This document shows, piece by piece, positions 1 through 64,000 of a stretch of DNA of 64,000 nt (its first letter is position 1; every line of letters begins with the position of its first letter). This stretch comes from a virus (lineage: Duplodnaviria > Caudoviricetes). Made by a program: the position numbers and the translations under genes. The notes under the pieces are model-generated. The model was not told where the DNA came from, made no database searches, and saw only the letters and a list, made by a program, of their open reading frames with translations. Location: positions 26,497-90,496 of IMG/VR virus record IMGVR_UViG_3300043753_000023. One strand, 5' to 3'.

Positions 1-761
1 GACAGCGTGTGCGTGAACCGGAAGTCGTCCCAATCGTCCGGCTTGATCTCCAAACCCTGCCCGGACGCCCGCAGCGCCTCCATGCCGAGGTGCCAGTGCT
101 GCGCCGTGTTGAGGTCGCCCCACGTGCCCCAGTCGTAGTCGCCCTCGTCGTTACGATCCCAGCCGGCCGCCTCCGGGCTGGGGAAGCTGCCGGCCACCGA
201 GTACGACATGACGACCGGTTCGTCATCCCGCGACCGCAGGAACGTGATGACGTCACCCCAGCCCATCCCCTCCCACTTTCGCTCGCCGCCCAACGCCGGC
301 TCGAACCACAGGCCGTTGCGGTACACGCCGCTGTCCAACCCGGCCTGCATGATGCCAGCGACCCAGGCGCGGTTCGGCCCGTCGACCCAGGCGTGAATCT
401 CACCCTGGCCAACGATTCGGGCCGCGAGCTTGACCGCGTCGTTGCCGAGTACCGCCGCGGTGTTGAGTGCCAGCGAGAAGGTCGACAGCGGCCGGCCGCG
501 CCACTGGATCAAAGGGGTGCGGTCATCGTCGCCAGCAACGCGGAACGCGGTCTCGTAGTAGGCCGTCCAGCGGGGGCTTCCGGCTTCCTCGGCGCCGAGT
601 TTGCCCGCGGGCAGCAAGGCGCGGAGCCGCTTCGCGGTGTCGTGGTCGTTCACCTTGAGGACGCCGAGCGCAAGGTCGTAGACCAGGCCGCGTAGGTGGG
701 CCTGCTCGCCGCCCAGGAGCTCGACCTCGCCGGACGGGGAGTGGAAGTAGACGCGGGACAT
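1..761 (-). CDS. Hypothetical phage protein (3' end outside window)
   Basis: ATG at 761 with AAGGAG RBS; my translation MSRVYFHSPSGEVELLGGEQAHLRG... stays open to base 1; missing from the ORF track because it has no stop in the window. Confidence 0.8.
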   Translation of the reverse strand, partial: MSRVYFHSPSGEVELLGGEQAHLRGLVYDLALGVLKVNDHDTAKRLRALLPAGKLGAEEAGSPRWTAYYETAFRVAGDDDRTPLIQWRGRPLSTFSLALNTAAVLGNDAVKLAARIVGQGEIHAWVDGPNRAWVAGIMQAGLDSGVYRNGLWFEPALGGERKWEGMGWGDVITFLRSRDDEPVVMSYSVAGSFPSPEAAGWDRNDEGDYDWGTWGDLNTAQHWHLGMEALRASGQGLEIKPDDWDDFRFTHTL

Positions 762-787
762 TCTGCTCCTTGGGGGTCGGTGGCAGG

Positions 788-1318
788 CTAACGGGCGTTC
801 AGGCCGAGCAGGAACTCGTGGATCCGCCGGTTGTGCTTCGCGTCCGCGAGTGCGTGATGCTCCCCGCCGCCCTGTTCCGGGAGTTGCGGGTTACCGGCCT
901 GCCAGCGCAGCGACTCCAGCTCGTGGAACCACGTCGGGATGCCCTCCGGCATGCGGGACCAGTCGTTGTCCCACAGCGAATGCAGCCGGCCGATGTCCTG
1001 CCCGCCGTACCAGCAGTACAGGTGCGCCAGGGCATGGTCTCCGAAGTAGCGGGTCACGTCGGCACAGATCTGCGCGATGGGCTTGACGTCAGGGTGCGCG
1101 TAGTCGAGACAGGCGCCAGCGCCGACCGTTGGCAGGGCGGACCACACATGCTGCCTCAACCAGGGCACGCCCTGGACTACTGCCTGGTTGCAGTTGGCGT
1201 TTACGGCGTAGTAGTCGCGGCCCTGATCGTCGGTCAGGCCGATGGAGATGAGCCCGCCCAGGGTTGGGACGGCTGGCACGAACTCGGTGTCCAGGTAAAC
1301 GCGGCGGGGCTGGGTCAC
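788..1318 (-). CDS. DEDDh 3'-5' exoribonuclease (Rv2179c/DUF5051-like)
   Basis: VYLDTEF, ISIGL, WYGGQD and HHALADA motifs; GTG start overlaps the upstream stop (GTGA). Confidence 0.85.
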   Translation of the reverse strand: MTQPRRVYLDTEFVPAVPTLGGLISIGLTDDQGRDYYAVNANCNQAVVQGVPWLRQHVWSALPTVGAGACLDYAHPDVKPIAQICADVTRYFGDHALAHLYCWYGGQDIGRLHSLWDNDWSRMPEGIPTWFHELESLRWQAGNPQLPEQGGGEHHALADAKHNRRIHEFLLGLNAR

Positions 1319-1662
1319 GGGTGCTCCTCCTTCGAGGGCTGGTAGGGCTGGGCGAGGAGCGTGAGGACGGTGCGGACCCGCTCGTCCCGGCCGCAGGTGC
1401 ACATGCCGGGCCTGACTGGTCTCATCCAGTGGCACAACGAGTCGTGCCCCCAGTTGAGCACCTCGTCGAGCAGGGCCCGCTTCGACGCCACCTCCGCCAG
1501 GACACGGGCCGGCCTGCCGCAGTCACACGGCGCGTCACCGCACGGGTCGCCGTACAGCACCTTCTCGCACAGCTTCTCGTGGATGGTGGGCGCCACCTCA
1601 ACATCTGCATCGCAGCCGGCGCGCACCAGGTCGGCGAGCTCGGGGATGGTCAGGGCGGTCAC
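1315..1662 (-). CDS. DUF6221-like phage protein
   Basis: RVLAEVASKRALLD ... TVLTLLAQPY pattern; coupled to neighbours. Confidence 0.7.
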   Translation of the reverse strand: MTALTIPELADLVRAGCDADVEVAPTIHEKLCEKVLYGDPCGDAPCDCGRPARVLAEVASKRALLDEVLNWGHDSLCHWMRPVRPGMCTCGRDERVRTVLTLLAQPYQPSKEEHP

Positions 1663-1943
1663 AGTCCCTCGATCCTGACCAACTCGGCCTTGTAGTCGCG
1701 GACCGCCAACTCGAGCCTGGCCTTGGCGTCTTCGGGGACGTGGATGGCGATCTCCGTGACGCGGCTGGCGAGGACCTGCGCGGCGACCTGCTCGGCGGCC
1801 CGGTCAGCTTTGTGGATCGTGCACATCTCGGCGAACTCGCCGAACCTGGCATCAAGCGCTTTGTGCTGATCGCGGAGGTCAGCGAGCTCACGCGCAATCC
1901 GGTTCCGCTCGGCGATCAGGCTGTGCTTCTCGTACTCGGTCAT
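1659..1943 (-). CDS. Hypothetical coiled-coil protein
   Basis: ATG 1943 with GGAGA RBS, overlapping stop/start with the next gene. Confidence 0.75.
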   Translation of the reverse strand: MTEYEKHSLIAERNRIARELADLRDQHKALDARFGEFAEMCTIHKADRAAEQVAAQVLASRVTEIAIHVPEDAKARLELAVRDYKAELVRIEGL

Positions 1944-1953
1944 CAGAGTCTCC

Positions 1954-2160
1954 TCAGGCGTAGCCGTAGATGCTGGGTGGCGGGTCGTTGTCGCCGCGGG
2001 CCTGGGCGACAGCGGCGCGGACGGCGGCGATCCCGCCGGATGGGAGGTAGTTCTCCGGCGGGTGGGGGCCAGCGCACGGCTCGTCTGGGCAGCGGCAGCC
2101 ACCACAGGCGTCGCAGGGGTCGGTGCCGCAGCCGAGGCAGACGTAGCGGTGGTCGGTCAC
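1954..2160 (-). CDS. Small Cys-rich hypothetical protein
   Basis: GTG start; CLGC/CDAC/CRC pattern; GTGA coupling. Confidence 0.6.
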   Translation of the reverse strand: MTDHRYVCLGCGTDPCDACGGCRCPDEPCAGPHPPENYLPSGGIAAVRAAVAQARGDNDPPPSIYGYA

Positions 2161-2327
2161 GACACACCGCCATTCGGCTTGCCATCCGCCTCGGCTTGGT
2201 GGCGCCAATCGATGACGGCGTTCAACTCGGCGACACACAGAGCGCAGTTGGGCAGTACCAGCTCGTCGTGTCCGTGGGCGTAGTCGGAGCTGACTTGCGC
2301 GGCAGCACGCTCGAAGGAGCCGATCAC
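2157..2327 (-). CDS. Hypothetical protein
   Basis: GTGA overlaps at both ends. Confidence 0.6.
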   Translation of the reverse strand: MIGSFERAAAQVSSDYAHGHDELVLPNCALCVAELNAVIDWRHQAEADGKPNGGVS

Positions 2328-2740
2328 AGCGCTCCGCCGAGCAGCTCGCCGTCCACCGCCGCGCTCTCCTCCGCTTCGGTGACGGTGAACGGCCCGAGCG
2401 GGTCGATGGCGTGCCGGTGCCCTTCGGCATCCTCGACGATCAGCGTCAGGTGCTCGCCGTTGGCGATCGATCCGCCGACAACAGTCCCGGTGAACGTGAC
2501 CGTCACACGGGTGCCGCGGCGGCCGAACCGGGCCCGCGCCTCGTCGAGCGGGCCGGCGGGTCGCAGCGGCCGCCGCGTGGACGGCAGTACGGTCACGACG
2601 GTGCGGTGCGGACGCAACGCCGCAACCGGTTCCGGGCAGCGGCACTGCTTCTTCGACTCGGGCACCGTGCGGTACGGCTTGCGGCAGCGCCCGCAGCTCC
2701 ACTCCAGCGTGACCGCGGTCGTCTCAGTCGCGTTCACCAT
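2324..2740 (-). CDS. Hypothetical Zn-finger-like protein
   Basis: CGRC...CRC motif; coupled operon position. Confidence 0.7.
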   Translation of the reverse strand: MVNATETTAVTLEWSCGRCRKPYRTVPESKKQCRCPEPVAALRPHRTVVTVLPSTRRPLRPAGPLDEARARFGRRGTRVTVTFTGTVVGGSIANGEHLTLIVEDAEGHRHAIDPLGPFTVTEAEESAAVDGELLGGAL

Positions 2741-2743
2741 AGG

Positions 2744-3196
2744 TCAGCCCTCCACAACGGTCGGAGCGGCAGGGTGGCCGTAGCGGCGGCAGCCGCACAC
2801 GGTCGTGCTTGTTGTGCGCAGCGTGCAGATCCCGCCGTGATCCAGGTGGTCGCCGCGCCGGTGCGAGCACTTGTCGCAAGCGTCGTTGGAGAGCGCTGCG
2901 ACACGGATCCTGCTGACGATCACGTGACGCAGGGCCTCACCCCCGAGGCCGTCAGTGGCATCGGCAGCCATGGCAGCGGCATCGAACAGGGCTGTCCGGC
3001 GGACAGAGGCCAGCTCGGCACGCAGCTTGTCAAGCTCGGGGTGGATGACGGCGAGGACGGCGTTCACGGTCTCGGCGGGCGCCCTCTCGGGGAACACCGG
3101 GTCGAGCGTGGCGAACTGCAGGCCGCGACGGACTGCGGCAACGATCCGGTCGGCAAGCTCGCCGTCGGTGAGCGGCAGGTTCTGGGTGTCGGTCAT
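2744..3196 (-). CDS. Hypothetical protein with C-terminal Cys/His cluster
   Basis: AAGGAG RBS; ATGA overlap. Confidence 0.75.
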   Translation of the reverse strand: MTDTQNLPLTDGELADRIVAAVRRGLQFATLDPVFPERAPAETVNAVLAVIHPELDKLRAELASVRRTALFDAAAMAADATDGLGGEALRHVIVSRIRVAALSNDACDKCSHRRGDHLDHGGICTLRTTSTTVCGCRRYGHPAAPTVVEG

Positions 3197-3462
3197 GATG
3201 CCTCCTTGTGCAGCGGCACGGCCCGGTCCATCCGCCTGCGGTGCTCCGGCAGCCGCTCATCGAATGCGCCGATCACGCACCCTTTGCCACCGATCAGCGA
3301 ACGGAGCAGCGACAACTGCGCCAACTTCAGGCCGGTCGCCTGGTCATGCGAGCCCCCCGCGGCCGCCTGCTTTTCGAAGTTGGCAAGCCGGTCGAGGGCG
3401 TGCTGCACCTTGGTGCGAGCCCAGGCGAGGACCTCGGGGTCACGGTCGAAACGGTCATTCAT
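3193..3462 (-). CDS. Hypothetical protein
   Basis: GAGGAG RBS; coupled. Confidence 0.75.
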   Translation of the reverse strand: MNDRFDRDPEVLAWARTKVQHALDRLANFEKQAAAGGSHDQATGLKLAQLSLLRSLIGGKGCVIGAFDERLPEHRRRMDRAVPLHKEAS

Positions 3463-3471
3463 GGCTTCTCC

Positions 3472-3945
3472 TCAGCCCCGGTAGGCGGTCAGCAGCCACG
3501 CCGGCTGCTCCTGCAGCGGCGTCAGCCCGAGGACAGCGAGCGCGTTGCGAAGTCGCTCGTCCGCCTGGCCGCCGGTCTCTGCAACGAGCATGGCCGGCTC
3601 GATCGGCTCAGCCTCGCCGAGGTAGGCCGCGAACTGCGTGGTGACGAGCATCAGGTCGCCGGCCTCGTAACCAGTCCGGTCCAACCGGACGCCCAACTGG
3701 CTCTTGGCCGCCCTCCGTCGGTCGAAGTACCCCTCGACGGTGTAGTCGGTCTCCGTGAAGCCGACGGAAGCGAGCAGTCGCCGCTCGGCGGCATCGTCGA
3801 ATTCGCCTTCGGCCTCGTCATACCAGTCAAGGTTCAGCCCCCACTCGTCGCTGTCCTCGGGATGGACTTCGCGAACGAGCCAGCGCCCGTCGTCGCCTTG
3901 GAGCCGGTAGCCGTAGGACAGCTCGGCTTTGATGGTGATGCCCAT
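3472..3945 (-). CDS. Hypothetical phage protein
   Basis: AAAGGA RBS before ATG 3945; typical codon bias. Confidence 0.75.
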   Translation of the reverse strand: MGITIKAELSYGYRLQGDDGRWLVREVHPEDSDEWGLNLDWYDEAEGEFDDAAERRLLASVGFTETDYTVEGYFDRRRAAKSQLGVRLDRTGYEAGDLMLVTTQFAAYLGEAEPIEPAMLVAETGGQADERLRNALAVLGLTPLQEQPAWLLTAYRG

Positions 3946-4062
3946 AACGGGTTCCTTTCGCGGTGGTTTGTGATCCATTGTCCCCTATTTCGGGGCGCAC
4001 GGATACCGCCGTGCACGGGGTAAATCCGCTGGTGGCAGCGGCAGTTGAACGCGGCAGGACCG

Positions 4063-4557
4063 TCAGGCGAGATGGGTGGCCGGCCATGTGGTGGCGCACC
4101 TGGTGCACTCATGGCGTGGCGGGCAGGAAGTCCGGCCACGCCGGCCAGTGAAGGTCCGCAAGTCCGCCGTGGCCGACAGGCGCTGGCAGGCGGGGCAGCG
4201 GCTCGGCTGCGCGGGGAACTCGGCGACCAGGCAGCGGGGCCTGACGTACGTGATCGGACAGGCGCCGGACGTAGTCGGGTCGGCGTTCTCGACGTCCCAG
4301 CCGTCGGCGTCCCGGACGAACCTGCCCCAGGCCCGCTCGATGTAGCACTCGGGGGCGTCCAGCGGGCCGCGGAGACGACCCCAGGTCCACCGGGTGTAGC
4401 GGGCGACCGCGGCGGCGGTGACACGGTCAAGGTGGTGGCCGAGCAGGAGGAGGCAGTCCTCATCGTCGCTGCTGAAGTCGGCAACCTGAACGCCGAAGAT
4501 CAGGTCGAAGTCGGCCGCGGCGAACGCCGGCGGGGCGATGTCGGTGACGGTGGTCAT
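4063..4557 (-). CDS. Hypothetical protein with C-terminal Zn ribbon
   Basis: GAGGAG RBS; CPAC...CTRC. Confidence 0.7.
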   Translation of the reverse strand: MTTVTDIAPPAFAAADFDLIFGVQVADFSSDDEDCLLLLGHHLDRVTAAAVARYTRWTWGRLRGPLDAPECYIERAWGRFVRDADGWDVENADPTTSGACPITYVRPRCLVAEFPAQPSRCPACQRLSATADLRTFTGRRGRTSCPPRHECTRCATTWPATHLA

Positions 4558-4661
4558 ATTGGTGCTCCTCTCACGGGATTGGGGGGGCGTGCCGCGCAGG
4601 GACAGGCGCGCGGCACACCCGCAGGGTCCACCCGGGTAGGCCTGAACAAGGTCCTCGCTAT

Positions 4662-4913
4662 TCAGGCAACAGCGGCCAAGCCTGAATAAGGCGGCCAGCC
4701 TTCGCCCGGCCGATACGGGATCGGACTGCCGGGCCGGCCGCAGCCTTCGGGCCACGAGCCAGCCAACTTCCCGGTCGGGCTCGACCCCTGCAGCGCAACA
4801 CCCTGGAGCTCATCCTTCCCCGCTGACCGCTGGCAGCGGCTGCGCAAGAACTCGCGGAGGTCGCCCTCCCTGCGAATCTGGCCGACGTCGTCGATGTCGA
4901 AGTCGCCGGACAC
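4662..4913 (-). CDS. Hypothetical protein downstream of DnaB
   Basis: GTG start immediately after the DnaB stop. Confidence 0.55.
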   Translation of the reverse strand: MSGDFDIDDVGQIRREGDLREFLRSRCQRSAGKDELQGVALQGSSPTGKLAGSWPEGCGRPGSPIPYRPGEGWPPYSGLAAVA

Positions 4914-4914
4914 G

Positions 4915-6309
4915 TCACACGTCCTGCGTCATGTCGACGAAGCGGCAGTAGTGTCCCTGGAAGGCGACGGTGATCGTGCTGGTCGGGCCCGACCGGTTCT
5001 TCGCGACATGGAAGTCGGCTTCGCCGGCGCGCGGGGACTCCTTCTCGTAGGCGTCCTCGCGGTGCAGCAGGATGATGAGGTCACTGTCCTGCTCGATCGC
5101 GCCGGATTCGCGAAGGTCCGAGGGCTGCGGCTTCCGGTCGCTACGCTTCTCCGCCTCACGGTTCAGCTGCGACAGCGCGATCACCGGGATCTCAAGCTCC
5201 TTGGCGAGCAGCTTGATCGATCGGGAGATCTCCGAGACCTCCTGCTGCCGCGACTCGAACCGCTGCGCGCCGCCGAGCTTTAGCAGCTGCAGGTAGTCGA
5301 TCACGATGCCCTTCAGTTCGACCTCGGAGGCCATCTGACGGGCCTTCGTGCGGATCGACGTCATCGTGAGGTCCGGCGAGTCGTCGATGTAAAGCGGCGC
5401 CCCAGTGATCTCGGGGAGGATCTTGGCGACCTGCGCCCAGTCCCAGTCCGTCATGCCACCCTTGGTCTGCATGTGATGCAACGGCACCCTGCCCTCGGCG
5501 GAGATCAGCCGCTTGATGACCTCAACCCGGGACATCTCCAAGCTGAAGAATGCCATCCCCAGGCCATGCCTGACGGACGCAGACCGGGCGATGTCCAACC
5601 CAGCCGTCGACTTGCCCATGCCGGGCCGGCCCGCGATCGTGATCATCTGACCGGGGTGCATGCCGCCGGTCAGCGCATCCAGGTCCCGGAAGCCCCACGG
5701 CACGCCCATCGGCACAGTGCCGTCGTTGACCGCCTGGATCGCATCCAGGACGTCGTCAGCGGAATCCCGAACCGGCGCCAGCCCTAGCGCCCGCACGCCG
5801 ACGTCGCCGCCCGATGAGGCGCCCATGATCTCAGCTTGGATCGCCTGCACTACCTCCTCCGTGTCCCCCTCGGCGGAGAACACCTGCTGCAGGCCGCGGT
5901 TCAGCGCCACGCCGAGCTCCCGCAGCTTCGCCTTCTCCCGCACGATCACCGCGTAATACTCGGCGTTCGCCGACGACGGCGCGGCCTGGACCAGGCCGTG
6001 CAGGTAGGTGGGGCCGCCGCAGCGCACCAGGTCCCCCGACTTCTCCAGCGCCCGGGCAATGGTGATCGGATCCGCCGCGTCGCCGGCGGCATACAGGGCG
6101 ACGATCGCGTCGTGGATCAGACCATGGGCAGGCCGGTAGTACTCGATGCCACGAAGGCCGGCGCCGAGGGCATCATCGATCGCGCGGGGGTTGATGAGCA
6201 TCGCGCCGAGGACGGACTGCTCGGCGCGCAGATCCTGCGGCGGGGTCCGGTCCAGGCCGGTGCCGACGTGGACCGGGGTGTCGTCGGGGTCATCGTAGGT
6301 GTCGTTCAT
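4915..6309 (-). CDS. dnaB: Replicative DNA helicase DnaB (no intein)
   Basis: PPQDLRAEQSVLGAM N-terminus, AGRPGMGKS Walker A, IVIDYLQL, LSQLNR, DLRESGAIEQDSD, VAKNRSGP. Confidence 0.97.
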   Translation of the reverse strand: MNDTYDDPDDTPVHVGTGLDRTPPQDLRAEQSVLGAMLINPRAIDDALGAGLRGIEYYRPAHGLIHDAIVALYAAGDAADPITIARALEKSGDLVRCGGPTYLHGLVQAAPSSANAEYYAVIVREKAKLRELGVALNRGLQQVFSAEGDTEEVVQAIQAEIMGASSGGDVGVRALGLAPVRDSADDVLDAIQAVNDGTVPMGVPWGFRDLDALTGGMHPGQMITIAGRPGMGKSTAGLDIARSASVRHGLGMAFFSLEMSRVEVIKRLISAEGRVPLHHMQTKGGMTDWDWAQVAKILPEITGAPLYIDDSPDLTMTSIRTKARQMASEVELKGIVIDYLQLLKLGGAQRFESRQQEVSEISRSIKLLAKELEIPVIALSQLNREAEKRSDRKPQPSDLRESGAIEQDSDLIILLHREDAYEKESPRAGEADFHVAKNRSGPTSTITVAFQGHYCRFVDMTQDV

Positions 6310-7256
6310 GCTGCTGCTCCTAGGGTTCGGCGGGCGCGGGCCCGGCCGGTGGGGTGGCAGATCGGGCAGAAGTCGATCGTCTGGTCGGGCAGGGTCACCA
6401 TGTGGGTGACGGGGTCACAGTTCGGCTGCCCGCAGCGCTCCTGGGTCTCGTCGGGGATCCGGGGCGGCGGGAGCTTCTTGACGAGCCGGCCCCGGAGGAA
6501 TCCGGCAGGGTTGCCGATCGCTGCAGGCAGTCCGTTGGTGAGGGCCGCTTCGAGGCGGTCCGCAGGAACGCGCTCCAGCCAGGTGGCCGCGAGGGGCGCG
6601 AGTTCGACGAGCTCGGTCTCGCCGACAGTGAGCCGTGGGTCTTTGGCGGTGAGCTTGGCCAGGACGAGGTAGCCGGGCGGGGGTTGGTTGTTGCGCGCAG
6701 CGCTCCCCCCGCCCTCCCGCCCATCCTCGGTCGGCGATCCCGCCGGGGCCGGCTGCTCAGCCGCTTCCGGGGAGGAGGGTGGTGGGGAGGAGCAAGAGGG
6801 AGGAGTAGGACCCCCGTTTTTGGGGGGTCTTTCCGCCGATTGCCCCCCGTTCTCGGGGGGCCTTTCGGCCTGATTGGCCCCCGCTGAGAGGGGGTCTTTC
6901 TGCTCCGGCTTGGCTCCGTAGCCACCGAAAGCCCCCCGCTCTAGGGGGGTCTTTCGCCAGTCCTGGATGACGCACGGTACGAACATCGACGCGATGCGGT
7001 ACCGAGTGGTCTTGCCGCGGAAGCCGCCCGAGACCGGCTCGATCAGGCCGCGCTTCAGGAGGGCCGAGCGCATCGCCTCCCACTTCTTCGGCGCCATCCG
7101 GACCCGGCGCAGGATCTCCGGGTGTTCGGGGCCGTGCCAGGTCTCCCGGGTCGCATCGTTGGCATCCCGAGCGAGCACAGTGAGGCACCAGCGTTGCGCT
7201 GGCGTCACGTCATCTGGGCACCAGTCCATGACCTCTTCGACCAACTTGATCCCCAT
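6306..7256 (-). CDS. Phage replication initiator (lambda O-like, N-terminal wHTH)
   Basis: Directly upstream of and coupled to DnaB; N-terminal HTH-like region; internal iteron array. Confidence 0.8.
   Translation of the reverse strand: MGIKLVEEVMDWCPDDVTPAQRWCLTVLARDANDATRETWHGPEHPEILRRVRMAPKKWEAMRSALLKRGLIEPVSGGFRGKTTRYRIASMFVPCVIQDWRKTPLERGAFGGYGAKPEQKDPLSAGANQAERPPENGGQSAERPPKNGGPTPPSCSSPPPSSPEAAEQPAPAGSPTEDGREGGGSAARNNQPPPGYLVLAKLTAKDPRLTVGETELVELAPLAATWLERVPADRLEAALTNGLPAAIGNPAGFLRGRLVKKLPPPRIPDETQERCGQPNCDPVTHMVTLPDQTIDFCPICHPTGRARARRTLGAAA
6811..6955. repeat. Four iterons CCCCCG-N5/6-GGGGG(T/C)CTTTC (putative replication origin)
   Basis: Copies at about 6811, 6843, 6878 and 6932 inside the initiator gene, preceded by a purine-rich tract at 6771-6809. 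Confidence 0.8.
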
Positions 7257-7392
7257 CAGCTCACCGCCTGGCGGTACTTGGGGGCATCCTCGGTCATGGT
7301 GGCTCCAGCTGGGCATGCCGCGGTATCGCGGCGGGGTGACGTGTGCAGGGGAAGGGGCCGCGCCCGACCAACAGCCGAGCGCGGTAGGGCCG

Positions 7393-8004
7393 TCAGCGGC
7401 CGACAAGTGCCTGCGGGAACGGCAGGCCAACGCATGCGGCGAGCTGCTCGCCCGTCATGACCCGCCGTCGGATCAGGACCGGCAGCACGGTCATCAGCCG
7501 CCCCCAGACCCGGTCCAGGGCCTCGTCGGCCGCGTCGTGCATCAGCGCGAAGTCGGGGCCGTCATCCGTGCCAAATGCGAACCGGGGCGACGAGTGCTTC
7601 AGCAGCCACGTACGGTCGTTGCAGGCCCCCAGCTCGACGACGGCAGCTCGTTCCCGAGTCCACAGAGTCGCCTCGCGCAGCCACCGGTCCTCTGCTCGCT
7701 CGCCGCCGGCCACACCGACGGCCTGCAGCCAGCCTTCGTTGGCCACCCCGGTCCGCGTTGCGGCAGCATGGCCAGCGCGGTGCCCGTCGAAGACGATGCT
7801 GACCTGAGGAACGTGCAGCCCGGCTTCGAGCCACAGCAGCGCGTGTCCGAGCTCGTGGGCCGCCACCGTGCCGTCGATCTGGCTGCCCGTCAGTCCCATC
7901 AGCTCGCGGGTATTGACGTCGCCAACCCTGAACCGCTCCGGAACCGGATGCCGGGTCGGGTAGGGCTCGCCGAACAACAGCAGGCCATCGTGATGCCAGT
8001 TCAC
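7393..8004 (-). CDS. Stand-alone Zn metallopeptidase, FtsH/M41-like protease domain
   Basis: VAAHELGHA (HExxH), VAGGERAE and an FtsH-like C-terminal helix; no AAA domain or TM segment. Confidence 0.7.
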   Translation of the reverse strand: MNWHHDGLLLFGEPYPTRHPVPERFRVGDVNTRELMGLTGSQIDGTVAAHELGHALLWLEAGLHVPQVSIVFDGHRAGHAAATRTGVANEGWLQAVGVAGGERAEDRWLREATLWTRERAAVVELGACNDRTWLLKHSSPRFAFGTDDGPDFALMHDAADEALDRVWGRLMTVLPVLIRRRVMTGEQLAACVGLPFPQALVGR

Positions 8005-8168
8005 CGGGCCTCCCCCACAGGCTCGTCGGTGACGACGTCGAACACGTCGCCGTCCAGCCGGTATTCGACATGCGCGGGCATGCCGGCCTGCGTGGACTCG
8101 GACGCTTCGTGCGCAGCGGCGAGGGACGAACCGCGGTCGTTGGCCGGGTACGTGTTGATGACCATCAC
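8001..8168 (-). CDS. Small hypothetical protein
   Basis: GTGA overlaps at both ends. Confidence 0.55.
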   Translation of the reverse strand: MMVINTYPANDRGSSLAAAHEASESTQAGMPAHVEYRLDGDVFDVVTDEPVGEAR

Positions 8169-8353
8169 TCCCCCGCCCCGGGGTTGAGGGCCCGGGCCAG
8201 GAGCCCGCCGAGGAGGTGCTCCCCAAGCCGGTCGAACCGGGCCCGGGCTGCGGCACGGGCCGACAGGACGTGCTCGACGCTCAGGCGCGGCGGGGTCTTG
8301 GTGTTGCCGATCGCCCTGTTCTCCGTCGGGCGGTGGACTGTGGACGCGCTCAT
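8165..8353 (-). CDS. Small hypothetical protein
   Basis: Coupled operon position. Confidence 0.6.
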   Translation of the reverse strand: MSASTVHRPTENRAIGNTKTPPRLSVEHVLSARAAARARFDRLGEHLLGGLLARALNPGAGE

Positions 8354-8571
8354 CGGGCCGCCTCCTCGCGGTCGACGTCGACCCAGTTGCCGAGCTGCTC
8401 ACTGAGGACCAGCTCCACCGTGCTGCGATTGAGGCGAGTCGGGTCGAATCCGACGATCAGGGTGTCCTGGTCGACCCAGGCGGCCCGCATCCACGGCCCG
8501 TCCTCGGGCAGGGGCACGGCGACGATCCCGACACGCGGCGCCGGGCTGGCAGGGGCGAGGAGGGCGGTCAC
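8350..8571 (-). CDS. Small hypothetical protein
   Basis: Coupled operon position. Confidence 0.65.
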   Translation of the reverse strand: MTALLAPASPAPRVGIVAVPLPEDGPWMRAAWVDQDTLIVGFDPTRLNRSTVELVLSEQLGNWVDVDREEAAR

Positions 8572-8786
8572 AGAATCACCGCCGGTGCGGTCGCAAGCTG
8601 CTCGCCGAGGACCAGGATGTGGCCGATCATGCGGCGCACGATCGGCGACGTGGCCGGGTTCGACAGGTACGCCTCGATCGCGTCGAACAGGTTCGGGGCC
8701 GCGGTCAGGACGCGCAGCGCCTCGACGATCGGGCCCTCGGGGGCGGGGGTGCTAGTCGAAGCACGCAGGTAGTCCCTAGACTTCAC
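8568..8786 (-). CDS. First gene of the leftward early operon, hypothetical
   Basis: GTG start with AAGGAAG upstream; an operator-like half site overlaps the RBS region. Confidence 0.65.
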   Translation of the reverse strand: MKSRDYLRASTSTPAPEGPIVEALRVLTAAPNLFDAIEAYLSNPATSPIVRRMIGHILVLGEQLATAPAVIL

Positions 8787-9011
8787 CGTAGAACTTCCTT
8801 CCTCAATGCTCAGAGGGGTGTTCTGGCAGCGGCGAGGTTGCCACCTCTAGCTGCCTCCTGTGGCTGGGCGGTCTCATCCATCGCCCAGCCACCCGTCTAT
8901 CCGCAAGCTTCTACGGAGAAGCCCGCGAGACTAGACTCTACCGGTTCTACGTAGAAGTCAAGGTTTTCGCAGAGTTCTCGGATGGGAGCTAGATTGATCT
9001 CCGTAGAAGCC
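8787..9011. promoter_or_regulatory. Divergent promoter region with CTTCTACG(T/G)AGAAG operators
   Basis: GCTTCTACGGAGAAGC 8907-8922, perfect TTCTACGTAGAA 8945-8956, TCTCCGTAGAAGC about 8998-9010, partial site about 8787; TTGACT on the minus strand abuts the palindrome. Confidence 0.8.
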
Positions 9012-9028
9012 GGAGCCCGGAGGAAGTT

Positions 9029-9781
9029 ATGGCAGCTCAGAGCGACAAGGAGCGACTGAACCGTCAGATCGCCGACCGCATCCGCGCCCAGATCGAGGAC
9101 GGCACGCTGGCGCCAGGCGCCGAGGCGCCCGGCGAGAACGACATCATGCGGGATTACGACGTTTCCCGAACGACGGCCCGCCTCGCGCTTGGCATCCTGA
9201 AGTCCGAAGGTCTCCTTGAGGCAAGGCAGGGAACGAAGACCCGCGTCAGGGCCTTCACGCCCATTCGGCGTAACGCAACGAAGCGCCTAGCCCAGGAGGT
9301 ATGGGGCTCTGGGCGGGCCATCTGGGACATCGACGTCCCGGATCGGAGCCACGCGGTCGACGTCGTGGTTGACGAAGTCGACGGCCCCGCCCGCATCCTT
9401 CGCGCCTTCGGGGCAGCCGAAGGGACCCGCTTCTGCCGACGCAGCCGTCGCTTCGTCATAGACGACAAGCCCATCATGTTGGCCGTCTCACACCTCCTGG
9501 CGGACATGGTGCGCGGCAGTGCAATCATCCAGGTCAATACCGGTGAAGGTGGCAGCTATGCCCGCCTTGCCGATCTCGGGCACCCTCCCAAGCAGTTCCG
9601 CGAAGAGATCCGCGTTCGGATGCCCAGCCCCGACGAGAAGTCCCAACTGGCACTGAGTGCTGGCACACCCGTGATCTGCATTGCCCGCACCGCGGCAACC
9701 ACCGACGGCGCCGTAGTCGAGGTGAACGAGATGATCCTGGACTCGTCGAGCTACCTGCTCGAATACGACTTTTCGGCCTGA
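9029..9781 (+). CDS. GntR-family repressor, HutC/UTRA subfamily (KorSA/KorA-like role)
   Basis: QIADRIRAQI...PGENDIMRDYDVSRTTARLAL wHTH plus C-terminal UTRA-like domain. Confidence 0.93.
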   Translation: MAAQSDKERLNRQIADRIRAQIEDGTLAPGAEAPGENDIMRDYDVSRTTARLALGILKSEGLLEARQGTKTRVRAFTPIRRNATKRLAQEVWGSGRAIWDIDVPDRSHAVDVVVDEVDGPARILRAFGAAEGTRFCRRSRRFVIDDKPIMLAVSHLLADMVRGSAIIQVNTGEGGSYARLADLGHPPKQFREEIRVRMPSPDEKSQLALSAGTPVICIARTAATTDGAVVEVNEMILDSSSYLLEYDFSA

Positions 9782-9937
9782 CCCCTCCACCACGAGGCCG
9801 CCCCTGCATCGCCTAGCTGGCAGGACCAGCCGAGCCCTCCCCCAGTCGGGCGGTCTTCCGGACATTTACGCCCGTCGGCGCTGGCCCGGCGGGTAACTTG
9901 GCGTCAGCATCCACACCCGCAAGGAACGGACCCGCCC

Positions 9938-10207
9938 ATGACTGCCCAGCCGATCGAATACAGCTCGCGACCCCCGACGACGATCCGCGAGTTCCGCGGC
10001 ACCCTCGCCGGCGAGGACCTCGTCAGTTTCAATACCGAACTGGAAGACGTGAAGCTCGGCGAGGTCTCCGGCTACCTCAAGGGCTGGGCGCAGATCCTGC
10101 ACCTGCGCACCGTCCCCGAGATCGGCGAGGCGCTGCGCACTGCCGGCTCTCGGCCGCGCACTCCGATCGAGGAGATCTTCCCCGAGTGGGGGACCGTCAG
10201 TGTCTGA
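9938..10207 (+). CDS. DUF6247-like putative antitoxin
   Basis: MTAQPI...PTTIREFRGTL...FNTEL pattern; overlaps the next gene. Confidence 0.55.
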   Translation: MTAQPIEYSSRPPTTIREFRGTLAGEDLVSFNTELEDVKLGEVSGYLKGWAQILHLRTVPEIGEALRTAGSRPRTPIEEIFPEWGTVSV

Positions 10208-10463
10208 CCGCCTGCCCCTGTCCCTTGAGGACGCGGCCCGTGTTGCGGCGATCGTGATGAGTGCCGAGCAGCGCGCCAAGCTGCTCTACACCCTCCGCTG
10301 CATTGAGCGGGATCCCGAGCTCGGCAAGCCCTACACCGTTGGGAGCGATGTGTCGGGCCGGATCGTTGTTGTCCCCGGCGATGAGGCGGTCCCGGGCATG
10401 AACATCGGCTACCGGGTCCTGCCCGGCGAGATCATCGTCGTTCACATCATCGCCGGCCCGTAG
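10200..10463 (+). CDS. Putative RelE/ParE-fold toxin
   Basis: 87 aa, IERDPELGK...IGYRVLPGEIIVVHI, two-gene overlap. Confidence 0.5.
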   Translation: MSDRLPLSLEDAARVAAIVMSAEQRAKLLYTLRCIERDPELGKPYTVGSDVSGRIVVVPGDEAVPGMNIGYRVLPGEIIVVHIIAGP

Positions 10464-10515
10464 AAGCTGCGAGCCTCGCGCCGGCCCGTCGGACTCGTTG
10501 GCTACGATCGTCCAC

Positions 10516-10827
10516 ATGTCCGACTTCGATCTGCCCGCCGACCTGATCCAGCTGCAGCAAGACCTCGATGCCGCCCGCAAGGCCACGGATGACTTCGTCG
10601 CCTCTGTGGAAGCCGAACTCGCTGCCCTCCCCGCGGTCAGCAGCGACGATGGCACGGGGACCGTCCGGCCGGCTTGGTCCGACGAGCAGAACGCCGAGTT
10701 GAATCGGCTTCGCGCTGCGTACATGGCCGCCGCGAAGGCCAAGTGGGAGCACCCCGCGCTGACTCGGGGAAGCAAGTTCGAAGATGCGCTCAGGGCGGTC
10801 GCCCGAGCCAAGCCTGCCGCAGTCTGA
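10516..10827 (+). CDS. Hypothetical helical protein
   Basis: MSDFDLPADLIQLQ N-terminus typical of streptomycete prophage small proteins. Confidence 0.7.
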   Translation: MSDFDLPADLIQLQQDLDAARKATDDFVASVEAELAALPAVSSDDGTGTVRPAWSDEQNAELNRLRAAYMAAAKAKWEHPALTRGSKFEDALRAVARAKPAAV

Positions 10828-10842
10828 CCCCAGACACACCGA

Positions 10843-10871
10843 AGGGCGCCCACCGTTGCGGTGGGCGCCCT
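10843..10871. terminator. Bidirectional hairpin terminator
   Basis: 13-bp perfect stem AGGGCGCCCACCG/CGGTGGGCGCCCT between convergent genes. Confidence 0.8.
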
Positions 10872-10904
10872 CGTCATTCCATGGCCATTACTGGCCCACG
10901 GCAT

Positions 10905-11411
10905 CTAACGCGGCTGGTCACCACGCAGCCAGAAGTTTCTGCCGTGGCCTTCCAGTAGGCCCCCATGTTCACTCAGCTTCCAAAATACGGACCTGATCGT
11001 TTGGGGCGACGTTCCGTACCTTTCGGCGAGGACGGTTGCGGCTGGGAGCGTGCGTCCACGGGGAAACTCGCCCCGCAGGATTGCCGCCCGCAAATCAGCT
11101 TCTATCTGCGGTTTGCGCGGGTCGACGTACTGACTCCCGTCCTCCCGGTAGCGCGATCCTTGGTTTCCGATGTGGGAGCCATCGAACCGTGGCATCTCGT
11201 CTACGAGTGCCTTGTCCTCGGCTGCCGTTGCAGTGGCCCTATCTGGGAACCACTCGTGGGTCTTGTTGGCGACCAGGTGCCACCAGCCTTGGTAGAGGCG
11301 GTGCGTGGCCCAGCGCTTCTCAAGGTCGTGCGTGATGCCGACGTACAACAGGCGTTCTTCCGCGTCGAAGAACCGGTAGAGGGCTGTAGGCCGGTCGGCG
11401 AGGTTGCCCAT
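10905..11411 (-). CDS. GIY-YIG-like nuclease domain fused to a C-terminal GntR wHTH
   Basis: ALYRFFD...LLYVGIT...RWATH, then IEADLRAAILRGEF...LAERYGTS. Confidence 0.8.
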   Translation of the reverse strand: MGNLADRPTALYRFFDAEERLLYVGITHDLEKRWATHRLYQGWWHLVANKTHEWFPDRATATAAEDKALVDEMPRFDGSHIGNQGSRYREDGSQYVDPRKPQIEADLRAAILRGEFPRGRTLPAATVLAERYGTSPQTIRSVFWKLSEHGGLLEGHGRNFWLRGDQPR

Positions 11412-11449
11412 CGTTCGGATGCCTCCTGGGCTGTGCTCACTCAGCGAGC

Positions 11450-11504
11450 TTGACTTCTACGTAGAAGCAGAGTCTACTAGAGAGCAGAGCTTCTACGGAG
11501 AAGC
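11450..11504 (+). promoter_or_regulatory. Rightward early promoter with two CTTCTACG(T/G)AGAAG operators
   Basis: TTGACT at 11450 overlapping CTTCTACGTAGAAG 11454-11467; GCTTCTACGGAGAAGC 11489-11504. Confidence 0.8.
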
Positions 11505-11539
11505 TTGCTCCGTCCGAACTCCACCTCAGGAACCCACAG

Positions 11540-11773
11540 ATGACTGACACTCTGACTCTGCCACCCCCGACCGATGACCTTCTGCGCGTCTCCGAGGTGG
11601 CAGGCATCCTGCGACTCCACGTCTCATCCGTCTACCGTCTGGTCGACTCCGGGCGCCTCGACGCTCACGCGCTCGGCGACGGGAAGGTCCGCCGCCGCGG
11701 CATTCGCATCTGGCGTTCCTCCGTCGACGCACTGCTGCAGGAGTCCCGCCTGGGACACGAGGCGGCAGCCTGA
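11540..11773 (+). CDS. Excisionase-family (HTH_17) DNA-binding protein
   Basis: LLRVSEVAGILRLHVSSVYRLVDSGRL. Confidence 0.85.
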   Translation: MTDTLTLPPPTDDLLRVSEVAGILRLHVSSVYRLVDSGRLDAHALGDGKVRRRGIRIWRSSVDALLQESRLGHEAAA

Positions 11774-11964
11774 TGTCCGCTCAGGACCCCACCCCCGCCG
11801 AGGCCAGCACCGACCCCCTCACCTCCGCGCAGCGCCACTTGGACGTCCTGGTCAACCTGTTCGTCAACGACGGCTCCCTCACTGGCTCGGAGCGCTCCCT
11901 CCTCGTCGGAGACATCAAGGACGCGAAGGCCCACCTCGACGAGTTGAAGAGGGGCCTGCGGTGA
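11773..11964 (+). CDS. Small hypothetical protein
   Basis: TGATG coupling. Confidence 0.65.
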   Translation: MSAQDPTPAEASTDPLTSAQRHLDVLVNLFVNDGSLTGSERSLLVGDIKDAKAHLDELKRGLR

Positions 11965-12143
11965 GCCGCCCCGACATTTCGGCCAGCTGGTCCGACGAGG
12001 ACTGGGCGGACGCCCGCGAGGATCTCGCCCCGTCGTCGGGCAGCGAACCGCCCGTCGGCCAGTACCCGGCCGCCCCGCCCGAGCACTGGACGTGGGCCGA
12101 CCCCGACGGCCGGCCCGCAGCCTGGGGGGCGTTCGGTGAGTAG
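11961..12143 (+). CDS. Small hypothetical protein
   Basis: GTGA coupling. Confidence 0.55.
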   Translation: MSRPDISASWSDEDWADAREDLAPSSGSEPPVGQYPAAPPEHWTWADPDGRPAAWGAFGE

Positions 12144-12258
12144 CGAGAAGACCGTCCCCGTGCACCTGGACTGGCTGGAGACGGGATACCCGAACTGGCC
12201 CGCCCCCGAGCCGCAGTCCGAACCGTCCGAGAACGAGACCAGCGAGGAGGAGAAGTGA
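12136..12258 (+). CDS. Small acidic hypothetical protein
   Basis: Own translation MSSEKTVPVHLDW...; ends GAGGAGAAGTGA, which supplies the RBS of the next gene. Confidence 0.5.
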   Translation: MSSEKTVPVHLDWLETGYPNWPAPEPQSEPSENETSEEEK

Positions 12259-12431
12259 GCAGCGCCAGCGACTTGGCCAGCCAGTACATCAAGGCGAAGA
12301 AGGCCGGCGACGACGCGACCGTCGACGCGATCATCGACGACGCGATCAACCGGCTCGGCTCCCGTGACATCACGCCCGGGGAGTACAACGCCCTGCTCGT
12401 GGCCGCCATTGCCTTCGAGGACTCGGAGTGA
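12255..12431 (+). CDS. Small hypothetical protein
   Basis: Own translation MSSASDLASQYIKAK...; GTGA coupling at both ends. Confidence 0.6.
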   Translation: MSSASDLASQYIKAKKAGDDATVDAIIDDAINRLGSRDITPGEYNALLVAAIAFEDSE

Positions 12432-12748
12432 GTACCGCGTGGCCCGAGGGCGTGATCGCCCGCTACCTGACCGTCGGCGGTGCCAACGTCGACATCACCG
12501 TTCAGATCAACCACGACAACATCGCCGACGAAGACGGCCTGAGCCTGGTCGACATCAGCCATCTGGCCACGTGCACCGGCTGTGGCTCGATGGCCAAGGC
12601 ATACAGCGACCGCGGCATCGACGACACCGAGCAGGCCCGTCGCACCGCGATCGACCTGACGTCCCCCAAGGGGCTGGAGATCAAGGAGTGGGCCCAGTCC
12701 CACGCCGAGGAGTGCCGGGCGATGCCCCGGCCCGAGGGGGCGAAGTGA
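12428..12748 (+). CDS. Hypothetical streptomycete phage protein with CxxC
   Basis: WPEGVIARYLTVGGA...CTGCG...WAQSHAEECRAMPRP. Confidence 0.8.
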   Translation: MSTAWPEGVIARYLTVGGANVDITVQINHDNIADEDGLSLVDISHLATCTGCGSMAKAYSDRGIDDTEQARRTAIDLTSPKGLEIKEWAQSHAEECRAMPRPEGAK

Positions 12749-12891
12749 GCGTCTGCCAGGCCTGTGGCCACCCGACCAGCCCGCAGGATCCGCCCGCCCA
12801 TGTCGACGGCTTCGTGATCCACGGGAGCCACCTGTCCGACCCGCGGAGTGGCTTCCATGGACGCACCCCCGACATCGAGGAGGAGAAGTGA
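12745..12891 (+). CDS. Small Cys/His hypothetical protein
   Basis: GTGA coupling; CQACGH. Confidence 0.55.
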   Translation: MSVCQACGHPTSPQDPPAHVDGFVIHGSHLSDPRSGFHGRTPDIEEEK

Positions 12892-12992
12892 CCGAGACCA
12901 CGGTCGATGACCTGCCGGACGACGACACCGACTACCAGGTGGAGATCATGGCGCGGGACATCCTGCACCGCCTCCCCGCGCCGGCCAAGTGA
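12888..12992 (+). CDS. Small hypothetical protein
   Basis: GAGGAG RBS; coupling. Confidence 0.5.
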   Translation: MTETTVDDLPDDDTDYQVEIMARDILHRLPAPAK

Positions 12993-13156
12993 CCGCCTAC
13001 CACGAGCGGCTGGACGAGGCGCGAGTCCTCTGCTCGACCGTCAATCTCCCGCCGCCGGCCACCCCCGCGGACCCGTCCGTCCCGCTCGCCGCCGACCGAA
13101 TCCTGAAGACCCTCGGCTACCACCCCGACAACGCCCGCCCCTGGTGGGACGACTAG
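12989..13156 (+). CDS. Small hypothetical protein
   Basis: GTGA coupling. Confidence 0.45.
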   Translation: MTAYHERLDEARVLCSTVNLPPPATPADPSVPLAADRILKTLGYHPDNARPWWDD

Positions 13157-13392
13157 TGACCGTCGTCCACGACGGCGAGGAGTACTTCTACCTCAGCCGC
13201 GGCGAACAGCCCGTCACCCACACGGCCGCCATCGTCGGCCGCTTCCACTGCGCCGGCTGCGGCACCACCCAGCAGGGCGCCGAGATGACCGACCTCACGA
13301 ACCTCGAATACGCCCGGGACTACGTCCAGACCCGGGCCATGTACGCAGCCCTGCACCACGCCAAAACCTGCAACCGAAGGGAATCCCCATGA
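13156..13392 (+). CDS. Hypothetical protein with CxxC
   Basis: TAGTG coupling; CAGCG. Confidence 0.6.
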   Translation: MTVVHDGEEYFYLSRGEQPVTHTAAIVGRFHCAGCGTTQQGAEMTDLTNLEYARDYVQTRAMYAALHHAKTCNRRESP

Positions 13393-13604
13393 CCATCTGG
13401 CGCGAAGGCTACGAAGCCGTCCTCGTCGACCCCTCCACCACCGTGATCGTGAACGGCGTCACCGCCGGCACCGTCACCGGCACCACCCAGCAGGACGGGT
13501 ACTACGACGTGCACATTGAGGACGCGGACGGCGTCCGTGCCACGTACCGCAACCTGGAGCTCCGCCGCACCGGCCACAAGTGGAGCGGCATCTGCCATAA
13601 CTGA
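13389..13604 (+). CDS. Hypothetical beta-rich protein
   Basis: GAAGG RBS; ATGA coupling. Confidence 0.7.
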   Translation: MTIWREGYEAVLVDPSTTVIVNGVTAGTVTGTTQQDGYYDVHIEDADGVRATYRNLELRRTGHKWSGICHN

Positions 13605-13705
13605 CTTCGCCCCGGGGCGGCCGCCAGGTCGCCAAACTCATCGGCTGCCCCCGGGCTACATCCGACTAGCAAACCAGGCCAACCCGCCCCACCCAGGAGC
13701 CCCCC

Positions 13706-15067
13706 GTGAACGAGCCCGACCTGTCCGCCGGCTGGCAGCCCATCGGCGACGTCATCGCCGACTCGCGGGCCGCCAGCCAGCGGCCCGAATCGGCCACGGA
13801 CACGCGGATCCAGCGCCTCCAAGTCAAGGCAGCCGAGAAGCGCACCGACCGGCACGACGCCGTCAAGACCTGGGCCGAGAAGCGCCAGGTCCGGCGCGAC
13901 GACCGTGCCGCCGACCGTGCCGAGCGCCGTCAGGAGAAGGACGAGCGCCGCGCCGATCGGGCTGCCACCCTCGCCCGCACTGGAGCCCGCGCACAGGACG
14001 TCCTGCAGCGGATCATCGTCGTCGGGCCAATCCTTGCCCCGATGGCCGTTGCCTGGACCGGGCAGTCCCGGTTCGCCACACAGATCCTCGGCTGGACGTT
14101 CATCGCGAGCATCCTGTACGCGGCCGCCTACGAGCTCACCACCGTCTACAACGCGTGGCTCTACCACCAGGCCCGCACCGACGGAGACAGCGGCTGGGAG
14201 TACCGGCTCGGCACCTGGATCTTCGCCATCGGCGCTGCGGTCCAACAGTGGTGGCACTACTCAAACCACTGGCACTCGACACCGCGGTCCGTCACCTACT
14301 CGATCATGTCGATCGTCGGCGTGCTCCTATGGGAGGGCCGGGCCCGTCTCATTCACCGCCGCAAGCTCCGCGCCGACGGCAAGCTCGCGCCGGCCCGCCC
14401 CCGGATCGGACTGGCCCGCTGGATCCGCTACCCGGTCCGGTCATGGACCGCCTGGTCCCTCATCACCCTCGAAGGCCACCGGACCCTCGATGCGGCGTGG
14501 ACCGCCGCCGACGCGCACTTGCGGTCCGAGAGGGACATCCAGGCGGTCCGGGCCTCGGCTCGGCGGTCCGCTCGGGAAGCCCAGCGGACCGAGCGGCTGG
14601 ACCGGAAGATGGGCCGGACCGGACCGGAGCAACTGACTGTTCCGGCCCGCACGGACCGCCCCGCGCTCACCGCCGGACCGGACCGGTCCGCCACGGACCA
14701 GGCGCAGGCGGCTGACCGGACCGATGCACCGGACCGCTCCCCTGGAACCGCCAGTGGACCGAACGCCGTGGACCGGTCCACGGCGGCCCGACAGGCGCTG
14801 ACCAGCCCGGACCACGGACCGAACGCAGAAAACCAGGCGGACCGCGACAAGCCCTCCCCGGCCAACAGCGGCCCGGACCGGACCGAAGTGGACTTCGCCC
14901 TCAACGATGTTGAGCGGGAAGCCATCGAGCTCCTGCGGTCCACCAAGCGGTCCATCAGCAAGCGCAACATCGCCGACGCGGTCCGCAACGACTTGGGCCG
15001 GTCCATCGGATCGGACCGGGCCGCCGAGATTGCCCGCCACTTCCGGACCCTGCGGCCCGCCGCCTAA
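13706..15067 (+). CDS. DUF2637-like membrane protein with low-complexity linker and C-terminal HTH-like domain
   Basis: CAGGAG RBS; charged N-terminus, about four hydrophobic segments, GPDRT-rich linker, C-terminal helical domain EREAIELLRS...RAAEIAR. Confidence 0.75.
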   Translation: MNEPDLSAGWQPIGDVIADSRAASQRPESATDTRIQRLQVKAAEKRTDRHDAVKTWAEKRQVRRDDRAADRAERRQEKDERRADRAATLARTGARAQDVLQRIIVVGPILAPMAVAWTGQSRFATQILGWTFIASILYAAAYELTTVYNAWLYHQARTDGDSGWEYRLGTWIFAIGAAVQQWWHYSNHWHSTPRSVTYSIMSIVGVLLWEGRARLIHRRKLRADGKLAPARPRIGLARWIRYPVRSWTAWSLITLEGHRTLDAAWTAADAHLRSERDIQAVRASARRSAREAQRTERLDRKMGRTGPEQLTVPARTDRPALTAGPDRSATDQAQAADRTDAPDRSPGTASGPNAVDRSTAARQALTSPDHGPNAENQADRDKPSPANSGPDRTEVDFALNDVEREAIELLRSTKRSISKRNIADAVRNDLGRSIGSDRAAEIARHFRTLRPAA

Positions 15068-15152
15068 CGGTCCACCACTCCGGTCCGACATCAACTGGAC
15101 CGGTCCTCTCCCGCCCACAGAGCAATGCCCCCGGTCCGGTCCGGTCCGGTCC
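14433..15152. repeat. Dense GGWCC (GGACC/GGTCC) array, ending in tandem (CCGGT)n
   Basis: About 40 sites counted by eye in about 720 bp, both orientations, all three codon phases, continuing past the stop codon. Confidence 0.9.
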
Positions 15153-15210
15153 AGTCCGCCCCAGGGCCCCGCCAAATATCAGGCCCCCTCGCCCCGATTG
15201 GAGACGCACG

Positions 15211-15306
15211 ATGAGCGACTGGATCGCCCTGGCCCTCGCGCAAGCAGCCGTCGCGACCGCCGCAGGCCTCATCGTCCTGTGGCTTCGCAAGAAGGAGACA
15301 CGGTGA
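15211..15306 (+). CDS. Small single-TM peptide
   Basis: GGAG RBS; MSDWIALALAQAAVATAAGLIVLWLRKKETR. Confidence 0.55.
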   Translation: MSDWIALALAQAAVATAAGLIVLWLRKKETR

Positions 15307-16022
15307 CCACCAACACCCAAGCCCCGCCCCCGCCGAACTACCCGCCCACCGCCGGAACCACCTGGTGGGGCCCCGCCTCCGGGGTCGTGTTGACACCTGA
15401 GCAGATCGCCGCTGCCGAGGCCGCCCAGCAGCGCCTCGCCGCCACCCTCACGGCCTCCATGGACCTCCTGAACCGCGCTATCACCGAAACCCCCGAGGAG
15501 CGCAAGCAGCGCCTGCACGATGAGCAGCAGGCCGCCGACAAGGCTCGCCGGGAAGCCGACGACGCCATCCGCGCCAGCCTGGGGGAGACCCCCGAGCAGC
15601 GCGCCGAACGCCACCATGCCGAGGACCGCGCCCGCCGGGAACGCGAACGAATCGAAGACCGCGAGAAGCGGCACAAGACCCAGCGCGCTGCGACGCGACT
15701 GTGGAAGGCCAGCCCCGACCAGCGCGCCCGCCGCTTCCGCCGCTGGTGCACCCTCACCGCCCTCTCTGCCTCCATCGGCTACTCGATCGGCATCGTCCAG
15801 TGGGTCGGCGGCCTTCCCGCCCTGGTTGCCGGGTTTGCACTGATCCCCACGTACGCCTTCGACCTGTACACGCGCAATTGTTCACGCCTCTCCGCCCTAG
15901 ACGGTTGGCTCCCCGTTACCGCCGTGATCTTCACCCGCGTACCCGTCGCCTCCGTGCTCGCCTCACTGCTCCACCTCAACCAGCTGCTCGCCGCCAGCGG
16001 CCACCTTTTCCATCACCACTGA
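15303..16022 (+). CDS. Coiled-coil plus membrane protein
   Basis: AAGGAG RBS; charged helix followed by 3 hydrophobic segments. Confidence 0.75.
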   Translation: MTTNTQAPPPPNYPPTAGTTWWGPASGVVLTPEQIAAAEAAQQRLAATLTASMDLLNRAITETPEERKQRLHDEQQAADKARREADDAIRASLGETPEQRAERHHAEDRARRERERIEDREKRHKTQRAATRLWKASPDQRARRFRRWCTLTALSASIGYSIGIVQWVGGLPALVAGFALIPTYAFDLYTRNCSRLSALDGWLPVTAVIFTRVPVASVLASLLHLNQLLAASGHLFHHH

Positions 16023-16039
16023 TCAAGGAGTGCAACACC

Positions 16040-16462
16040 ATGTCTGAGCAGTTCGGCGCGTTCGGGTCCGGCGGGGTATGCCTGGTCATCGCGGTGTGGG
16101 TGATCGTCGGCCATCGGGGCAAGGGCAAGCTTGCCAAGATGCACGAAGATCACCACACCGCATGGTGGATGATCCTCTTCGGGAGCTTCGCCGCCAGTGC
16201 CGGCCAGGCATTCAGCGCGCCGGGCAAGGTGGGGGAGGCGTTCACCCACGTCTTCACCTCCCAGTCCACCGCGTTCGGCGAGGTCGGCGTTGGCGCCGCC
16301 GCAGTGATCCTGACGATCGTCCTGTTCGGTACCAAGCCACGCCCGCTCCTGGACAGCATCCTCGGGGCCACCGTGCCAAGCGTGTACGCCGCCGCTGGCG
16401 GCCTGTGGGCCCTCCCGCTGACCGTGGTGGACTCGGTAGTTAAGTCCCTGGTGGGTGCCTGA
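16040..16462 (+). CDS. Multi-pass membrane protein
   Basis: AAGGAG RBS; 4-5 hydrophobic segments. Confidence 0.8.
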   Translation: MSEQFGAFGSGGVCLVIAVWVIVGHRGKGKLAKMHEDHHTAWWMILFGSFAASAGQAFSAPGKVGEAFTHVFTSQSTAFGEVGVGAAAVILTIVLFGTKPRPLLDSILGATVPSVYAAAGGLWALPLTVVDSVVKSLVGA

Positions 16463-17475
16463 TGGCCAGCCAGTTCGCCGTCGCCCGCGCCGAACACTCC
16501 GAGGCCCTGGCTGCATGGAGGGCCCGCTATGCCAAGGCCCGCGACATTAAGGACCCCCAGCAGCGCGCCGCGGCCCTCGAAGCCCTCATGGGGGAGCGGC
16601 CTGCCCACCCCTACCTCGCAGGCATCTCCCTAGCCGCCCTCTTCCACGGCCACCGAGTCCTCCTGGCCCCCCTTAAGGGCTGGCGTAACGACGCCAAGGC
16701 CCAGCACGCCGAGGCCCTGGAAGCATGGCGGGAGCGCCGCGCTGAAGCCCAGAAAATCAAGGACGCGGACCAGCGCGCCAAGGCCCTGGAAGCACTCAAG
16801 GGGGAGAAGCCCACCAGCCCGATGCTGACCGCCATCGGATGCGTCGTCGTAGGGGCCATCGTCGTGGCCCCGATCGCCCATCGGCACGTAGGCACACTGG
16901 GCACGCTCCTGACCTGGGGGCTCCCCCTGTGGGTGATCGTTGCCCTGATCGCCGGTCAGAAGGCCGGCGCGCCTAAGACCGCCGACGCCCTCGACCAGGA
17001 GGACGACGACCAGGCCGGGGAGGATCAGGCCGACCAGGACCCCTGCGAGGAGCTCGAACCGGCCGGCCCGACCCCTGCCGTGGTGCACGCCCTGATGGCC
17101 TCCGCGGCGGCCGCTGGGGCCAACATTCTCCTCACCCGGCTGGCCACCGAACTGGCCGCCTCCCACCCCGACTGGGAACCCTCCACCAAGGCCGTCCGTG
17201 CCCTCCTCTCCGAGGCCGGCATCCCGGTCCGGGCGGGGGTGCGCACCCCAGACGGCAACGGGCCTGGCATCCACCACCAGGACGTGCCGCCGCTTCACTC
17301 CCCCTCCGTCCCCGCCCCTGTTCCCGCCGTTGTTGCCAACGTTGGCGCAGGTCAGAGCGCCAACGCCAACGCCAACAACGCCGAGATCCGGGGTGCTGGG
17401 GAGGGGTGCATCTACGTGGCCGACCCCGACAATCCGGCCCGCACGATCATCATCCAGACCAACGCCGCCGCGTGA
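16462..17475 (+). CDS. Membrane protein with internal duplication and probable C-terminal DNA-binding region
   Basis: TGATG coupling; two about 45-aa repeats, 2 TM segments, LLTRLATEL...VRALLSEAGIPVRAGVR. Confidence 0.75.
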   Translation: MASQFAVARAEHSEALAAWRARYAKARDIKDPQQRAAALEALMGERPAHPYLAGISLAALFHGHRVLLAPLKGWRNDAKAQHAEALEAWRERRAEAQKIKDADQRAKALEALKGEKPTSPMLTAIGCVVVGAIVVAPIAHRHVGTLGTLLTWGLPLWVIVALIAGQKAGAPKTADALDQEDDDQAGEDQADQDPCEELEPAGPTPAVVHALMASAAAAGANILLTRLATELAASHPDWEPSTKAVRALLSEAGIPVRAGVRTPDGNGPGIHHQDVPPLHSPSVPAPVPAVVANVGAGQSANANANNAEIRGAGEGCIYVADPDNPARTIIIQTNAAA

Positions 17476-17531
17476 TGCCGAGGCCTGGGCAACCCGTCCA
17501 GGCCGCCCCCTTCCCTATCCAGGAGACCCCC

Positions 17532-17978
17532 ATGGACCGCACCGACCAGAACCTCGACGCCGGCATCGCCGACACCCAGTCCGTCATGGGTCGCCTTGAG
17601 CAGAAGGCCACGATCTTCTCTGCCATCAACACGGCTCTCCTCATCGTTCCCGCAAGTCTCGGCCTGGGATCCTGCCCCACCCCGGTTGTTTTGCTCGCCG
17701 GGATCAGCATCACGATCGTGGTCGCGGCGCTCACGCAAGGGCTGCTCGCAATCCGGCCCTTCCTTGGCGGCTCCGACAGGTCGTCGTTCCCTTGGTGGGC
17801 AGAGGCGGAACCCGCGGAGCTCGACGCCACACTCGCGATGGATAACCGCAAAGCCCAGCTGGTCAACCTGCCGAAGATCTGCATGGGGAAGATGGTCAAA
17901 CTGCAGCGGTGCAGCGACTGGACGATCGCCGCCTTCGTGGCGCTTGCCGTCACTGTGATCGCCCGGGCTGCCCTCTGA
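17532..17978 (+). CDS. Pycsar effector-like (DUF5706/PycTM) membrane protein
   Basis: RLEQKATIFSAIN, TM-TM-IRP, KMVKLQRC then a terminal TM; CAGGAG RBS. Confidence 0.7.
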   Translation: MDRTDQNLDAGIADTQSVMGRLEQKATIFSAINTALLIVPASLGLGSCPTPVVLLAGISITIVVAALTQGLLAIRPFLGGSDRSSFPWWAEAEPAELDATLAMDNRKAQLVNLPKICMGKMVKLQRCSDWTIAAFVALAVTVIARAAL

Positions 17979-18061
17979 ACTGCCGCCCAGCGGGCCCCGG
18001 CTGGGCGAGCCGCACCGGGCCCGCGCCCTGGCAGTGACATCGGCCAGTCGAGCAGCAGGAC

Positions 18062-18090
18062 TTGCCAACTCGCTCGCGATCAATAACACT
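18062..18090 (+). promoter_or_regulatory. Candidate promoter TTGCCA-N16/17-TAACACT
   Basis: Sigma70-like hexamers in an AT-richer intergenic region. Confidence 0.4.
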
Positions 18091-18117
18091 AATCCCAACG
18101 GCATCACTGTGCCTCGA

Positions 18118-18150
18118 AACGAGCCCCGCCCCCGCTGGCGGGGCTTTCGT
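18118..18150 (+). terminator. Hairpin plus TTTCG tail upstream of the HTH gene
   Basis: AGCCCCGCC/GGCGGGGCT stem. Confidence 0.65.
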
Positions 18151-18168
18151 GCGTCTAGGGGGTGCATC

Positions 18169-18405
18169 GTGGCCCTCGACCTTCGCCTCCTTCACGCAAC
18201 CCCGGACCAGCTCGTCGACGTCTTCGAGACCGCACGCTTCTTCGGGGTAAAGCCCGTGACGATCCGCCAGTGGACACGCCTCGGCTACATCACGCCGATC
18301 ATCCGGGGCGAACTCGGACGCAACAAGCGCAGCTTGTACTGGCTGCCCGACCTCGTGGCCTACAAGAAACTCCGCGACGGCAAGCCCGAGGCCGCCGCCG
18401 CCTGA
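18169..18405 (+). CDS. MerR-like HTH DNA-binding protein
   Basis: VDVFETARFFGVKPVTIRQWTRLGYI...LYWLPDL. Confidence 0.8.
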   Translation: MALDLRLLHATPDQLVDVFETARFFGVKPVTIRQWTRLGYITPIIRGELGRNKRSLYWLPDLVAYKKLRDGKPEAAAA

Positions 18406-18575
18406 AGCTCCCGCCGGCCCGCTTCCCTGCGGGCGTCCTGGCGGGACGGCCCGCGTCGTCCGAGGGTGCGACGCAGGGCCCTGATGGGGGTTCCGGGAGT
18501 GCCGCCAGTCGACGAGCTGACGCCGGCCCCGGAACCCCCACACCCTCCCCAGCTGCCGATCAGGAGGATTCGACG

Positions 18576-18755
18576 GTGAAACGCCTACGCCGAGACCTCT
18601 GGTGGTGGGCCGAGCGGCGAGCTGGACAACTGTGGTCCCAGGCGTGCCGTGACGGCACCTCCTGCTGGCTCGACTGGCTGCCCTCCTACTGCGCCCGCCG
18701 CCGGTACGCCGCCGAACGCGCCCTGCACCCCGAGCTGTTCATGGCGGCCGAGTGA
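18576..18755 (+). CDS. Small Trp-rich hypothetical protein
   Basis: AGGAGG RBS; GTG start. Confidence 0.6.
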   Translation: MKRLRRDLWWWAERRAGQLWSQACRDGTSCWLDWLPSYCARRRYAAERALHPELFMAAE

Positions 18756-19012
18756 CCGACAATCCGTGGCGCGCCCTCGACGACCCCTTCACCGAACCCG
18801 ACGACTGGGCGCCGATCCCCGGCACCTGCTCTCGCTGCGGCCAACCCGCCCACCTCGGCGAGCGGCGCTGGTGGCACCTCGGGGACGTCTGCCCGAGCCG
18901 TGGCAGGCAAGCCGACTTCCTGCCCGACCCGCCAACACCGGCCCCGTGCCCCGACTGCACCACCTGCGACAGTCACGGCGACTGCCCCACCTGCCGCCAT
19001 CGGTATTTCTGA
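18752..19012 (+). CDS. Cys-rich Zn-binding hypothetical protein
   Basis: CSRC, CPDC, CTTC, CPTC. Confidence 0.65.
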   Translation: MTDNPWRALDDPFTEPDDWAPIPGTCSRCGQPAHLGERRWWHLGDVCPSRGRQADFLPDPPTPAPCPDCTTCDSHGDCPTCRHRYF

Positions 19013-19036
19013 CCAGCCCTCATCAAGGAGACGCCC

Positions 19037-19297
19037 ATGTCCAGCATCATCGACGACCTCAAGGCCCGGTTCGCCAAGTTCGGCGCCGAGTTCCACGACG
19101 CTCTCGACAAGCTCCGCGGCGACGAGAAGCAGCTCGCCACCGAGGCCAAGGCCGACGTCACCAAGGTCGAGACTGACGTCCGCCCGGCGATGCAGGAGGC
19201 GCAGGCCGACGCCGAGAAGCTCGCCGGCGAGGCTGTCACCGACATCAAGCAGGCCACCCAGCCGGTCGCCAACCCCGAGCCGCCGACCGCGGCCTGA
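19037..19297 (+). CDS. Hypothetical helical protein
   Basis: AAGGAG RBS. Confidence 0.8.
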   Translation: MSSIIDDLKARFAKFGAEFHDALDKLRGDEKQLATEAKADVTKVETDVRPAMQEAQADAEKLAGEAVTDIKQATQPVANPEPPTAA

Positions 19298-19336
19298 CCG
19301 GACCCCAGTCCCAGCGCGCGAGATCGGAAGGCGTCC

Positions 19337-19909
19337 ATGGCTAACGGCAACAAGCCGACCTGCGGCGCCAAAACCCGGCAGGAGGGCAGCGCCGAGTTCT
19401 GCGGCCTGCCCGCCGGTTGGGGAAGTGACCATCCTGGGATCGGGCGATGCAAGTTGCACGGCGGCAACACCGGGAAACAGCGCGTCGGCGCCGCCAGGGT
19501 CAGGGCCGAGCAGGAGGTGCAGCAGGTGCTTGCCGAACTCGATGTCCCAGCCGTCGACGACCCGCTCACCGCGCTGTCCCAACTCGCCGGACAGGTGGTC
19601 GCCTGGCAGACCGCCACCGCCACCCTCGTCAACCGGCTCGACGACCAGGTCCGCTACGAAGGTGCTACCGGAGCCGAGCAGCTCCGCGCCGAGGTCGGCC
19701 TCTACGAGCGCGCCATGGACCGCGCCAACACCGTGCTGTCCACCATCGCCCGCCTCGACATCGACGGACGCCTTGCTCGTATTGAGGAAGCCAAGGCGCA
19801 GATCCTCATGGAAGCCGTGCAAGCTGGCCTCGACGCGATTGGGCTCCCCAGCGAGCAGGCCACCACCGTGAAACAGGTCATGGCGCGGAGGCTGCGGGCC
19901 GTGTCCTGA
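19337..19909 (+). CDS. Probable terminase small subunit (HGG motif)
   Basis: CGAKTR...CKLHGG; directly before the large terminase. Confidence 0.75.
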   Translation: MANGNKPTCGAKTRQEGSAEFCGLPAGWGSDHPGIGRCKLHGGNTGKQRVGAARVRAEQEVQQVLAELDVPAVDDPLTALSQLAGQVVAWQTATATLVNRLDDQVRYEGATGAEQLRAEVGLYERAMDRANTVLSTIARLDIDGRLARIEEAKAQILMEAVQAGLDAIGLPSEQATTVKQVMARRLRAVS

Positions 19910-19922
19910 AGGCGGTGACGCC

Positions 19923-21500
19923 ATGGCGCGCCGCTCCGCATTCACCGTCCTCGCCGACCAGTTGGAAGACTCCACCGCCAACCAGGCCCGCGCTGCGGAC
20001 TACGCTGCCGACCCGGCACTGTGGGCCCGGGAGAAGCTCGGCGAACACTTCTGGTCCAAGCAGGTCGAGATCGCCGACTCGGTCCGCGACAACCGACTGA
20101 CTGCCGTGCAGAGTTGCCACGGCGTAGGGAAGTCCTGGACCGCGTCGCGTCTCACCGCCTGGTGGCTGGACATCCACCCGCCCGGCGAAGCCCGCGTCGT
20201 TACCACCGCCCCCACCGGCGACCAGGTCAAGGCGATCCTCTGGTCTGAGATCAACGCCGCCTTCGCAACAGCGGCAGCCCGCGGCAACCCGCTTCCGGGC
20301 CGGATCAACGAGACGGACTGGAAGCTCGGCAAGCGGCTGATCGCCTTCGGCCGCAAGCCCAGCGACTACAATCCGCACGCCTTCCAAGGCATCCACGCCA
20401 GGTACGTCCTTGTAGTGCTCGACGAGGCCTGCGGCATCAACAAGCAGTTCTGGGTGGCCGCCCAAGCGATCGCCACCGGCGAGCACTGCCGGATTCTCGC
20501 CATCGGCAACCCCGACGACCCTGGATCCCAGTTCGCCAAGGTCTGCGCGAACGACCGCTGGAACACCATCCGGATCTCCGCGTTCGACACGCCGAACTTC
20601 ACAGGCGAGCCGGTTCCCGATGACCTCAAACCGATGCTCGTCTCGCACGCCTACGAGCACGACATGCGCACCGAGTTCGGCGAGCATGCCCCCACCTACA
20701 TCTCCAAGGTGCTCGGCCAGTTCCCCCACGACGCCGACGACGGCGTGGTACGACTCTCCGCCGTCCGCGCCTGCGCGCTACCTCCCTCCACGCCACTGCT
20801 CTATACCGACCTGACGCCAGTGCAGTTGGGCGTCGACCTAGGCGCCGGCGGCGACGAAACCGTCATCCGGGAACGCCGCGGCATGCGGGTCGGCCGCGAA
20901 TGGCGCAGCCGCGAGAAGGACCCGACCAAGGTTGTCGATGTGATCGTCGCGGCGATCCGCGACTCCAAGGCCACTGTGGTGAAGGTCGACTCCATCGGCA
21001 TCGGCTGGGGCATCGTCGGCACGCTGCGGGAACGCCGCGCGAAGGGCGAGCACGACGCCGACATCATCGGCGTCAACGTGAGCGAAGCCAGCACCGAGCC
21101 CGAGAAGTTCGGCCGCCTACGCTCCCAAATCTGGTGGCAAGTTGGCCGGCAACTCTCCGAAGACCGCGGCTGGGACCTGTCCGAGCTTGACGAGGACGAC
21201 CGGGAACGCCTGGTGTCCCAACTGACCGCCCCCAAGTACTCGCTGGACGCTGCCGGGCGGATCGTCGTCGAGCCCAAGCCCGAGACGAAGAAGCGCATCG
21301 GCCGCAGCCCCGACAATGCCGACGCCCTGCTCCTCGCGTTTTACGCGGGCTCCGGGTCTGACGCACACGCCTGGATCAACCACTTGCAGCGCAAGGTCGG
21401 TGCCGACGCCGACACGGCACCCGAGGCAACATCCGCTTCGCCGGCCCCCGCCGATGCCCTGGCCGCAGCCCGGCACAACGCCTACCGACAGCAGCGCTAA
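19923..21500 (+). CDS. Terminase large subunit
   Basis: SCHGVGKS Walker A, VVLDEA Walker B, GVDLGAGGD, DNADALLL nuclease motifs. Confidence 0.93.
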   Translation: MARRSAFTVLADQLEDSTANQARAADYAADPALWAREKLGEHFWSKQVEIADSVRDNRLTAVQSCHGVGKSWTASRLTAWWLDIHPPGEARVVTTAPTGDQVKAILWSEINAAFATAAARGNPLPGRINETDWKLGKRLIAFGRKPSDYNPHAFQGIHARYVLVVLDEACGINKQFWVAAQAIATGEHCRILAIGNPDDPGSQFAKVCANDRWNTIRISAFDTPNFTGEPVPDDLKPMLVSHAYEHDMRTEFGEHAPTYISKVLGQFPHDADDGVVRLSAVRACALPPSTPLLYTDLTPVQLGVDLGAGGDETVIRERRGMRVGREWRSREKDPTKVVDVIVAAIRDSKATVVKVDSIGIGWGIVGTLRERRAKGEHDADIIGVNVSEASTEPEKFGRLRSQIWWQVGRQLSEDRGWDLSELDEDDRERLVSQLTAPKYSLDAAGRIVVEPKPETKKRIGRSPDNADALLLAFYAGSGSDAHAWINHLQRKVGADADTAPEATSASPAPADALAAARHNAYRQQR

Positions 21501-21519
21501 ACGACGGGGGGCTGCCGGG

Positions 21520-23790
21520 ATGGTCGACCCCCGCCGCATTGCCAAAACCTACGGGGAGCCCGCCCCCATGGCGGCCGGCGAAGCGGCCGCGCGGATGACG
21601 CCGACGTCGCCCTTCTCGCCCGGCGCGCCGATCAACCCGTACGACGGCTACTCGCGGACCCCGCGAGTGCAGGAGTACGTGCCCGGTTACAACATCTCGG
21701 CGAGGCCCCGCTCCCATGAGCGGGTGTCGTTCGAGACGCTGCGTGGGCTGGTCAACTCCTACGACGTTGCGCAGATGTGCATCTGGCATCGGATCGACTC
21801 GATCCGGTCGTTGGACTGGTCGCTCGTCGCGGCCCCGCACTTCGACGGGGACGTCACCGATGCAGTCCGGGTCGGCATGGCGGTGCTGTCCAAGCCGGAT
21901 GGTCGGACGCCATTCAGCACGTGGCTGTCGTCGTACCTGTACGACATCCTCGCCTATGATGCCGGCGCGCTCTACCGGCTGCGGAATCGTCGCGGAGATG
22001 CGATCGGGCTGCTGAACGTGGACGGCACCACCATCGCGCCGCTCCTCGACTACTGGGGCCGTCCTCCCGCCGCGGCCGCACCCGGGGAACCCGAGCCGGA
22101 AGCCTTCGTCCAGTACATCAACGGCCTGAGCTGGAACTGGTTGACCCTCAGCGACCTGATCTACCAGCCGTTTCGGAAGAAGAATGACTCCCCGTACGGG
22201 CTGTCTCCGCTTGAGACCATCCTGCTCAATGCCAACACCGACATTCGGTTTCAGGTCTACTTCCTGCAGCGATTCACCGAGGGCAACATCCCGGAGGCCT
22301 TCGCGTCAGCCCCCGAGTCGTGGTCACCCGACCAGATCGAGCAGTGGCAAGGCCTCTGGGACTCGTTCATGTCCGGCGACCAGGCCCAGAAGCACACCAT
22401 CAAGTGGCTTCCCAGCGGGTCGACGATCGCATGGTCGAACGAGAAGGACTTCACAGACGCGTTCTCGCTGTTCTTGATGCGCAAGACCGCCGCGGCCTAT
22501 CACGTGGTACCGAGTGACTTGGGGTTCACCGAGACCGTCAACCTGTCCTCCTCCGAGAGCCAGGCCGACGTGCAGCACCGCGTCGGCGACCTGCCGCTGA
22601 TCCGGCACGTCCAAGGGGTTCTGACCCGCTTTCTGCAGGACGATCTCGGGTTGCCGCTCGAGTTCCTCTGGGACCTGGGCGAAGAGCAGGCCGACCGCCT
22701 CCAGCAGGCTCAGGCTGACCTGATCTATATGAACTCGGGCGTGATCGGGGCCAGCGACATCCGCGAGATGCGCTACGGCCTGGCCGAGCCGGCAGGCGTG
22801 CCCGTGCCGCGGTTCATCTTCACCGAGCGATCCGGTCCGATCCCGCTCGCCAGCCTGTACGCGCTGGCCGGTCAAATCGACTCGGCCTCCGCGGCCCCGC
22901 TGCCGGGCGCCCAGTTGCCGCACGCCGCGTTCACCGCGGCCGAGGGTGTCGTCCCGAACCCGCCCGTCCTGACCGCACCCCTTGCCGAGCAGGAGTACGG
23001 GCCGTCCGCGATCCCGCCCACACCGCAACCCCCGGCCCCCGAGGCCCCGGTCGGCAAGGACGCCGGGGCGCTGACGGCCGGGATCACGACCGCGACTGGG
23101 ATCACCGGGTATGACCTCGTTGGCCGGCGCGAGGACGACGAGGGTGACGAGCCAGAGGCGGACCAGCAGCGGTTGGCCAAAACTGAGCTTGCGGCGTTCC
23201 GAAAGTTCGCCAAAGCCCGCCGCCGCGCCGGACGTTGGCGGGACTTCGAGTTCCGGCATGCCGACCCCGTTGACGCCCGACGGTTCAACCAGGGCGGCCA
23301 GCTCGCGGTCCGCAAGGACGCCGGACAGATTGCGGTTGCCGGGCTTGCCGTGATGGCAGCCGACACCGGCCGCGTCCTCATGCTGCAGCGATGCCTCGGC
23401 CCTGAGGATCCTGCTGGCGGAACCTTCGAATTCCCCGGCGGTCACCTCGAGGATGATGAGACACCGCTGATGGGCGCCTGGCGGGAGTGGGCAGAGGAGA
23501 CCGGATGCGTCCCGCCGCCTGGCGTGCAGACCGGCACGTGGACGAGTCCGGACGGCATCTATCAGGGCATCGTCTGGACTGTCGACTCCGAGGCCTTCGT
23601 GCCCGTACGCGGCGATCGGGAGATTTCCAACCCAGATGACCCGGACGGCGACCAGGTCGAAGCGATCGCCTGGTGGGACCCGGCGCAGCTCGACGACAAC
23701 CCGGCAGTACGTCCCGAACTGCTCGCGTCGCTACCCAACGTCCTTGTCGCTCTCGGCCGTGCGCCCGACGACGAGACCCCCAACGCATAG
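21520..23790 (+). CDS. Portal protein with C-terminal Nudix hydrolase domain
   Basis: Portal motifs (YDAGALYRLR, SPYGLSPLE, AYHVVPSDLGF); Nudix box GHLEDDETPLMGAWREWAEETG. Confidence 0.88.
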   Translation: MVDPRRIAKTYGEPAPMAAGEAAARMTPTSPFSPGAPINPYDGYSRTPRVQEYVPGYNISARPRSHERVSFETLRGLVNSYDVAQMCIWHRIDSIRSLDWSLVAAPHFDGDVTDAVRVGMAVLSKPDGRTPFSTWLSSYLYDILAYDAGALYRLRNRRGDAIGLLNVDGTTIAPLLDYWGRPPAAAAPGEPEPEAFVQYINGLSWNWLTLSDLIYQPFRKKNDSPYGLSPLETILLNANTDIRFQVYFLQRFTEGNIPEAFASAPESWSPDQIEQWQGLWDSFMSGDQAQKHTIKWLPSGSTIAWSNEKDFTDAFSLFLMRKTAAAYHVVPSDLGFTETVNLSSSESQADVQHRVGDLPLIRHVQGVLTRFLQDDLGLPLEFLWDLGEEQADRLQQAQADLIYMNSGVIGASDIREMRYGLAEPAGVPVPRFIFTERSGPIPLASLYALAGQIDSASAAPLPGAQLPHAAFTAAEGVVPNPPVLTAPLAEQEYGPSAIPPTPQPPAPEAPVGKDAGALTAGITTATGITGYDLVGRREDDEGDEPEADQQRLAKTELAAFRKFAKARRRAGRWRDFEFRHADPVDARRFNQGGQLAVRKDAGQIAVAGLAVMAADTGRVLMLQRCLGPEDPAGGTFEFPGGHLEDDETPLMGAWREWAEETGCVPPPGVQTGTWTSPDGIYQGIVWTVDSEAFVPVRGDREISNPDDPDGDQVEAIAWWDPAQLDDNPAVRPELLASLPNVLVALGRAPDDETPNA

Positions 23791-23800
23791 GCGGTGTGGC

Positions 23801-24196
23801 ATGCCTGGGCCAGAGGCCCGCTTCATTCTCGGCTTGGCCTACCAGGCTGGCCGGGACCCACGCATCGCAAAGGGCGCCGACGGGGGGCGCGACTTCTTCA
23901 CCGCGGAAGAGCTGGAGAAGGCGTGTTGGTCCTTCCTGCCGGGCGGCGCGGACGTTGGGCTCTTCCACGGCCCTGACGACACGATCGGACACTTCACGGT
24001 GACCGAGTCGTACATCTACCGCGGCCCTGACTGGGGACAGCCCGACGGCACAGTCATCAAGGTCGGCGACTGGCTCATCGGCGGCATCTGCGACGCAGCC
24101 TCATGGCAGCTCGTCAAGTCCGGGAAAGTCAACGGCTTCAGCCCCCAGGGATTCGCCCGGCGCATCACACCACGAGACGTCAGGAGCGACCCGTGA
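23801..24196 (+). CDS. XkdF-like prohead protease
   Basis: DFFTAEELEKACWSF, GLFHG, ESYIY, WQLVKSGKVNGFSPQG. Confidence 0.8.
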   Translation: MPGPEARFILGLAYQAGRDPRIAKGADGGRDFFTAEELEKACWSFLPGGADVGLFHGPDDTIGHFTVTESYIYRGPDWGQPDGTVIKVGDWLIGGICDAASWQLVKSGKVNGFSPQGFARRITPRDVRSDP

Positions 24197-25839
24197 CCGA
24201 CCTCATCCCCGACGACGACGGCTTCACCGAACTGGTGGACCCCCACGTGCCACGTGTTGACCTCGTCGGCGCCCCCGCGAACGGCGCGCCCGGCTGGCTG
24301 CTGATGAAACAGGACGCAGGCGCCGGGCTCCTCGATCCCGACTACATCCGCGGCCTGATCGGCAAGTCCGAACCCACCGACAACAGTAGGGAGACGGTGA
24401 CCATGTCCGGCAGCCCCGGCGCAATCGCCCGACTTATTCACGAGGCGAGTCTGCGCCACGAGGCCACCGGGGACGTGACCAAGATGCTCGTCGACGCCGA
24501 CCCGGACGACGGAATGGACGCCCTCGACCCGACCGTGCCGCTCGCCGAGCCGGACAGCAATGCACCCGGGTCGCCGACCGAGCCCGGCTCGCCGGCCTGG
24601 GAGACGGTTGACGCCGCCACCGCTTGCAAGTGGACGGCGATCCTCGCCCGCGCCCGCGCAGCCGTCGAACTCCTCGCGGACCGGGAGATGCTCGAGGCCG
24701 CGTCTGCCGACCCGGACGATGCCGACAACGCCATGGACCTGCAGGACGCGGCCTGCGCCATCGACTACGCCATCAGCATCCTGGCGCCATTCGCCGTCGC
24801 CGAGGAGACCGAAGCAGCCGTCGGCGCCATGGACGTCATGGCCGCGGTCGGCAAGGCGCTCGCCGCCTACGACTCTGCCGGCCTCGACACGATCGAGGCC
24901 GCCACCGCGATCCGCAAGGCGGGCCGCTCCCTGTCCGCCGCCAACGAGCAGGCCATCCGGGATGCCGTCAGCAGCCTGCAGACGGTCCTGGCATCGCTCC
25001 CCGCCGCGCCGGTGGAGAAGACCGCGAACGAGGAGCAGGACATGCCGAGCCCGACCACCTCCGATGAGGCGACGAGCGATTCCGGGCAGCAGCCCGCGAT
25101 GGGCAGCCGGGAGGCGGATCCCAAGCCCGAGGCCGGCGCCCCCGTCGCCGAGGTCGGCAAGGCCGACGGCGAGAAGACCCCGATGGTCGTCGTCTACGAC
25201 CAGAAGGGGCGCCTGATCGGCATCGTCGACCCGGCCGACGTCATCCCAGTGGCGAACGCTGAGGCTGACGCCGACGACATGGATTCCGTCGATGGCGACG
25301 CCTCGGACGACGACACCGACGAAGCGTCCGACGACAACCAGACCGCCGACCTGGCGCCGCAGCCCGCGGATCAGGCCGGCACCCCCGCCGACGCCGTCCA
25401 GGACGACGACACGGTCACCAAGAGCACCACCACCAACGACAGCACCGATCTCTCGGAGATGTTCAAGAGCAGCCTCCTGGCTGCGGTCGAAGACGTCGTG
25501 ACGAAGCAGAGCGCCGCCCAGGCAGAGCGCCTCGCCACCATCGGCGATGCGGTCCTGGAAGTTGCGGGCCTCGTCGAGACCCTGAAGGGCCGCATCGGAG
25601 TACTGGAAGAGCAGCCCGCCGAGCCCAAGGTGTTCACCCAGGGAGCCGGGCCCCGCCCGCTGCCTCAGCACCTGCGCGGCCACGACCAGGGCACCACGCC
25701 CACAAACGTCGACCTCACCAAGGCCGCCGAGTTCAAGAAGCAGCTCTACACCGGCGGTGACGCCGGCGCACAGCAGCAGGCCTTCCTCGGCCTGCAGGAG
25801 ATGGCCATCGCCCAACTCGCTGCCATGCGCCGCCAGTAG
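24193..25839 (+). CDS. Head scaffold / maturation protein
   Basis: PRVDLVGAPANG N-terminus, acidic low-complexity region, position before the capsid gene. Confidence 0.7.
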   Translation: MTDLIPDDDGFTELVDPHVPRVDLVGAPANGAPGWLLMKQDAGAGLLDPDYIRGLIGKSEPTDNSRETVTMSGSPGAIARLIHEASLRHEATGDVTKMLVDADPDDGMDALDPTVPLAEPDSNAPGSPTEPGSPAWETVDAATACKWTAILARARAAVELLADREMLEAASADPDDADNAMDLQDAACAIDYAISILAPFAVAEETEAAVGAMDVMAAVGKALAAYDSAGLDTIEAATAIRKAGRSLSAANEQAIRDAVSSLQTVLASLPAAPVEKTANEEQDMPSPTTSDEATSDSGQQPAMGSREADPKPEAGAPVAEVGKADGEKTPMVVVYDQKGRLIGIVDPADVIPVANAEADADDMDSVDGDASDDDTDEASDDNQTADLAPQPADQAGTPADAVQDDDTVTKSTTTNDSTDLSEMFKSSLLAAVEDVVTKQSAAQAERLATIGDAVLEVAGLVETLKGRIGVLEEQPAEPKVFTQGAGPRPLPQHLRGHDQGTTPTNVDLTKAAEFKKQLYTGGDAGAQQQAFLGLQEMAIAQLAAMRRQ

Positions 25840-25870
25840 ACGGCCCCCAAAGCTCGCACACTCTTCCAAC

Positions 25871-25919
25871 AGCCCCCGAGAGCGCTAAAGCGCCCGGGGG
25901 CTTTCGCATGCCCAGGAGG
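25871..25919 (+). terminator. Hairpin-TTTCGCATGCCC-RBS element upstream of the capsid gene
   Basis: AGCCCCCG/CGGGGGCT stem followed by CAGGAGG. Confidence 0.65.
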
Positions 25920-25925
25920 CACCCC

Positions 25926-27422
25926 GTGAGCAACGCGCTCGACGAAACCACCCAGGAGACGCTCGCCGCCATCGAGAAGGCGCAGACGACGGGCATCACC
26001 ACCCAGACCGGCATCACCAACTACGACCTGTCCCCGCTGGTCCAGCTCATCCCCGTAGTGACGCCGTTCCGGGACAAGGTCTCCCGGGAGAAGTCCCCGG
26101 CCGGCGCGAAGTACGCCGTGTGGCGTGCACTGATGAACGCCACCGGCTCCCAGCCGTCCCCGGCGATCCCGCTCGACTACGCGGCGAACGCCGTCGTCTT
26201 CCAGGAGCAGGACTTCCAGGCGACGTACAAGAAGACCGGCTACTTCGGGACCGTCACCCAGGACGCCTACGACCTGGCGGAAGGCTACGCCGACCCCTAC
26301 GCGGTCGCGACCTTCCAGACGCTGAACCAGGCCCTCATCGGTGACGACCGCCAGCTCCTCTGCGCGCAGTCGTTCCCGCTCGCCCGGCCCGGGGCACCGA
26401 CCCTGACTCAGGTGGCCACCGGCGGCACCATCGGCGCGGCAACCGTGTACGTCGGCGTGGCCGCCCGCACCGGCACCGGCTGGTACTACGGCAACGGCAA
26501 CTCCCAGGGCAACTCGGGGAGCACCACGTTCGCCGCCGGGTCGACGAACAGCATCACGGCCACGGTCAGTGCCGTGCGAGGCGCAGTCGCCTACGACTGG
26601 TTCCAGAGCTCGAACGGCACGACCTGGTACTACTACACGACCACCACCACCAACACCGCGTCGATGACCAAGGTCATCTCCGCGAACCAGGCACTCCCCA
26701 GCGGCCCCGGCTACCCCGACCTGGCCAGCTCCTGGCAGGGCACCGCGAACAGCGTGCCGACCTTCAACGCAGCCGCCGACAACAACTCCGGCGTCGCCGC
26801 CGAGTACGACGGCTTCATGGCCTCCCTGTCCGGCGACTACAGCCCGACCGGCCAGTGGGTCCAGGCCGGCACCGGCAATCCCAACCCGTCAGTGTGGCAC
26901 AGCCTCGACGGCGCGGGCCTCACCCTGACCGGCGGCAGCATCGCCGAGATCGAGAACTACCTGTTCCTCGCCCTGTGGCAGCAGGTCAAGTGCAGCCCGA
27001 CCGCGTTGATGATGAACGCGACCACCGCGCAGGAGATCGCCAACCTCATCCTCGGGTCCTCCTCGGCGACCACGTTCCTCAACACCGACTCCAGCGGCCG
27101 TATCAGCGTCACCGCCGGCGGCCGGGTCGGCGAGCTGATCAACGCCCCCGCCGGCGGCGTGACCGTGCCCATCGAGGTCCACGTCTCCCTGCCGCCCGGC
27201 AGCATCATCGCCCGCACCGACCGAGTGCCGTTCCCGCAGGCCAACATCTCCAGCGTGCTGGCCTACCGCAACCTGCGCGACATGAGCCAATTCGACTACG
27301 GGATCTCCCGCGTGGCCAACACTGCAGGTGGGGGCCCTCGCCGCGACTTCGAAATCGACAGCCTCGGCGCGTTCTGTAACCGGGCGCCTGTCGCGATGGG
27401 CGTCCTTTCCAACGTCGCCTGA
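25926..27422 (+). CDS. Major capsid protein with inserted Ig/FN3-like domain
   Basis: Position, size 498 aa, LIPVVTPFRDKVSR; Thr/Gly-rich beta insert ARPGAPTLTQ...AVAYDWFQS. Confidence 0.8.
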   Translation: MSNALDETTQETLAAIEKAQTTGITTQTGITNYDLSPLVQLIPVVTPFRDKVSREKSPAGAKYAVWRALMNATGSQPSPAIPLDYAANAVVFQEQDFQATYKKTGYFGTVTQDAYDLAEGYADPYAVATFQTLNQALIGDDRQLLCAQSFPLARPGAPTLTQVATGGTIGAATVYVGVAARTGTGWYYGNGNSQGNSGSTTFAAGSTNSITATVSAVRGAVAYDWFQSSNGTTWYYYTTTTTNTASMTKVISANQALPSGPGYPDLASSWQGTANSVPTFNAAADNNSGVAAEYDGFMASLSGDYSPTGQWVQAGTGNPNPSVWHSLDGAGLTLTGGSIAEIENYLFLALWQQVKCSPTALMMNATTAQEIANLILGSSSATTFLNTDSSGRISVTAGGRVGELINAPAGGVTVPIEVHVSLPPGSIIARTDRVPFPQANISSVLAYRNLRDMSQFDYGISRVANTAGGGPRRDFEIDSLGAFCNRAPVAMGVLSNVA

Positions 27423-27541
27423 GCTGCAGTTTTCGCACCACGCGGCTCGTCAACTGCGCCTTTCGAGGCGGCCCCTGGCAGGAGTCGACGCACTCGGAGC
27501 CAAGGGCCGCCGCCCACCCTTATAACCGAAGGAGAGCACGG

Positions 27542-27892
27542 ATGCTCCTCTACTCCCGTACGGGCGCAACCGCGCTCGATGACCCCGAGTACGGCCGCTT
27601 CAACCGGCAGGACGACGGCAGTTTCGACCTGCCCGACGACCTCGCCGATCGGCTGTTGCGCTTCCACCACCGCGGACGCCCACTGTGGGAGACCGAGATC
27701 GACCGCGGTCACCGCATCGCATCGGAGGACTTGGAGAAGCGCCGCGATCCGGCGAACCTCCTCGATGCGGTGCAGCAGATCCTCGCCGCTGCGCAGCTCG
27801 CCCGGCAGGCCACCGATCAGGCCGCATCTGACGTGAAGGCGGTCAAGCGCGGACCGCGGCGTTCCGCGCCTTCCGAGGGCGATTCCGAGTAG
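27542..27892 (+). CDS. Head-associated hypothetical protein
   Basis: AAGGAG RBS; follows the capsid gene. Confidence 0.75.
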   Translation: MLLYSRTGATALDDPEYGRFNRQDDGSFDLPDDLADRLLRFHHRGRPLWETEIDRGHRIASEDLEKRRDPANLLDAVQQILAAAQLARQATDQAASDVKAVKRGPRRSAPSEGDSE

Positions 27893-27916
27893 CACGCCGG
27901 CAGCAGGGGGTACACC

Positions 27917-28840
27917 GTGGCGACTCCCTACATCACTCCGGCCATGCTGGCCTCGCATCCCGCTGGCCTGGCATGGAACACGGTGCCGACACTGACGGCC
28001 AACTCGGCTGAGCAGACGGCGCAGCTTGAGCAGGTGTGCTGGCAGGTCACCAGTGAGGTGGATCGCTACTGTCGGCAGCCGCTGCGAGCCACAGTGAACA
28101 CCGATCAGCTCCAGGGCCCGGGGCTGCCGCGGGTGGCGTCCGATCGGCAGACTCGGATCGGCACGCTGATCACGAAGCGGTGGCCGGTCACCAGCGTGGT
28201 GGCGATCCAGACGTCGCCGGCGCGGTCGTTTCCGTCCTCTTGGTCAGCGGTTCCTTCGGGCTTGTGGAAGGTCCGCAATCCGGTGATCCTGTCGGCCGCG
28301 CCAACGCCGTCGACGGGCCCGCAGGGTGGAAATCGCATCGACGTCGCCCCGGGCTACGTAACGTGGGATCACGGCAAAGGCGGCTTGGATGTCATGCTGT
28401 CCTATATCCACGCGTGGCCGCATGCCGGGCTCACCGCGGTGGCAGCCGCCGGGGCGCAAACCCTGCTGGTGGACGACGTCACGGCGTGGGCTGGTGCGGT
28501 GGGGTTCGTCTATGACGGTGTCTCAACCGAGCTGGTGGAGGTCACTGCCGTGGCCGCCACAACCCCGATCCAGCTACCGGGGGTTGGCGGCCCGGTGCAG
28601 GCCGGCCCGGGAACGCTGACGCTTGCTGGGCCTCTCGGTTTCCAGCATGGCGCCGGCACCGTGGTCTCAGCTCTGCCGCCGGATGCGATCCGCGCCACCG
28701 CGCTGCACGCGGCAGTGATCGCGCTGGAGACGATCGACGCGATCGCCACCCAGTCCATGTCGGGCCAGTTCGCCGGCGGGACCGGCGTGCTGGCGGAGGA
28801 GGCCGAGTTGATCCTCGACGACTACCGCCGGATCGCCTGA
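27917..28840 (+). CDS. Head-to-tail adaptor
   Basis: MATPYIT...EVDRYCRQPL...LDDYRR; position. Confidence 0.7.
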   Translation: MATPYITPAMLASHPAGLAWNTVPTLTANSAEQTAQLEQVCWQVTSEVDRYCRQPLRATVNTDQLQGPGLPRVASDRQTRIGTLITKRWPVTSVVAIQTSPARSFPSSWSAVPSGLWKVRNPVILSAAPTPSTGPQGGNRIDVAPGYVTWDHGKGGLDVMLSYIHAWPHAGLTAVAAAGAQTLLVDDVTAWAGAVGFVYDGVSTELVEVTAVAATTPIQLPGVGGPVQAGPGTLTLAGPLGFQHGAGTVVSALPPDAIRATALHAAVIALETIDAIATQSMSGQFAGGTGVLAEEAELILDDYRRIA

Positions 28841-29250
28841 TGGCCCGCAAGCGTGTGGCGCGCGGTGGAAATGGTGGCGCGACTGGCAGTGCCGGCACTC
28901 TGAAGTTCATGAACCGCACGATCACGATCATGCGGGGCCTGCAGGTCAACCTGTACGGGGACCTGTCCGACGTCGGCATCCCACGCTACGTGGGTGTGCA
29001 GGCGGCACTTGCCGAGACCGAGCAGACCTACTTCGATGCGGCATCCCAGCGGAACCAGATCATCAGGTCGATCGAGTGCCACGTGCCGGCCTGGGTCGAC
29101 ATCCAGACCACCGACACGATCATGGATGAGGCCACCGGCCGCTACTACATGATCGAGGGGGTCCGCGAGCAGCCCGGGATCGGCTACTACCCGGCGCCGA
29201 AGATTCTCAGCCTGCGGATGCGCTCCGGCGTCAACGTCGACTCCGATTGA
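28840..29250 (+). CDS. Head-to-tail stopper-like protein
   Basis: Position; DTIMDEATGRYYMIEGV; true start may be downstream. Confidence 0.6.
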   Translation: MARKRVARGGNGGATGSAGTLKFMNRTITIMRGLQVNLYGDLSDVGIPRYVGVQAALAETEQTYFDAASQRNQIIRSIECHVPAWVDIQTTDTIMDEATGRYYMIEGVREQPGIGYYPAPKILSLRMRSGVNVDSD

Positions 29251-29260
29251 GGGGGTCCGC

Positions 29261-29641
29261 GTGGCTGATCACGTTGAGGTTGATGACTCCTGGGAGTCTC
29301 AAGTCGCGGCGGCCGTCCAGGTGTTCTTCGAGGACCGCCTCGGCCCTGACATTGCGCGGGACGCGAAGCGCTACTGCCCAGAGAAGACCGGCGCGTTGCA
29401 GGAGAGCATCGAGCACCACCTCGAAGACGGCGACCTGATCGTCTCTGCCACGGGTGGCGCCGATGGCCGTACCTACGCCGCGTACGTGGAACTCGGCACC
29501 AGGCCGCACGAAATCAGGCCGAGCAGCAAGCGGGCCTTGCACTGGCCTGGCGCCGCACACCCGGTCGCTGTAGTCCATCACCCGGGCACTCGGCCCCAAG
29601 CTTTCCTTCGGCCAGCACTGTTCACTGAGCGTAGCGAGTAG
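29261..29641 (+). CDS. HK97 gp10-like neck protein
   Basis: CPEKTGALQESI, YAAYVELGT, HHPGTRPQAFLRPA. Confidence 0.8.
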   Translation: MADHVEVDDSWESQVAAAVQVFFEDRLGPDIARDAKRYCPEKTGALQESIEHHLEDGDLIVSATGGADGRTYAAYVELGTRPHEIRPSSKRALHWPGAAHPVAVVHHPGTRPQAFLRPALFTERSE

Positions 29642-29656
29642 TTGAGGGGGTGACCA

Positions 29657-30154
29657 ATGTCCGCTCCCTTGCCGCTGCTGCCAAACGACGAACTCGTGGC
29701 CACGGCATGGATCGCGTCGATCCCGAGCTTGAGCACGGCTATGGTCGGCACCCAGCTGCCACCCGACGTCGACCCGGACGGCTCAGCCGCCCCGTGGATC
29801 GCCACCGGCTACATCACCGTCGCGGTGGTCGGCGGCAGCCCGGATCCGCTGCTTCCCATCAACAGGCCGGTGCTGCAGGTGGATTGCTGGGCCACCGTGC
29901 CCGGCTCCAACAAGCCGCCCTGGCAGAAGGCGGCGGCCCTTGCCTCCACGATCCGCTACGCGACGTGGGACCGGATCCGCATCGCGCGTCCGCTCGTCGC
30001 TGCGGTCAACGGTGTCGAGTACCCACTCGCAGTCGTCCAATCCGCTTACCTTGCAACCGCGTTCAGGCGGCTGTACGACGACGAAGGCGACTATGCCCAC
30101 TACCAGGCAGACCTGGCCCTGTCCTGGATCGCCCCGAACGACCGTCTCGACTGA
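29657..30154 (+). CDS. Tail terminator-like protein
   Basis: Position; PVLQVDCWA. Confidence 0.65.
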   Translation: MSAPLPLLPNDELVATAWIASIPSLSTAMVGTQLPPDVDPDGSAAPWIATGYITVAVVGGSPDPLLPINRPVLQVDCWATVPGSNKPPWQKAAALASTIRYATWDRIRIARPLVAAVNGVEYPLAVVQSAYLATAFRRLYDDEGDYAHYQADLALSWIAPNDRLD

Positions 30155-30165
30155 GCGAGGAAACG

Positions 30166-30345
30166 ATGCCCACCGTCCACGTGACCCTCTTCGAGGATCC
30201 GATCGACGTCCCCGAGGACGAGGTCCCGGTGCTGCGCTCCCAGGGGATCCTCGTCGAGGATGCCCCGCCCGCGCCGCCGGCTGCCGAGCCTGAGGCGCCC
30301 ACCGAACCCGCCGCCCCCGCGGCCACCCGGAAGGCATCTTCATGA
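30166..30345 (+). CDS. Small virion-associated protein
   Basis: GAGG RBS; ATGA coupling. Confidence 0.6.
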   Translation: MPTVHVTLFEDPIDVPEDEVPVLRSQGILVEDAPPAPPAAEPEAPTEPAAPAATRKASS

Positions 30346-30707
30346 GTCTGCTCACGCTCACCCCGACCCAGCTGCCGCGCACTGGCGCGACCGCCCCGCT
30401 CAACCTCACCAGCCTGATGGCGGCCGGCGTGATCGGCGCCAACACGGGCGTCACCTGGGCCAACACCGGCCGCGAGTTCCTGGTCGTCAACGTCGCGACG
30501 GGCGGCACCACCGCGGTCGTGCAGATCGGCACCACCATCGAGGGTCAGGCCGTTACCCCGATCACGCTGACGCTCACCGCGTCCGCGATCAACATGATCG
30601 GGCCGTTTCCGATGGACGAGACGCTCGCCGGCCAGATGACCGTGACCTTCGGAACCCCCGCGAACGTCTCCGGCATCGCCATGCCGCAGTACGTCGGCGT
30701 CATCTGA
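30342..30707 (+). CDS. Small structural protein
   Basis: Beta-rich, GPFP motif, structural operon position. Confidence 0.65.
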   Translation: MSLLTLTPTQLPRTGATAPLNLTSLMAAGVIGANTGVTWANTGREFLVVNVATGGTTAVVQIGTTIEGQAVTPITLTLTASAINMIGPFPMDETLAGQMTVTFGTPANVSGIAMPQYVGVI

Positions 30708-30728
30708 CGCACCACGCAACCGACTTGC

Positions 30729-30762
30729 AGGGCCCGCCACCAGCGGGCCCTTTTTCATGCCC
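30729..30762 (+). terminator. Hairpin-TTTTTCATGCCC element
   Basis: AGGGCCCGC/GCGGGCCCT stem plus T run. Confidence 0.75.
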
Positions 30763-30792
30763 GCGCCCGGCCACGGCGCCTGAATCAAGGGG

Positions 30793-31392
30793 ATGATTCC
30801 CATCGCCGTCACTCCCGCAAATCTCATACTCGGGCCGGCGCGTCTCTACGTGGCGCCGTTCGGCAGCACCGAACCCGCCGACTCGGCTGTCACCCCGAAC
30901 GGGCCGACGAACCCGCCGTCCGCTCCGTGGACTGACGTCGGCGGCACTGACGGCGGCGTGACGCTGGAGATCGACAACACGTACCAAGATCTTCAGGTCG
31001 ACCAGTTGACCATGATGGTGGGCTCGCGATTGACCGAGATGAAGATGACGGTCACTGCGAAGCTCTCCGAGATGACGTTGAGCAACCTCAACGCGGCGCT
31101 CAACAACATCGCGACGGTGTCCGCCCAGGCCGGCTACACCACGATGGACATCCCAGTCGGTTCAACGTCGACGCAGCCCAGCTACGCGGCGCTGATCATT
31201 GACGGGTGGGCGCCGACTCTGCCGACGGGCGCCCCAGCTCTGCGGCGAGTGATCGTTCGCAAGGTGCTGTCCCAGGTCAAGGCCTCGTTGACCTACGACA
31301 AGAAGACGCAGCAGGGCTTGGCCTGCACCTTCACCGCGTACTACGTCAGCGGCAGCGTCAACCCCATCCACATCGTCGACCAGACGGCCTAA
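30793..31392 (+). CDS. Major tail protein
   Basis: LILGPARLYVAPFG, WTDVGGTDGGV, LQVDQ; position. Confidence 0.85.
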   Translation: MIPIAVTPANLILGPARLYVAPFGSTEPADSAVTPNGPTNPPSAPWTDVGGTDGGVTLEIDNTYQDLQVDQLTMMVGSRLTEMKMTVTAKLSEMTLSNLNAALNNIATVSAQAGYTTMDIPVGSTSTQPSYAALIIDGWAPTLPTGAPALRRVIVRKVLSQVKASLTYDKKTQQGLACTFTAYYVSGSVNPIHIVDQTA

Positions 31393-31463
31393 CCAACTGC
31401 CAGCGCCCCCGCTCGGCGTCAGCAGCAGCCGCTCTTCAACTACCAGCCCTCAGGTGGGAAATC

Positions 31464-31865
31464 ATGGCAGCAACCATCAAGGCGTCGTCGAAGGCGACCT
31501 CCAAGCGTCCAATCAAGCCGCCGGCGCCTGTGGTCGTCGAGGAGTCGTCGACCGGCGCCGGCTTCGAGCCGCTCCGCCTGACCAGCAGCAACGAGCCCGC
31601 GCAGCGCGTCCCGCTGTTCTACATCAATGACGTCGAGTACTCGGTCAGCGCACGGCCCGGCGTCAACGTCGCCCTCAAGTACATCCACCTGTTTCGCACC
31701 GAGGGGGACACCGTGGCCACCGCCTACCTCCTCGACCGGCTACTCGGCAGCGAGGGCTACCAGGCGCTGATGAACTACGACGACCTGACCGTGGAGCAGT
31801 TCGCTCGGATCTGCGAGATCGCCACGCAGCTGACCCTAGGGGCACTCGAGGCCCCAAAAGCGTAG
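31464..31865 (+). CDS. Tail assembly chaperone (gpG-like)
   Basis: Between major tail and tape measure; ends at a slippery site. Confidence 0.8.
   Translation: MAATIKASSKATSKRPIKPPAPVVVEESSTGAGFEPLRLTSSNEPAQRVPLFYINDVEYSVSARPGVNVALKYIHLFRTEGDTVATAYLLDRLLGSEGYQALMNYDDLTVEQFARICEIATQLTLGALEAPKA
31853..31859 (+). other. -1 programmed frameshift site C CCA AAA
   Basis: X XXY YYZ heptamer two codons before the stop; the -1 frame is open into the 31904..32173 ORF (PKSVVDRVVQLAWILDHLDDIASDL...). Confidence 0.85.
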
Positions 31866-32173
31866 TTGACCGCGTCGTCCAACTCGCCTGGATTCTCGAC
31901 CACTTGGACGACATTGCCTCCGACTTGTCGGTCTTCCATCGCATCGACGACCCGTCGACGTTGGACGGGCCGCGGTTCTTCAGGCTGGCGTGGCGGCTGG
32001 CTGCCTACCAGGGCGTGATGCAGGCCCGCGTCACCGCGGAGCAGCAGGCTTCCGAGCCGCAACAGCGGCCGTTCGAGTACGGGGCCCCCGACATCAACCC
32101 GGGTACCCAGGCGACCCTTCAGGCCGACGCGGCGTTCGCGGGTGTGTTCTCCTTCGGCGGTTCGACTGCCTGA
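31853..32173 (+). CDS. Tail assembly chaperone frameshift extension (gpT-like)
   Basis: In the -1 frame of the upstream chaperone; no convincing RBS of its own. Confidence 0.75.
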   Translation, partial: PKSVVDRVVQLAWILDHLDDIASDLSVFHRIDDPSTLDGPRFFRLAWRLAAYQGVMQARVTAEQQASEPQQRPFEYGAPDINPGTQATLQADAAFAGVFSFGGSTA

Positions 32174-32197
32174 CCTTCTGACGCCAAGGGGGTCGGC

Positions 32198-35100
32198 ATG
32201 GCCGAGGGCTTCCGGATCGCTACGGCGTTTGTGCAGGTCAGTCCCGACACTGAGGGCTTCCGCGAGGAACTGCAGGCCAAGCTCGACGAGTCCGCCGCTG
32301 GCACACGGACCAGGGTGAGGGTCGGCCTCGACACGACCGACCTGGACGCTGGCGCCGACAGGGCCCGCGCCAGGGTCGACGAACTCGGCTCCCGCACCGC
32401 GCGCCCAACCGTCCGCCTTGAGGACGGGGAAGCAGCCGCGAAGATCGATGCGATCCGGGAGCGGCTGGGCACCCTGTCGGCCTCCAACCCGTCACCGCGG
32501 GTCCGGGCCGACATCTCGGACGCCGAGGCGAAGGTCCAGGCGATCGAGGCGCGGATCGGCCGCCTGAACTCGGTCGTGGCGCGGCCTGCGGTCACCCCGC
32601 AGATGATGGCGGCGCAGGCCCAGATCGACCGCCTCACAGCCCGGCTGGAGGAGTTGGGGCAGAAGAAGGCATCCCCGAGGGTCACTGCGGATACTGCGGC
32701 AGCGCAGGCCCGCATCGACGTTCTCCGGGCACGATTGAACGACCTGCAGGCCAAGGACGTCCAGATCCGGGTCAAGGCCGGCGCGGACCTTGTGCGCGCC
32801 GAAGCCGACCTGGACCGGGTGGCGGCCAAGTTGAGCGACGCCGGACGCAAGGACGCCAAGCCGAAGCTGAGCCTGAACGATTCCGACTTCCAGTCGAAGC
32901 TGAGCTCGGCCCTGTCACGGCTGCGAGAGTTCGGCGCGGAATCTGCGAAGGTCGGCGCCATCGCGGTCGGCGTCGGCAGCCTCCTGCCAGCCGTAGGTGG
33001 GGCTGCCATCGGCGGCGGCCTCCTTGCCGGCGTCGGGGCGCTGGGTCTCGGCGGGATCAGTAAGGCCGTCAGCGACGCGCACCAGGCGAGCCTGAATGTC
33101 GGGATCACGCCACAGCAGCAGGCCGCTACCGCATTCAGCAACGCGGTGGCCGTGCAGCAGGGGCAGGACCAGATCGGTCAGGCCCGTCGGCAGGCCGCGC
33201 AGGATGCCATCACGAGCGCCAACTCGATCCAGCAGGCGCAAACGAACCTGGCCTCGGTCGAGCGAAATGCCGCCCAGCAGCAGGTGCAGGCCCTGCAGTC
33301 CGTCAAGCAGGCCGAGCAGGGCGTTGAGGAGGCCAACTACAGCTTGAGTGAGGCGCAGTACAACCTCACGCAGGCATGGGAGGCAGCGCGGGAGCAAGTC
33401 CGGCAGCTGGACGACCAGCTCGCTGACTCGAAGCTCAACGTGCAGCAGGCCGAGCTGGCGATCCAACAGGCCGAATACCAGCAGCGGCTGGTCAACCAGA
33501 ACGCCTACTCCACCTCCCTGGATAGGCAGCAGGCGGCCCTCGCCGTTGCTCAGGCGCAGCAGCGACTGACCGACGCCCAGGACCAGCAGACCTCGTCTGC
33601 CTACGCGGCGAACTTGGCTCACCAGCAGGGCGTTGCCGGGTCGCAGCAGGTCGTCCAGGCCCAGCAGGCCGTTACGGCGGCCCAGTACGGGCAGGCGGAC
33701 GCGCACGCGCAGCTGTCGGATGCGCAGGCGCAGGCAACGCTCGGCCAGCTCAACAATGCGGACCAGCTGAAGGCCGCGCAGATGCAGTTGGCCGCCGCAT
33801 CGGAGCAGGCCGCCTATCAGCGGCAGCAGGATGCCCACAGCATCGCAGTTGCCGAGCGGAACCTGACAGACACGATCCGGGAACAGCAGCTGCAGCTCGC
33901 GGCGACGCAGTCCACCGAGAACCAGGCCGCGAACCAGTTCGCCCGCGACATGGGTCGGTTGACGCCGGCGGCCCAGCAGGTCGTACAACAGATCCTCGGC
34001 ATGAAGGGCTCCTTCAAGCAGTTGACGGACACCGCGCAGACGGCGATCGCCCCTGGGGTGACGGAGTTTCTGCGCGGGCTCCAGTCGATGCTGCCAAGCA
34101 TCCTGCCAGCAGTGTCCCAGGTGGGCGGCCTGCTCTCCGGCATGTTCAGCGGCCTGGGCAAAGCAATGCAGTCGAGCGGGGCGAAGGACGTCCTCCAGGG
34201 CCTGGTCGACAACGGCCTGCAGATTGCCAAGACCCTGGGGCCGGCACTGGGTGGGATCGCGGGGGCGCTGGCGAACATCGGGTCGCAGAAGGGTGCCGCC
34301 GACGGGCTGTCGTCTCTGATCGGCGGGCTTGGTGCTGGGCTAACGAACCTGGTCAATGGATTGTCGCCGTTCGTTGGCGCACTAAGCGGCCTGCTGCAGC
34401 CGCTCGGGCAGGCCCTGGCTCCGCTGGGCGGTGCGATCGGAACGCTTGTCGGGCATTTGGCGGAATCGCTCGCGCCAGTTCTAGAGAAACTAATTCCACC
34501 GGCCTCGAAATTCATCTCAGAATTGGCTCAAGGCCTGGCTCCTATTCTAGATTCGCTAGGGCCATTGCTACAGCCCGTAGTTGAAGCTTTGTCTGCGATC
34601 TTCTCGGCATTCGGCCCTTTGCTGCCCGTCATAGGTTCATTGATAGGTCAGTTGGCGAAATCTTTGGCCCCAATTCTGCAGGCTTTGGTTCCAATTATCC
34701 AGTCGGTCGCAGATATGCTGGCAAAAGAGTTGCAAAAGGGCCTGACCGAAATGCTGCAAGCCCTACTGCCACTATTCCCCCCCCTGGCTCAGTTGATCGT
34801 TTCCTTGACGCCGATCATCGATGTCGTGGTCAAGCTGGCAGGGTTCATCTTGGACTTGGCCCTCAAGATCCAGGTGCCGCTGACCCAGGCAATCGTGTGG
34901 ATCATCACGAAGTTCGCCGACCTAGCCTCCCACTGGCAAGGCGCGGTGCACGACATCGAGGCCGGTGCCGACTGGCTGTGGCACCACGTCTTCGAGCCGC
35001 TCTGGTCAGGCCTGTCGCAGGGAGCCGACCAGTTCGTCTCGGATTTCGGGAAGGCCTGGTCCGGTCTTCAGGACGTTTTCAAACTGCCCGTCAACTTCCT

Positions 35101-36316
35101 GATCGAGAGCGTCTACACGGACGGCATCGAAGCTTTGTGGAATGGCGTCGTCAACGCTATCGGGCAGAAGAGCATTGCTCTGCCCGACATTAAGAAGCTG
35201 GCCACCGGTGGTGTGCTGCCCGGGTACGCACCGGGCCAGGACACCATCCCGGCAATGCTCTCCCCCGGCGAGGGCGTGCTCGTGCCGGAGGCCGTCCGGG
35301 CATTGGGGCCGGAGACCGTGTTGGCGTTGAACGCGGCCTACGGCGGCGGCCGGGTCTCGACTCCTGGCCACTTCAGCGGTGGCGGGATCAGCGGCTTCCT
35401 CGGATCCGTCGTGAACGACATCTCCGGCGCGATCACCAAGGGCACGGACGTCGCAAAGATCATCGCGGCCGTCACGACCGGCGACACTTCCGGCCTGAAC
35501 GACGCGCTCGGCAAGTTCATCGACACGAAGGGCGCCGCCGGGAACTACGCCAAACTGATGCTGGGCATCCCGACCGCGCTGGTGCACGATGCGGTCGGGG
35601 CGATCGGCAGCATGTTCGGCGGGGGTGGCGGCAGCAACGGCAAGCTGCCGACTGGCAGTTCCAGCGCAGTCGGCGATCTGCCGGCCAACTGGCAGACGAT
35701 CGCGTCCTTCCTGGCAGGGCACGGCTTCAGTCAGTACGCCGCGGCCGGCGTGGCGGGCAACATCATGGCGGAGAGCGGCGGGGATCCCGAGATCCTTGAG
35801 GCTGGGGGTGGTGGCGGTGGCGGTCTGATCCAGTGGACGCCGTACCCGCGCAGCTACATCACTGGTGACTACCAGTCGGACCTGATGACGCAGCTGAACG
35901 CCATCCTGTCGTGGGGTGGTGGCCCGGCGCAGGTCAACCGGGCCACCTCGCCGAGCAGTGCCGCGGAGATCTACCAGGATCTATACGAACGCCCGGCAAG
36001 CCTGACGGCATCCCTGCCGCAGCGCATGTCCTCGGCTAACGCGGTGGCCAAGGGCATGAACTGGGCTTTCGATGAGGGCGGTCTCGCCAGCGGCATCGGA
36101 TCGCTGCCGAAGTACACGCCTCGCCCGGAGAGGGTGCTGTCCCCGCGGCAGACCCAGGCATTCGAGCGACTTGTTGCTGTCCTTGACCGCCAGTCTGCGA
36201 CCGACGGCAGCTCGGCGGCGGGCAAGCAGGTCGTGATCCACTTCCACGGCACACAGCACCCGACGCCCGAGCAGATGGCCGCGATCAAGCGGGAGATGGC
36301 ACTTGCGCTCGGCTAG
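32198..36316 (+). CDS. Tape measure protein with C-terminal phage tail lysozyme domain
   Basis: 1372 aa, RIATAFVQVSPD start, coiled-coil and amphipathic repeats; AAAGVAGNIMAESG...GLIQWTP. Confidence 0.92.
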   Translation: MAEGFRIATAFVQVSPDTEGFREELQAKLDESAAGTRTRVRVGLDTTDLDAGADRARARVDELGSRTARPTVRLEDGEAAAKIDAIRERLGTLSASNPSPRVRADISDAEAKVQAIEARIGRLNSVVARPAVTPQMMAAQAQIDRLTARLEELGQKKASPRVTADTAAAQARIDVLRARLNDLQAKDVQIRVKAGADLVRAEADLDRVAAKLSDAGRKDAKPKLSLNDSDFQSKLSSALSRLREFGAESAKVGAIAVGVGSLLPAVGGAAIGGGLLAGVGALGLGGISKAVSDAHQASLNVGITPQQQAATAFSNAVAVQQGQDQIGQARRQAAQDAITSANSIQQAQTNLASVERNAAQQQVQALQSVKQAEQGVEEANYSLSEAQYNLTQAWEAAREQVRQLDDQLADSKLNVQQAELAIQQAEYQQRLVNQNAYSTSLDRQQAALAVAQAQQRLTDAQDQQTSSAYAANLAHQQGVAGSQQVVQAQQAVTAAQYGQADAHAQLSDAQAQATLGQLNNADQLKAAQMQLAAASEQAAYQRQQDAHSIAVAERNLTDTIREQQLQLAATQSTENQAANQFARDMGRLTPAAQQVVQQILGMKGSFKQLTDTAQTAIAPGVTEFLRGLQSMLPSILPAVSQVGGLLSGMFSGLGKAMQSSGAKDVLQGLVDNGLQIAKTLGPALGGIAGALANIGSQKGAADGLSSLIGGLGAGLTNLVNGLSPFVGALSGLLQPLGQALAPLGGAIGTLVGHLAESLAPVLEKLIPPASKFISELAQGLAPILDSLGPLLQPVVEALSAIFSAFGPLLPVIGSLIGQLAKSLAPILQALVPIIQSVADMLAKELQKGLTEMLQALLPLFPPLAQLIVSLTPIIDVVVKLAGFILDLALKIQVPLTQAIVWIITKFADLASHWQGAVHDIEAGADWLWHHVFEPLWSGLSQGADQFVSDFGKAWSGLQDVFKLPVNFLIESVYTDGIEALWNGVVNAIGQKSIALPDIKKLATGGVLPGYAPGQDTIPAMLSPGEGVLVPEAVRALGPETVLALNAAYGGGRVSTPGHFSGGGISGFLGSVVNDISGAITKGTDVAKIIAAVTTGDTSGLNDALGKFIDTKGAAGNYAKLMLGIPTALVHDAVGAIGSMFGGGGGSNGKLPTGSSSAVGDLPANWQTIASFLAGHGFSQYAAAGVAGNIMAESGGDPEILEAGGGGGGGLIQWTPYPRSYITGDYQSDLMTQLNAILSWGGGPAQVNRATSPSSAAEIYQDLYERPASLTASLPQRMSSANAVAKGMNWAFDEGGLASGIGSLPKYTPRPERVLSPRQTQAFERLVAVLDRQSATDGSSAAGKQVVIHFHGTQHPTPEQMAAIKREMALALG

Positions 36317-36333
36317 GCGCAAGGCAGGTCCAG

Positions 36334-37056
36334 TCAGTTGCCGAGCTTCTGCTGTGCCTTCGCCAGCGCCTTGGCGTGCAGGGCGAAGGCCAGTTGCGAG
36401 CTACCGCTGCCGATCTGCATCTGGTCGAAGGTCAGGATCGCCGACGGCAGCAGGTCGAGCACGATGTAGCCGTTCACCTGCACGCCCTGCACAGAGCCGT
36501 CCATGCGATCCTCGATCGTGTTGGCGCCGCTCGCCTGCATGGGCGTCAAGGTGAAGGCGACCTTCGCGCCGCCGCTCGCCATTGTGATGTGCCCGCAGCT
36601 GTCGAATGCCGCCTTCGCCGAGTCGTAGGCCGACTGCAGCACGGAGGTCGTTCCGGCGGTGAGTTCGAGGCCGACGAACGGGCCTTCGGCGCCGCCCTGG
36701 TAGTTACCGCTGACGTGGTTGGCACTGCCCGGCGGTTCGTTGAGGAGGTCCGCGAGGGGCTTGCAGCCGCTGGCCGCACCGCCGGAACTGCCGTCATCCG
36801 GGGCCGCGGTGAAGTTGGGGCCGAGTTCGGCGGCCGTGAGGAGAGCGCTCCGCAGCGTCGCAAGGCTGGGCAGCGCCGCGGCCGGGCTGGGGCTGGAGCT
36901 TGGTGAACTGCTGTGGCCAGCAGTTGTCGGCTTGGCCGCTGCAGGAACGGTCATGGTGGCGGCCACGCCCGGCGACGGTGCGGCGGCCGGCTTGGCGCTG
37001 CTGCTGCATGCGGCGGCGAGTAGGACGACGGTGGCAGCTGGAACAAGGCGGCGCAT
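36334..37056 (-). CDS. Lipoprotein moron, antisense within the tail operon
   Basis: MRR-hydrophobic-LLAAAC lipobox, Ser/Pro linker, extracellular domain; GGAG RBS. Confidence 0.8.
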   Translation of the reverse strand: MRRLVPAATVVLLAAACSSSAKPAAAPSPGVAATMTVPAAAKPTTAGHSSSPSSSPSPAAALPSLATLRSALLTAAELGPNFTAAPDDGSSGGAASGCKPLADLLNEPPGSANHVSGNYQGGAEGPFVGLELTAGTTSVLQSAYDSAKAAFDSCGHITMASGGAKVAFTLTPMQASGANTIEDRMDGSVQGVQVNGYIVLDLLPSAILTFDQMQIGSGSSQLAFALHAKALAKAQQKLGN

Positions 37057-37155
37057 GGGTCTCTCCTATATAGGTGGCGGGCGCCGCCAGTGTGGCAGTC
37101 GCATGGTCAGCAGCAGGCGCGAGTTACCGGGCCGTGATCACGGGGGTGATGCCTG

Positions 37156-38409
37156 GTGAGTGGCGCTATCGCTGGACAGCCATGGGCGTTCGGCTTGGAA
37201 TTCCTCTCGGAGACCACTGGTCTCCCCGCCGACCCCACCTCCGTCCAGTTGGATGTGACCTACGGCCAGCAGGTCGGCATCGTCCCGGATGTGGCCGGCC
37301 CCTATACGTACCAGGGCGCGTCCGCTCCCGTGTCGGGGCAGGTGTGGCGCACTGGGGTCGGGCAGTACGCCTGCTTCTGGAACATTCCCGCCGGCACGCC
37401 GCAGGGCGTATACGTCGCCAACTGGACCTGCAGCTATGGCGGCCACGCCTTCCTCGGCACCGAGAACGTCACCGTCGCCGGTGGCGTTCCGATCCCCGTG
37501 CCCGCTGGCGACACTGGCTACTGGACCGGCGGTCTCACCTACGCGCCGGCGGCGCTGGACATCGAATTCGGGACCACCGACAGCAGCGGCGTCACCTGGC
37601 TGTGGCAGAAGCTGGAGGGCTGGGACAGCCCGGACGTACAGGGCGGCGGCGTGATCGCCCGAAGTGGTGACCACGGGGCATGGCTGGCGCCCCAGTACTA
37701 CGCGGCCCGCGCCTTGACGCTGACGGTGACCGCGTCCGCGCCGACGCAAGCACTGCGGGATGTGGCCCGCGCCAAACTCCAACAGGCGATCCCCGTCTCC
37801 GATTTGGCAATGCTCCGCTATGACGAGCCGGTGCCGAAGTACTCATGGGTGCGACGCTCCGGCAAGCTCGCCGAGAAGTACCTGACCTTGTCGGACGTCA
37901 CATTCACCATCGGCCTCATCGCGCCGGATCCCCGAAAATACGCGGTAGCGCAGCGGTCGCTGACGATCGGAATGCTCCCCGCCAGCACGGGCGGCACCAT
38001 GGTCGAGCCGTTCGCCGTGCCGTTCAGTCTGCACTCCGCCCCACCGCCTGGCGCCGCGGTGGCCGCCAACGGCGGCAACTTCACGGCCCCGCCTGTCGCG
38101 GTGATCAGCGGCCCGGTCACAGGCCCGTCGCTCGGCAACCTGACGACCGGCAAACAGGTGACCTGGTCGAGTCTCACGCTCAACGCCGGCGATGTCTTCG
38201 TGATCGACTTCCTCAACAGGCAAGGGTTCGTCAACCCGACAACGGTCTCAACGACGCCTGGGATTCCCTCGGCTGGCGGCACGTACTGGCCCGCTGACCT
38301 GACGTCCGCCTGGTGGCACATGGCGCCAGGCAACAACACCCTCCAATTCGGGGGCGTCGCCGGGACCGGCTCGACCACGGCCTTCTTCTGGCATGACAGC
38401 TTTATTTAG
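37156..38409 (+). CDS. Distal tail (Dit-like) protein with N-terminal extra domain
   Basis: FGTTDSSGVTWLWQKLEGWDSP...APDPRKY; follows the tape measure. Confidence 0.75.
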   Translation: MSGAIAGQPWAFGLEFLSETTGLPADPTSVQLDVTYGQQVGIVPDVAGPYTYQGASAPVSGQVWRTGVGQYACFWNIPAGTPQGVYVANWTCSYGGHAFLGTENVTVAGGVPIPVPAGDTGYWTGGLTYAPAALDIEFGTTDSSGVTWLWQKLEGWDSPDVQGGGVIARSGDHGAWLAPQYYAARALTLTVTASAPTQALRDVARAKLQQAIPVSDLAMLRYDEPVPKYSWVRRSGKLAEKYLTLSDVTFTIGLIAPDPRKYAVAQRSLTIGMLPASTGGTMVEPFAVPFSLHSAPPPGAAVAANGGNFTAPPVAVISGPVTGPSLGNLTTGKQVTWSSLTLNAGDVFVIDFLNRQGFVNPTTVSTTPGIPSAGGTYWPADLTSAWWHMAPGNNTLQFGGVAGTGSTTAFFWHDSFI

Positions 38410-38418
38410 GGAGGACCC

Positions 38419-39513
38419 ATGGTCACGTCGGCGAACACGAGCCTCCCCATCTGGCTCGCGGGATGCGTCTATGACGCCAGCGGCGGCAACGACTTGCGGA
38501 ACAGCTCAGTTACCGCGATGTACTACGACCAGGGCATCGTCAGTGGCACGGGCGGCTCGCCCGGGACGGCGATCGGCGTCCGCGGCGGCGTAATCGGCGG
38601 CGCTGGCCTGTGGTGCTACCCAGGCACCGGAATGAGCTTCCTGGTTCAGCCCGGCTCGTTTGTCGTGCCGAACAGTGCGACCCCGACGGCCGGCGGCTAT
38701 GCCGCAACGCTGGCTACGCAGGCCACGCTGACTGTGCAGACAGCGGACCCGACAAACACGCGGATCGACATCGTGGTGGCCTACGTCAACGACGTGGGCA
38801 CGTCCGCCAGTTTCGGCGCGGTGGCGATCCTCACGGGCGTGGCAGCGGCAACGCCCTCGGCTCCGACCCCGCCGGCGAACAGCATCACCTTGGCGCAGAT
38901 CAGCGTCCCCGCCGGTACCACGACGATCACGTCGGCGCTGATCACGGACAAGCGGCCTTTCACCACGGCAACCGGCGGAATCCTGGTGGCGCCGATCGGA
39001 TCAGTCACCGGCTACGTCGGCCAGATCGCCTACGACCAGCCGTCAGGCCGCTTCTACCACAACAACAACAACGCGTCCTCGACGCAGCTGCGCGTGCTGC
39101 CATGGGCTCCGGTGATCACCACTCAGTCAACGGTCTTTAACTGGGGGGGTGCGGAGACCACTGTCCTGTCGGCCACGATGACGACTGACGGCTACACGGA
39201 CGTTCAGATATTCTTCAAGTGGCCCGGAATCTCCAGCAGTCACAGCGGCTACAACTACAACGTGGTGTACAGAATGTACATCGACTCGACGCAGGTTGAT
39301 GGATTCTTCACCCCGAATGATCCGGCTGATGGAAGTACGCACAGCGGCGGCTCGTGGTCCTATTTCACCTCGTCGACGACGGGTGACACGCCAAGTAGCG
39401 GCACTCACACGGTGAGGGTGACGGCCCAGAACCTGTCGGGGAATTACAGCACCAACATCTACGGTGTCTCCACGAATAAAATCATTCTCAGGGTAAGCCC
39501 GGTGTCCCTGTGA
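38419..39513 (+). CDS. Minor tail protein
   Basis: ADPTNTRIDIVVAYV...LAQISVPAG...ITDKR; GGAGG RBS. Confidence 0.75.
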   Translation: MVTSANTSLPIWLAGCVYDASGGNDLRNSSVTAMYYDQGIVSGTGGSPGTAIGVRGGVIGGAGLWCYPGTGMSFLVQPGSFVVPNSATPTAGGYAATLATQATLTVQTADPTNTRIDIVVAYVNDVGTSASFGAVAILTGVAAATPSAPTPPANSITLAQISVPAGTTTITSALITDKRPFTTATGGILVAPIGSVTGYVGQIAYDQPSGRFYHNNNNASSTQLRVLPWAPVITTQSTVFNWGGAETTVLSATMTTDGYTDVQIFFKWPGISSSHSGYNYNVVYRMYIDSTQVDGFFTPNDPADGSTHSGGSWSYFTSSTTGDTPSSGTHTVRVTAQNLSGNYSTNIYGVSTNKIILRVSPVSL

Positions 39514-40727
39514 GCACCTACACCTACCAGTCGACCGACCTGATCAGCGGTCGGGTGCTCGCCGACGACATCCCCCTGACGGTGTCAAGCTTCGGCATGC
39601 AGCTCAACGGCTCCGGAAGCTTGACCGGATCCCTCACGCTGGGCGAGCCGTACTCCGTCAATGCCCCGTACGTACGGGCATTGGAGCCTCGGCGGTCAGT
39701 TTTGTGGGTCCTGCAGGACGGCTACCCGGTGTGGGCCGGAATCGTGTGGGACTGGCCAGACGAGGGCCGCACCAACAACACGCTGCCGATCCAGGCGCAG
39801 ACATTGGACTCGCTGTGGTCGCATCGTCTGATCACGGACACCCTTGAGTACCCGCAGGTGGACCTATTCCAAGCGTTCATCGACCTGACCCAGTACGGCA
39901 TAACAAAGAACAGCAACTTCATCGCCACCGGCGTGTCCCCCGCAGCTTCCAGAACTCCCGCATACCTGGCGATGGTTGCCACCAATTGCGGTGTCGCCCG
40001 GCTGGTACTTCCCTCGGGCGCCGCAACAATGGCCGGCATCCCGTGGACGGCCAGCTACACGTACTCGGACAAGACTCAGGTGTCGTCCGCATGGTCAGAC
40101 ATGTGCGCATCGGGCAACCTGGAATATGCATTCGTGCCCGGCCTTGACTCCTCCGGTAATCTCGCGGTTTTCCTCCGGCTCGGATACCTGCAACTCGGAC
40201 GCCCAGCACAGCAGTCGGGGTACACCATCGCCTACCCGGGCAACGCCATCGACTACAGCTACCCGCGCACCGGCTCGCAGAGCTCGAACCTTGTCTGGGC
40301 GACTGCGCCACCGAACGGCTCGGCCCTGCAGTGGCAGTCACAGTGGCCGCATGGTGCTGACCTGACGGACCTCGCCGCTGGCTACCCACTGATGGAGTCG
40401 ACCGTATCTTGGCAAGGCAGCGTCGTCACGGCGCAGGCGATGGTCGACCAATTCGCCGACGGCCAAGTGCAGCTGAAGACGCAGGCGATGACCCTGCCGA
40501 CCGCCAAAATCGGCAGCGGTTACCCGCTGCTGCGCAACATTGTCTTGGGCGACACCACGTGGCTCACCGCCACGTCGAACCTGCACCCGGCGCAGGCGAA
40601 CGGCGCGCCCGGCCTGCAGGCCGCAGTGCGCGTCACGGGCTGGACGTGCACCCCGTCAGGTCCGAATCAGCCGGAGTCAATCCAGCTGACCACCTCCTCC
40701 ATCGGCGTTCAGGGGGTGGGGCATTGA
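39510..40727 (+). CDS. Minor tail / baseplate hub protein
   Basis: PVWAGIVW motif; coupled. Confidence 0.75.
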   Translation: MSTYTYQSTDLISGRVLADDIPLTVSSFGMQLNGSGSLTGSLTLGEPYSVNAPYVRALEPRRSVLWVLQDGYPVWAGIVWDWPDEGRTNNTLPIQAQTLDSLWSHRLITDTLEYPQVDLFQAFIDLTQYGITKNSNFIATGVSPAASRTPAYLAMVATNCGVARLVLPSGAATMAGIPWTASYTYSDKTQVSSAWSDMCASGNLEYAFVPGLDSSGNLAVFLRLGYLQLGRPAQQSGYTIAYPGNAIDYSYPRTGSQSSNLVWATAPPNGSALQWQSQWPHGADLTDLAAGYPLMESTVSWQGSVVTAQAMVDQFADGQVQLKTQAMTLPTAKIGSGYPLLRNIVLGDTTWLTATSNLHPAQANGAPGLQAAVRVTGWTCTPSGPNQPESIQLTTSSIGVQGVGH

Positions 40728-40729
40728 CG

Positions 40730-41029
40730 ATGTATCCGCAGCCGCTGGAGAAGCGCTTCGCTGCGACCATCCAGGCGATCCTGGCCCGGCTCACGAAGCT
40801 CGAGTCGCGCACTGGGTCGATCGACTCCGGGTATCCGGTGGCCGCACTTCCCGCGGTCATCGACTCCGCCTATGCCTCGGGCGATCCGAGGGCCTACATC
40901 AACGGGGCCCCCACGCTGACGGGCCCCTACCAGCACCTCTCGTCCTACACGCCCACCGCTGGCGATGCCGTCCTGGCAATGCCGGTGGGCGCCCTGAAGA
41001 CCTACATCATCCTAGGGAAGCTGATCTAG
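40730..41029 (+). CDS. Small tail-associated protein
   Basis: SYTPTAGDAVL...YIILGK. Confidence 0.7.
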   Translation: MYPQPLEKRFAATIQAILARLTKLESRTGSIDSGYPVAALPAVIDSAYASGDPRAYINGAPTLTGPYQHLSSYTPTAGDAVLAMPVGALKTYIILGKLI

Positions 41030-41030
41030 C

Positions 41031-42488
41031 TTGACTGCGATCACGTATGGCGTCACCCTGTCCGACCTCATCGGCTGGATCAACGTGCAGGCGCCGGGCT
41101 ACGGCGCCAAGGGGGATGGCGTCACCGACGACACTGCGGCGCTGCAGGCTGCGCTGACTGCCGCCGCGAGCTCGCCCGGCGGCACCGTCTACCTGCCGGC
41201 CGGGACCTACCTTGTCAGCAGCCCGCTGACCGTGGCTGGCGGCGTCACCATGCGCGGCGACAGTCAGGCGCAGGTCACCCTGAAGATCGCAGCGACGTTC
41301 TCTGGCGCCCAGGTCATCAACGTCACGGGGACCGCAGGCACCGTGCAGGGGATCACCATCACCGGGATCTCCACGACCTACAGCTCGAACCCCGCCGCCG
41401 ACGCCATCCGCGTCTCCAATGCGATGCGGTGCACCGTCAAGGACGTGTACATCGCGTACGTCAACGGCTGGGGCGTTGCCGCCCTGGCATCCGGCACCGG
41501 AAGCTGCCTGTGGACGGTCCTGGACAACGTGCACGTCTACCAGGGCGCCCAGGGCATCCACCTGCTCGGCGTGACCGGTTCCGGCTTCAATGCGGGCTCC
41601 TACCTCACGAACTGCAACGCGGAGCAGATCGCCGGCGGCGACGGGTACCTGCTGGAGGACGTACACGACGTCACCATGGCGAACTCGGAGGGATGGAATC
41701 TCTCCACCTCGACCGGCAATACCCTGCACATCAAGGGGAATTCGGCTGCAATCTACGCATCCAACTTCTCGCTGGGCGGCCTGACCGGCTCAACCCCGCA
41801 GGCCCATGCGGTAGTCCTTGTCGAGTCTGGCGCGAACGGGACGCCCAACGGTGTGGTTCTGACCGGTGGCATTGTCGAGGCTGGCACTCCAGGCCTGTCG
41901 GTCACTGCCGGAACGCGGATCGTCTGCCAGGGTGTGCAGTTCTTCTCGAACGCGAACTACGGTGCAGTGGTGTCCGGTTCGGCCACTCCCGACGTCCTCT
42001 TCAGCTCGTGCACGTTCAACGGCAATGGCTACACGGCGGGTGCCGGCGACTTCGACCTGGTGTGTTCGACCACCAATGGCTACGTCGATGTGAACCACAG
42101 CGAGTTCCTTACGCCGTCGGGCACTGGGGCCCAGCAGGTCGCCTCGGCCGTCAATGCCAACGGTCAGTTGTACATGACTGCGAACAGGTTTGCGGGTGCG
42201 GGCGCAGTCGGCGGTGGCGGTGGTGGATACCCGAAGGCCGCCCACCTCAACGTGGGCTACAACCCCCTTGGCCCGCTGGGTGCACCGACCGTCCCGGCCT
42301 CCGGGACGCCCATGACGAGCCCGTACGGGGTTGACTGCACCGTCCACATCTCCGGCGGCACAGTGAGCGCCATCGCCGTCGGCGGAACGGTCACCGGGCT
42401 GACGTCCGGCACTTTCCGCCTCCCAGTGGGTCAGGCCATCACCCTGACGTACACCGCGGCGCCGACCTGGGTCTGGCTCGGCGACTGA
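41031..42488 (+). CDS. Tail spike, pectate-lyase-3/GH28-like beta-helix
   Basis: [20 protein letters not shown]...TVYLPAGTY followed by beta-helix repeats. Confidence 0.88.
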
Positions 42489-42515
42489 CCGCCACCGCCA
42501 ACCTTTCCTGCCCTC

Positions 42516-42554
42516 AAGCCCCGCCAACGTGCGGGGCTTTCGTATGCCCGGAGG
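42516..42554 (+). terminator. Hairpin-TTTCGTATGCCC-RBS element upstream of the PLD gene
   Basis: AAGCCCCGC/GCGGGGCTT stem then GGAGG. Confidence 0.7.
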
Positions 42555-42558
42555 CACT

Positions 42559-43095
42559 ATGCCGCTGCCCGACCTCGCGGTTCTGGACCGCTTCAAGACC
42601 GGCGGCTTCCCCGCCGACTATCCGACCTGGACGCGGACTTGGTACTCGCCGGTCGACGACGTTCACGGGGCTCTGCGAGCCCTGGTCGCCTCGGCGACGA
42701 GCAGCCTGGTGGTCGCCATGTACGGCTTCGACGACGACGAGCTTGCGGACCTCATCAAGCAGAAGCTTGCGGATCCGAGCATCGTCGTCCAACTCACTCT
42801 CGACTCCAGCCAGGCCGGCGGCGTGCACGAGCGGGAGATCCTCGCCGAGGAGGCCTACCCGGCTTCGTCGGTGGCGATTGGCCGGTCAGAGCGGGGCCAG
42901 ATCATGCACCTCAAGGAGGTCGTGGTCGACGGCCTCGACGTCATCACCGGCAGCACCAACTGGTCGAACAGCGGCGAGAGTCTGCAGGACAACGCCATGA
43001 TACTGATCCGGGATCGGGTGGTCGCCGCAGAGGCGCGCACCCGGATCGATGCGATTCACCACCACATGCTCGGCACCGCTCGGAAGGCGGCGTGA
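42559..43095 (+). CDS. Single-HKD phospholipase D / Nuc-family protein
   Basis: [10 protein letters not shown]...TGSTNWS...QDN; SLVVAMYGF. Confidence 0.85.
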
Positions 43096-43538
43096 TGGCG
43101 GACAGGCTCCTCCGGCCCGCGGTCTTCGGCGCCTTCGACGGCGTCACCGCGGTCCTCGGTGTGCTGCTGTCCCTGCACGGCCATCCCGGCTGGGTACTGC
43201 CGTCCGCGCTGGGCCTCGCGGTTGCGGAAGGCGTAGGAATGGCGGCCGGCCAGTGGCTGTCGTCCGACTCGGACTCGGGGCTGGCTGCGTCGGGGGCGAT
43301 TGGTACAGCCACCGCCTTCGGATCCCTCGCCCCCGCCGTCCCGTTCGCCGTGCTGCCGATGCCGTGGGCTGCCGTGGCGTCCGCGCTCATCCTGGCCGCC
43401 ATCGGCCTCGGGATCGCAGCTGTCCGACGCCGCGACCGCGGCTGGCCGCGCGGTCTGGCGGAGACCTTCGGAGTTCTGGTTGCCGCCCTGGTGGCGGTCG
43501 GAGTGTGCATGACGCTGACACCGGGAGGTGCGGGATGA
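43095..43538 (+). CDS. VIT1/CCC1-like membrane protein (short form)
   Basis: LRPAVFGAFDGVTAVLG...AEGVGMAAGQWLS...LVPF-like segment; about 5 TM. Confidence 0.75.
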   Translation: MADRLLRPAVFGAFDGVTAVLGVLLSLHGHPGWVLPSALGLAVAEGVGMAAGQWLSSDSDSGLAASGAIGTATAFGSLAPAVPFAVLPMPWAAVASALILAAIGLGIAAVRRRDRGWPRGLAETFGVLVAALVAVGVCMTLTPGGAG

Positions 43539-43897
43539 GCGCGGATCTGCAGACGCAACTGCTAGCCGAGCTGACGGCAGCACGGGAGCACCGGGAGGCC
43601 GCCGCGCGGCGCCCCGGCCGACACGGCTGGCTCCGGCACCTCGTGGCTGGCTTGGAGGACGACCCGGCGGTACAGGCGCGGATCCACAAGTGGGCCTGCG
43701 TGTACTGGATCGCGAACTTCCCGGTAATTGGGGTGCTCTACTTCTTCTTCCCGGCCACCTGGGTCTCGCTCGGGCTGCTGGTGAACACCTTCTACAGCCT
43801 GTACGCCAACTTCGCGACCGACTATGGCGGCCTGTCCGCCGCGCAAGCGTCGATGCACGCGGAGGCAGCAACCGCGGCAAAGGACGGTGTCGGGTGA
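43535..43897 (+). CDS. Membrane protein (holin candidate)
   Basis: Two aromatic-rich hydrophobic segments; coupled. Confidence 0.65.
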   Translation: MSADLQTQLLAELTAAREHREAAARRPGRHGWLRHLVAGLEDDPAVQARIHKWACVYWIANFPVIGVLYFFFPATWVSLGLLVNTFYSLYANFATDYGGLSAAQASMHAEAATAAKDGVG

Positions 43898-44112
43898 ACG
43901 CGCTCCTCGCTGCTGGGTCCGCCAGCGACGGCCCGTGGGTGTGGCTCGGCGGCGCGGTCTCCGCGTCCATCCTGCTCGCGGCCGTCGTGAAGGTCGGCCG
44001 CTGGATCAGCACGGTCGAAGCCCGAATCGACCGACACGACGCGGCCCTTCGCCGGATCGGCAAGGCCCTCGCCGATGACCCCGACGACCGGACGCCGGAA
44101 GGGAGTTCATGA
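43894..44112 (+). CDS. Single-TM plus coiled-coil protein (lysis accessory)
   Basis: GTGA and ATGA coupling to the endolysin. Confidence 0.65.
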   Translation: MNALLAAGSASDGPWVWLGGAVSASILLAAVVKVGRWISTVEARIDRHDAALRRIGKALADDPDDRTPEGSS

Positions 44113-45008
44113 TGGGGATCTATGGCCAGGACTGGGCAAGTTACCAGTCGGCGCAGCCCGACGTGTCGGGCCTGTCGTTCGCCTTCGTGAAGATCACCGA
44201 AGGCTTGTCGTACATCAACCCGCTGTGGAAGCGGCAGCGCGACCACGCCAAGGCCAACGGCCTCGTGTGGGGCGCCTACCACTACCCGAACATGCACAAC
44301 TCGGACCGCGCCGAGGCGGACTTCTTCCTCGCCCAGAACCAGTGGCAGCCCGGCGACTTGGTCGTCCTCGACTGGGAGGGCTACGACGCAGCGAACGCCA
44401 CGGTCAGCGCCGCAGACCAGCTCGCATACAAGGAGGGCTACCTCCAGTACGTGAAAAGCCGGCTGCCGCACAACCCCGTGGGCCTGTACTGCAACACGGA
44501 CTACTGGAACCGGGTCGACACGACCGGGCACCGCGGCGACTTCCTGTGGATCGCCACCGCCGGCCGAGCCGCGGGCGATCCGGGGATCGCGGCGCAGTGG
44601 CTTTTCCACCAGTACTCGGACGCGGGTGTCGACCGCGACTTCAGCCCCTTCGCATCCACCGCGGCACTCCGCACTTGGGCGTTGGGCTTCGCCACCCCCA
44701 TCCCGGCTCAACCTCAGGAGACTGACATGCTCGACGACGCAACCATCGCCCTGTGGAACGGGATGATCTGGGGCCTCAAGAACACCACCGAGACGACTCA
44801 GCGGCAGATTAGCCAGCTGCAGCAGCAGATGGCCGCACAGCAGGCGACCATCACCACCCTTGCGGGGCTGCTGTCCGCGCAGCACCCGGGCGTGGACACC
44901 GCGCAGGTGGTGGCGGCGGTGGATGACGCGATCGCGAAGGCCACGGTGCACGTGACCGTGACGGACTCCGTGCCGCCGCCGGCCGCCGCCGTGAAGCCGG
45001 CCGGGTGA
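44109..45008 (+). CDS. Endolysin, GH25 muramidase
   Basis: YGQDWASYQ, FVKITEG, GAYHY, VLDWEG, GLYCN, LWIA, FHQYS. Confidence 0.92.
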   Translation: MMGIYGQDWASYQSAQPDVSGLSFAFVKITEGLSYINPLWKRQRDHAKANGLVWGAYHYPNMHNSDRAEADFFLAQNQWQPGDLVVLDWEGYDAANATVSAADQLAYKEGYLQYVKSRLPHNPVGLYCNTDYWNRVDTTGHRGDFLWIATAGRAAGDPGIAAQWLFHQYSDAGVDRDFSPFASTAALRTWALGFATPIPAQPQETDMLDDATIALWNGMIWGLKNTTETTQRQISQLQQQMAAQQATITTLAGLLSAQHPGVDTAQVVAAVDDAIAKATVHVTVTDSVPPPAAAVKPAG

Positions 45009-45012
45009 CTGC

Positions 45013-45336
45013 ATGGCCGATGATCAGGGCAGCGTCGTCTCCTACTCGGTGAAGGAGCTGTTCGAGAAGCTGGACCGGAAGATGGACGATGTCCTGGCCC
45101 TGGTGCACGGCAAGGCGGACTCCAGTGAGATCACCAGACTGACGGCCGAGCTGGCCGACGTACGGCAGGAGCTGGCCGACGTACGGCAGGAGCTGGCCGA
45201 GCTGAAACAGCGTGAAGCCGCACAGGAGCAGCATGAGGTGAAGAGCACCGATCGACGGCGCTGGGCCATCGGTACGGCCGCGGCGTTCGGCCTGGTCGCA
45301 GTGACCGCGATATCGATGCTCCTGACTGGCCGCTGA
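45013..45336 (+). CDS. Coiled-coil plus C-terminal TM protein (holin/lysis accessory)
   Basis: Heptad repeats ELADVRQ; C-terminal hydrophobic helix. Confidence 0.7.
   Translation: MADDQGSVVSYSVKELFEKLDRKMDDVLALVHGKADSSEITRLTAELADVRQELADVRQELAELKQREAAQEQHEVKSTDRRRWAIGTAAAFGLVAVTAISMLLTGR
45148..45200 (+). repeat. 21-bp tandem repeat (2.5 copies)
   Basis: GAGCTGGCCGACGTACGGCAG x2 plus a partial third copy. Confidence 0.9.
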
Positions 45337-45343
45337 GCCAACT

Positions 45344-45385
45344 CGCCCCCGTCTCGGCTACGGCCGGGGCGGGGGCGGCTTCGTC
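45344..45385. terminator. Hairpin ending the lysis operon
   Basis: CGCCCCC...GGGGGCG stem between convergent genes. Confidence 0.7.
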
Positions 45386-45408
45386 GTGTCGGGTCGACAG
45401 CCGGCCAG

Positions 45409-47646
45409 TCACCAGATCATGCCGAGGGCGTTGAGCATCTTCAGCCGATCAGGGGGAAGACTGTCGCGACGGCGCCGCTGGTTGTTAATCCACACGCCGA
45501 GCCGGAAGCCGTCACGGTTGGCGTACTTCTGTGGGACCTGGAGGTTGCCGAACTCGGCCAGGTAGGACCGTGCGGCAAGCAGGCCGGCTTGCCAGGCGGC
45601 TTCGTGCGGGGAAGACTGAGCCCACTCCATCTGGAGGGCGTCCAAGCGTTGGATCTGTTCGGGTGTCAGCTCGTCTCGCAGGCCGCGCTGCGCGTGGATC
45701 CACGCACCCAGATGGCGCCCATCTGTGGTTTTGTGGGTGCGCGTGACCCGCAGATGCCCATGTTCGGCATGGAATGCGCGGGCGTCGGCATAGTTGCGGC
45801 GCCAACTCAGGGGCCACGGGGCATCCCAGTCGGGGTCGAGTGCGTCCAGCAGGGCCCGGCGCTCGGGAGTGACCGTCTCAGGACGCTCGCGCTGGTTGCG
45901 CAGCCACGGGCCAAGCTTGAAGCCGCCGGAATCGTGGTTGGCGGGAATGGCGAGATGGCCATACTCCTGGACGAACGCCTGGGCGTGAACGTAGCCGCGC
46001 TGCCACTGGTCGGCCCGCGGGCTCCACGCCATACCCAACTCGTCCAGGGCAGCCTGCCGCTCCGTCGGAAGGGCCTGGGCCTTCTTCAGGTGGCGCTGCC
46101 AATCCAGCCACCTGCCGAGAGCAAACTGCTGCTCGTCGACGTAGTCCTGCGGCGCGTCCAAGTGCTTGTACTGGCCGTGGTATCGCTGGGCGGCGGTGTA
46201 GCCACGGCGCCATTCGATGCTTTTGGGGGAGACGACACGCAGGCTGATCGCCAGGGCGAGGCGGTCAACGGGCTGGGGGTGCGCGCTGAGCGCACGGATC
46301 CAGTCCACTTGTGGAGTGCCCGCAGCGCTTCCGGAGTGTGGTTCGCTGCTGCCACGGAGCGTCGCGACACGGTCGACGAAACGATCGTCGTGGGAGCGCA
46401 GCGCTTGCAGGGTCCACCACAAGGGCGCGTAGGCCGAGGAATCGAGGACCGATTCGGCATCGTGCGACTCCGCGCCCAGGTAGACGGGCACCACAATGGT
46501 GGACACCTTGCCGGCGCCAGGGGTCTGCCGCAGAGATCGGCCGACGTTCTGCACGATGTCGATATCGGAGTGCCGGGCATCGGCGAAAACGACCGCGTCC
46601 GTTTCCGGGATGTCGACGCCTTCGCCGAAGACTCGGGAGTTGGACATCACCGCGGTTCCACGGTGGGCAGAGTGCTCCTCGATTAGGCGTGCACGTGTCC
46701 CCGCCGACTGCCGACCGCTGGTCCACCGGGCCCGCAGTGGTCCCTCGGGCTGCAGGTTAGCGGCCTGGGAGACTGCCTCCAGGCCCTCGGCGAACGCCCG
46801 AGCAGCCGCCACTTTCTGGTGATAGGTCAGCACCGAGCGTAGATTCCTGTCTCGAATGGCTTGTAGGACGGCAATCTGCAGTGCTGCGTTGCGCAGTGCT
46901 TCAGCAGGCAGGTTGCCGCGGTTTGGCACCGCGGCAAGCATCTGGTGGATGTCCGTGTCGTTGACGACCGGCACCAGAACCTGATAGTCGGCAAGCAGTC
47001 CGCGCTTGATCGCCTCTCCCAGGCCAAGCCGGTAGGCAACCTCACCAAACAGTTCGGTGTCGCTCATCGTCGCGAGCGGCGTCTCCGGGTCGCTCACGGC
47101 CCACACTCGGGGCGTTGCGGTCTGGTAGAGACGCAGGCGCGCCGGAACCTGCGCATTGTGATGGATCGCCGCCCACTGCTTGCCCAAGCGCCCGGCCGTG
47201 CGGTGTGCTTCATCGACAATTACTAGGTCCCACGCTGGCAGCCCGTGGTCGCGGTGCGCGGCAACGAGGACGGGCAGGGAGGCGTATGTGGCGTACACGC
47301 TGAGCGGTCCGTCGCCGTGAGCGAGGGCGGCGAGCTCGGCCGGTGACGTGGTCACCTCCATGGCGCCGACCTGGTGAGCGACCTCATCGGTGGAGCACAC
47401 TCCGATGGCACGGCCCCAGCGCCCCGAATCCTTCCACGCCCGGGCAGTCTGCCCGAGCAGGTTTAGGGTCGGCACCAGAACCAGGGTGCGACCGTCGCGC
47501 GCGTGGTTGTGAGCAATCCGGGCAGCGATATGGGTCTTGCCGGTACCGGTGGCCGCGACCAGCGTGGCGCGGGGGTGGCGGGTCAGGTGGCTGGTGACGG
47601 CCGCGATTGCATCACGCTGATGCGGCCGGGTAGTGAAGATAGGCAA
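45409..47646 (-). CDS. SF2 DEAH helicase with four helicase-associated (HA) repeats, TtrA-like
   Basis: ATGTGKT, IVDEAH, FGEGVDIP, IVQNVGRSLR; W..GY/LG.WL..QR repeats; GGAGG RBS favours a TTG start at 47646. Confidence 0.88.
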   Translation of the reverse strand: MPIFTTRPHQRDAIAAVTSHLTRHPRATLVAATGTGKTHIAARIAHNHARDGRTLVLVPTLNLLGQTARAWKDSGRWGRAIGVCSTDEVAHQVGAMEVTTSPAELAALAHGDGPLSVYATYASLPVLVAAHRDHGLPAWDLVIVDEAHRTAGRLGKQWAAIHHNAQVPARLRLYQTATPRVWAVSDPETPLATMSDTELFGEVAYRLGLGEAIKRGLLADYQVLVPVVNDTDIHQMLAAVPNRGNLPAEALRNAALQIAVLQAIRDRNLRSVLTYHQKVAAARAFAEGLEAVSQAANLQPEGPLRARWTSGRQSAGTRARLIEEHSAHRGTAVMSNSRVFGEGVDIPETDAVVFADARHSDIDIVQNVGRSLRQTPGAGKVSTIVVPVYLGAESHDAESVLDSSAYAPLWWTLQALRSHDDRFVDRVATLRGSSEPHSGSAAGTPQVDWIRALSAHPQPVDRLALAISLRVVSPKSIEWRRGYTAAQRYHGQYKHLDAPQDYVDEQQFALGRWLDWQRHLKKAQALPTERQAALDELGMAWSPRADQWQRGYVHAQAFVQEYGHLAIPANHDSGGFKLGPWLRNQRERPETVTPERRALLDALDPDWDAPWPLSWRRNYADARAFHAEHGHLRVTRTHKTTDGRHLGAWIHAQRGLRDELTPEQIQRLDALQMEWAQSSPHEAAWQAGLLAARSYLAEFGNLQVPQKYANRDGFRLGVWINNQRRRRDSLPPDRLKMLNALGMIW

Positions 47647-47732
47647 GGGGACCTCCTCGGCACCGTGGGGCCTATAAGCAGACAAACGAGCCTGCTACGT
47701 GATGGACACGCCTGCGGGAATCTGGCTTGGCC

Positions 47733-48554
47733 TCACTGGTCCGCCGTAGGCCGCCTGACGCCTCGGGGTGGCAGTCCGAGTCTCTTCGCACGCTGCGAGA
47801 CGGCTGACCCCGAGACGCCCATTCGCGCAGCAATCTCTTTGACCGTAATGTCACTTGACCACAGGGCGCGCAGTTGCATGTCCCGCTCGGGCGAGCGCGT
47901 GCTCGCCCCAGTGCCCTGTTTTGATGGCAGTTCAAGCCGTCGGCCGAATCGCCCCGCCGTCTGTGGATGCACCTCGAACCGCTTCGCAATGTCGGACACC
48001 TTCACGGCGCGATCCGCCCACAGCTCGCGGAACTCGGCTTCAACGGCCGCCAGCGGGCTAACCTGCGACGGTCTGCCGTCGGGGCGGTCGGGTAGGCCAA
48101 GACGTGTGGCCTCATCCTTCAGCCTCTCCTTGGAGACGCCCAGTGCGGAGCAGATGCCGCGTAGACCGAGGTTGGGGTCGGCCCACATGGTCTTCAGGCG
48201 ATCCTCGTCCACGACTTTTCTCTGGGACGACCGCGCGCGCGACCTGTAAGTGGCCGCGACTTCACGGTCGAAGCTTGGGTAGTGCTGCCTCCAGCGCTTC
48301 ACCGTAGCGACTGACACGCCAGCCTCGGTCGCGGCTTCATCCATTGACTCGCCGGCTGCCAGGGCCTTGATGAAGGCCTTCGTCTGCCACGCGTGCTGAT
48401 GGGGCAGCCTGGGCAGCGCCGCTTCGATGTGCGTTAGGTTCGGTGCCCACTGCCGCCACTGGGTGGCGCTGGGGTCGCCTTCCTTGCCGTCAGCAATGGC
48501 CGTCAGGTGGTTGACGATTGCGCGTACCAGCGCGGCATTCACATCATCGGTCAC
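47733..48554 (-). CDS. Multi-HTH DNA-binding protein
   Basis: Four HTH-like segments (AATEAGVSVATV, ICSALGVS, IAKRFEVH, IAARMGVSGSAVSQRAKRLGL). Confidence 0.75.
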   Translation of the reverse strand: MTDDVNAALVRAIVNHLTAIADGKEGDPSATQWRQWAPNLTHIEAALPRLPHQHAWQTKAFIKALAAGESMDEAATEAGVSVATVKRWRQHYPSFDREVAATYRSRARSSQRKVVDEDRLKTMWADPNLGLRGICSALGVSKERLKDEATRLGLPDRPDGRPSQVSPLAAVEAEFRELWADRAVKVSDIAKRFEVHPQTAGRFGRRLELPSKQGTGASTRSPERDMQLRALWSSDITVKEIAARMGVSGSAVSQRAKRLGLPPRGVRRPTADQ

Positions 48555-49081
48555 TGCTTGTCCTTGAGATCGGTGCGGGCACCCTGGCCGGGCCGGGCGC
48601 CCTGCGCGACGCGCACCTCATACGCGTTGAAGATCGACTGCCCTCCGCGGCCGGGGGCGCGGCGTACGGGCTGCACTCCCCAACGAGAGAGGATCTTGGT
48701 GACAGATTCGGGGTCGACGCCGATCTGCTGGGCGGTCTCATCCCGCGTCCACTCGACATCGGGGTCCCAGTGCTCAACGATCGTGCCGAGATCGACGGCC
48801 TGGACGATTTCGGCAATGTCGAGTTCGCCCTCCCAGTCGCAGTCCTTGTCGTAGTAGGGGCCGATGAACTCGTCTCCGCACAGGGAGACATTGGCAGGGA
48901 GGGCGTCATTGATGGCGGCGCGGTACTGGTCGGCGATGCGTTCGAAGGCGCCGGTCTCCTCAACGCGGCGGCGCCATTCGGAGTCGCCGCCGTTGATGAA
49001 GTCGAGGATGTCGCTCTCGGGGGAAGTGCTGTAGGGGGACACGCGGTTGCACCAGGTGCCGTAGCTAGTGGTGGTGACCAT
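48551..49081 (-). CDS. Hypothetical protein with C-terminal HTH
   Basis: AAGGAG RBS; WTRDETAQQIGVDPESV. Confidence 0.75.
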   Translation of the reverse strand: MVTTTSYGTWCNRVSPYSTSPESDILDFINGGDSEWRRRVEETGAFERIADQYRAAINDALPANVSLCGDEFIGPYYDKDCDWEGELDIAEIVQAVDLGTIVEHWDPDVEWTRDETAQQIGVDPESVTKILSRWGVQPVRRAPGRGGQSIFNAYEVRVAQGARPGQGARTDLKDKQ

Positions 49082-49113
49082 GAAGGGGCTCCTTCGAGTG
49101 GATGTGGGATGAC

Positions 49114-49620
49114 TCAGAGGGCAGCGACGGCGGAGCGGATACCGGCAATGGCGGCCTCGAAGACCTCTTCGCGACTGGCGACGCGGGACTCGCTGAAGCC
49201 GTAGCGACAGTGGAACTTGCCGTCGGCCGTGTCGAACCAGAGCTTGTCGATGGTGCCGCCGAGCTTGTAGGCCTGCGAGTTGGAAATCTCGGTGCCCTGC
49301 CAAGCCGCGGAGCTGATGTTGCCGCTCTTGTAGGTGTCGGTTTCGAGACCGGCGAGGGCGGCCCAGTTGTTGAAGTAGACGCGGTCCTTGCCGGCCTTCT
49401 GCCAACGGCTGCCGCCGATGGCCGTCAGGGTCTCCGTGTTGATGACGATGCTGCGGGCCTTGCGGTAGAGCTTGCCGAGGTCGATGCGGCGCGCGAGGGA
49501 GGTGGCGTCGATGGTCCAGCGGCGCCCGGCCTTGGCGGCCGTGATGACGCCGCGGCGGCACCAGGTACGGATGGTGTCGATGCTGACCTTGGCGAGTTTG
49601 GCGGCGGTGCTGGTGTCCAT
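49114..49620 (-). CDS. HTH_17/MerR-like DNA-binding protein with C-terminal domain
   Basis: MDTSTAAKLAKVSIDTIRTWCRRG; GGAGG RBS. Confidence 0.8.
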   Translation of the reverse strand: MDTSTAAKLAKVSIDTIRTWCRRGVITAAKAGRRWTIDATSLARRIDLGKLYRKARSIVINTETLTAIGGSRWQKAGKDRVYFNNWAALAGLETDTYKSGNISSAAWQGTEISNSQAYKLGGTIDKLWFDTADGKFHCRYGFSESRVASREEVFEAAIAGIRSAVAAL

Positions 49621-49646
49621 TGGGGCCTCCCTGTGTCGATGACCTA

Positions 49647-49676
49647 ACTTTGTCCGACCGTCGGACGAAGTGTCAA
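49647..49676 (-). promoter_or_regulatory. Promoter TTGACA-N18-CAAAGT with a palindromic operator in the spacer
   Basis: TGTCAA at 49671-49676 on +, TCCGAC-C-GTCGGA at 49653-49665. Confidence 0.75.
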
Positions 49677-50037
49677 GGGGCTTGCCAGTATGACTAATTG
49701 GAGACGCAGGAGCGGATCCCCGGTTGGCCTCCCGCCGCCGTTCCATGTAGCGTGATTAACCTCCTGTCACGTGGAGAAGCCGGGTCCACTCATCGTTGTC
49801 TAGGCGGGCATGGAACTGGCGGCGGCTCGGGTCCGGTTTATCGTTTGCCGACCATGGGGTGGACCCGGCCGCGCCCTGCTCGGCTTCGGCCGGGCAGGGC
49901 GGCTTCGTCATGCCCGGGCCCGGCCTGACATGTCGTTGAAATGCGAAAGGGCCCGCATCAGCAGGCCCTTTCAGCACGTGCCCGCCACGAAGAGCGGGTA
50001 CCGTTCGGGGAGTCGAAGCCACCGAACGGAGTTCAGT

Positions 50038-51222
50038 ATGCCCTACACCGGGCCGGAACACACCGGCATGCGCATCGCCAAGCACCGCAAGCTGAGGCGC
50101 CTTACCCAGCAGGCCCTCGCCGAGCGAGCAGGCATCTCGGCAAGCCTCCTAACCAAGATCGAACGCGGTGAGCGCCCCGCCACCCCCGCAGTTCTCGGAG
50201 CCATCTCCAGGGCCTTGCACGTCCCAGTGGCGGATCTGCTCGGGCAGCCCTACCTGACCGAGCTGCAGGCGGACCAGCTGGACGCCCTGATCGACCCGAT
50301 CCGCACCTCGCTGGAGCTGTACGACCTGGGCGCGGATCCGATGCTTGCACCGCGCCCGCTGGAGCAACTGACGGCGAAGGCCGACGAGTTGTGCGCCGCA
50401 ATGCGCCGAGCGTCCGTGAAGGCAGTGGCGGCGGAGCTGCCAACGGCACTCGCTGAAGCAACCGCAGCAGCGCAGGCAACGCCCAGCACCGAAGCGTGGA
50501 TGGTCCTCGCCAGCCTGTATCGGACGGCGTTCGATACGGCCGACAAGCTCGGCTTCATCGACCTGTCGCAGGTGGCGCTGGACCGGATGGCCTGGGCCGC
50601 TGGGCGGGCGAGCGACCCGACGGTCGAGGCGGTCCGGCAGTACCTGCGCTCACTCAGCTGCCTGCGGTCGGGGCGCCTCGCAGTGGGCGGCCGGATCCTC
50701 GCCGCCGGCCTGGACCTGCTGGAGCAGGCCGAGCCCGGACGGGTGCGCGACGTCGTCACCGGACAGCTGCACCTTGGTGCGGCGATGGTGGCCGCGCGCT
50801 CGGAAGACGAGGACGGGACGGCCTACCACTTGGCTGTCTCGGAACGAATCGCCGCCGCGACGGGGCCCGCGGAGAAGGTGCACTGGCTGAGCTACGGGCC
50901 TGCGAACGTCGCTGTTCACCAGGTCGCAGCGCTGGCCGAGTTGCGCAAGTACGACGAGGCCGTGGATGCGGCGAGGCACGTGGCGATTCCGGATAACTGG
51001 CCGGCCACACGCAGGGCGCATCACCTGGCCGAGGTGGCCCGGGCACAGCTCTGGCTGGACAGGCCAGATGCGGCACTGCGGAACCTGCAGCAAGCCCGGG
51101 CGGCGGCCCCCCAGATGATGCGCTATCACCCGATGATGCGGGAGACCGTCTCGGGCCTGGTGGCCGCGCGGCGGGCGACGACGAACTCGCTGGCGAATCT
51201 CGCTACGTGGGCTGGGATCTGA
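50038..51222 (+). CDS. XRE HTH regulator with long helical (TPR-like) C-terminal domain
   Basis: RKLRRLTQQALAERAGISASLLTKIERGER then helical repeats. Confidence 0.88.
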   Translation: MPYTGPEHTGMRIAKHRKLRRLTQQALAERAGISASLLTKIERGERPATPAVLGAISRALHVPVADLLGQPYLTELQADQLDALIDPIRTSLELYDLGADPMLAPRPLEQLTAKADELCAAMRRASVKAVAAELPTALAEATAAAQATPSTEAWMVLASLYRTAFDTADKLGFIDLSQVALDRMAWAAGRASDPTVEAVRQYLRSLSCLRSGRLAVGGRILAAGLDLLEQAEPGRVRDVVTGQLHLGAAMVAARSEDEDGTAYHLAVSERIAAATGPAEKVHWLSYGPANVAVHQVAALAELRKYDEAVDAARHVAIPDNWPATRRAHHLAEVARAQLWLDRPDAALRNLQQARAAAPQMMRYHPMMRETVSGLVAARRATTNSLANLATWAGI

Positions 51223-51232
51223 CGCTTCACCA

Positions 51233-51272
51233 GAACCCCGGACTGACACAAAGTGTGTCAGTTCCGGGGTTC
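51233..51272. promoter_or_regulatory. Long inverted repeat with CTGACACA/TGTGTCAG core (operator or terminator)
   Basis: GAACCCCGGACTGACACA-AAG-TGTGTCAGTTCCGGGGTTC. Confidence 0.7.
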
Positions 51273-51501
51273 CATATTGCCGACACTACTGCTGTCAGTA
51301 GTACCTCGACTACAGGAGTGGCTGTGACGGCGAAGCGTCCCACCCGCACCCCCCACGACCAAGAGCGGCGCCGCCTACTGCTCGAAGCCTCCGCTGGCGC
51401 GCTGGGCTACGGCCCACCGGTGACGCCCGCTGGCCAAACGGGCCCGGCGCCCGCCCGGACGTGTCCCGTCCACGTGCACCAGCCCGCTGCGGGACCGCAC
51501 G

Positions 51502-51705
51502 ATGGAGCATGATGACCGCGGCATCATGGAGCAGCAGCCGCGGGGCATCACAGCCAGCTCCTGCCCGTACTGCCAGAGTCATGACGCGCTGGCGGCCAGC
51601 AGCCAGGGGAGCCCCGCGGCACTGGCGGGTGTCCAGCAGCTGCGCGACGAGCACCGACGGGTACCTGGAGCATGCGTGGATCCACTGCGAGGAGTGGGCT
51701 GGTGA
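51502..51705 (+). CDS. Small CxxC hypothetical protein
   Basis: CPYCQ; GGAG upstream; coupled to the next gene. Confidence 0.5.
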   Translation: MEHDDRGIMEQQPRGITASSCPYCQSHDALAASSQGSPAALAGVQQLRDEHRRVPGACVDPLRGVGW

Positions 51706-51923
51706 CACAGTCGATGCCGGCCACCGTGGAGGTCCGGGACTGCAACACCTGCCGCTGCCTGGACATCATGGCCTCCCGAGCGTGGATCCAGGACGAGACG
51801 GGCACCTACCGCGACGAGTCCGCCCTATCCGACGTACGGATACAGCGACGCGACCACCGCGCCGACGGCAAGTGCAGCCGCCCGCCGACGGCCTGGGGCG
51901 CCGAACCTGAGGCTGACGAGTGA
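51702..51923 (+). CDS. Small hypothetical protein
   Basis: GAGGAG RBS, GTGA coupling; CNTCRC. Confidence 0.55.
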   Translation: MTQSMPATVEVRDCNTCRCLDIMASRAWIQDETGTYRDESALSDVRIQRRDHRADGKCSRPPTAWGAEPEADE

Positions 51924-52177
51924 GCCACGATCGGCCACCTGGGGATCCGAGCATCACCCCGGACGTCATCGCCACCCTGCTTGCCGACCCGGACCACCGG
52001 CGCGGCATGGCTATCCACCCCGGGGCGCACTTCCAGCTACTGGACGCGGACCCCATATACCGAGCTGCTGTACGGGCCAGCGTCGTCGCCACCGCCGAGG
52101 CCGAACAACGGGCTGCGGCGGCCACCGAGCTATCCCGGCATCGCGGACTATGGTCATGGCTCCGGGGCAGCACCTGA
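51920..52177 (+). CDS. Small hypothetical protein
   Basis: GTGA coupling. Confidence 0.65.
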   Translation: MSHDRPPGDPSITPDVIATLLADPDHRRGMAIHPGAHFQLLDADPIYRAAVRASVVATAEAEQRAAAATELSRHRGLWSWLRGST

Positions 52178-52231
52178 CGACGCCCCCGTGAACCCGCCCG
52201 GCCCGGTCATCCCCCATCCGGGCCGGGCGGT

Positions 52232-52471
52232 CTACGTCCAGAACAGGTAGATCGTCTGGGTACCCAGCGCCCGCGCGAGCGCCACCAGGTCGTCGAGGGT
52301 CGGCGCGGTCAGGCCCAACTCCCAGCTTCCGATGGTCCGTCGGTCGACGCCAGCCTGTTCAGCAAGCGTCTCCTGGCTCCATCCGTGGGCCCGGCGTAGT
52401 TGTCGAATGCGGGCACCGACCTCTCGGCGGGTCTTCAGCTGCAGGTGGTCGGGCGTACGGGAGGGCGGCAC
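52232..52471 (-). CDS. Small XRE HTH regulator
   Basis: GARIRQLRRAHGWSQETLAEQAGVDRRTIGSWE. Confidence 0.88.
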   Translation of the reverse strand: MPPSRTPDHLQLKTRREVGARIRQLRRAHGWSQETLAEQAGVDRRTIGSWELGLTAPTLDDLVALARALGTQTIYLFWT

Positions 52472-52587
52472 TCCTTGACCGTTGCGCGATCAAGATCAAA
52501 TGTCTGTACGTGCACCCCGTCAAGGTCTCGTTAAAACGTTCGATAACATGCCCGTCGAACGCCAGCACCAGACCGGAGCGCCACCCT

Positions 52588-52788
52588 GTGACCGAGAACT
52601 GCCCTCATATCGCCGCCCAACAAGCCGCCGCCCTACTACGCGAAGCCCTCGCGCAACACGACATCACCCTGCCGGACCTCGGCGTCGACCTCAGCAGCAT
52701 CATCGCCGGCTATTCAGCCGTGCGCCTTGGCAGCGCATCCGCGGCCACCGTCCGCAAAATCGCGGCCCTGCTGAATCGTCCCAACTAG
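52588..52788 (+). CDS. Conserved small streptomycete hypothetical protein
   Basis: LREALAQHDITLPDLGVD...VRLGSAS pattern; divergent from the XRE gene. Confidence 0.65.
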   Translation: MTENCPHIAAQQAAALLREALAQHDITLPDLGVDLSSIIAGYSAVRLGSASAATVRKIAALLNRPN

Positions 52789-53711
52789 GGACCGTCGGCC
52801 TTCCAGGCGACCCCCAGGGCGAAGAGGGTCTTCACGCCGTAATGCTCCTTCAGCCCCGCGATGACCTCGGCGACAGCCCGCTCCCCAATGTCGAGCTTCT
52901 TCGCAATGGCCGGCTGACTGGCACCGGCCTCCAGGGCCTTAAGTACGCGAATTTCACGACGAGTCAGCGGTCCTGACGGCTCGGGTCGAGTCCACGGCTC
53001 AGCTCGATTCCAATCCCGCTCAAACTGGCCCGCCAGAAAGGCGGCCACTCCCGGGTCATGCACCATGTACGCATCCGTGCGACTGCTAGTGGTGAGGATG
53101 TCATTGCCCGGAATGACGGCCACCTTGCGGTCGATCACAAAGAACCTCGGGAACCCCTCATCCAAGGTTCGGAACTCCGCGCCAGCGTCCTGCATCTTCT
53201 TCACCCACTTGCCCATGTTCTCCCCGGAGCGCGCCTCCTCCCGATACAGGGTTCGCGTCCTCACGCCGCGCCGCAGGGCTCCGAGGTCCCGATCGTTTGT
53301 CTCCTCCAGGATCTCCGGCTTGCGAACCCCGCCGGGCTGACAGAACAGCAATTCACTGCTCGCGGCGCCCATGACCTGGGACAGGCGCGCGTTGATGGCG
53401 TCGCTGCCTTGCAGATACTCGATGAGCCCTTCCCTGCCAGGTCGGTTGTCGTAGGCCTGGGCCAGCGGTCGCAGAGCGTCGGCTATAGCCGTGACACCGT
53501 TGAGCAGATCGGCCCGCCAGCGGGCGCTGACGTAGCTCGGATCGACCGGCACGGGACCGTCAGCGCCGTCGCGAAGGAGCCCGAGGTTCAGAAGCCGGCC
53601 GAGGGCTTCGGGTGAAACGTCATCGACCGGTTCGCCAGCCAGGACGCGCCCGTACGCTTCCGCCGACTCGTTGCTGATGGTGGCCCAGGATGGGGCTGCA
53701 GGGGATGTCAT
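52785..53711 (-). CDS. TrmB-like sensor plus C-terminal LuxR HTH regulator
   Basis: RGVRTRTLY...FPRFFVIDRKVAV; LTRREIRVLKALEAG...IAKKLDIGERAV. Confidence 0.85.
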   Translation of the reverse strand: MTSPAAPSWATISNESAEAYGRVLAGEPVDDVSPEALGRLLNLGLLRDGADGPVPVDPSYVSARWRADLLNGVTAIADALRPLAQAYDNRPGREGLIEYLQGSDAINARLSQVMGAASSELLFCQPGGVRKPEILEETNDRDLGALRRGVRTRTLYREEARSGENMGKWVKKMQDAGAEFRTLDEGFPRFFVIDRKVAVIPGNDILTTSSRTDAYMVHDPGVAAFLAGQFERDWNRAEPWTRPEPSGPLTRREIRVLKALEAGASQPAIAKKLDIGERAVAEVIAGLKEHYGVKTLFALGVAWKADGP

Positions 53712-53961
53712 GGGTGCAGGATATTGCGGGCGCAGGTTCTCGCGCTGCAGATCACTGGACTCCGGCCGCACGCTGGGCGATCGTTGAGTCACTCGTTGAA
53801 CAATCACCAACAAGTGACCTCTCTTCACGGGCTCGCAATGGGGGGAACCATGCCAAGCCACGCACCCGCCGATCAGCGGGTTGACAAGACATCAAGGATC
53901 ACTTGTCCTGGGGACACCACAACCGCGGCAAGAGGCCGCGGCCAGACCCCCAAGGGACCAC

Positions 53962-54126
53962 ATGTCCAAGTCCAAGATGGGAGCAGCGCTGCTCTCCTGC
54001 ACTGCCGCCATAGCCGCGATCCTGCTTGCCGCCAGTCCCAGCACCGCCAGTACCGGATCCACGCCGTCATCGGTCACCAGCATCAGCCCCTCCGCGAGTC
54101 CGCTCGACAGCAACTGGGGCGGCTGA
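53962..54126 (+). CDS. 54-aa secreted peptide ending DSNWGG
   Basis: AAGGGA RBS; basic N-terminus, hydrophobic core, Ser/Thr/Pro spacer, polar W-containing tail. Confidence 0.7.
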   Translation: MSKSKMGAALLSCTAAIAAILLAASPSTASTGSTPSSVTSISPSASPLDSNWGG

Positions 54127-54253
54127 GCAGCGCGCACAAGCCCCGGCGCCGCCGATGCGGTGCCGGGGCACCCTACCGGGTCCGGAGGTCCTGCTGGTGC
54201 GCCTGAATAGCCTTACCAAGTCGCCCAAGCCGCACTTTGAGGAACCGGAGTTC

Positions 54254-54463
54254 GTGAGCACTCAGGACAGGGCCATGCGCAGTCTCAGCGTCAGCCAGCA
54301 GGCCCGTCTGCGGCTCGCTAGGAGTCGGCTCAAGGAGACGCTTGCGGTGGATCACAGCAGGGCTGACGGCGTCGATCTGCTATTCACTATCGATCGCCTC
54401 GTTGCGGTTGTCGAGGATCTCGTGAGCCTCGCGGAGGAGGACGGGGCGCCGGACGGCCGTTGA
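54254..54463 (+). CDS. Small hypothetical protein
   Basis: GGAG RBS; helical; start uncertain. Confidence 0.55.
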   Translation: MSTQDRAMRSLSVSQQARLRLARSRLKETLAVDHSRADGVDLLFTIDRLVAVVEDLVSLAEEDGAPDGR

Positions 54464-54473
54464 GCTGCGTGTC

Positions 54474-54509
54474 CCTTAGGGATACTGCCCAACAGCAGTA
54501 TCCCTAAGG
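54474..54509. terminator. 15-bp perfect inverted repeat (bidirectional terminator and/or att-related)
   Basis: CCTTAGGGATACTGC-N6-GCAGTATCCCTAAGG overlapping the integrase stop. Confidence 0.65.
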
Positions 54510-56084
54510 AACGCTATCCGCGCCGTCCTCCAATGGGGCACCCGCTCCCTCTTCGTCCATCCAGACCGGGACGATTTCCAGCCCTCCCTCTGGGAAGATG
54601 TAGACCGCCCGAATGAGCTTCCTGAGCAGGGAGTTGGCGCGGGCGGGAGGGATCGTATCCCACTCCGCGTGCAGGTCCGCTGCCGCTGCCATCGCCTCAG
54701 CGATAAGATCGTCCTGTGCCGCTTCGCGCTCGACGACCGTCTCCAGGTCTCCCACCCGACCCGAAAGCGCCACCTTCTCCGCTCGAAGGTTCGCCAGGGT
54801 TTGCAGGTACTCCTTTTCCAGCGCCCCGTCCGGGTCATCGTCCTCAGCCATGGCGTATGCCCGCATGTGCTTGCCGATCGCCCGCTCAATCCGGCTGACC
54901 TGCTCCTGAAGCTCAGCAAGGCTTTCCCGGGGCACGGTCACCGGCTGAGTCGGCACAGGAAGGTGCCGAGCATCCTCGCCAATCTCCCCAGCAACCTTCC
55001 CCAGCCAGTCGCAGATGCTGGCCTCGACCAGGCTCGACAGCCTGGACGTTCCCCGGCAAGCAATCGGCCCGTGTCGCCGACGTGCACCACAGAGGATCGA
55101 CTGTTTGCTGCCGCTTCGCACGGCCGATCCGCCGCACAGGCCGCATCGAGTCAGGCCTGTCATCGGATAGACCGCACCACGTAGGCGAGGCGCCAGGGAT
55201 CCAACCGACCGACGCTGGCGCAGGTAGGCCTCCCACTCTTCGGGCGTGACGATCGCCGGGTGCTGACCCGGGATGAGGTTGTGATTCGGGCAGGCGGTAG
55301 AGTAGGGCTGATCTGTACATTTCGGGTCGTGAACTCGGAGGAATCCGGCGGCAAATCCTGAATCTAGGTAGCGCTGCAGGGTCCTAGGCCCCCAGAGGGC
55401 GCCGCGCGTGGTGCACTGCCCGTTCATATTGAGCCATGCGGATAGCACCGGAAAGCCGGTCCCACCGGCATATCGCCGATATAGGGAAGCAACGATGTCC
55501 TTAACGTCGTCGTCAAGCTCGTATCGCTCTTCCTGCACGGTGACCTGGCCGTTGGGGGCATATGTCTTCCGGGGATACCAGGTGTACCCGTAGCGCGGCC
55601 TCCCGGCAGAGGGTAGGCCCTGCGTACGACGGTGGTCGTGGGTTTCCCTCCACTGCTCGCCGGCACGCTCACTTTCGAGGGCATTGAGCTCCATAATCAC
55701 GCCGCGCTGGAATCGACCAAAGGAGGTCCGCGTGTCTACTTCCTCCGTGGCGGAGAGAAGTTGACCGCCAACCCCCTCAACCCTTGCCAGGTTGGCCGTC
55801 ACCCCGACGCGCGTGCGGCCGAATCGCGAAAACTTCCAGACGGCGATGACCCTCGCCTCGCCCGCTTCAACGCGCTCGATCGCCCTCATGATCTTGCGTT
55901 TAAAGTTGCGGCCGGTTTTGTCGAGGTCTTCGACCCAGTCAATGATGCGATGTCCTGTTCGAGTCGCCCATTGCTGAATTGCTCCGCGCTGCAGCTCCGG
56001 TGAGATCATCTCTTCGCGAGCCGTGCTCACCCGGATGTATCCAATCGCCGGGATAAGCTCGTCGGATGCCTCTTGCGCCGGCAT
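54504..56084 (-). CDS. Large serine recombinase (integrase)
   Basis: AIGYIRVST catalytic motif, WKFSRFGR, recombinase domain, CGLCG Zn ribbon, coiled coil. Confidence 0.96.
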   Translation of the reverse strand: MPAQEASDELIPAIGYIRVSTAREEMISPELQRGAIQQWATRTGHRIIDWVEDLDKTGRNFKRKIMRAIERVEAGEARVIAVWKFSRFGRTRVGVTANLARVEGVGGQLLSATEEVDTRTSFGRFQRGVIMELNALESERAGEQWRETHDHRRTQGLPSAGRPRYGYTWYPRKTYAPNGQVTVQEERYELDDDVKDIVASLYRRYAGGTGFPVLSAWLNMNGQCTTRGALWGPRTLQRYLDSGFAAGFLRVHDPKCTDQPYSTACPNHNLIPGQHPAIVTPEEWEAYLRQRRSVGSLAPRLRGAVYPMTGLTRCGLCGGSAVRSGSKQSILCGARRRHGPIACRGTSRLSSLVEASICDWLGKVAGEIGEDARHLPVPTQPVTVPRESLAELQEQVSRIERAIGKHMRAYAMAEDDDPDGALEKEYLQTLANLRAEKVALSGRVGDLETVVEREAAQDDLIAEAMAAAADLHAEWDTIPPARANSLLRKLIRAVYIFPEGGLEIVPVWMDEEGAGAPLEDGADSVP

Positions 56085-56097
56085 GGTGACCCCCTTG

Positions 56098-56661
56098 CTA
56101 GGGCTGCAACTTGCCGCCCGTCCCAGCTGTCGTGACGTCAGATCCTACGCTGCGTGCTGGCATGGGGATAACGATTGCGCCCCCGGCGGATTGCGGCGCG
56201 CCGAGGATGATGCCGCGCCGGCCGACGTCGTAGCCGAGGGCCCACCCCTGGCGCTTGAGGTCGGATTCGCGGTCTTCGAGTTCATCTGCCAGCGCTGCGC
56301 GCTCCGCTGCGATCAGCTCGGCTGCCTTGCGCTCCATCTCTGCCACCTGCGCGCAGAGGTGTTCGGCCTCCCTGTCGAGAAGGGCCCGGGCTGCGACGTA
56401 CTTCATGTGGAGAGCCTGGGCAGCTTCCTGCTCGGCTTGGAGGCGGCTGCGCTCGTGGGCGGTGTCGCGGATGGCGCGTTCAACTACTCGGAGCGCGCGG
56501 GCGGCGCTGCCGAGGATCACGAGGGCGATGCCGGTTGCGGCCTGGGCGGCCGAGTCGGTGGTCAGTGATAGGACGAGTACTGCAGCACCAGACGCCAGGC
56601 CAGCGTATGGGACTTGCCGCTTGATGGTGTCTGAGATGCCGTGCGCCACGTCGCTCCCCAC
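56098..56661 (-). CDS. Membrane protein with coiled coil, co-transcribed with repressor and integrase
   Basis: Two N-terminal hydrophobic segments; GGAGG RBS. Confidence 0.7.
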   Translation of the reverse strand: MGSDVAHGISDTIKRQVPYAGLASGAAVLVLSLTTDSAAQAATGIALVILGSAARALRVVERAIRDTAHERSRLQAEQEAAQALHMKYVAARALLDREAEHLCAQVAEMERKAAELIAAERAALADELEDRESDLKRQGWALGYDVGRRGIILGAPQSAGGAIVIPMPARSVGSDVTTAGTGGKLQP

Positions 56662-56662
56662 G

Positions 56663-57097
56663 CTATGTCGCTACCGCTCCTCCCGCCCCACCCTCGGACT
56701 CGGCGGGACGGAGGCGACGGACCCGGCGTTCGACGTCCCGGATGAAGCCTGCACGCTCATCTGGATCGTGGATGCCTAGCTGGTCCGCGGCTTGCGCAGC
56801 AGTGATTGGCTGAGATCGTACGCCTGTTTGGCGCGGATGGAGCAGGGATTCGGACGAGAGAATTCCTGTTTCGATGAGCATGTTCCCTACAGGAACGCCG
56901 AGGGCCTCCGCGAGGGGCTCGTAGAACTCGGGGCTTGGGGTGGCTTTTCCATCGAGCCATCGGGCGACGCTTGAGGGGCTGGCGCCGAGCTTGGTGGCGA
57001 GTGTCATGCGGCCGCCACCTCGCTGTCTGTCGATGTCCATGCCGGCCGCGCGCATGGCGTCGGCCAGCCATGCCGCAAAGCGCTCGTTGAGTGTCAT
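56663..57097 (-). CDS. XRE-family immunity repressor
   Basis: LATKLGASPSSVARWLDG...LAEALGV; divergent from the Cro-like gene. Confidence 0.85.
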   Translation of the reverse strand: MTLNERFAAWLADAMRAAGMDIDRQRGGGRMTLATKLGASPSSVARWLDGKATPSPEFYEPLAEALGVPVGNMLIETGILSSESLLHPRQTGVRSQPITAAQAADQLGIHDPDERAGFIRDVERRVRRLRPAESEGGAGGAVAT

Positions 57098-57140
57098 GGG
57101 ATTGTCACCCCTTCCATGAGCCGCAGAGTAGCGGACTGGC

Positions 57141-57342
57141 TTCCCCGCTTGGGAGTACTTCCACTAGTGGAACCCCTGAGGTCGAGGCCAAGGCTACCTC
57201 TCGGCCATCGTGCACGTGCATGCGGCTCGCCCTTGGCATATGCCAGTGGCCCCCCTCTATTTCCATGCATGGAAGTACTTGCGCTCATGGCATCAGCGGC
57301 CTACGGTTACTTCCACAAGCGGAAGTAATGCTGCTAGTGGAA
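57141..57342. promoter_or_regulatory. Operator array TTCC-N6-GGAA (lambda OR-like switch)
   Basis: TTCCACTAGTGGAA 57159-57172, TTCCATGCATGGAA 57261-57274, TTCCACAAGCGGAA 57311-57324, imperfect site 57141-57154. Confidence 0.85.
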
Positions 57343-57357
57343 CTAGAGAGGAGAGTC

Positions 57358-57606
57358 ATGGCCCACCAGCTCAACATTCAGAACCTGCGCGAGGCCGCCG
57401 CCTCCTTCGGCGACGACACCAATACGGCGATCGCCAAGCGCGCCGGTCTTGGCGAGGCCACCATCTCCCGGCTCTTCAATGGCACCTGCCAGCCCCGAGC
57501 GGCCACACTGAATCGACTGCTCATGGCCTATCGGCTGACGATCGGCCAGCTCATGACCGATGACAGCGAGCGCGACGCCGACGACGGCCTGCAGGTGGCG
57601 GCATGA
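57358..57606 (+). CDS. Cro-like HTH protein
   Basis: IAKRAGLGEATISRLFNG; GAGGAG RBS. Confidence 0.85.
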   Translation: MAHQLNIQNLREAAASFGDDTNTAIAKRAGLGEATISRLFNGTCQPRAATLNRLLMAYRLTIGQLMTDDSERDADDGLQVAA

Positions 57607-57848
57607 CGCCCGCCCAGGAGAGGCGTCGGCGAGTAGCCATACGCGGAGCCGCCCTCGACTACGTCGAGATCCGCGCCGAACGCGACGCACTCAGCCCGCG
57701 CGCCGCCGCCGAGGCGGCCTGGTACCCGGGGCATCGTCTCGGAAGCATCGAGGCGATCGAAGCGCTGATCATCCGCCAGCGCGAGCAGGCACTCGCGGCC
57801 CTGCGAGCGAAGCAGTCCCCCGTGGCGAATCTGCCGCTCGCCGCCTGA
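57603..57848 (+). CDS. Hypothetical protein
   Basis: ATGA coupling. Confidence 0.7.
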   Translation: MTPAQERRRRVAIRGAALDYVEIRAERDALSPRAAAEAAWYPGHRLGSIEAIEALIIRQREQALAALRAKQSPVANLPLAA

Positions 57849-57939
57849 CAACGAAACGGGCCGCGCCAGGTGTGCGACCACCGGGCACGGCCCTAGACCC
57901 ACCACATCTCTCGAATCACCCGAGAAAGCGAGGCAGGCC

Positions 57940-58206
57940 ATGAGTCAGCCTACCCGGCCGACGATCACGGTCGGCACGATCCACGAGCTCAACCAGCACT
58001 ACGCGCGGGGCAAGTGCAGCCTTGCAATCAGCAGTCGCACCGAGATGCGTGACGGCCAGCTGTTCGGCCTCGGCGGTCTCGACTGGCTGCTCGTCACCCC
58101 GGCCGCATGCTACGAGACGGTCACCGCCGAGTACGAGGCTCTGCCCGACCTGCCGGTGGTGCGGGACGGCTGGCCGTTCGCGTCCTTCGAGGCGGTGGCG
58201 GCGTGA
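57940..58206 (+). CDS. Hypothetical protein
   Basis: GAGG RBS. Confidence 0.7.
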   Translation: MSQPTRPTITVGTIHELNQHYARGKCSLAISSRTEMRDGQLFGLGGLDWLLVTPAACYETVTAEYEALPDLPVVRDGWPFASFEAVAA

Positions 58207-58370
58207 GTGCCATCTTGAGGCCGCTGGCCCACAGCGAGACCGCCCTGGTAATCGCATTCTGCGACCACTACGGCGACGACCCGCAGGCCTGGTCGAAGCG
58301 GACCCGCCGTCAGCTGCGGAAGGCGCTCGCGCACTGCCGCAAGTGCGCCCGACACGGCGGTGCGTCGTGA
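58203..58370 (+). CDS. Small hypothetical protein
   Basis: GTGA coupling. Confidence 0.55.
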   Translation: MSAILRPLAHSETALVIAFCDHYGDDPQAWSKRTRRQLRKALAHCRKCARHGGAS

Positions 58371-58648
58371 AGGTCCTCGCGTTCCGCCGCCCTGTCCGGC
58401 GCCCGGTTGCGACGGTGGCTCCCCACCGCTGCCGCTGCGTCGTGCACCACTTCGTCACGCGGGTTGAGCGTGACGTGGCCGAGGCTGGCATCGCCCAGGC
58501 CAAGGCCAACCGCGACCCCGACCGCGCCGCCTTCCTGCAGCTGCAGTTGGACAAGGCCAGCCACTGCCCCGCCTACCGGGGCCAGACCTGCCCGTGCGGC
58601 TGCGGCCGCAAGATCAGTGAGCACTCCGAGCCGATGGGAGCCGCATGA
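58367..58648 (+). CDS. Cys-rich hypothetical protein
   Basis: GTGA coupling; CPCGCG. Confidence 0.55.
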   Translation: MKVLAFRRPVRRPVATVAPHRCRCVVHHFVTRVERDVAEAGIAQAKANRDPDRAAFLQLQLDKASHCPAYRGQTCPCGCGRKISEHSEPMGAA

Positions 58649-59085
58649 TGACACCGCAGTGGGTGAAGTGCCGCGCCGAGATGATGCTCGCCGGTGCGAG
58701 TGGTACGCCGGCCGAGATGGTGGAGCTGCTGGACGAGGCCGGGCTGCTCCTGCCCTGCGCCAGCACCGTCCCGGGCGGGCTGCCGGTCACGATCCGGCCT
58801 ACGGGCCTGGGTGTTCAGCTCGGGGTCCATGCTCTGGTTGCCGCGCTCCTCGCCGCGTTGGCAGCGGAGAGTGCCGCGGACCCGGAGGGCGTCGCCGAGG
58901 AGCTGGCCGAGATTGACGGCGCGGCTGGCCCGGAGCGCGATGAGCTGCTCCAGGGTCTGGTGGAGCGGCTGGGTGGGGCCATGCTGTCGCTGGGTGCGAC
59001 GGCGGCGCGGGACCTCTCCGAACGGGTGCGGGTGGCAGCCGGTCCGGTCTTCCCGGCGCAGCAGAGGCGGAGGGACGCCGCGTGA
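58645..59085 (+). CDS. Hypothetical protein
   Basis: Coupled. Confidence 0.7.
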   Translation: MMTPQWVKCRAEMMLAGASGTPAEMVELLDEAGLLLPCASTVPGGLPVTIRPTGLGVQLGVHALVAALLAALAAESAADPEGVAEELAEIDGAAGPERDELLQGLVERLGGAMLSLGATAARDLSERVRVAAGPVFPAQQRRRDAA

Positions 59086-59966
59086 CCACGCTCGCTCCCG
59101 AAGCCATCGCCACCGGCCCCGAGCCGGTCATCATCACCGAACCCGGCATCTACGGTATCCCGAACGACGTGTACCACGCCGATCGCACCTCGCTGTCCTC
59201 GACCGGCGCCCGGAAGCTCCTCAGCTCAACGCCGGCCCAGTTCAGGTACGACCTCGATCACCCCGAGCCGCCGAAGAAGGCGTTCGACATCGGCACCGCC
59301 GCGCACCGCCTGGTGCTCGGCGACGGGCCCGAACTGATCCTGGTCGACCACCTGATGTGGAACACGAAGCAGGCCAAGGCCGAAGTCGCCGCGGCTCGCG
59401 AGGCTGGTGCCGTGCCGCTGAAGCGGGAGGACTGGGATCAGGTCCACGCGATGGCCGCAGAGTTGCGCCGTCACCCGCTGGCCGCCGCCCTATTCGACAC
59501 GGACTACGGCAAGCCCGAGCAATCCCTGTTCTGGACGGACAAGACCACCGGCGTCCCGTGCCGGGCCCGTCTGGACTGGCTCGACAACGCCCGCGGTGGC
59601 CGGCTGCTCCTGCCGGACCTGAAGACCGCGATCAACGCGTCCACGGCGAAGTTCGAGAAGGCCGTCCTCGACCACCGGTACGACCAGCAGGCCGACCACT
59701 ACACCGACGGCGTGCTGCAGCTGGGCCTGGCCGACGAGGTGAGCTTCCTGTTCGTCGTCCAGGAGAAGCAGCCCCCGTACCCGGTGAACGTGATCGAGCT
59801 GGCCACCCCGTGGCTACAGATGGCTGCCGAACGCAACCGGCGGGCCCGGGAGATCTACGCCGAGTGCACCGAGTCCGGCGTGTGGCCCGGCTACAAGGCC
59901 GAGGTTGCGATGGCTTCCGCTCCGGACTGGCTGCTGACCATGCATGAGCGCGAGTACCGGCTGTGA
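59082..59966 (+). CDS. PD-(D/E)XK exonuclease (RecE/ExoVIII-like)
   Basis: YHAD...LSST, GTAAH, PEQSLFW, CRARLDW, DLKT, YDQQA. Confidence 0.88.
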   Translation: MTTLAPEAIATGPEPVIITEPGIYGIPNDVYHADRTSLSSTGARKLLSSTPAQFRYDLDHPEPPKKAFDIGTAAHRLVLGDGPELILVDHLMWNTKQAKAEVAAAREAGAVPLKREDWDQVHAMAAELRRHPLAAALFDTDYGKPEQSLFWTDKTTGVPCRARLDWLDNARGGRLLLPDLKTAINASTAKFEKAVLDHRYDQQADHYTDGVLQLGLADEVSFLFVVQEKQPPYPVNVIELATPWLQMAAERNRRAREIYAECTESGVWPGYKAEVAMASAPDWLLTMHEREYRL

Positions 59967-60913
59967 CCGCCCCCAATGACCGTCAGACGAAGGACTGTTT
60001 CGTGACCGACCTCGCCATCCCCGAGTCCCCTGCCTCGCTGACAGTCGCTCGGCAGCCGGCCGTGTATGCGCCGGTCGCCCGCTCAATCGCCGACTGGGCG
60101 CACGAAGCCGACCTCGCCTACCAACTCGCCGAGCGCCTTGCGACCACCTCCTTCATCCCGTCCACGATGCGCGGCAAGGTCGGCGACATCACCGCCTGCC
60201 TCCTGGCGGGCAACGAGCTCGGCTTGCCGCCCATGGCCGCGCTGAAGTCCATGGACGTCATCCACGGCACCCCCGGTCTGCGGGCGCATGCCATGCGGGC
60301 GCTTCTGCAGTCGCACGGTCACGAGATCGAGCTGATCGAGTCGTCGGACACGGTGTGCCGCATGCGCGGTCGCCGGCGCGGCGCGGAGGCGTGGCAGGAG
60401 GTCGTGTGGACGATCGCCCGGGCCCAGCTGGCCGGTTTCGTGGCGAAGAACTCGAACTACAAGACGCAGCCCGCGAACATGCTGGTCGCCCGTTGCACGG
60501 GCGAGATCTCCCGGCTGATCGCGTCGGACGCATTGCACGGTGTGCCGTATACGGCGGAGGAACTGCGGGACTCGCAGCCGCGGGTGACCGCAGTGCAGGC
60601 GGGCGCGCCGGTGACGGCAGCAGAGATTCTGTCACGGCGCGGGCCGGCGCCGCAGGAAATCGCTCCCGCCGCGGAGCCCACGGACGACACGGACGGTGGG
60701 ACTACTGACGAGAGCGAGCCGGTCGAGGGCGAGGTGTACGACGAGGCTGACGCCCTGTGGGACCAGATCGTCGCGGCGGCCGCCGAGCACGGTTGGTCGG
60801 CGGAGCAAACGGAGCAGGAGTTCGTGAAGGGGTCCGTGGGCGTTCCCGTCGCCATGGCGCCGCTCGAGACTCTGCGGGCCTTCTATGCGCACCTGACGGG
60901 CGGTGCGGCGTGA
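59963..60913 (+). CDS. RecT-like ssDNA annealing protein
   Basis: GNELGLPPMAAL...WTIARAQLAG...QPANMLVAR; follows the exonuclease; start may be GTG 60002. Confidence 0.7.
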   Translation: MTAPNDRQTKDCFVTDLAIPESPASLTVARQPAVYAPVARSIADWAHEADLAYQLAERLATTSFIPSTMRGKVGDITACLLAGNELGLPPMAALKSMDVIHGTPGLRAHAMRALLQSHGHEIELIESSDTVCRMRGRRRGAEAWQEVVWTIARAQLAGFVAKNSNYKTQPANMLVARCTGEISRLIASDALHGVPYTAEELRDSQPRVTAVQAGAPVTAAEILSRRGPAPQEIAPAAEPTDDTDGGTTDESEPVEGEVYDEADALWDQIVAAAAEHGWSAEQTEQEFVKGSVGVPVAMAPLETLRAFYAHLTGGAA

Positions 60914-61749
60914 GTATCAACCACGCTTTGGAGGCCGAGCGATGCCTGTCGAAGGCGTCGTGGACGCGCGGCAACGGCGCGGGCGCCGAATTCGTGAACC
61001 CGGAGACAGCTGCCGTACTCGCGTCGCTGGCGCAAGCGCACGCCACGTTGGCGCATCTGCCGGAGCAGCAGGCTGAAACGGTCGAGCAGTTGCGGAAGGC
61101 TCGGCGCGATCTGGCCGCAATGCGGGAGATCGTCGGCAACTTCGCCGGCTCGGCTCTGATTGACGAGCCCTCTGTCGCGAGGCCAGCGGCGATCCTGGCG
61201 CGGGCGCTGCGGGATCGGGGCCTGTCGGTCGATGACCAGATCGCGGCCCGCGTGGAGAGTCGCGGGTTTTCCTGCGATCCCCACGCCGAGATTGCGGTGG
61301 ATGAGGTGGCGGCGGGAGCCGCCTGCACGGATGAGCAGGTGAAGACCACGCTCGACGTCGTCGCCCGCCAGCTGATCAGAATGGCGACCAGCTGGGAGAA
61401 CCGGGTCCGTGCAAGCGCTCGCGAGTTCGCGCACGAGCTCGACGAGGCCGGCGTCAACATCGACCGCCGGATGGACGAGATCGCGCAGGAAACCGGCTGT
61501 GGGCCCAACCTGTACGACGCGTTCGACTTCCGCTACGACCTGACCCGCCAGTGGTCGGACCGCAGCGGCAAGCGGTGGGAGCACACCGGCAGTTGGTCCG
61601 ACGTGGGCGGCCCGGTCATGCGCCGCGACGAGCCGGATGGCGAGTCGATGGTTCTGGTCGAGCTGATCCGTGAACGCGGCCCCCTGCACCTGGTCGTGCC
61701 GCCGCCGCGCTCCCCCGTCGTCCGCAAGGACGAACTGCCCCCGTTCTGA
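60910..61749 (+). CDS. phiSA1p31-like domain protein
   Basis: C-terminal YDLTRQWSDRSGKRWEHTG...GPVMR...RERGPL. Confidence 0.6.
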   Translation: MSINHALEAERCLSKASWTRGNGAGAEFVNPETAAVLASLAQAHATLAHLPEQQAETVEQLRKARRDLAAMREIVGNFAGSALIDEPSVARPAAILARALRDRGLSVDDQIAARVESRGFSCDPHAEIAVDEVAAGAACTDEQVKTTLDVVARQLIRMATSWENRVRASAREFAHELDEAGVNIDRRMDEIAQETGCGPNLYDAFDFRYDLTRQWSDRSGKRWEHTGSWSDVGGPVMRRDEPDGESMVLVELIRERGPLHLVVPPPRSPVVRKDELPPF

Positions 61750-61756
61750 TCAAGCC

Positions 61757-61789
61757 GGGGCGGTGCCCGCCCGAATCGGGCACCGCCCC
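61757..61789 (+). terminator. Hairpin
   Basis: 13-bp stem GGGGCGGTGCCCG/CGGGCACCGCCCC. Confidence 0.6.
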
Positions 61790-61825
61790 ACCCACTGATC
61801 TTCCCTCACGAAAGGAGGTGACCCC

Positions 61826-62596
61826 TTGAATCTCAACAAGATCCGCCGCGCTGGCTTCGACACCGAGACCACCGGCACCGACCCGGAGGAGGCCCGGATC
61901 GTCACCGCGGCTCTCATCGTCCGTGGCGGCGGCAAGGACGACCAGACGTTCACCTGGCTAATCAACCCGGGCGTGCCGATCCCCGCGGAGGCGACCGCCG
62001 TGCACGGCATCGACGACGCCAAAGCCCAGACTGAGGGCCTTGATCCGAAGGTCGCCCTCGAAGACATCGCGGGCAAGCTGGCCGCCGCCCTCAACTACGG
62101 CATGCCGATCGTGGCGTTCAACCTGGCCTACGACTGGACCGTACTGGACAGGGAGTTGCGCCGACACGGGCTCGCCACGATGGCCGAACGCCTCGGCGGC
62201 AAGCCGATGCTGCCGCTGGTCGACGCGCACGTCATCGACAAGCAGGTCATCAGGTTCCGTACGGGCAGCGGCATGCGGAAGCTGAAGCCGACCGCCGAGG
62301 TGTACGGCGTGGAGCTGGAGGACTGGCACACCGCCGAAGCGGACGCCCTCGCGGCTCTGCTAATCGCGGAGGCCCAGTTCGACCAATATCCGTGGCTGGC
62401 GATGCTCGGTGCCGCCGGCCTGTATGGCGCGCAGTGGGCGTGGAGGCAGGAGCAGCAAGCGGGACTGCAGGAGTGGTTCCGGACGAAGGCGACCGCGGAG
62501 CAGGGCGGCGACCCGCAGAAGGTGATTGACGGATCGTGGCCGCTCATCCCTCTGCCGGCGGTGGTGGCCTCGGGGCCCGTCCTCCCGCCAACGTAG
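61826..62596 (+). CDS. DnaQ-like 3'-5' exonuclease
   Basis: FDTETTG, AFNLAYD, HTAEADA. Confidence 0.9.
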   Translation: MNLNKIRRAGFDTETTGTDPEEARIVTAALIVRGGGKDDQTFTWLINPGVPIPAEATAVHGIDDAKAQTEGLDPKVALEDIAGKLAAALNYGMPIVAFNLAYDWTVLDRELRRHGLATMAERLGGKPMLPLVDAHVIDKQVIRFRTGSGMRKLKPTAEVYGVELEDWHTAEADALAALLIAEAQFDQYPWLAMLGAAGLYGAQWAWRQEQQAGLQEWFRTKATAEQGGDPQKVIDGSWPLIPLPAVVASGPVLPPT

Positions 62597-62811
62597 TTCC
62601 TGAACTCGCGGGCCAGCGGCTGACGCTGGCGCTGCTGGCCCGCGGCAAGGACTTCCCCGAGATCGCCAAGACGACCGGCATGACGGTCAACCAGGCCCGG
62701 GTCCATCTCCGGGACGCGCTCACGAAGTACGGCGCCCTCAACGCCACCCACGCGGTCGCCCTGGCCATCGCCGCCGGCGACCTACCCCCAGACATCGCAC
62801 TCCAGGAGTAG
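62536..62811 (+). CDS. Small LuxR-type HTH protein
   Basis: LALLARGKDFPEIAK...LTKYGALNATHAVALA; start uncertain. Confidence 0.65.
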   Translation: MAAHPSAGGGGLGARPPANVVPELAGQRLTLALLARGKDFPEIAKTTGMTVNQARVHLRDALTKYGALNATHAVALAIAAGDLPPDIALQE

Positions 62812-62813
62812 CC

Positions 62814-63245
62814 GTGCTGAACCGCAAGCAGCGCCAGATAGAGACCCTGCAGAGACGGCTCGCCACCGCCATTGAGCGGCGCGACGAGGCCATCAAGGAA
62901 CGCGACTCCGCCAACTACGTCAACGGCCGACTCGCCCGTGACCTCGTGAACGGCGCCACCGCAGCGTCCCGCGCGCTCAGCGAAGCCACCGACGACGCCA
63001 GCCATGCCGAGGGCCTACTCTCGCGGGCCGTCAGGCTCCTGCGCCGCCGCGAGGAGCGACACCGCGGCATCGTCGGGGCACTGCGACGGGATCTGGCGGT
63101 CGCCCGCGCCAAGGCCATCATCCAGAAGGAGCGCGCCGACAAGCTCGACGCCCGACTGCAGGCCCTGGAGCAGGCCAACCGGGACTTCGACTGGCGCTAC
63201 GGCATCTACCCGAAGGCCGCCGAAGCGCCGGCCACCGCCGCATGA
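62814..63245 (+). CDS. Coiled-coil hypothetical protein
   Basis: CAGGAG RBS. Confidence 0.7.
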   Translation: MLNRKQRQIETLQRRLATAIERRDEAIKERDSANYVNGRLARDLVNGATAASRALSEATDDASHAEGLLSRAVRLLRRREERHRGIVGALRRDLAVARAKAIIQKERADKLDARLQALEQANRDFDWRYGIYPKAAEAPATAA

Positions 63246-63348
63246 CCGCGATCCTCGCCGACGCCGGCTACCTGGCCGCCACAGTCGGCCTCGCCCTCGC
63301 CATCACCGGCGCCTGGATCCCCAAGCCCGCACACTCCGGAGACCCCGA

Positions 63349-63732
63349 ATGAGCTTGACCGCCTGGTGGCACGGCAGAGGCCAACACCGTGCCGCCGACC
63401 GCATCTCCACTCTCACCGCCGAGCGGGACCTGTGGCTCATGCTCGCTCTCCATCAGGCCGCCCAACTCGCTTACCGCGACCGGCAGCTGACCGTCGCGAA
63501 CGAGCAGACGGAGCGCCTTGCGGCGCAGGTCGAAGGGCTCACCATCGAACGCGACGACGCCCAGCACTCGTGGGCGCAGGCCGCCGCCCGGCTCCGCGAG
63601 GCCCAGGGCGAGTTGGCCAACGCGCGGACGATCAGGGTCGCTGCCCCGGCCGACCTCGACGACACGGTGCCCATCCCCATGCCGACCGTCATCCCACTCC
63701 GATTCGCATTCCCCCAGGACAACGCCGCGTGA
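63349..63732 (+). CDS. Coiled-coil hypothetical protein
   Basis: GGAG RBS; ATG 63349. Confidence 0.65.
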   Translation: MSLTAWWHGRGQHRAADRISTLTAERDLWLMLALHQAAQLAYRDRQLTVANEQTERLAAQVEGLTIERDDAQHSWAQAAARLREAQGELANARTIRVAAPADLDDTVPIPMPTVIPLRFAFPQDNAA

Positions 63733-63857
63733 TCGTCGACACCCTGCACCGCCTACACCACGACAGCGGCTGGACCATCCTCGCCGCCGTCACCCTCGCC
63801 ACACTCGGCGCCGCCCTCACCGTCATCTCACTCACCGCCTGGAGCCGACCGCGATGA
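63729..63857 (+). CDS. Small single-TM peptide
   Basis: GTGA/ATGA coupling. Confidence 0.5.
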   Translation: MIVDTLHRLHHDSGWTILAAVTLATLGAALTVISLTAWSRPR

Positions 63858-64000
63858 CCGCCCTCCTCGAAGCGCCGCCCAACCTCCGCCGTTTCATCCT
63901 GGCCCTCCCCGCCGGCCTCGAGCTCATCAACTCCAACCAGAGCCAGGCGCCCCGACGCCGTGCCCGCATCGTCAAAGCCATCCGCGCCGCCGCCATGGAG
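63854..64000 (+). CDS. Partial gene, possibly RusA-like resolvase
   Basis: LALPAGLELINSNQ N-terminus; runs off the window. Confidence 0.4.
   Translation, partial: MTALLEAPPNLRRFILALPAGLELINSNQSQAPRRRARIVKAIRAAAME

What the first reader, a model, noticed from the sequence alone, without database searches (positions are those of the whole stretch)
13706..15160. Membrane-anchored HTH protein whose own gene is saturated with GGWCC sites (self-encoded centromere-like array)
Seen: about 40 GGACC/GGTCC pentamers in about 720 bp (14433-15152). A rough expectation at 72% GC is 3-4. They occur in both orientations, in all three codon phases (read as GP, D or T/R), and continue past the stop as (CCGGT)n, so the signal is at DNA level and not only a protein repeat. 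The protein has about 4 TM segments and a C-terminal HTH-like domain. Inference: it binds the array in its own gene and tethers phage DNA to the membrane (partition or hyphal spreading, analogous to parS or plasmid clt/spd loci). Alternative: a decoy or methylation sink for GGWCC/CGGWCCG-recognising (AvaII/RsrII-type) restriction-modification enzymes.
Basis: partly seen in the sequence, partly recalled or inferred. Interest (0 to 1): 0.8.

Follow-up and report, generated by a model that had tools for sequence, protein, structure and literature searches.

The report
Binding-site array inside phage spread gene
A 90-kb Streptomyces-type phage has about 40 copies of the DNA word CCGGACCG written through the second half of a membrane "spread"-protein gene, and because plasmid and phage relatives carry other words wherever the protein's DNA-binding tail differs, these are probably the protein's own docking sites, holding the phage DNA at the membrane.

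Summary
There are 41 GGWCC sites in 14434-15152, against a median of 2 per 750 bp, and this is the only such array in the 90,496-bp phage genome.

The enrichment is selected at DNA level:
- Synonymous recoding of the same peptide gives 9.1±2.6 sites; 33 are observed.
- Synonymous changes between relatives are 1/48 inside motifs and 26/79 outside.
- 8 copies lie in non-coding DNA after the stop codon.

The gene encodes a DUF2637 protein with the SpdB2 build: a long N-terminal helix, four transmembrane helices, a roughly 95-residue disordered linker and a confident C-terminal three-helix bundle.

About 70 relatives on Streptomyces, Kitasatospora and Streptosporangium plasmids and on viral contigs carry an array in the same place. 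The 8-bp word differs between clades (CCGGACCG, CGAGACC, GCGAACCG, TGAGAC, CCGGATC, CCGTACGG) and always matches the class of the tail.

This phage has no TraB-type DNA pump and no ParB. The most likely reading is therefore self-docking of the element's DNA to a membrane protein. Binding itself is not shown.

I found no paper describing this. Earlier agents of this scan reported the same phenomenon on other DNA.

The parts
13706..15067 (+). Gene for a 453-aa SpdB2-like (DUF2637) membrane protein. GTG start with AGGAG 7 nt upstream.
   Evidence: ORF. GC3 is 0.88. Pfam PF10935 covers aa 110-255, E 2e-5, above the curated cut-off. phrog_10376. 130 homologues found.
13802..14005 (+). Long charged N-terminal helix (aa 33-100), a coiled-coil candidate, running into the first transmembrane helix.
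   Evidence: AF2 full-length model: helix 33-128, pLDDT 85-96 over aa 40-100. pSVH1 SpdB2 has an N-terminal coiled coil at aa 1-99 (PMC4447253).
14006..14374 (+). Four transmembrane helices (about aa 101-128, 132-158, 164-185, 193-223).
   Evidence: AF2 helices, DUF2637 match. This is the most conserved part among homologues.
14411..14614 (+). Basic juxtamembrane helices and a long helix (aa 236-303). The 5' part of the array lies here.
   Evidence: AF2 pLDDT 87-97. Invariant R238, W239, W250, W265. Motif map.
14615..14905 (+). Disordered linker of about 95 residues rich in GP/DR/T/S. It is the densest part of the array.
   Evidence: AF2 pLDDT 34-44. Peptides such as GPDRS, TDR and PDRT are encoded by CGGACCG-type words, with the rare Gly codon GGA used in 4 of 5 GP dipeptides.
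14906..15052 (+). C-terminal three-helix bundle (aa 401-449), the presumed DNA-reading head. The third helix reads SIGSDRAAEIARHF.
   Evidence: AF2 pLDDT about 96 both in the domain model and in the full-length model. Fold matches are weak and not family-specific: DNA-binding winged-helix domains at Z 3.5-4.3. The sequence class follows the array word.
14434..15152 (.). Array of 41 GGWCC cores, consensus cCGGACCGg, in both orientations. It crosses the stop codon.
   Evidence: Synonymous resampling gives 9.1±2.6 against 33 observed. Synonymous differences to L003 are 1/48 inside motifs and 26/79 outside, Fisher p 1e-5.
15068..15152 (.). Non-coding tail of the array: 8 copies, including tandem (CCGGT)4 at 15133-15152.
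   Evidence: The phage relatives L003 and L004 have 9 and 7 copies after their stop codons, in otherwise different intergenic sequence.
15211..17978 (+). Co-directional cluster of small predicted membrane or unknown proteins (31, 239, 140, 337 and 190 aa), possible Spd-type partners.
   Evidence: ORFs and translations. There are no informative family hits apart from phrog_34550 and a sub-threshold PycTM hit. Their role is inferred only from their position.

Best explanation
The gene encodes a spread-type membrane protein of the SpdB2/DUF2637 kind. About 40 CCGGACCG-type sites are written into its second half and the 85 bp after the stop codon. These are most likely the binding sites of the protein's own C-terminal three-helix domain. 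That domain hangs in the cytoplasm on a flexible linker of about 95 residues below a four-helix membrane (pore) domain. An oligomeric membrane protein with many heads meeting a field of many sites would give strong multivalent docking of the phage genome to the membrane or a hyphal cross-wall. This would serve spread of phage DNA through the mycelium, or retention and segregation of the element, without needing a plasmid-type DNA pump. Placing the sites inside the gene keeps reader and site on one inseparable module. With coupled transcription, translation and membrane insertion, it would also favour binding in cis. Shown here: the array, its DNA-level selection, the protein architecture, and the class-by-class match of word and tail. 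Inferred: binding by the tail, and the biological role.
For: - **Array and its uniqueness:**
- **DNA-level selection:** 33 sites observed against 9.1±2.6 (maximum 16 of 500) under synonymous resampling, while the N-terminal half is at expectation (4 against 3.9). The same holds in other classes: 53 vs 13.9, 47 vs 12.9, 41 vs 16.2, 30 vs 5.4, 20 vs 1.8, 29 vs 1.6.
- **Purifying selection on synonymous sites inside motifs:** 1/48 against 26/79.
- **Copies in non-coding DNA after the stop codon,** in three phage relatives.
- **Architecture:**. With four transmembrane helices and a basic stretch after the fourth, the tail should be cytoplasmic.
- **Word follows tail:** about 70 homologous loci carry an array at the same gene position. 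The word differs by clade and each word goes with one tail class.
- **Related tails go with related words:** SIATDRA/SIGSDRA with CCGGACCG, AINTTRA with CCGGACCA, GIATKRA with CCGGATC.
- **Array physically separate from the tail-coding DNA:** in L005, L006 and L007 an array lies 0.4-1 kb downstream of the gene.
- **Tail and array move between backbones:** on the transmembrane-domain tree the classes need at least 11 changes. L051 is 84-88% identical in DNA to class-A loci up to the junction after the transmembrane domain and unalignable in the tail.
- **No other obvious reader in this phage:** no FtsK/SpoIIIE, ParB or tyrosine integrase families, and no tblastn match to three plasmid or phage translocase-type proteins.
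- **Same word with different neighbours:** L001 has an FtsK-type TraB, L002 has an unrelated ATP/GTP-binding protein, and the phage has neither.
- **Precedents:** SpdA2 binds sps inside its own gene (PMC4170104). SpdB2 is an oligomeric, pore-forming, DNA-binding protein with actinophage homologues (PMC4447253).
Against: No binding experiment exists, and no tool here models protein-DNA contacts. The tail is a small three-helix bundle with no significant match to a DNA-binding family (Foldseek E at least 0.35; best unrelated Z 6.1). pSVH1 SpdB2 was reported to bind dsDNA non-specifically (PMC4447253). Array and tail are encoded by the same roughly 700 bp, so one recombination event moves both and their co-variation is partly linkage. 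At the L051 junction the downstream genes are also more diverged (about 70%), so a downstream-encoded reader is not excluded. In classes B to D the words are mostly co-oriented (for example 38:6), which would also suit a directional translocase signal. A distant DUF2637 gene, L080, has no array.
Confidence: 0.6

Rival explanations
1. The array is a clt-like transfer signal read by another protein, not by the tail. Candidates are a TraB/FtsK-type translocase of a co-resident plasmid or integrative element, or a partner encoded downstream. That protein would load on the repeats and pump the DNA.
For: Known clt loci consist of 7-9-bp direct repeats read by the winged helix of TraB/TraA, and sometimes overlap a gene's 3' end (PMC3583192; PMC4447253). 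The words here have an 8-bp consensus and are mostly co-oriented in several classes. Plasmid homologues lie 1-3 kb from translocase genes, and the viral contig L007 has a TraB-like ORF just downstream. The TraB recognition helices of L001 (class A) and L060 (class C) differ at several positions, so a specificity change is possible.
Against: This phage has no translocase detectable by Pfam or by tblastn with three different queries. The same word CCGGACCG occurs beside an FtsK-type TraB (L001), beside an unrelated ATP/GTP-binding protein (L002), and with neither. The scale differs: about 40 sites over 720 bp, against 4-9 repeats in 50-200 bp for known clt.
Confidence: 0.15
2. The tail does bind the array, but the purpose is autoregulation. 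Bound protein would block transcription through its own gene and the downstream membrane-protein genes, capping production of a potentially toxic pore protein (a kil/kor-type control). DNA tethering would not be the function.
For: The sites lie inside and just after the coding region, upstream of co-directional membrane-protein genes. Spread and transfer genes of Streptomyces plasmids are toxic when unregulated and are under Kor/TraR control (PMC4447253).
Against: A few operators would be enough for repression. Forty sites that force rare codons are costly. In L005-L007 arrays lie in or beyond the next gene. A membrane anchor is not needed for a repressor. This reading is compatible with the main one rather than exclusive of it.
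Confidence: 0.1
3. There is no binding function. The words would be a by-product of microsatellite-like expansion in a disordered, low-complexity linker, with (GGACC)n read as GPDRT, and would be kept only as protein sequence.
For: (GGACC)3 encodes GPDRT, and the linker is disordered and repeat-like. There are tandem pentamers at 15133-15152, and adjacent spacing of 5 bp is the commonest. In L007 the GGATC words lie in a Gly/Ser-rich protein stretch.
Against: The words occur in both orientations and in several codon phases. They occur inside the conserved juxtamembrane helices and the folded tail, and in non-coding DNA. Counts far exceed every synonymous resample in eight tested genes. Synonymous sites inside motifs are conserved.
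Confidence: 0.05
4. The array is a decoy or methylation sink for GGWCC/CGGWCCG-specific (AvaII/RsrII-type) restriction-modification enzymes.
For: CGGWCCG is the RsrII site, and half of all copies in the genome lie in the array. GGWCC is mildly under-represented elsewhere (0.73-0.80 of maximal-order Markov expectation).
Against: Relatives carry unrelated, mostly non-palindromic words at the same gene position, changing with the protein tail. Depletion elsewhere is weak, and CGGACC/GGTCCG are not depleted (ratios 1.06 and 1.21). I know of no decoy mechanism that would require placement in this particular gene.
Confidence: 0.03

Closest known systems
SpdB2 spread protein of Streptomyces venezuelae plasmid pSVH1, and the putative SpdB2 homologues on actinophages (Tiffert 2007; Thoma 2015, PMC4447253)
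   Same: The architecture matches: N-terminal coiled-coil-like helix, four transmembrane helices, a cytoplasmic C-terminal domain, and a similar size (409 against 453 aa). Plasmid homologues of the window protein sit in GntR-spd-traB modules. A proposed role in spreading DNA through the mycelium has already been extended to phages in that paper.
   Different: SpdB2 was reported to bind dsDNA non-specifically, and no site array in spdB2 has been described. Direct sequence comparison with pSVH1 SpdB2 was not possible because the record is not held. The link rests on DUF2637 membership and on architecture. This phage has no traB or traR.
SpdA2 and its sps palindromes in plasmid pIJ101 (Thoma 2014, PMC4170104)
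   Same: An Spd-named protein of a Streptomyces mobile element specifically binds a short DNA motif lying inside its own coding sequence. The motif is conserved at DNA level and imposes a peptide motif (SRDD/E). It affects maintenance rather than transfer.
   Different: SpdA2 is a small soluble 135-aa protein with 2-3 copies of one conserved 12-bp palindrome. Here the protein is a membrane protein, with about 40 copies of an 8-bp word that differs between clades.
clt loci with TraB/TraA recognition repeats (pSVH1 8-bp repeats, pJV1 9-bp repeats, pWTY27 TGACACC repeats)
   Same: These are clusters of 7-9-bp repeats, specific to each element, that act in cis and are read by a winged helix on a membrane-anchored protein.
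   Different: Those loci hold 4-9 repeats in 50-200 bp of mostly non-coding DNA. Here there are about 40 sites over 720 bp, mostly coding.
ParB-parS centromeres
   Same: Clustered specific sites nucleate a large protein-DNA complex used to position DNA. parS sites can lie inside par genes (from general knowledge).
   Different: There is no ParB_N domain in the genome. No ParA partner was looked for beyond that search.

Membership tests
DUF2637 (PF10935) | Match to the Pfam model above the curated cut-off | tested here: met
   24.8 bits against a cut-off of 22.8, aa 110-255. Many homologues are pre-annotated PF10935.
SpdB2 spread proteins (pSVH1 type) | N-terminal coiled coil, four transmembrane helices, C-terminal cytoplasmic domain | tested here: met
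   AF2 model m0129322d692f: helix 33-128 running into TM1, further helices at 132-158, 164-185 and 193-223, and a folded tail at 401-449. Compared with the description in PMC4447253.
SpdB2 spread proteins (pSVH1 type) | Sequence homology to pSVH1 SpdB2 itself | not tested
   The pSVH1 record is not in the held collections. The assignment rests on DUF2637 and architecture.
SpdB2 spread proteins (pSVH1 type) | Encoded in a traR(GntR)-spd-traB transfer/spread module | tested here: not met
   This is met for the plasmid homologues L001, L002, L079 and L080. It is not met in this phage: no FtsK/SpoIIIE family hit and no tblastn hit to translocase-type proteins. The gene lies 5 kb upstream of the terminase gene.
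SpdB2 spread proteins (pSVH1 type) | Pore formation, peptidoglycan binding, requirement for pock formation or spreading | not testable with these tools
   These are biochemical and genetic properties (PMC4447253).
clt / TraB recognition repeats | Clustered short direct repeats specific to the element | tested here: met
   8-bp consensus cCGGACCGg, 41 cores in 720 bp.
clt / TraB recognition repeats | A cognate FtsK-like TraB/TraA with a C-terminal winged helix encoded by the same element | tested here: not met
   No PF01580 match in the genome. No tblastn match to L001 TraB, the L002 ATP/GTP-binding protein or the L007 TraB-like ORF.
SpdA2-sps system | 12-bp sps palindrome repeated 2-3 times within or beside an spdA gene | tested here: not met
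   The word here is a different 8-mer in about 40 copies, inside a DUF2637 gene. No SpdA-type protein was searched for.
ParB-parS partition system | ParB_N domain protein | tested here: not met
   No PF02195 match in the genome.
FtsK-gamma-type winged helix (reader of 8-bp KOPS/TRS words) | Structural or sequence match of the tail to FtsK gamma | tested here: inconclusive
   2ve8 at Z 3.8, rmsd 2.8 over 47 residues, tied with many other small helical domains. No Pfam hit. The profile search against PDB sequences found nothing relevant.

The most novel reading that the evidence does not exclude
The tail-plus-array segment is a self-contained, exchangeable 'address module'. A family of about 50-residue three-helix heads would each have an 8-bp specificity that can be read off from the array written into its own gene. 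Fused to a membrane pore protein, such a head would let phages and plasmids of mycelial actinomycetes dock their own DNA, and only their own, at membranes or cross-walls. In this phage that would move or retain the genome without a dedicated DNA pump and possibly without virions. The natural set of tail/word pairs would then amount to a recognition code for a new DNA-binding domain family.
Probability: 0.35. Interest if true: 0.85.

Novelty: new variant of a known kind. Interest (0 to 1): 0.72.

Why it matters
How Streptomyces plasmid DNA, and possibly phage DNA, moves through compartmented hyphae after entry is an open question. SpdB2 is the most conserved spread protein, yet it has only been credited with non-specific DNA binding. 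A dense, selected, clade-specific site array inside the gene gives a concrete and easily testable hypothesis: specific self-docking.

The result also offers several practical things:
- dozens of natural reader/word pairs for working out specificity;
- a clear case of strong DNA-level selection overriding codon choice across about 700 bp of coding sequence;
- a warning for annotation and for codon-optimised synthetic constructs of such genes, which would erase the sites.

If the module works without a DNA pump in phages, it would point to a virion-independent phase of phage spread or maintenance in mycelia.

Tried and rejected
- **Sequence search of the tail profile against PDB chains:** only chance hits.
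- **Foldseek of the tail model against PDB:** nothing at E <= 0.001.
- **VIA-align wide search:** the best hits were ribosomal stalk P1 (Z 6.1) and then many small DNA-binding helical domains at Z 3.5-4.3, including FtsK gamma. This is too weak to assign a family.
- **NCBIfam:** no meaningful hit for the protein or its four downstream neighbours.
- **Rfam on 13300-15400:** no family.
- **Papers and records:** the pZL12 and Vogelmann 2011 papers and the pSVH1 record are not held.
- **Megablast of 11000-20000 against plasmids:** found only a 55-bp hairpin element, so there is no close DNA relative among sequenced plasmids.
- **Helical phasing:** pooled site-to-site distances peak at 5, 10, 21, 32 and 42 bp. 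The loci are related and codon periodicity interferes, so I do not rely on this.
- **TraB comparison between a class-A and a class-C locus:** inconclusive as a test of who reads the array. The proteins are 67% identical, but the putative recognition helix differs at several positions.
- **Complex prediction:** not used, because it cannot model DNA and a tail-dimer result would not change the main odds.
- **Careful maximum-likelihood tree:** did not finish. The quick tree was used.
Full report
**Setting.** The window is bases 26497-90496 of a 90,496-bp IMG/VR virus record with direct terminal repeats and 68% G+C. It encodes:
- DnaN, DnaB and a helicase with HA domains;
- an Xre-type HTH protein;
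- a large terminase (19923-21500) and a portal-NUDIX fusion;
- a 1372-aa tape-measure-size protein and a tail-spike-like protein.

It is a tailed phage of a Streptomyces-like host. No FtsK/SpoIIIE, ParB_N or tyrosine-integrase family was found in the record.

**The observation.** ORF 13706-15067 (+) encodes 453 aa. GGACC/GGTCC occurs 41 times between 14434 and 15148, against a median of 2 per 750 bp in the window. The next densest window in the whole genome holds 8. A hexamer scan of the genome finds no other array of this kind. The unit is longer than the pentamer: the consensus is cCGGACCGg. CGGWCCG occurs 23 times in the array and 22 times in the rest of the genome. Eight copies lie in the 100 nt after the stop codon, ending in (CCGGT)4.

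Four other tests decide the question.
- *Synonymous resampling.* Keeping the peptide and redrawing codons from the phage's own usage gives 9.1±2.6 sites (maximum 16 of 500) for aa 241-453, against 33 observed. The N-terminal 240 aa are at expectation (3.9 against 4). Four of five GP dipeptides use the rare GGA codon, which is 6% of Gly codons.
- *Conservation of synonymous sites.* In codon alignments with relatives, synonymous third positions differ in 1 of 48 cases inside motifs and 26 of 79 outside (window against L003, Fisher p 1e-5). Seven further pairs go the same way.
- *Non-coding copies.* The two closest phage relatives have 9 and 7 copies after their stop codons, in otherwise dissimilar intergenic DNA.
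- *Retention where the peptide changed.* 23 of 29 motif positions are retained in L003, including 5 of 9 where the encoded residues differ.

**The protein.** Pfam gives DUF2637. The full-length AlphaFold model (41-sequence alignment) shows these parts:
- a long helix 33-128 that runs into the first of four membrane helices (to about 223);
- basic juxtamembrane helices and a long helix to 303;
- a disordered stretch 304-400 (pLDDT 34-44);
- a three-helix bundle 401-449 (pLDDT about 96). The domain-only model gives the same bundle.

This is the architecture published for SpdB2 of pSVH1: coiled coil, four transmembrane helices and a self-interacting C-terminal domain, in an oligomeric, pore-forming, dsDNA-binding protein. 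That paper also notes putative SpdB2 homologues on actinophages (PMC4447253). Fold searches with the tail gave only weak, non-specific matches, many of them DNA-binding winged-helix domains. I therefore call the tail HTH-like, not a member of a named family.

**Relatives.** tblastn finds the protein on 72 Streptomyces-group plasmids and on 5 Streptomyces phages. On the plasmids it forms the C-terminal half of proteins of about 850 aa. These lie in modules with a GntR regulator, WhiB, small unknown genes and an FtsK/SpoIIIE or other ATP-binding protein. I fetched 5 viral and 68 genomic loci and 5 annotated plasmid loci.

Every locus with a complete gene has a dense word array at the same place, starting just after the transmembrane domain. 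The one exception is a distant 322-aa form (L080). In L006 and L007 the array lies downstream of the gene rather than inside it. The word differs between clades:

| Class | Word | Loci |
|---|---|---|
| A | CCGGACCG | 43 non-identical loci, including the window |
| A variant | CCGGACCA | L005 |
| E | CCGGATC(T/G) | L006, L007 |
| B | CGAGACC | L044, L047, L050, L051, L057, L081 |
| C | GCGAACCG | 16 loci, mostly Kitasatospora |
| D | TGAGAC | L069 |
| F | CCGTACGG (palindrome) | Streptosporangium pSROS01 |

In eight genes tested from the other classes, counts again exceed every synonymous resample (for example 29 against 1.6±1.3).

**Word follows tail.** Aligning the last 85 residues sorts the proteins into tail classes that coincide with the word classes:

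| Third-helix sequence | Word |
|---|---|
| SIATDRA / SIGSDRA | CCGGACCG |
| AINTTRA | CCGGACCA |
| GIATKRA | CCGGATC |
| STAAKR | CGAGACC |
| TTA(H/Y)HR | GCGAACCG |
| ATAGRR | TGAGAC |

On a tree of the transmembrane domain the classes need at least 11 changes, so tail and array have been exchanged between backbones. L051 is 84-88% identical in DNA to class-A loci up to about 35 nt past the transmembrane domain and unalignable thereafter. The plasmid L081, whose transmembrane domain is the closest plasmid relative of the window's, carries a class-B tail and array.

There is a caveat. Tail and array share one DNA segment, so co-inheritance alone is not proof of binding. What is not trivial is that each tail class has an array of its own uniform word under selection. 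In L005-L007 an array also lies 0.4-1 kb away from the tail-coding DNA, and its word fits the tail's relatedness to class A.

**Who else could read it?** The same class-A word occurs in three settings: next to an FtsK-type TraB (L001), next to an unrelated ATP/GTP-binding protein (L002), and in this phage with neither. That argues against a translocase as the general reader. Two things keep that rival alive at about 15%: the co-orientation of words in several classes, and the differences in the TraB recognition helix between a class-A and a class-C locus. A decoy for restriction-modification enzymes does not explain words that change with the tail, and depletion of GGWCC elsewhere is mild.

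**Mechanism proposed.** An oligomeric membrane protein would present several flexible-linked heads to a field of about 40 sites and so clamp the element's DNA to the membrane or a cross-wall. This step is inferred. In plasmids it would feed the TraB/Spd spreading apparatus. In this phage, which lacks a pump, it may retain or distribute the genome in hyphal compartments. An autoregulatory roadblock is a compatible side effect.

**Comparison with what is known.** Three systems come closest:
- SpdB2, for the same protein type, though no specific sites are known for it;
- clt repeats read by TraB/TraA (PMC3583192).

Full-text searches found no description of arrays in spdB2-type genes.

A look-up of this scan's own notes was made after my analysis of the array, its classes and the literature precedents. 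It shows that earlier agents reported the same phenomenon, with other words, on other genomes. I list those notes, but I rely only on what was tested here.

Noticed in passing
window 13609-13657: A G+C-rich hairpin directly after the stop codon of the upstream gene (RNA fold -33.2 kcal/mol, z -3.2). It is 91-95% identical to intergenic DNA on 12 Streptomyces plasmids that otherwise share no DNA with this phage. It matches no Rfam family. It could be a terminator or a small mobile palindromic element.
   Followed up: partly
window 21316-23790: The portal protein carries a C-terminal NUDIX hydrolase domain (Pfam Phage_portal plus NUDIX in one 824-aa ORF).
   Followed up: no
window 17406-17978; L081 2867-3577: The 190-aa membrane protein at the end of the cluster has a sub-threshold PycTM (Pycsar effector) match. 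On plasmid NZ_CP054917 a gene annotated 'Pycsar system effector family protein' lies immediately upstream of the SpdB2-like gene. This may be a recurrent association of this type of membrane protein with spread genes.
   Followed up: no
L007 7358-11425 (IMGVR_UViG_3300043652_000023): In this viral contig the GGATC array lies inside the next gene, which encodes a Gly/Ser-rich 610-aa protein that uses the rare GGA codon. It is followed by a 728-aa ORF with an N-terminal membrane part and a C-terminal HTH-like end, resembling a TraB-type translocase, although Pfam gives no hit.
   Followed up: partly
L005 5319-5822 (IMGVR_UViG_3300046782_000218): A second array of about 38 CCGGACCA words lies 400 bp downstream of the SpdB2-like gene, in addition to the array inside the gene. 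No convincing ORF on the + strand covers it.
   Followed up: partly
L079 5462-6398 (Streptosporangium roseum pSROS01, NC_013596): A distant DUF2637 gene (31% identity in the membrane domain, different order) carries 30 copies of the palindrome CCGTACG(G), encoded as (A/S/P)RT(E/D/G/Q) with rare CGT codons. The rest of the locus has 2 copies. An SsgA-family gene follows it.
   Followed up: partly
window 33000-33600: A CAGCAG-rich stretch lies inside the 1372-aa tape-measure-size gene. It is probably an ordinary protein-level repeat.
   Followed up: no
whole genome outside 14400-15160: GGACC and GGTCC are mildly under-represented (0.80 and 0.73 of maximal-order Markov expectation), and CGGACCG stands at 0.58. 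This could reflect avoidance of stray binding sites or weak restriction pressure.
   Followed up: partly

Follow-up and report, generated by a model that had tools for sequence, protein, structure and literature searches.

A candidate peptide-signalling pair of an actinophage: a predicted secreted D-x-x-W peptide divergent from a TrmBL2-like regulator with a LuxR-type HTH

The arbitrium system consists of a hexapeptide, AimP, and its receptor, AimR (PMC6458997), and the RRNPP systems are two-gene units of a pro-peptide and an intracellular receptor in which the mature peptide is C-terminal and which are carried by mobile elements (PMC10075063). Actinobacterial signals are typically small molecules made by enzymes (PMC10075063), and gamma-butyrolactone systems of the AfsA/ArpA type are the established signalling in the bacterial family of Streptomyces (PMC10075063, PMC4748050). 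Those systems combine an enzyme-made signal with a TetR-type receptor, whereas the candidate signal described here is gene-encoded and has no synthase. Streptomycetes are held to signal with butyrolactones and, to our knowledge, both peptide quorum sensing with intracellular receptors and phage peptide communication are known only in Bacillota and only with TPR receptors.

In the window (the whole 64,000-nt stretch of DNA of a temperate actinophage that was analysed), a small ORF and a regulator gene lie next to an integrase gene:

53962-54126, plus strand: pre-pro-peptide gene, 54 aa, from the ORF list (GC3 0.80; homologous small ORFs are called in related loci)
53962-54051, plus strand: predicted Sec signal peptide, residues 1-30, with cleavage probably after T-A-S
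54106-54123, plus strand: C-terminal motif D-S-N-W-G-G, with the stop codon next (54124-54126)
52785-53711, minus strand: regulator, 308 aa, with a possibly wHTH-like N-terminus, a PLD-like domain and a LuxR/GerE HTH (Pfam, AF2, Foldseek, profile against PDB)
54504-56084, minus strand: large serine integrase with Resolvase, Recombinase and Zn_ribbon_recom domains (Pfam)

A preliminary description of this DNA had pointed to the layout of the 54-aa ORF, to its head-to-head arrangement with the 308-aa regulator near the integrase, and to a regulator built of a TrmB/PLD-like core and a LuxR HTH rather than TPRs. All of this was confirmed: the layout can be read in the sequence, the starts of the two divergent genes lie 250 bp apart, 377 bp separate the integrase from the peptide stop, and Pfam, profile and AF2/Foldseek results agree on the regulator.

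The likeness to arbitrium (AimP-AimR-AimX of Bacillus SPbeta-like phages) lies in a phage small ORF that combines an export signal at the N-terminus with a short, conserved peptide at the C-terminus, in its place within the lysogeny region beside the gene of a cytoplasmic transcription factor, and in the variation of the peptide between phages. The pair differs in that the regulator is of the TrmBL2/PLD-like plus LuxR HTH type and not a TPR protein, the hosts belong to the Actinomycetota, the gene arrangement is divergent in place of an operon, and no AimX-like output was identified. With RRNPP members (Rap/Phr, NprR, PlcR/PapR, PrgX, Rgg/SHP; RapI-PhrI of ICEBs1) it shares a pro-peptide gene beside a regulator, but it has no TPR domain, lies outside Bacillota and belongs to a group in which many precursors are multi-copy. 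As in SHP peptides, Asp is the first residue of the candidate unit and, in the phage clade, Gly-Gly are the last, which is a resemblance only.

The 54-aa precursor begins with a basic n-region (M-S-K-S-K) and an 18-19 residue hydrophobic core, which a Ser/Thr/Pro-rich spacer separates from the terminal motif. Its GC content by codon position (0.45/0.73/0.80) fits a Ser/Thr/Ala/Pro-rich coding frame, and an SD-like AAGGGA is located 4 nt upstream of the ATG. The c-region T-A-S is an acceptable cleavage site without being a canonical A-x-A site, while in the alignment its relatives show a canonical A-x-A site with Asp as the next residue; the signal-peptide assignment is based on the window sequence together with these relatives. 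With this predicted Sec-type N-terminus, the peptide would be exported. Independent gene callers annotate the homologous small ORFs in related loci, and the matches in a profile search with the peptide were all labelled "hypothetical protein". Two other readings of the ORF were dropped: an 81-aa form from an upstream TTG start (53881), because that start falls on the peptide promoter's conserved -35 hexamer, and a lipoprotein (Cys13), the Cys not being conserved and the relatives having signal peptidase I sites. An antisense 81-aa ORF overlaps the peptide ORF.

In total, 38 distinct precursors were collected from loci with 28-53% regulator identity. The D-x-x-W unit occurs 2-6 times in 20 of them, compared to 0.3 expected after shuffling; the units are near-identical within one precursor and different between precursors, and the end of the ORF is always a copy of the unit. 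An SD-like motif precedes 31/38 precursors. In the 12 precursors of the prophage clade the D, W and G are invariant, and conserved, alignable sequence is confined to the predicted signal peptide and the final 5-10 residues, with a spacer that varies in length and sequence. The multi-copy motif in 20/38 precursors strongly suggests that a short processed peptide is their active product. We also scanned for ORFs with a signal-like N-terminus and a C-terminus of D..W plus up to 2 residues. The peptide ORF was the sole match in the 64-kb window, while the reversed sequence gave one match in 408 kb and a Kitasatospora genome, away from regulator genes, none in 400 kb. The association of peptide and regulator is far above chance.

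The pairing recurs in dozens of Kitasatospora/Streptomyces loci, prophage and chromosomal. A conserved peptide neighbour among regulator homologues, as the preliminary description had anticipated, was found for all 12 regulators of the prophage clade (SH-aLRT 99), each with a divergent secreted-type ORF ending in D-[ST]-x-W-G-[GN]; for Streptomyces phage Chymera (a laboratory strain, as is its host Streptomyces venezuelae), where gp29 and gp30 form the same pair at 28% regulator identity; and for 3/3 family members sampled by profile-search rank alone, which have an adjacent small secreted-type ORF with a D-x-x-W-x end. The loci were gathered via the regulator, whose presence is by construction. 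Precursors adjoin regulators in prophages as well as in chromosomal arrays located near the dnaK operon on its flank, and tandem arrays of up to seven regulators with one precursor were seen. Eleven more distant solitary regulator paralogues in one genome were without a strict D..W precursor, and a second tblastn search, with Chymera gp29, retrieved no additional isolated phages. We found no published description of the pair in a literature search of incomplete coverage, and earlier work is possible. Co-variation of the D-x-x-W motif with the sensor domain, also anticipated, was not detected: for the 12 prophage-clade pairs, an underpowered set, no regulator column followed peptide position 2 or 3 more closely than random splits did (H versus N, rank 47 of 84; S versus T, 206 of 495 splits equally good). 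In the tree, peptide types do not track regulator subclades, and the type switches between sister regulators. For the broader claim of a distinct peptide communication system, the conserved pairing and the non-TPR regulator are supported; neither the co-variation of motif and sensor nor the proposed gating of prophage decisions found support.

The start of the regulator was set at ATG 53711, since the Met of 89% of 146 family members aligns to residue 21 of a 328-aa form; that form (GTG 53771, chosen by the database gene caller) and a 358-aa form were dropped. Pfam matches above the cut-off were obtained for Regulator_TrmB (PF11495; residues 97-242, E 5e-6), spanning only profile positions 2-137 of 233, and for GerE (PF00196; residues 248-280, E 1.6e-5, 24.8 bits versus a cut-off of 23.5). 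The AF2 model (pLDDT 83.6) was matched by Foldseek to TrmBL2 (5bpd, E 7e-13) and the PLD nuclease Nuc (1byr), as well as to 2f5t and 3qph, and a profile search against PDB aligned residues 42-262 with TrmBL2 (5box, E 5e-6) and also found NarL. The NarL, GerE and DosR chains match the LuxR HTH (E 2e-7 to 4e-6), and the matches to RhlR, SdiA and CviR are confined to it. Pfam gave only the TrmB-type and GerE domains and no TPR domain, and none was present among the Foldseek matches listed. As in TrmB and TrmBL2, the regulator has a long helix and a non-catalytic PLD-like domain, and its N-terminus may correspond to their wHTH. It gave no match to PF01978, the N-terminal winged HTH, although some clusters of the family have one; the TrmBL2 alignment begins at residue 42, and the model has a helix-helix-hairpin at 34-75. 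The regulator differs from TrmB in having a LuxR/GerE HTH in place of the C-terminal sugar-binding beta-barrel, the model running on into the all-helical HTH. With LuxR-type receptors and LuxR solos it has the C-terminal GerE/LuxR HTH in common, but no autoinducer-binding domain was detected by Pfam, and its N-terminal portion is of the TrmBL2/PLD-like type.

The closest solved relative, TrmBL2, is a chromatin protein with no ligand that we know of, and we know of no link between TrmB or TrmBL2 and peptides. The regulator family comprises 951 clusters at E 1e-30, and in the 146 members conservation is highest at positions of the PLD-like domain, namely five Arg together with Tyr, Trp, Glu and Asp. 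A ligand that offers an invariant Asp, a Trp and a free C-terminus would fit these residues.

The region between the two starts and the gene downstream of the regulator have the following features:

53881-53909, plus strand: candidate peptide promoter (TTGACA, 17 nt, TGTCCT), with an equivalent site conserved in relatives
53883-53907, no strand: inverted repeat with 11-nt arms and a 3-nt spacer within the peptide promoter, a possible operator
53788-53818, no strand: palindrome GTCACTYGTTG-N9-complement covering the regulator promoter's -35 region, from an inverted-repeat search
53712-53787, minus strand: regulator promoter -10-like CAACGAT (53780-53786) and 5´ leader, from conserved alignment blocks
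52232-52471, minus strand: 79-aa XRE/Cro-type HTH protein (XRE-79), fourth member of the cassette (Pfam HTH_3, E 4e-17)

At the site equivalent to the peptide promoter, TTGACA with a 17-18 nt spacer and TGTCCT or TGTGCT is found in loci L004, L039 and L051, and TTGACA alone in L002. The palindrome at the regulator promoter has no copies in the window beyond its own two half-sites, and its exact form is absent from the other loci; related, non-identical ACTTGTTGA/TCAACAAGT palindromes were identified by eye in L053, L051 and L004. The regulator 5´ leader carries conserved GCA-rich tandem repeats. Most cassettes, among them that of Chymera (gp28), have the XRE-79 gene downstream of the regulator. 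Where relatives are integrated, the cassette forms the end block of the prophage and adjoins host genes; here it adjoins the integrase.

Peptide signalling is the interpretation of the pair that these comparisons support best, as distinct from a demonstrated function. We favour, with a probability of roughly 0.45, the reading that this phage carries one member of a new family of actinobacterial peptide signals and receptors, analogous but not homologous to arbitrium and RRNPP. Points that weigh against it are the undetected co-variation and the peptide types that do not track regulator subclades, the lack of a known TrmBL2 ligand and of the sugar-binding barrel, the eleven solitary paralogues without a strict D..W precursor, and the non-canonical c-region of the window peptide. 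For export, processing, uptake, binding and output, we infer the following course. The 54-aa precursor would be expressed from its own promoter and exported with removal of the signal peptide, and extracellular trimming of the Ser/Thr/Pro spacer would yield a short C-terminal peptide containing D-S-N-W-G-G, whose level would rise with the density of phage-carrying cells. After import by a host oligopeptide permease, the peptide would bind the PLD-like domain at its conserved Arg/Tyr/Trp-rich site and alter the contact of the LuxR HTH with the palindromes of the 250-bp divergent promoter region, feeding back on the pair and, via the co-oriented XRE-79 gene, acting on the phage regulatory region beside the integrase. 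A wider proposal, made as one joint claim and quite tentatively, is that Actinomycetota possess an unrecognised class of gene-encoded, Sec-exported peptide signals with 1-6 D-x-x-W-x copies and PLD-like/LuxR HTH receptors, that the variants of temperate actinophages such as this one and Chymera sense the density of carrier cells, and that the system is a non-homologous counterpart of arbitrium. If true, peptide signalling would have arisen a second time, independently, with a receptor fold that is new for short peptides, and actinophages would have a first candidate communication system. Given the large regulator family and the occurrence of precursors in prophages and chromosomal arrays, the pair could then matter for how industrially important bacteria develop and make antibiotics, and for the induction of their prophages.

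Such a gene arrangement most often reflects a regulator divergent from its target, and the TrmBL2/LuxR protein might simply control the peptide gene without sensing the peptide, which would then act elsewhere, for example on a membrane sensor, the development of neighbours, competitors or the cell surface (as a lysogenic-conversion/exclusion factor). The palindromes that overlap both promoters agree with this, as do the lack of detected co-variation with switches of peptide type between sister regulators, and the position of the cassette at the prophage end, which is probably typical of prophage-expressed genes. However, a charged/aromatic site in a ligand-type domain, the most conserved feature of the regulator family, would be left unexplained, as would arrays of up to seven regulators per precursor, and the cassettes contain no other conserved candidate receptor; we consider this reading unlikely, though to be taken seriously. 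The receptor could instead be a 385-aa protein (50065-51222) as in RRNPP systems, with the TrmBL2/LuxR protein having a separate role. That protein is AimR-sized, with an XRE HTH (Pfam) and a weak TPR-like match to the NsdA family (residues 222-369, E 1e-5), it has relatives in L039 and L041, and the peptide gene of the P0009 locus has a 392-aa gene immediately after it. The TPR match is under the family cut-off, however, and most cassettes (L002, L004, L006, L042, L051-L053) have no such gene within 3-4 kb, nor do the chromosomal arrays contain one, while the TrmBL2/LuxR gene is adjacent in every case, making this assignment quite improbable.

The nature of the small ORFs could also be read differently. 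We give little credence to a non-signalling secreted or surface protein with a structural role and repeats from low-complexity expansion: the spacers are indeed low-complexity (Pro/Thr/Ser/Ala) and there is no family assignment, but one specific unit of 5-6 residues is repeated exactly, with unconserved spacers in between, and expansion would not be expected to place the unit always at the extreme C-terminus. Some multi-core RiPP precursors have multi-copy core motifs, and the multi-copy cores with an invariant Trp recall them, a resemblance only. Precursors of a modified, RiPP-like natural product (for example, with Trp modification) are nevertheless very improbable, as the ORFs have predicted Sec-type signal peptides and not leader peptides, and the gene tables of the related loci show no conserved modifying enzyme near the precursors and no conserved adjacent maturase, radical-SAM, P450, prenyltransferase or transporter gene. 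GC-rich genomes are rich in spurious ORFs, and the overlapping 81-aa antisense ORF could be taken to point the same way, yet a chance open frame is scarcely credible and is contradicted by the comparative data, with motif, signal peptide and SD conserved over 38 loci at 28-53% regulator identity and null scans giving 1 match in 408 kb and 0 in 400 kb.

The cassette contains one further gene:

52510-52788, plus strand: small ORF that converges on the regulator gene, conserved over 52603-52788 and with an uncertain start

Neither this ORF, the peptide nor the pair has a family in Pfam, NCBIfam, PHROGs or PADLOC; compared with the anti-phage defence models of PADLOC, the cassette proteins gave generic HTH matches for XRE-79 and nothing for the other three. 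By tblastn, the small convergent ORF is present at 44-59% identity in >10 related cassettes, where it is annotated as a gene.

The 54-residue ORF at 53962-54126 (+) has a basic start and an 18-19 residue hydrophobic core, followed by a Ser/Thr/Pro-rich spacer and a C-terminal D-S-N-W-G-G. Its GC content by codon position is 0.45/0.73/0.80, and an SD-like AAGGGA lies upstream of the ATG. Divergent from it is a 308-aa regulator (52785-53711, -), for which the database carries a longer, 328-aa call; in 89% of 146 family members the start aligns with the ATG at 53711. By Pfam, residues 97-242 match Regulator_TrmB and residues 248-280 match GerE, each above the cut-off. The preliminary description proved correct for the two genes, for how they are oriented and for the distance to the integrase, 377 bp. 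The intergenic region between regulator and peptide gene is 250 bp long and contains conserved blocks. In the prophage clade, two further genes accompany the pair, a small convergent ORF (52510-52788 in the window), which has no family assignment, and an XRE-type HTH gene. The features of this cassette and its control region are as follows.

52232-52471, downstream of the regulator and in its orientation: 79-aa XRE-type HTH gene
52510-52788, +: small convergent ORF that overlaps the regulator's stop by 4 nt; conserved in more than 10 cassettes at 44-59% identity
Regulator's leader: GCA-rich tandem repeats
53788-53818: palindrome (candidate operator), occurring once in the window and overlapping the candidate regulator promoter, TTGTTGRTG ... 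CAACGATC
53881-53909: candidate peptide-gene promoter, TTGACA, 17-18 nt, TGTCCT
53883-53907: inverted repeat (candidate operator) inside the candidate peptide promoter

The search for regulator homologues yielded sixteen, most of them in Kitasatospora, and their contigs were compared together with further genomic and viral loci and Streptomyces phage Chymera, the sole isolated phage matching the regulator. The claim that a divergent peptide gene is conserved beside regulator homologues held for Chymera and for all 12 regulators of the window protein's clade (SH-aLRT 99). Upstream of each of these 12, on the opposite strand, lies a small ORF encoding a predicted signal peptide, a Pro/Thr/Ser/Ala spacer that varies, and the C-terminus D-[ST]-x-W-G-[GN], in which the Asp, the Trp and the next Gly are invariant; canonical A-x-A signal-peptidase sites occur in relatives. 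In Chymera, gp29 (the regulator, 28% identical) is divergent from gp30, which carries D-P-G-W-G twice, directly behind its predicted signal peptide and again at the C-terminus, and both genes' products are annotated as hypothetical proteins. That the 54-aa ORF arose by chance is excluded by the comparative data. A 44-aa variant precursor, P0172, found at the P0009 locus, ends in D-T-C-W-G-C, a motif containing two Cys, and is followed on the same strand by a 392-aa gene.

Scanning all loci, which were ascertained through the regulator, with the last residue of the motif relaxed gave 38 distinct precursors. Two to six near-identical copies of the precursor's own C-terminal D-x-x-W unit were present in 20 of the 38, where shuffling expects 0.3, with six copies in one Kitasatospora precursor (L021). 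Within a precursor the units are alike; from one precursor to another, the two middle residues and those following the Trp vary. Conservation is absent from the spacers, the ORF always ends with a unit copy, and 31 of the 38 have an SD-like motif upstream. The same scan gave one match in 408 kb of reversed sequence, only ORF 53962-54126 in the 64-kb window, and no match in 400 kb of Kitasatospora genome sequence distant from regulator genes. When 1.84 billion proteins were searched with a profile, 951 clusters were returned at E 1e-30, look-alike clusters being almost all from Actinomycetota, and a divergent two-copy precursor was found beside each of three representatives selected by rank alone (about 24, 74 and 124). 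We consider it very probable that the gene-pair family is real.

On chromosomes, up to seven regulators occur in tandem with one precursor, and these arrays immediately follow dnaK-grpE-dnaJ-hspR. The Kitasatospora arrays at L074 (G001:C1:204000-220000), L021, L013, L011 and L018 contain paralogous TrmBL2/LuxR regulators and a single multi-copy precursor with up to six D-Y-[IV]-W-T units. The strict precursor was not found beside eleven more distant solitary regulator paralogues in the genome used for the 400-kb control. Upstream of a distant solitary paralogue at locus L064 (G001:C29, 2564-3265, -) lies a 94-aa, putatively secreted ORF ending in T-W-G-W-G; it may be related to the D-x-x-W precursors but diverged.

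The precursors combine a predicted signal peptide and a disposable spacer with a tiny conserved C-terminal unit, which many of them repeat, and their genes lie strictly next to that of a cytoplasmic transcription factor. We therefore propose pro-peptide/receptor signalling, as this architecture is that of the Phr/Rap, PapR/PlcR and AimP/AimR pairs (PMC10075063, PMC6458997). The precursor would be exported and trimmed extracellularly to a short D-x-x-W-x peptide, which an oligopeptide permease would take up and which would then bind the regulator's PLD-like domain. This domain is the best-conserved part of the regulator family, with E140, Q145, P146, R150, R173, Y176, R181, R201, T202, R209, D214, F250 and W254 nearly invariant (328-aa numbering), and its conserved site could plausibly hold the Asp, the Trp and the free carboxylate of the peptide. 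The best match of the regulator's AlphaFold2 model (mean pLDDT 83.6) is archaeal TrmBL2 (E 7e-13), followed by PLD-fold proteins such as Nuc, and in the family profile, positions 27-248 match TrmBL2 and the last 60 residues match NarL/GerE/DosR. We put the probability that the adjacent regulator senses the peptide as a signal at roughly 0.45.

In the main rival reading, the regulator would control a secreted peptide without sensing it, and the peptide's target would lie elsewhere. Counting against peptide sensing, TrmBL2, the closest solved relative, has no known ligand, and the regulator lacks the sugar-binding barrel of TrmB. The predicted co-variation of motif and sensor was also not detected: across the 12 prophage-clade pairs, the variable positions of the peptide do not follow the regulator subclades and, in what is an underpowered comparison, no regulator column splits the peptide types better than random splits. 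Alternatively, the receptor could be a nearby 385-aa protein (50065-51222, +) that matches phrog_5823 end to end. With an XRE HTH and a weak TPR-like (NsdA-family) C-terminal match, it has the size and architecture of RRNPP/AimR receptors, and its gene lies 2.7 kb from the peptide gene, but the gene is missing from most cassettes and occurs in some related ones only. A reading of the small ORFs as RiPP precursors is countered by the lack of a conserved enzyme in the related loci.

By proposed function, the closest systems are arbitrium and RRNPP, but the TPR receptor that defines them is not seen here, Pfam showing only TrmB-type and GerE domains in the regulator and no TPR protein standing among the listed structural matches of its model, and the phylum differs too. 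The regulator joins a TrmBL2-type core to a LuxR HTH, with neither the sugar barrel of TrmB nor the autoinducer domain of LuxR. Neither the peptide nor the pair is covered by a Pfam, NCBIfam, PHROGs or PADLOC model, every database name is "hypothetical" or generic, and a full-text literature search of incomplete coverage returned no description of the pair. Actinobacterial signals are typically enzyme-made small molecules (PMC10075063). We rate the pair as a candidate for a known kind of signalling, by a peptide and an intracellular receptor, assembled from non-homologous parts.

The viral source record is 90.5 kb long, and the window encodes a terminase, portal, tape-measure protein and minor tail proteins as well as a GH25 endolysin (44079-45008). 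To the right of the pair are a large serine integrase, CI/Cro-like HTH genes and recombination/exonuclease genes. As phage genes flank the pair on both sides, it sits inside phage sequence, adjoining the integrase. An integrase also adjoins the cassette at L004 and the P0009 locus, and in the integrated relatives L002 and L006 the peptide gene is the final prophage gene before host genes. A link to lysogeny control is plausible from the location beside the integrase and from the Cro-like gene that accompanies the pair; that the pair gates lysis/lysogeny we regard as unlikely. The portal protein (21226-23790, +) has an apparent C-terminal NUDIX/MutT domain fusion (residues about 702-824), and a gene for a PLDc_2-domain protein (42448-43095, +) lies about 1 kb upstream of the endolysin gene. 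Between convergent reading frames, a perfect inverted repeat (54474-54509; 15 bp, 6-nt spacer) overlaps the stop codon of the integrase. It probably forms a hairpin acting as a bidirectional terminator and is possibly att-related.
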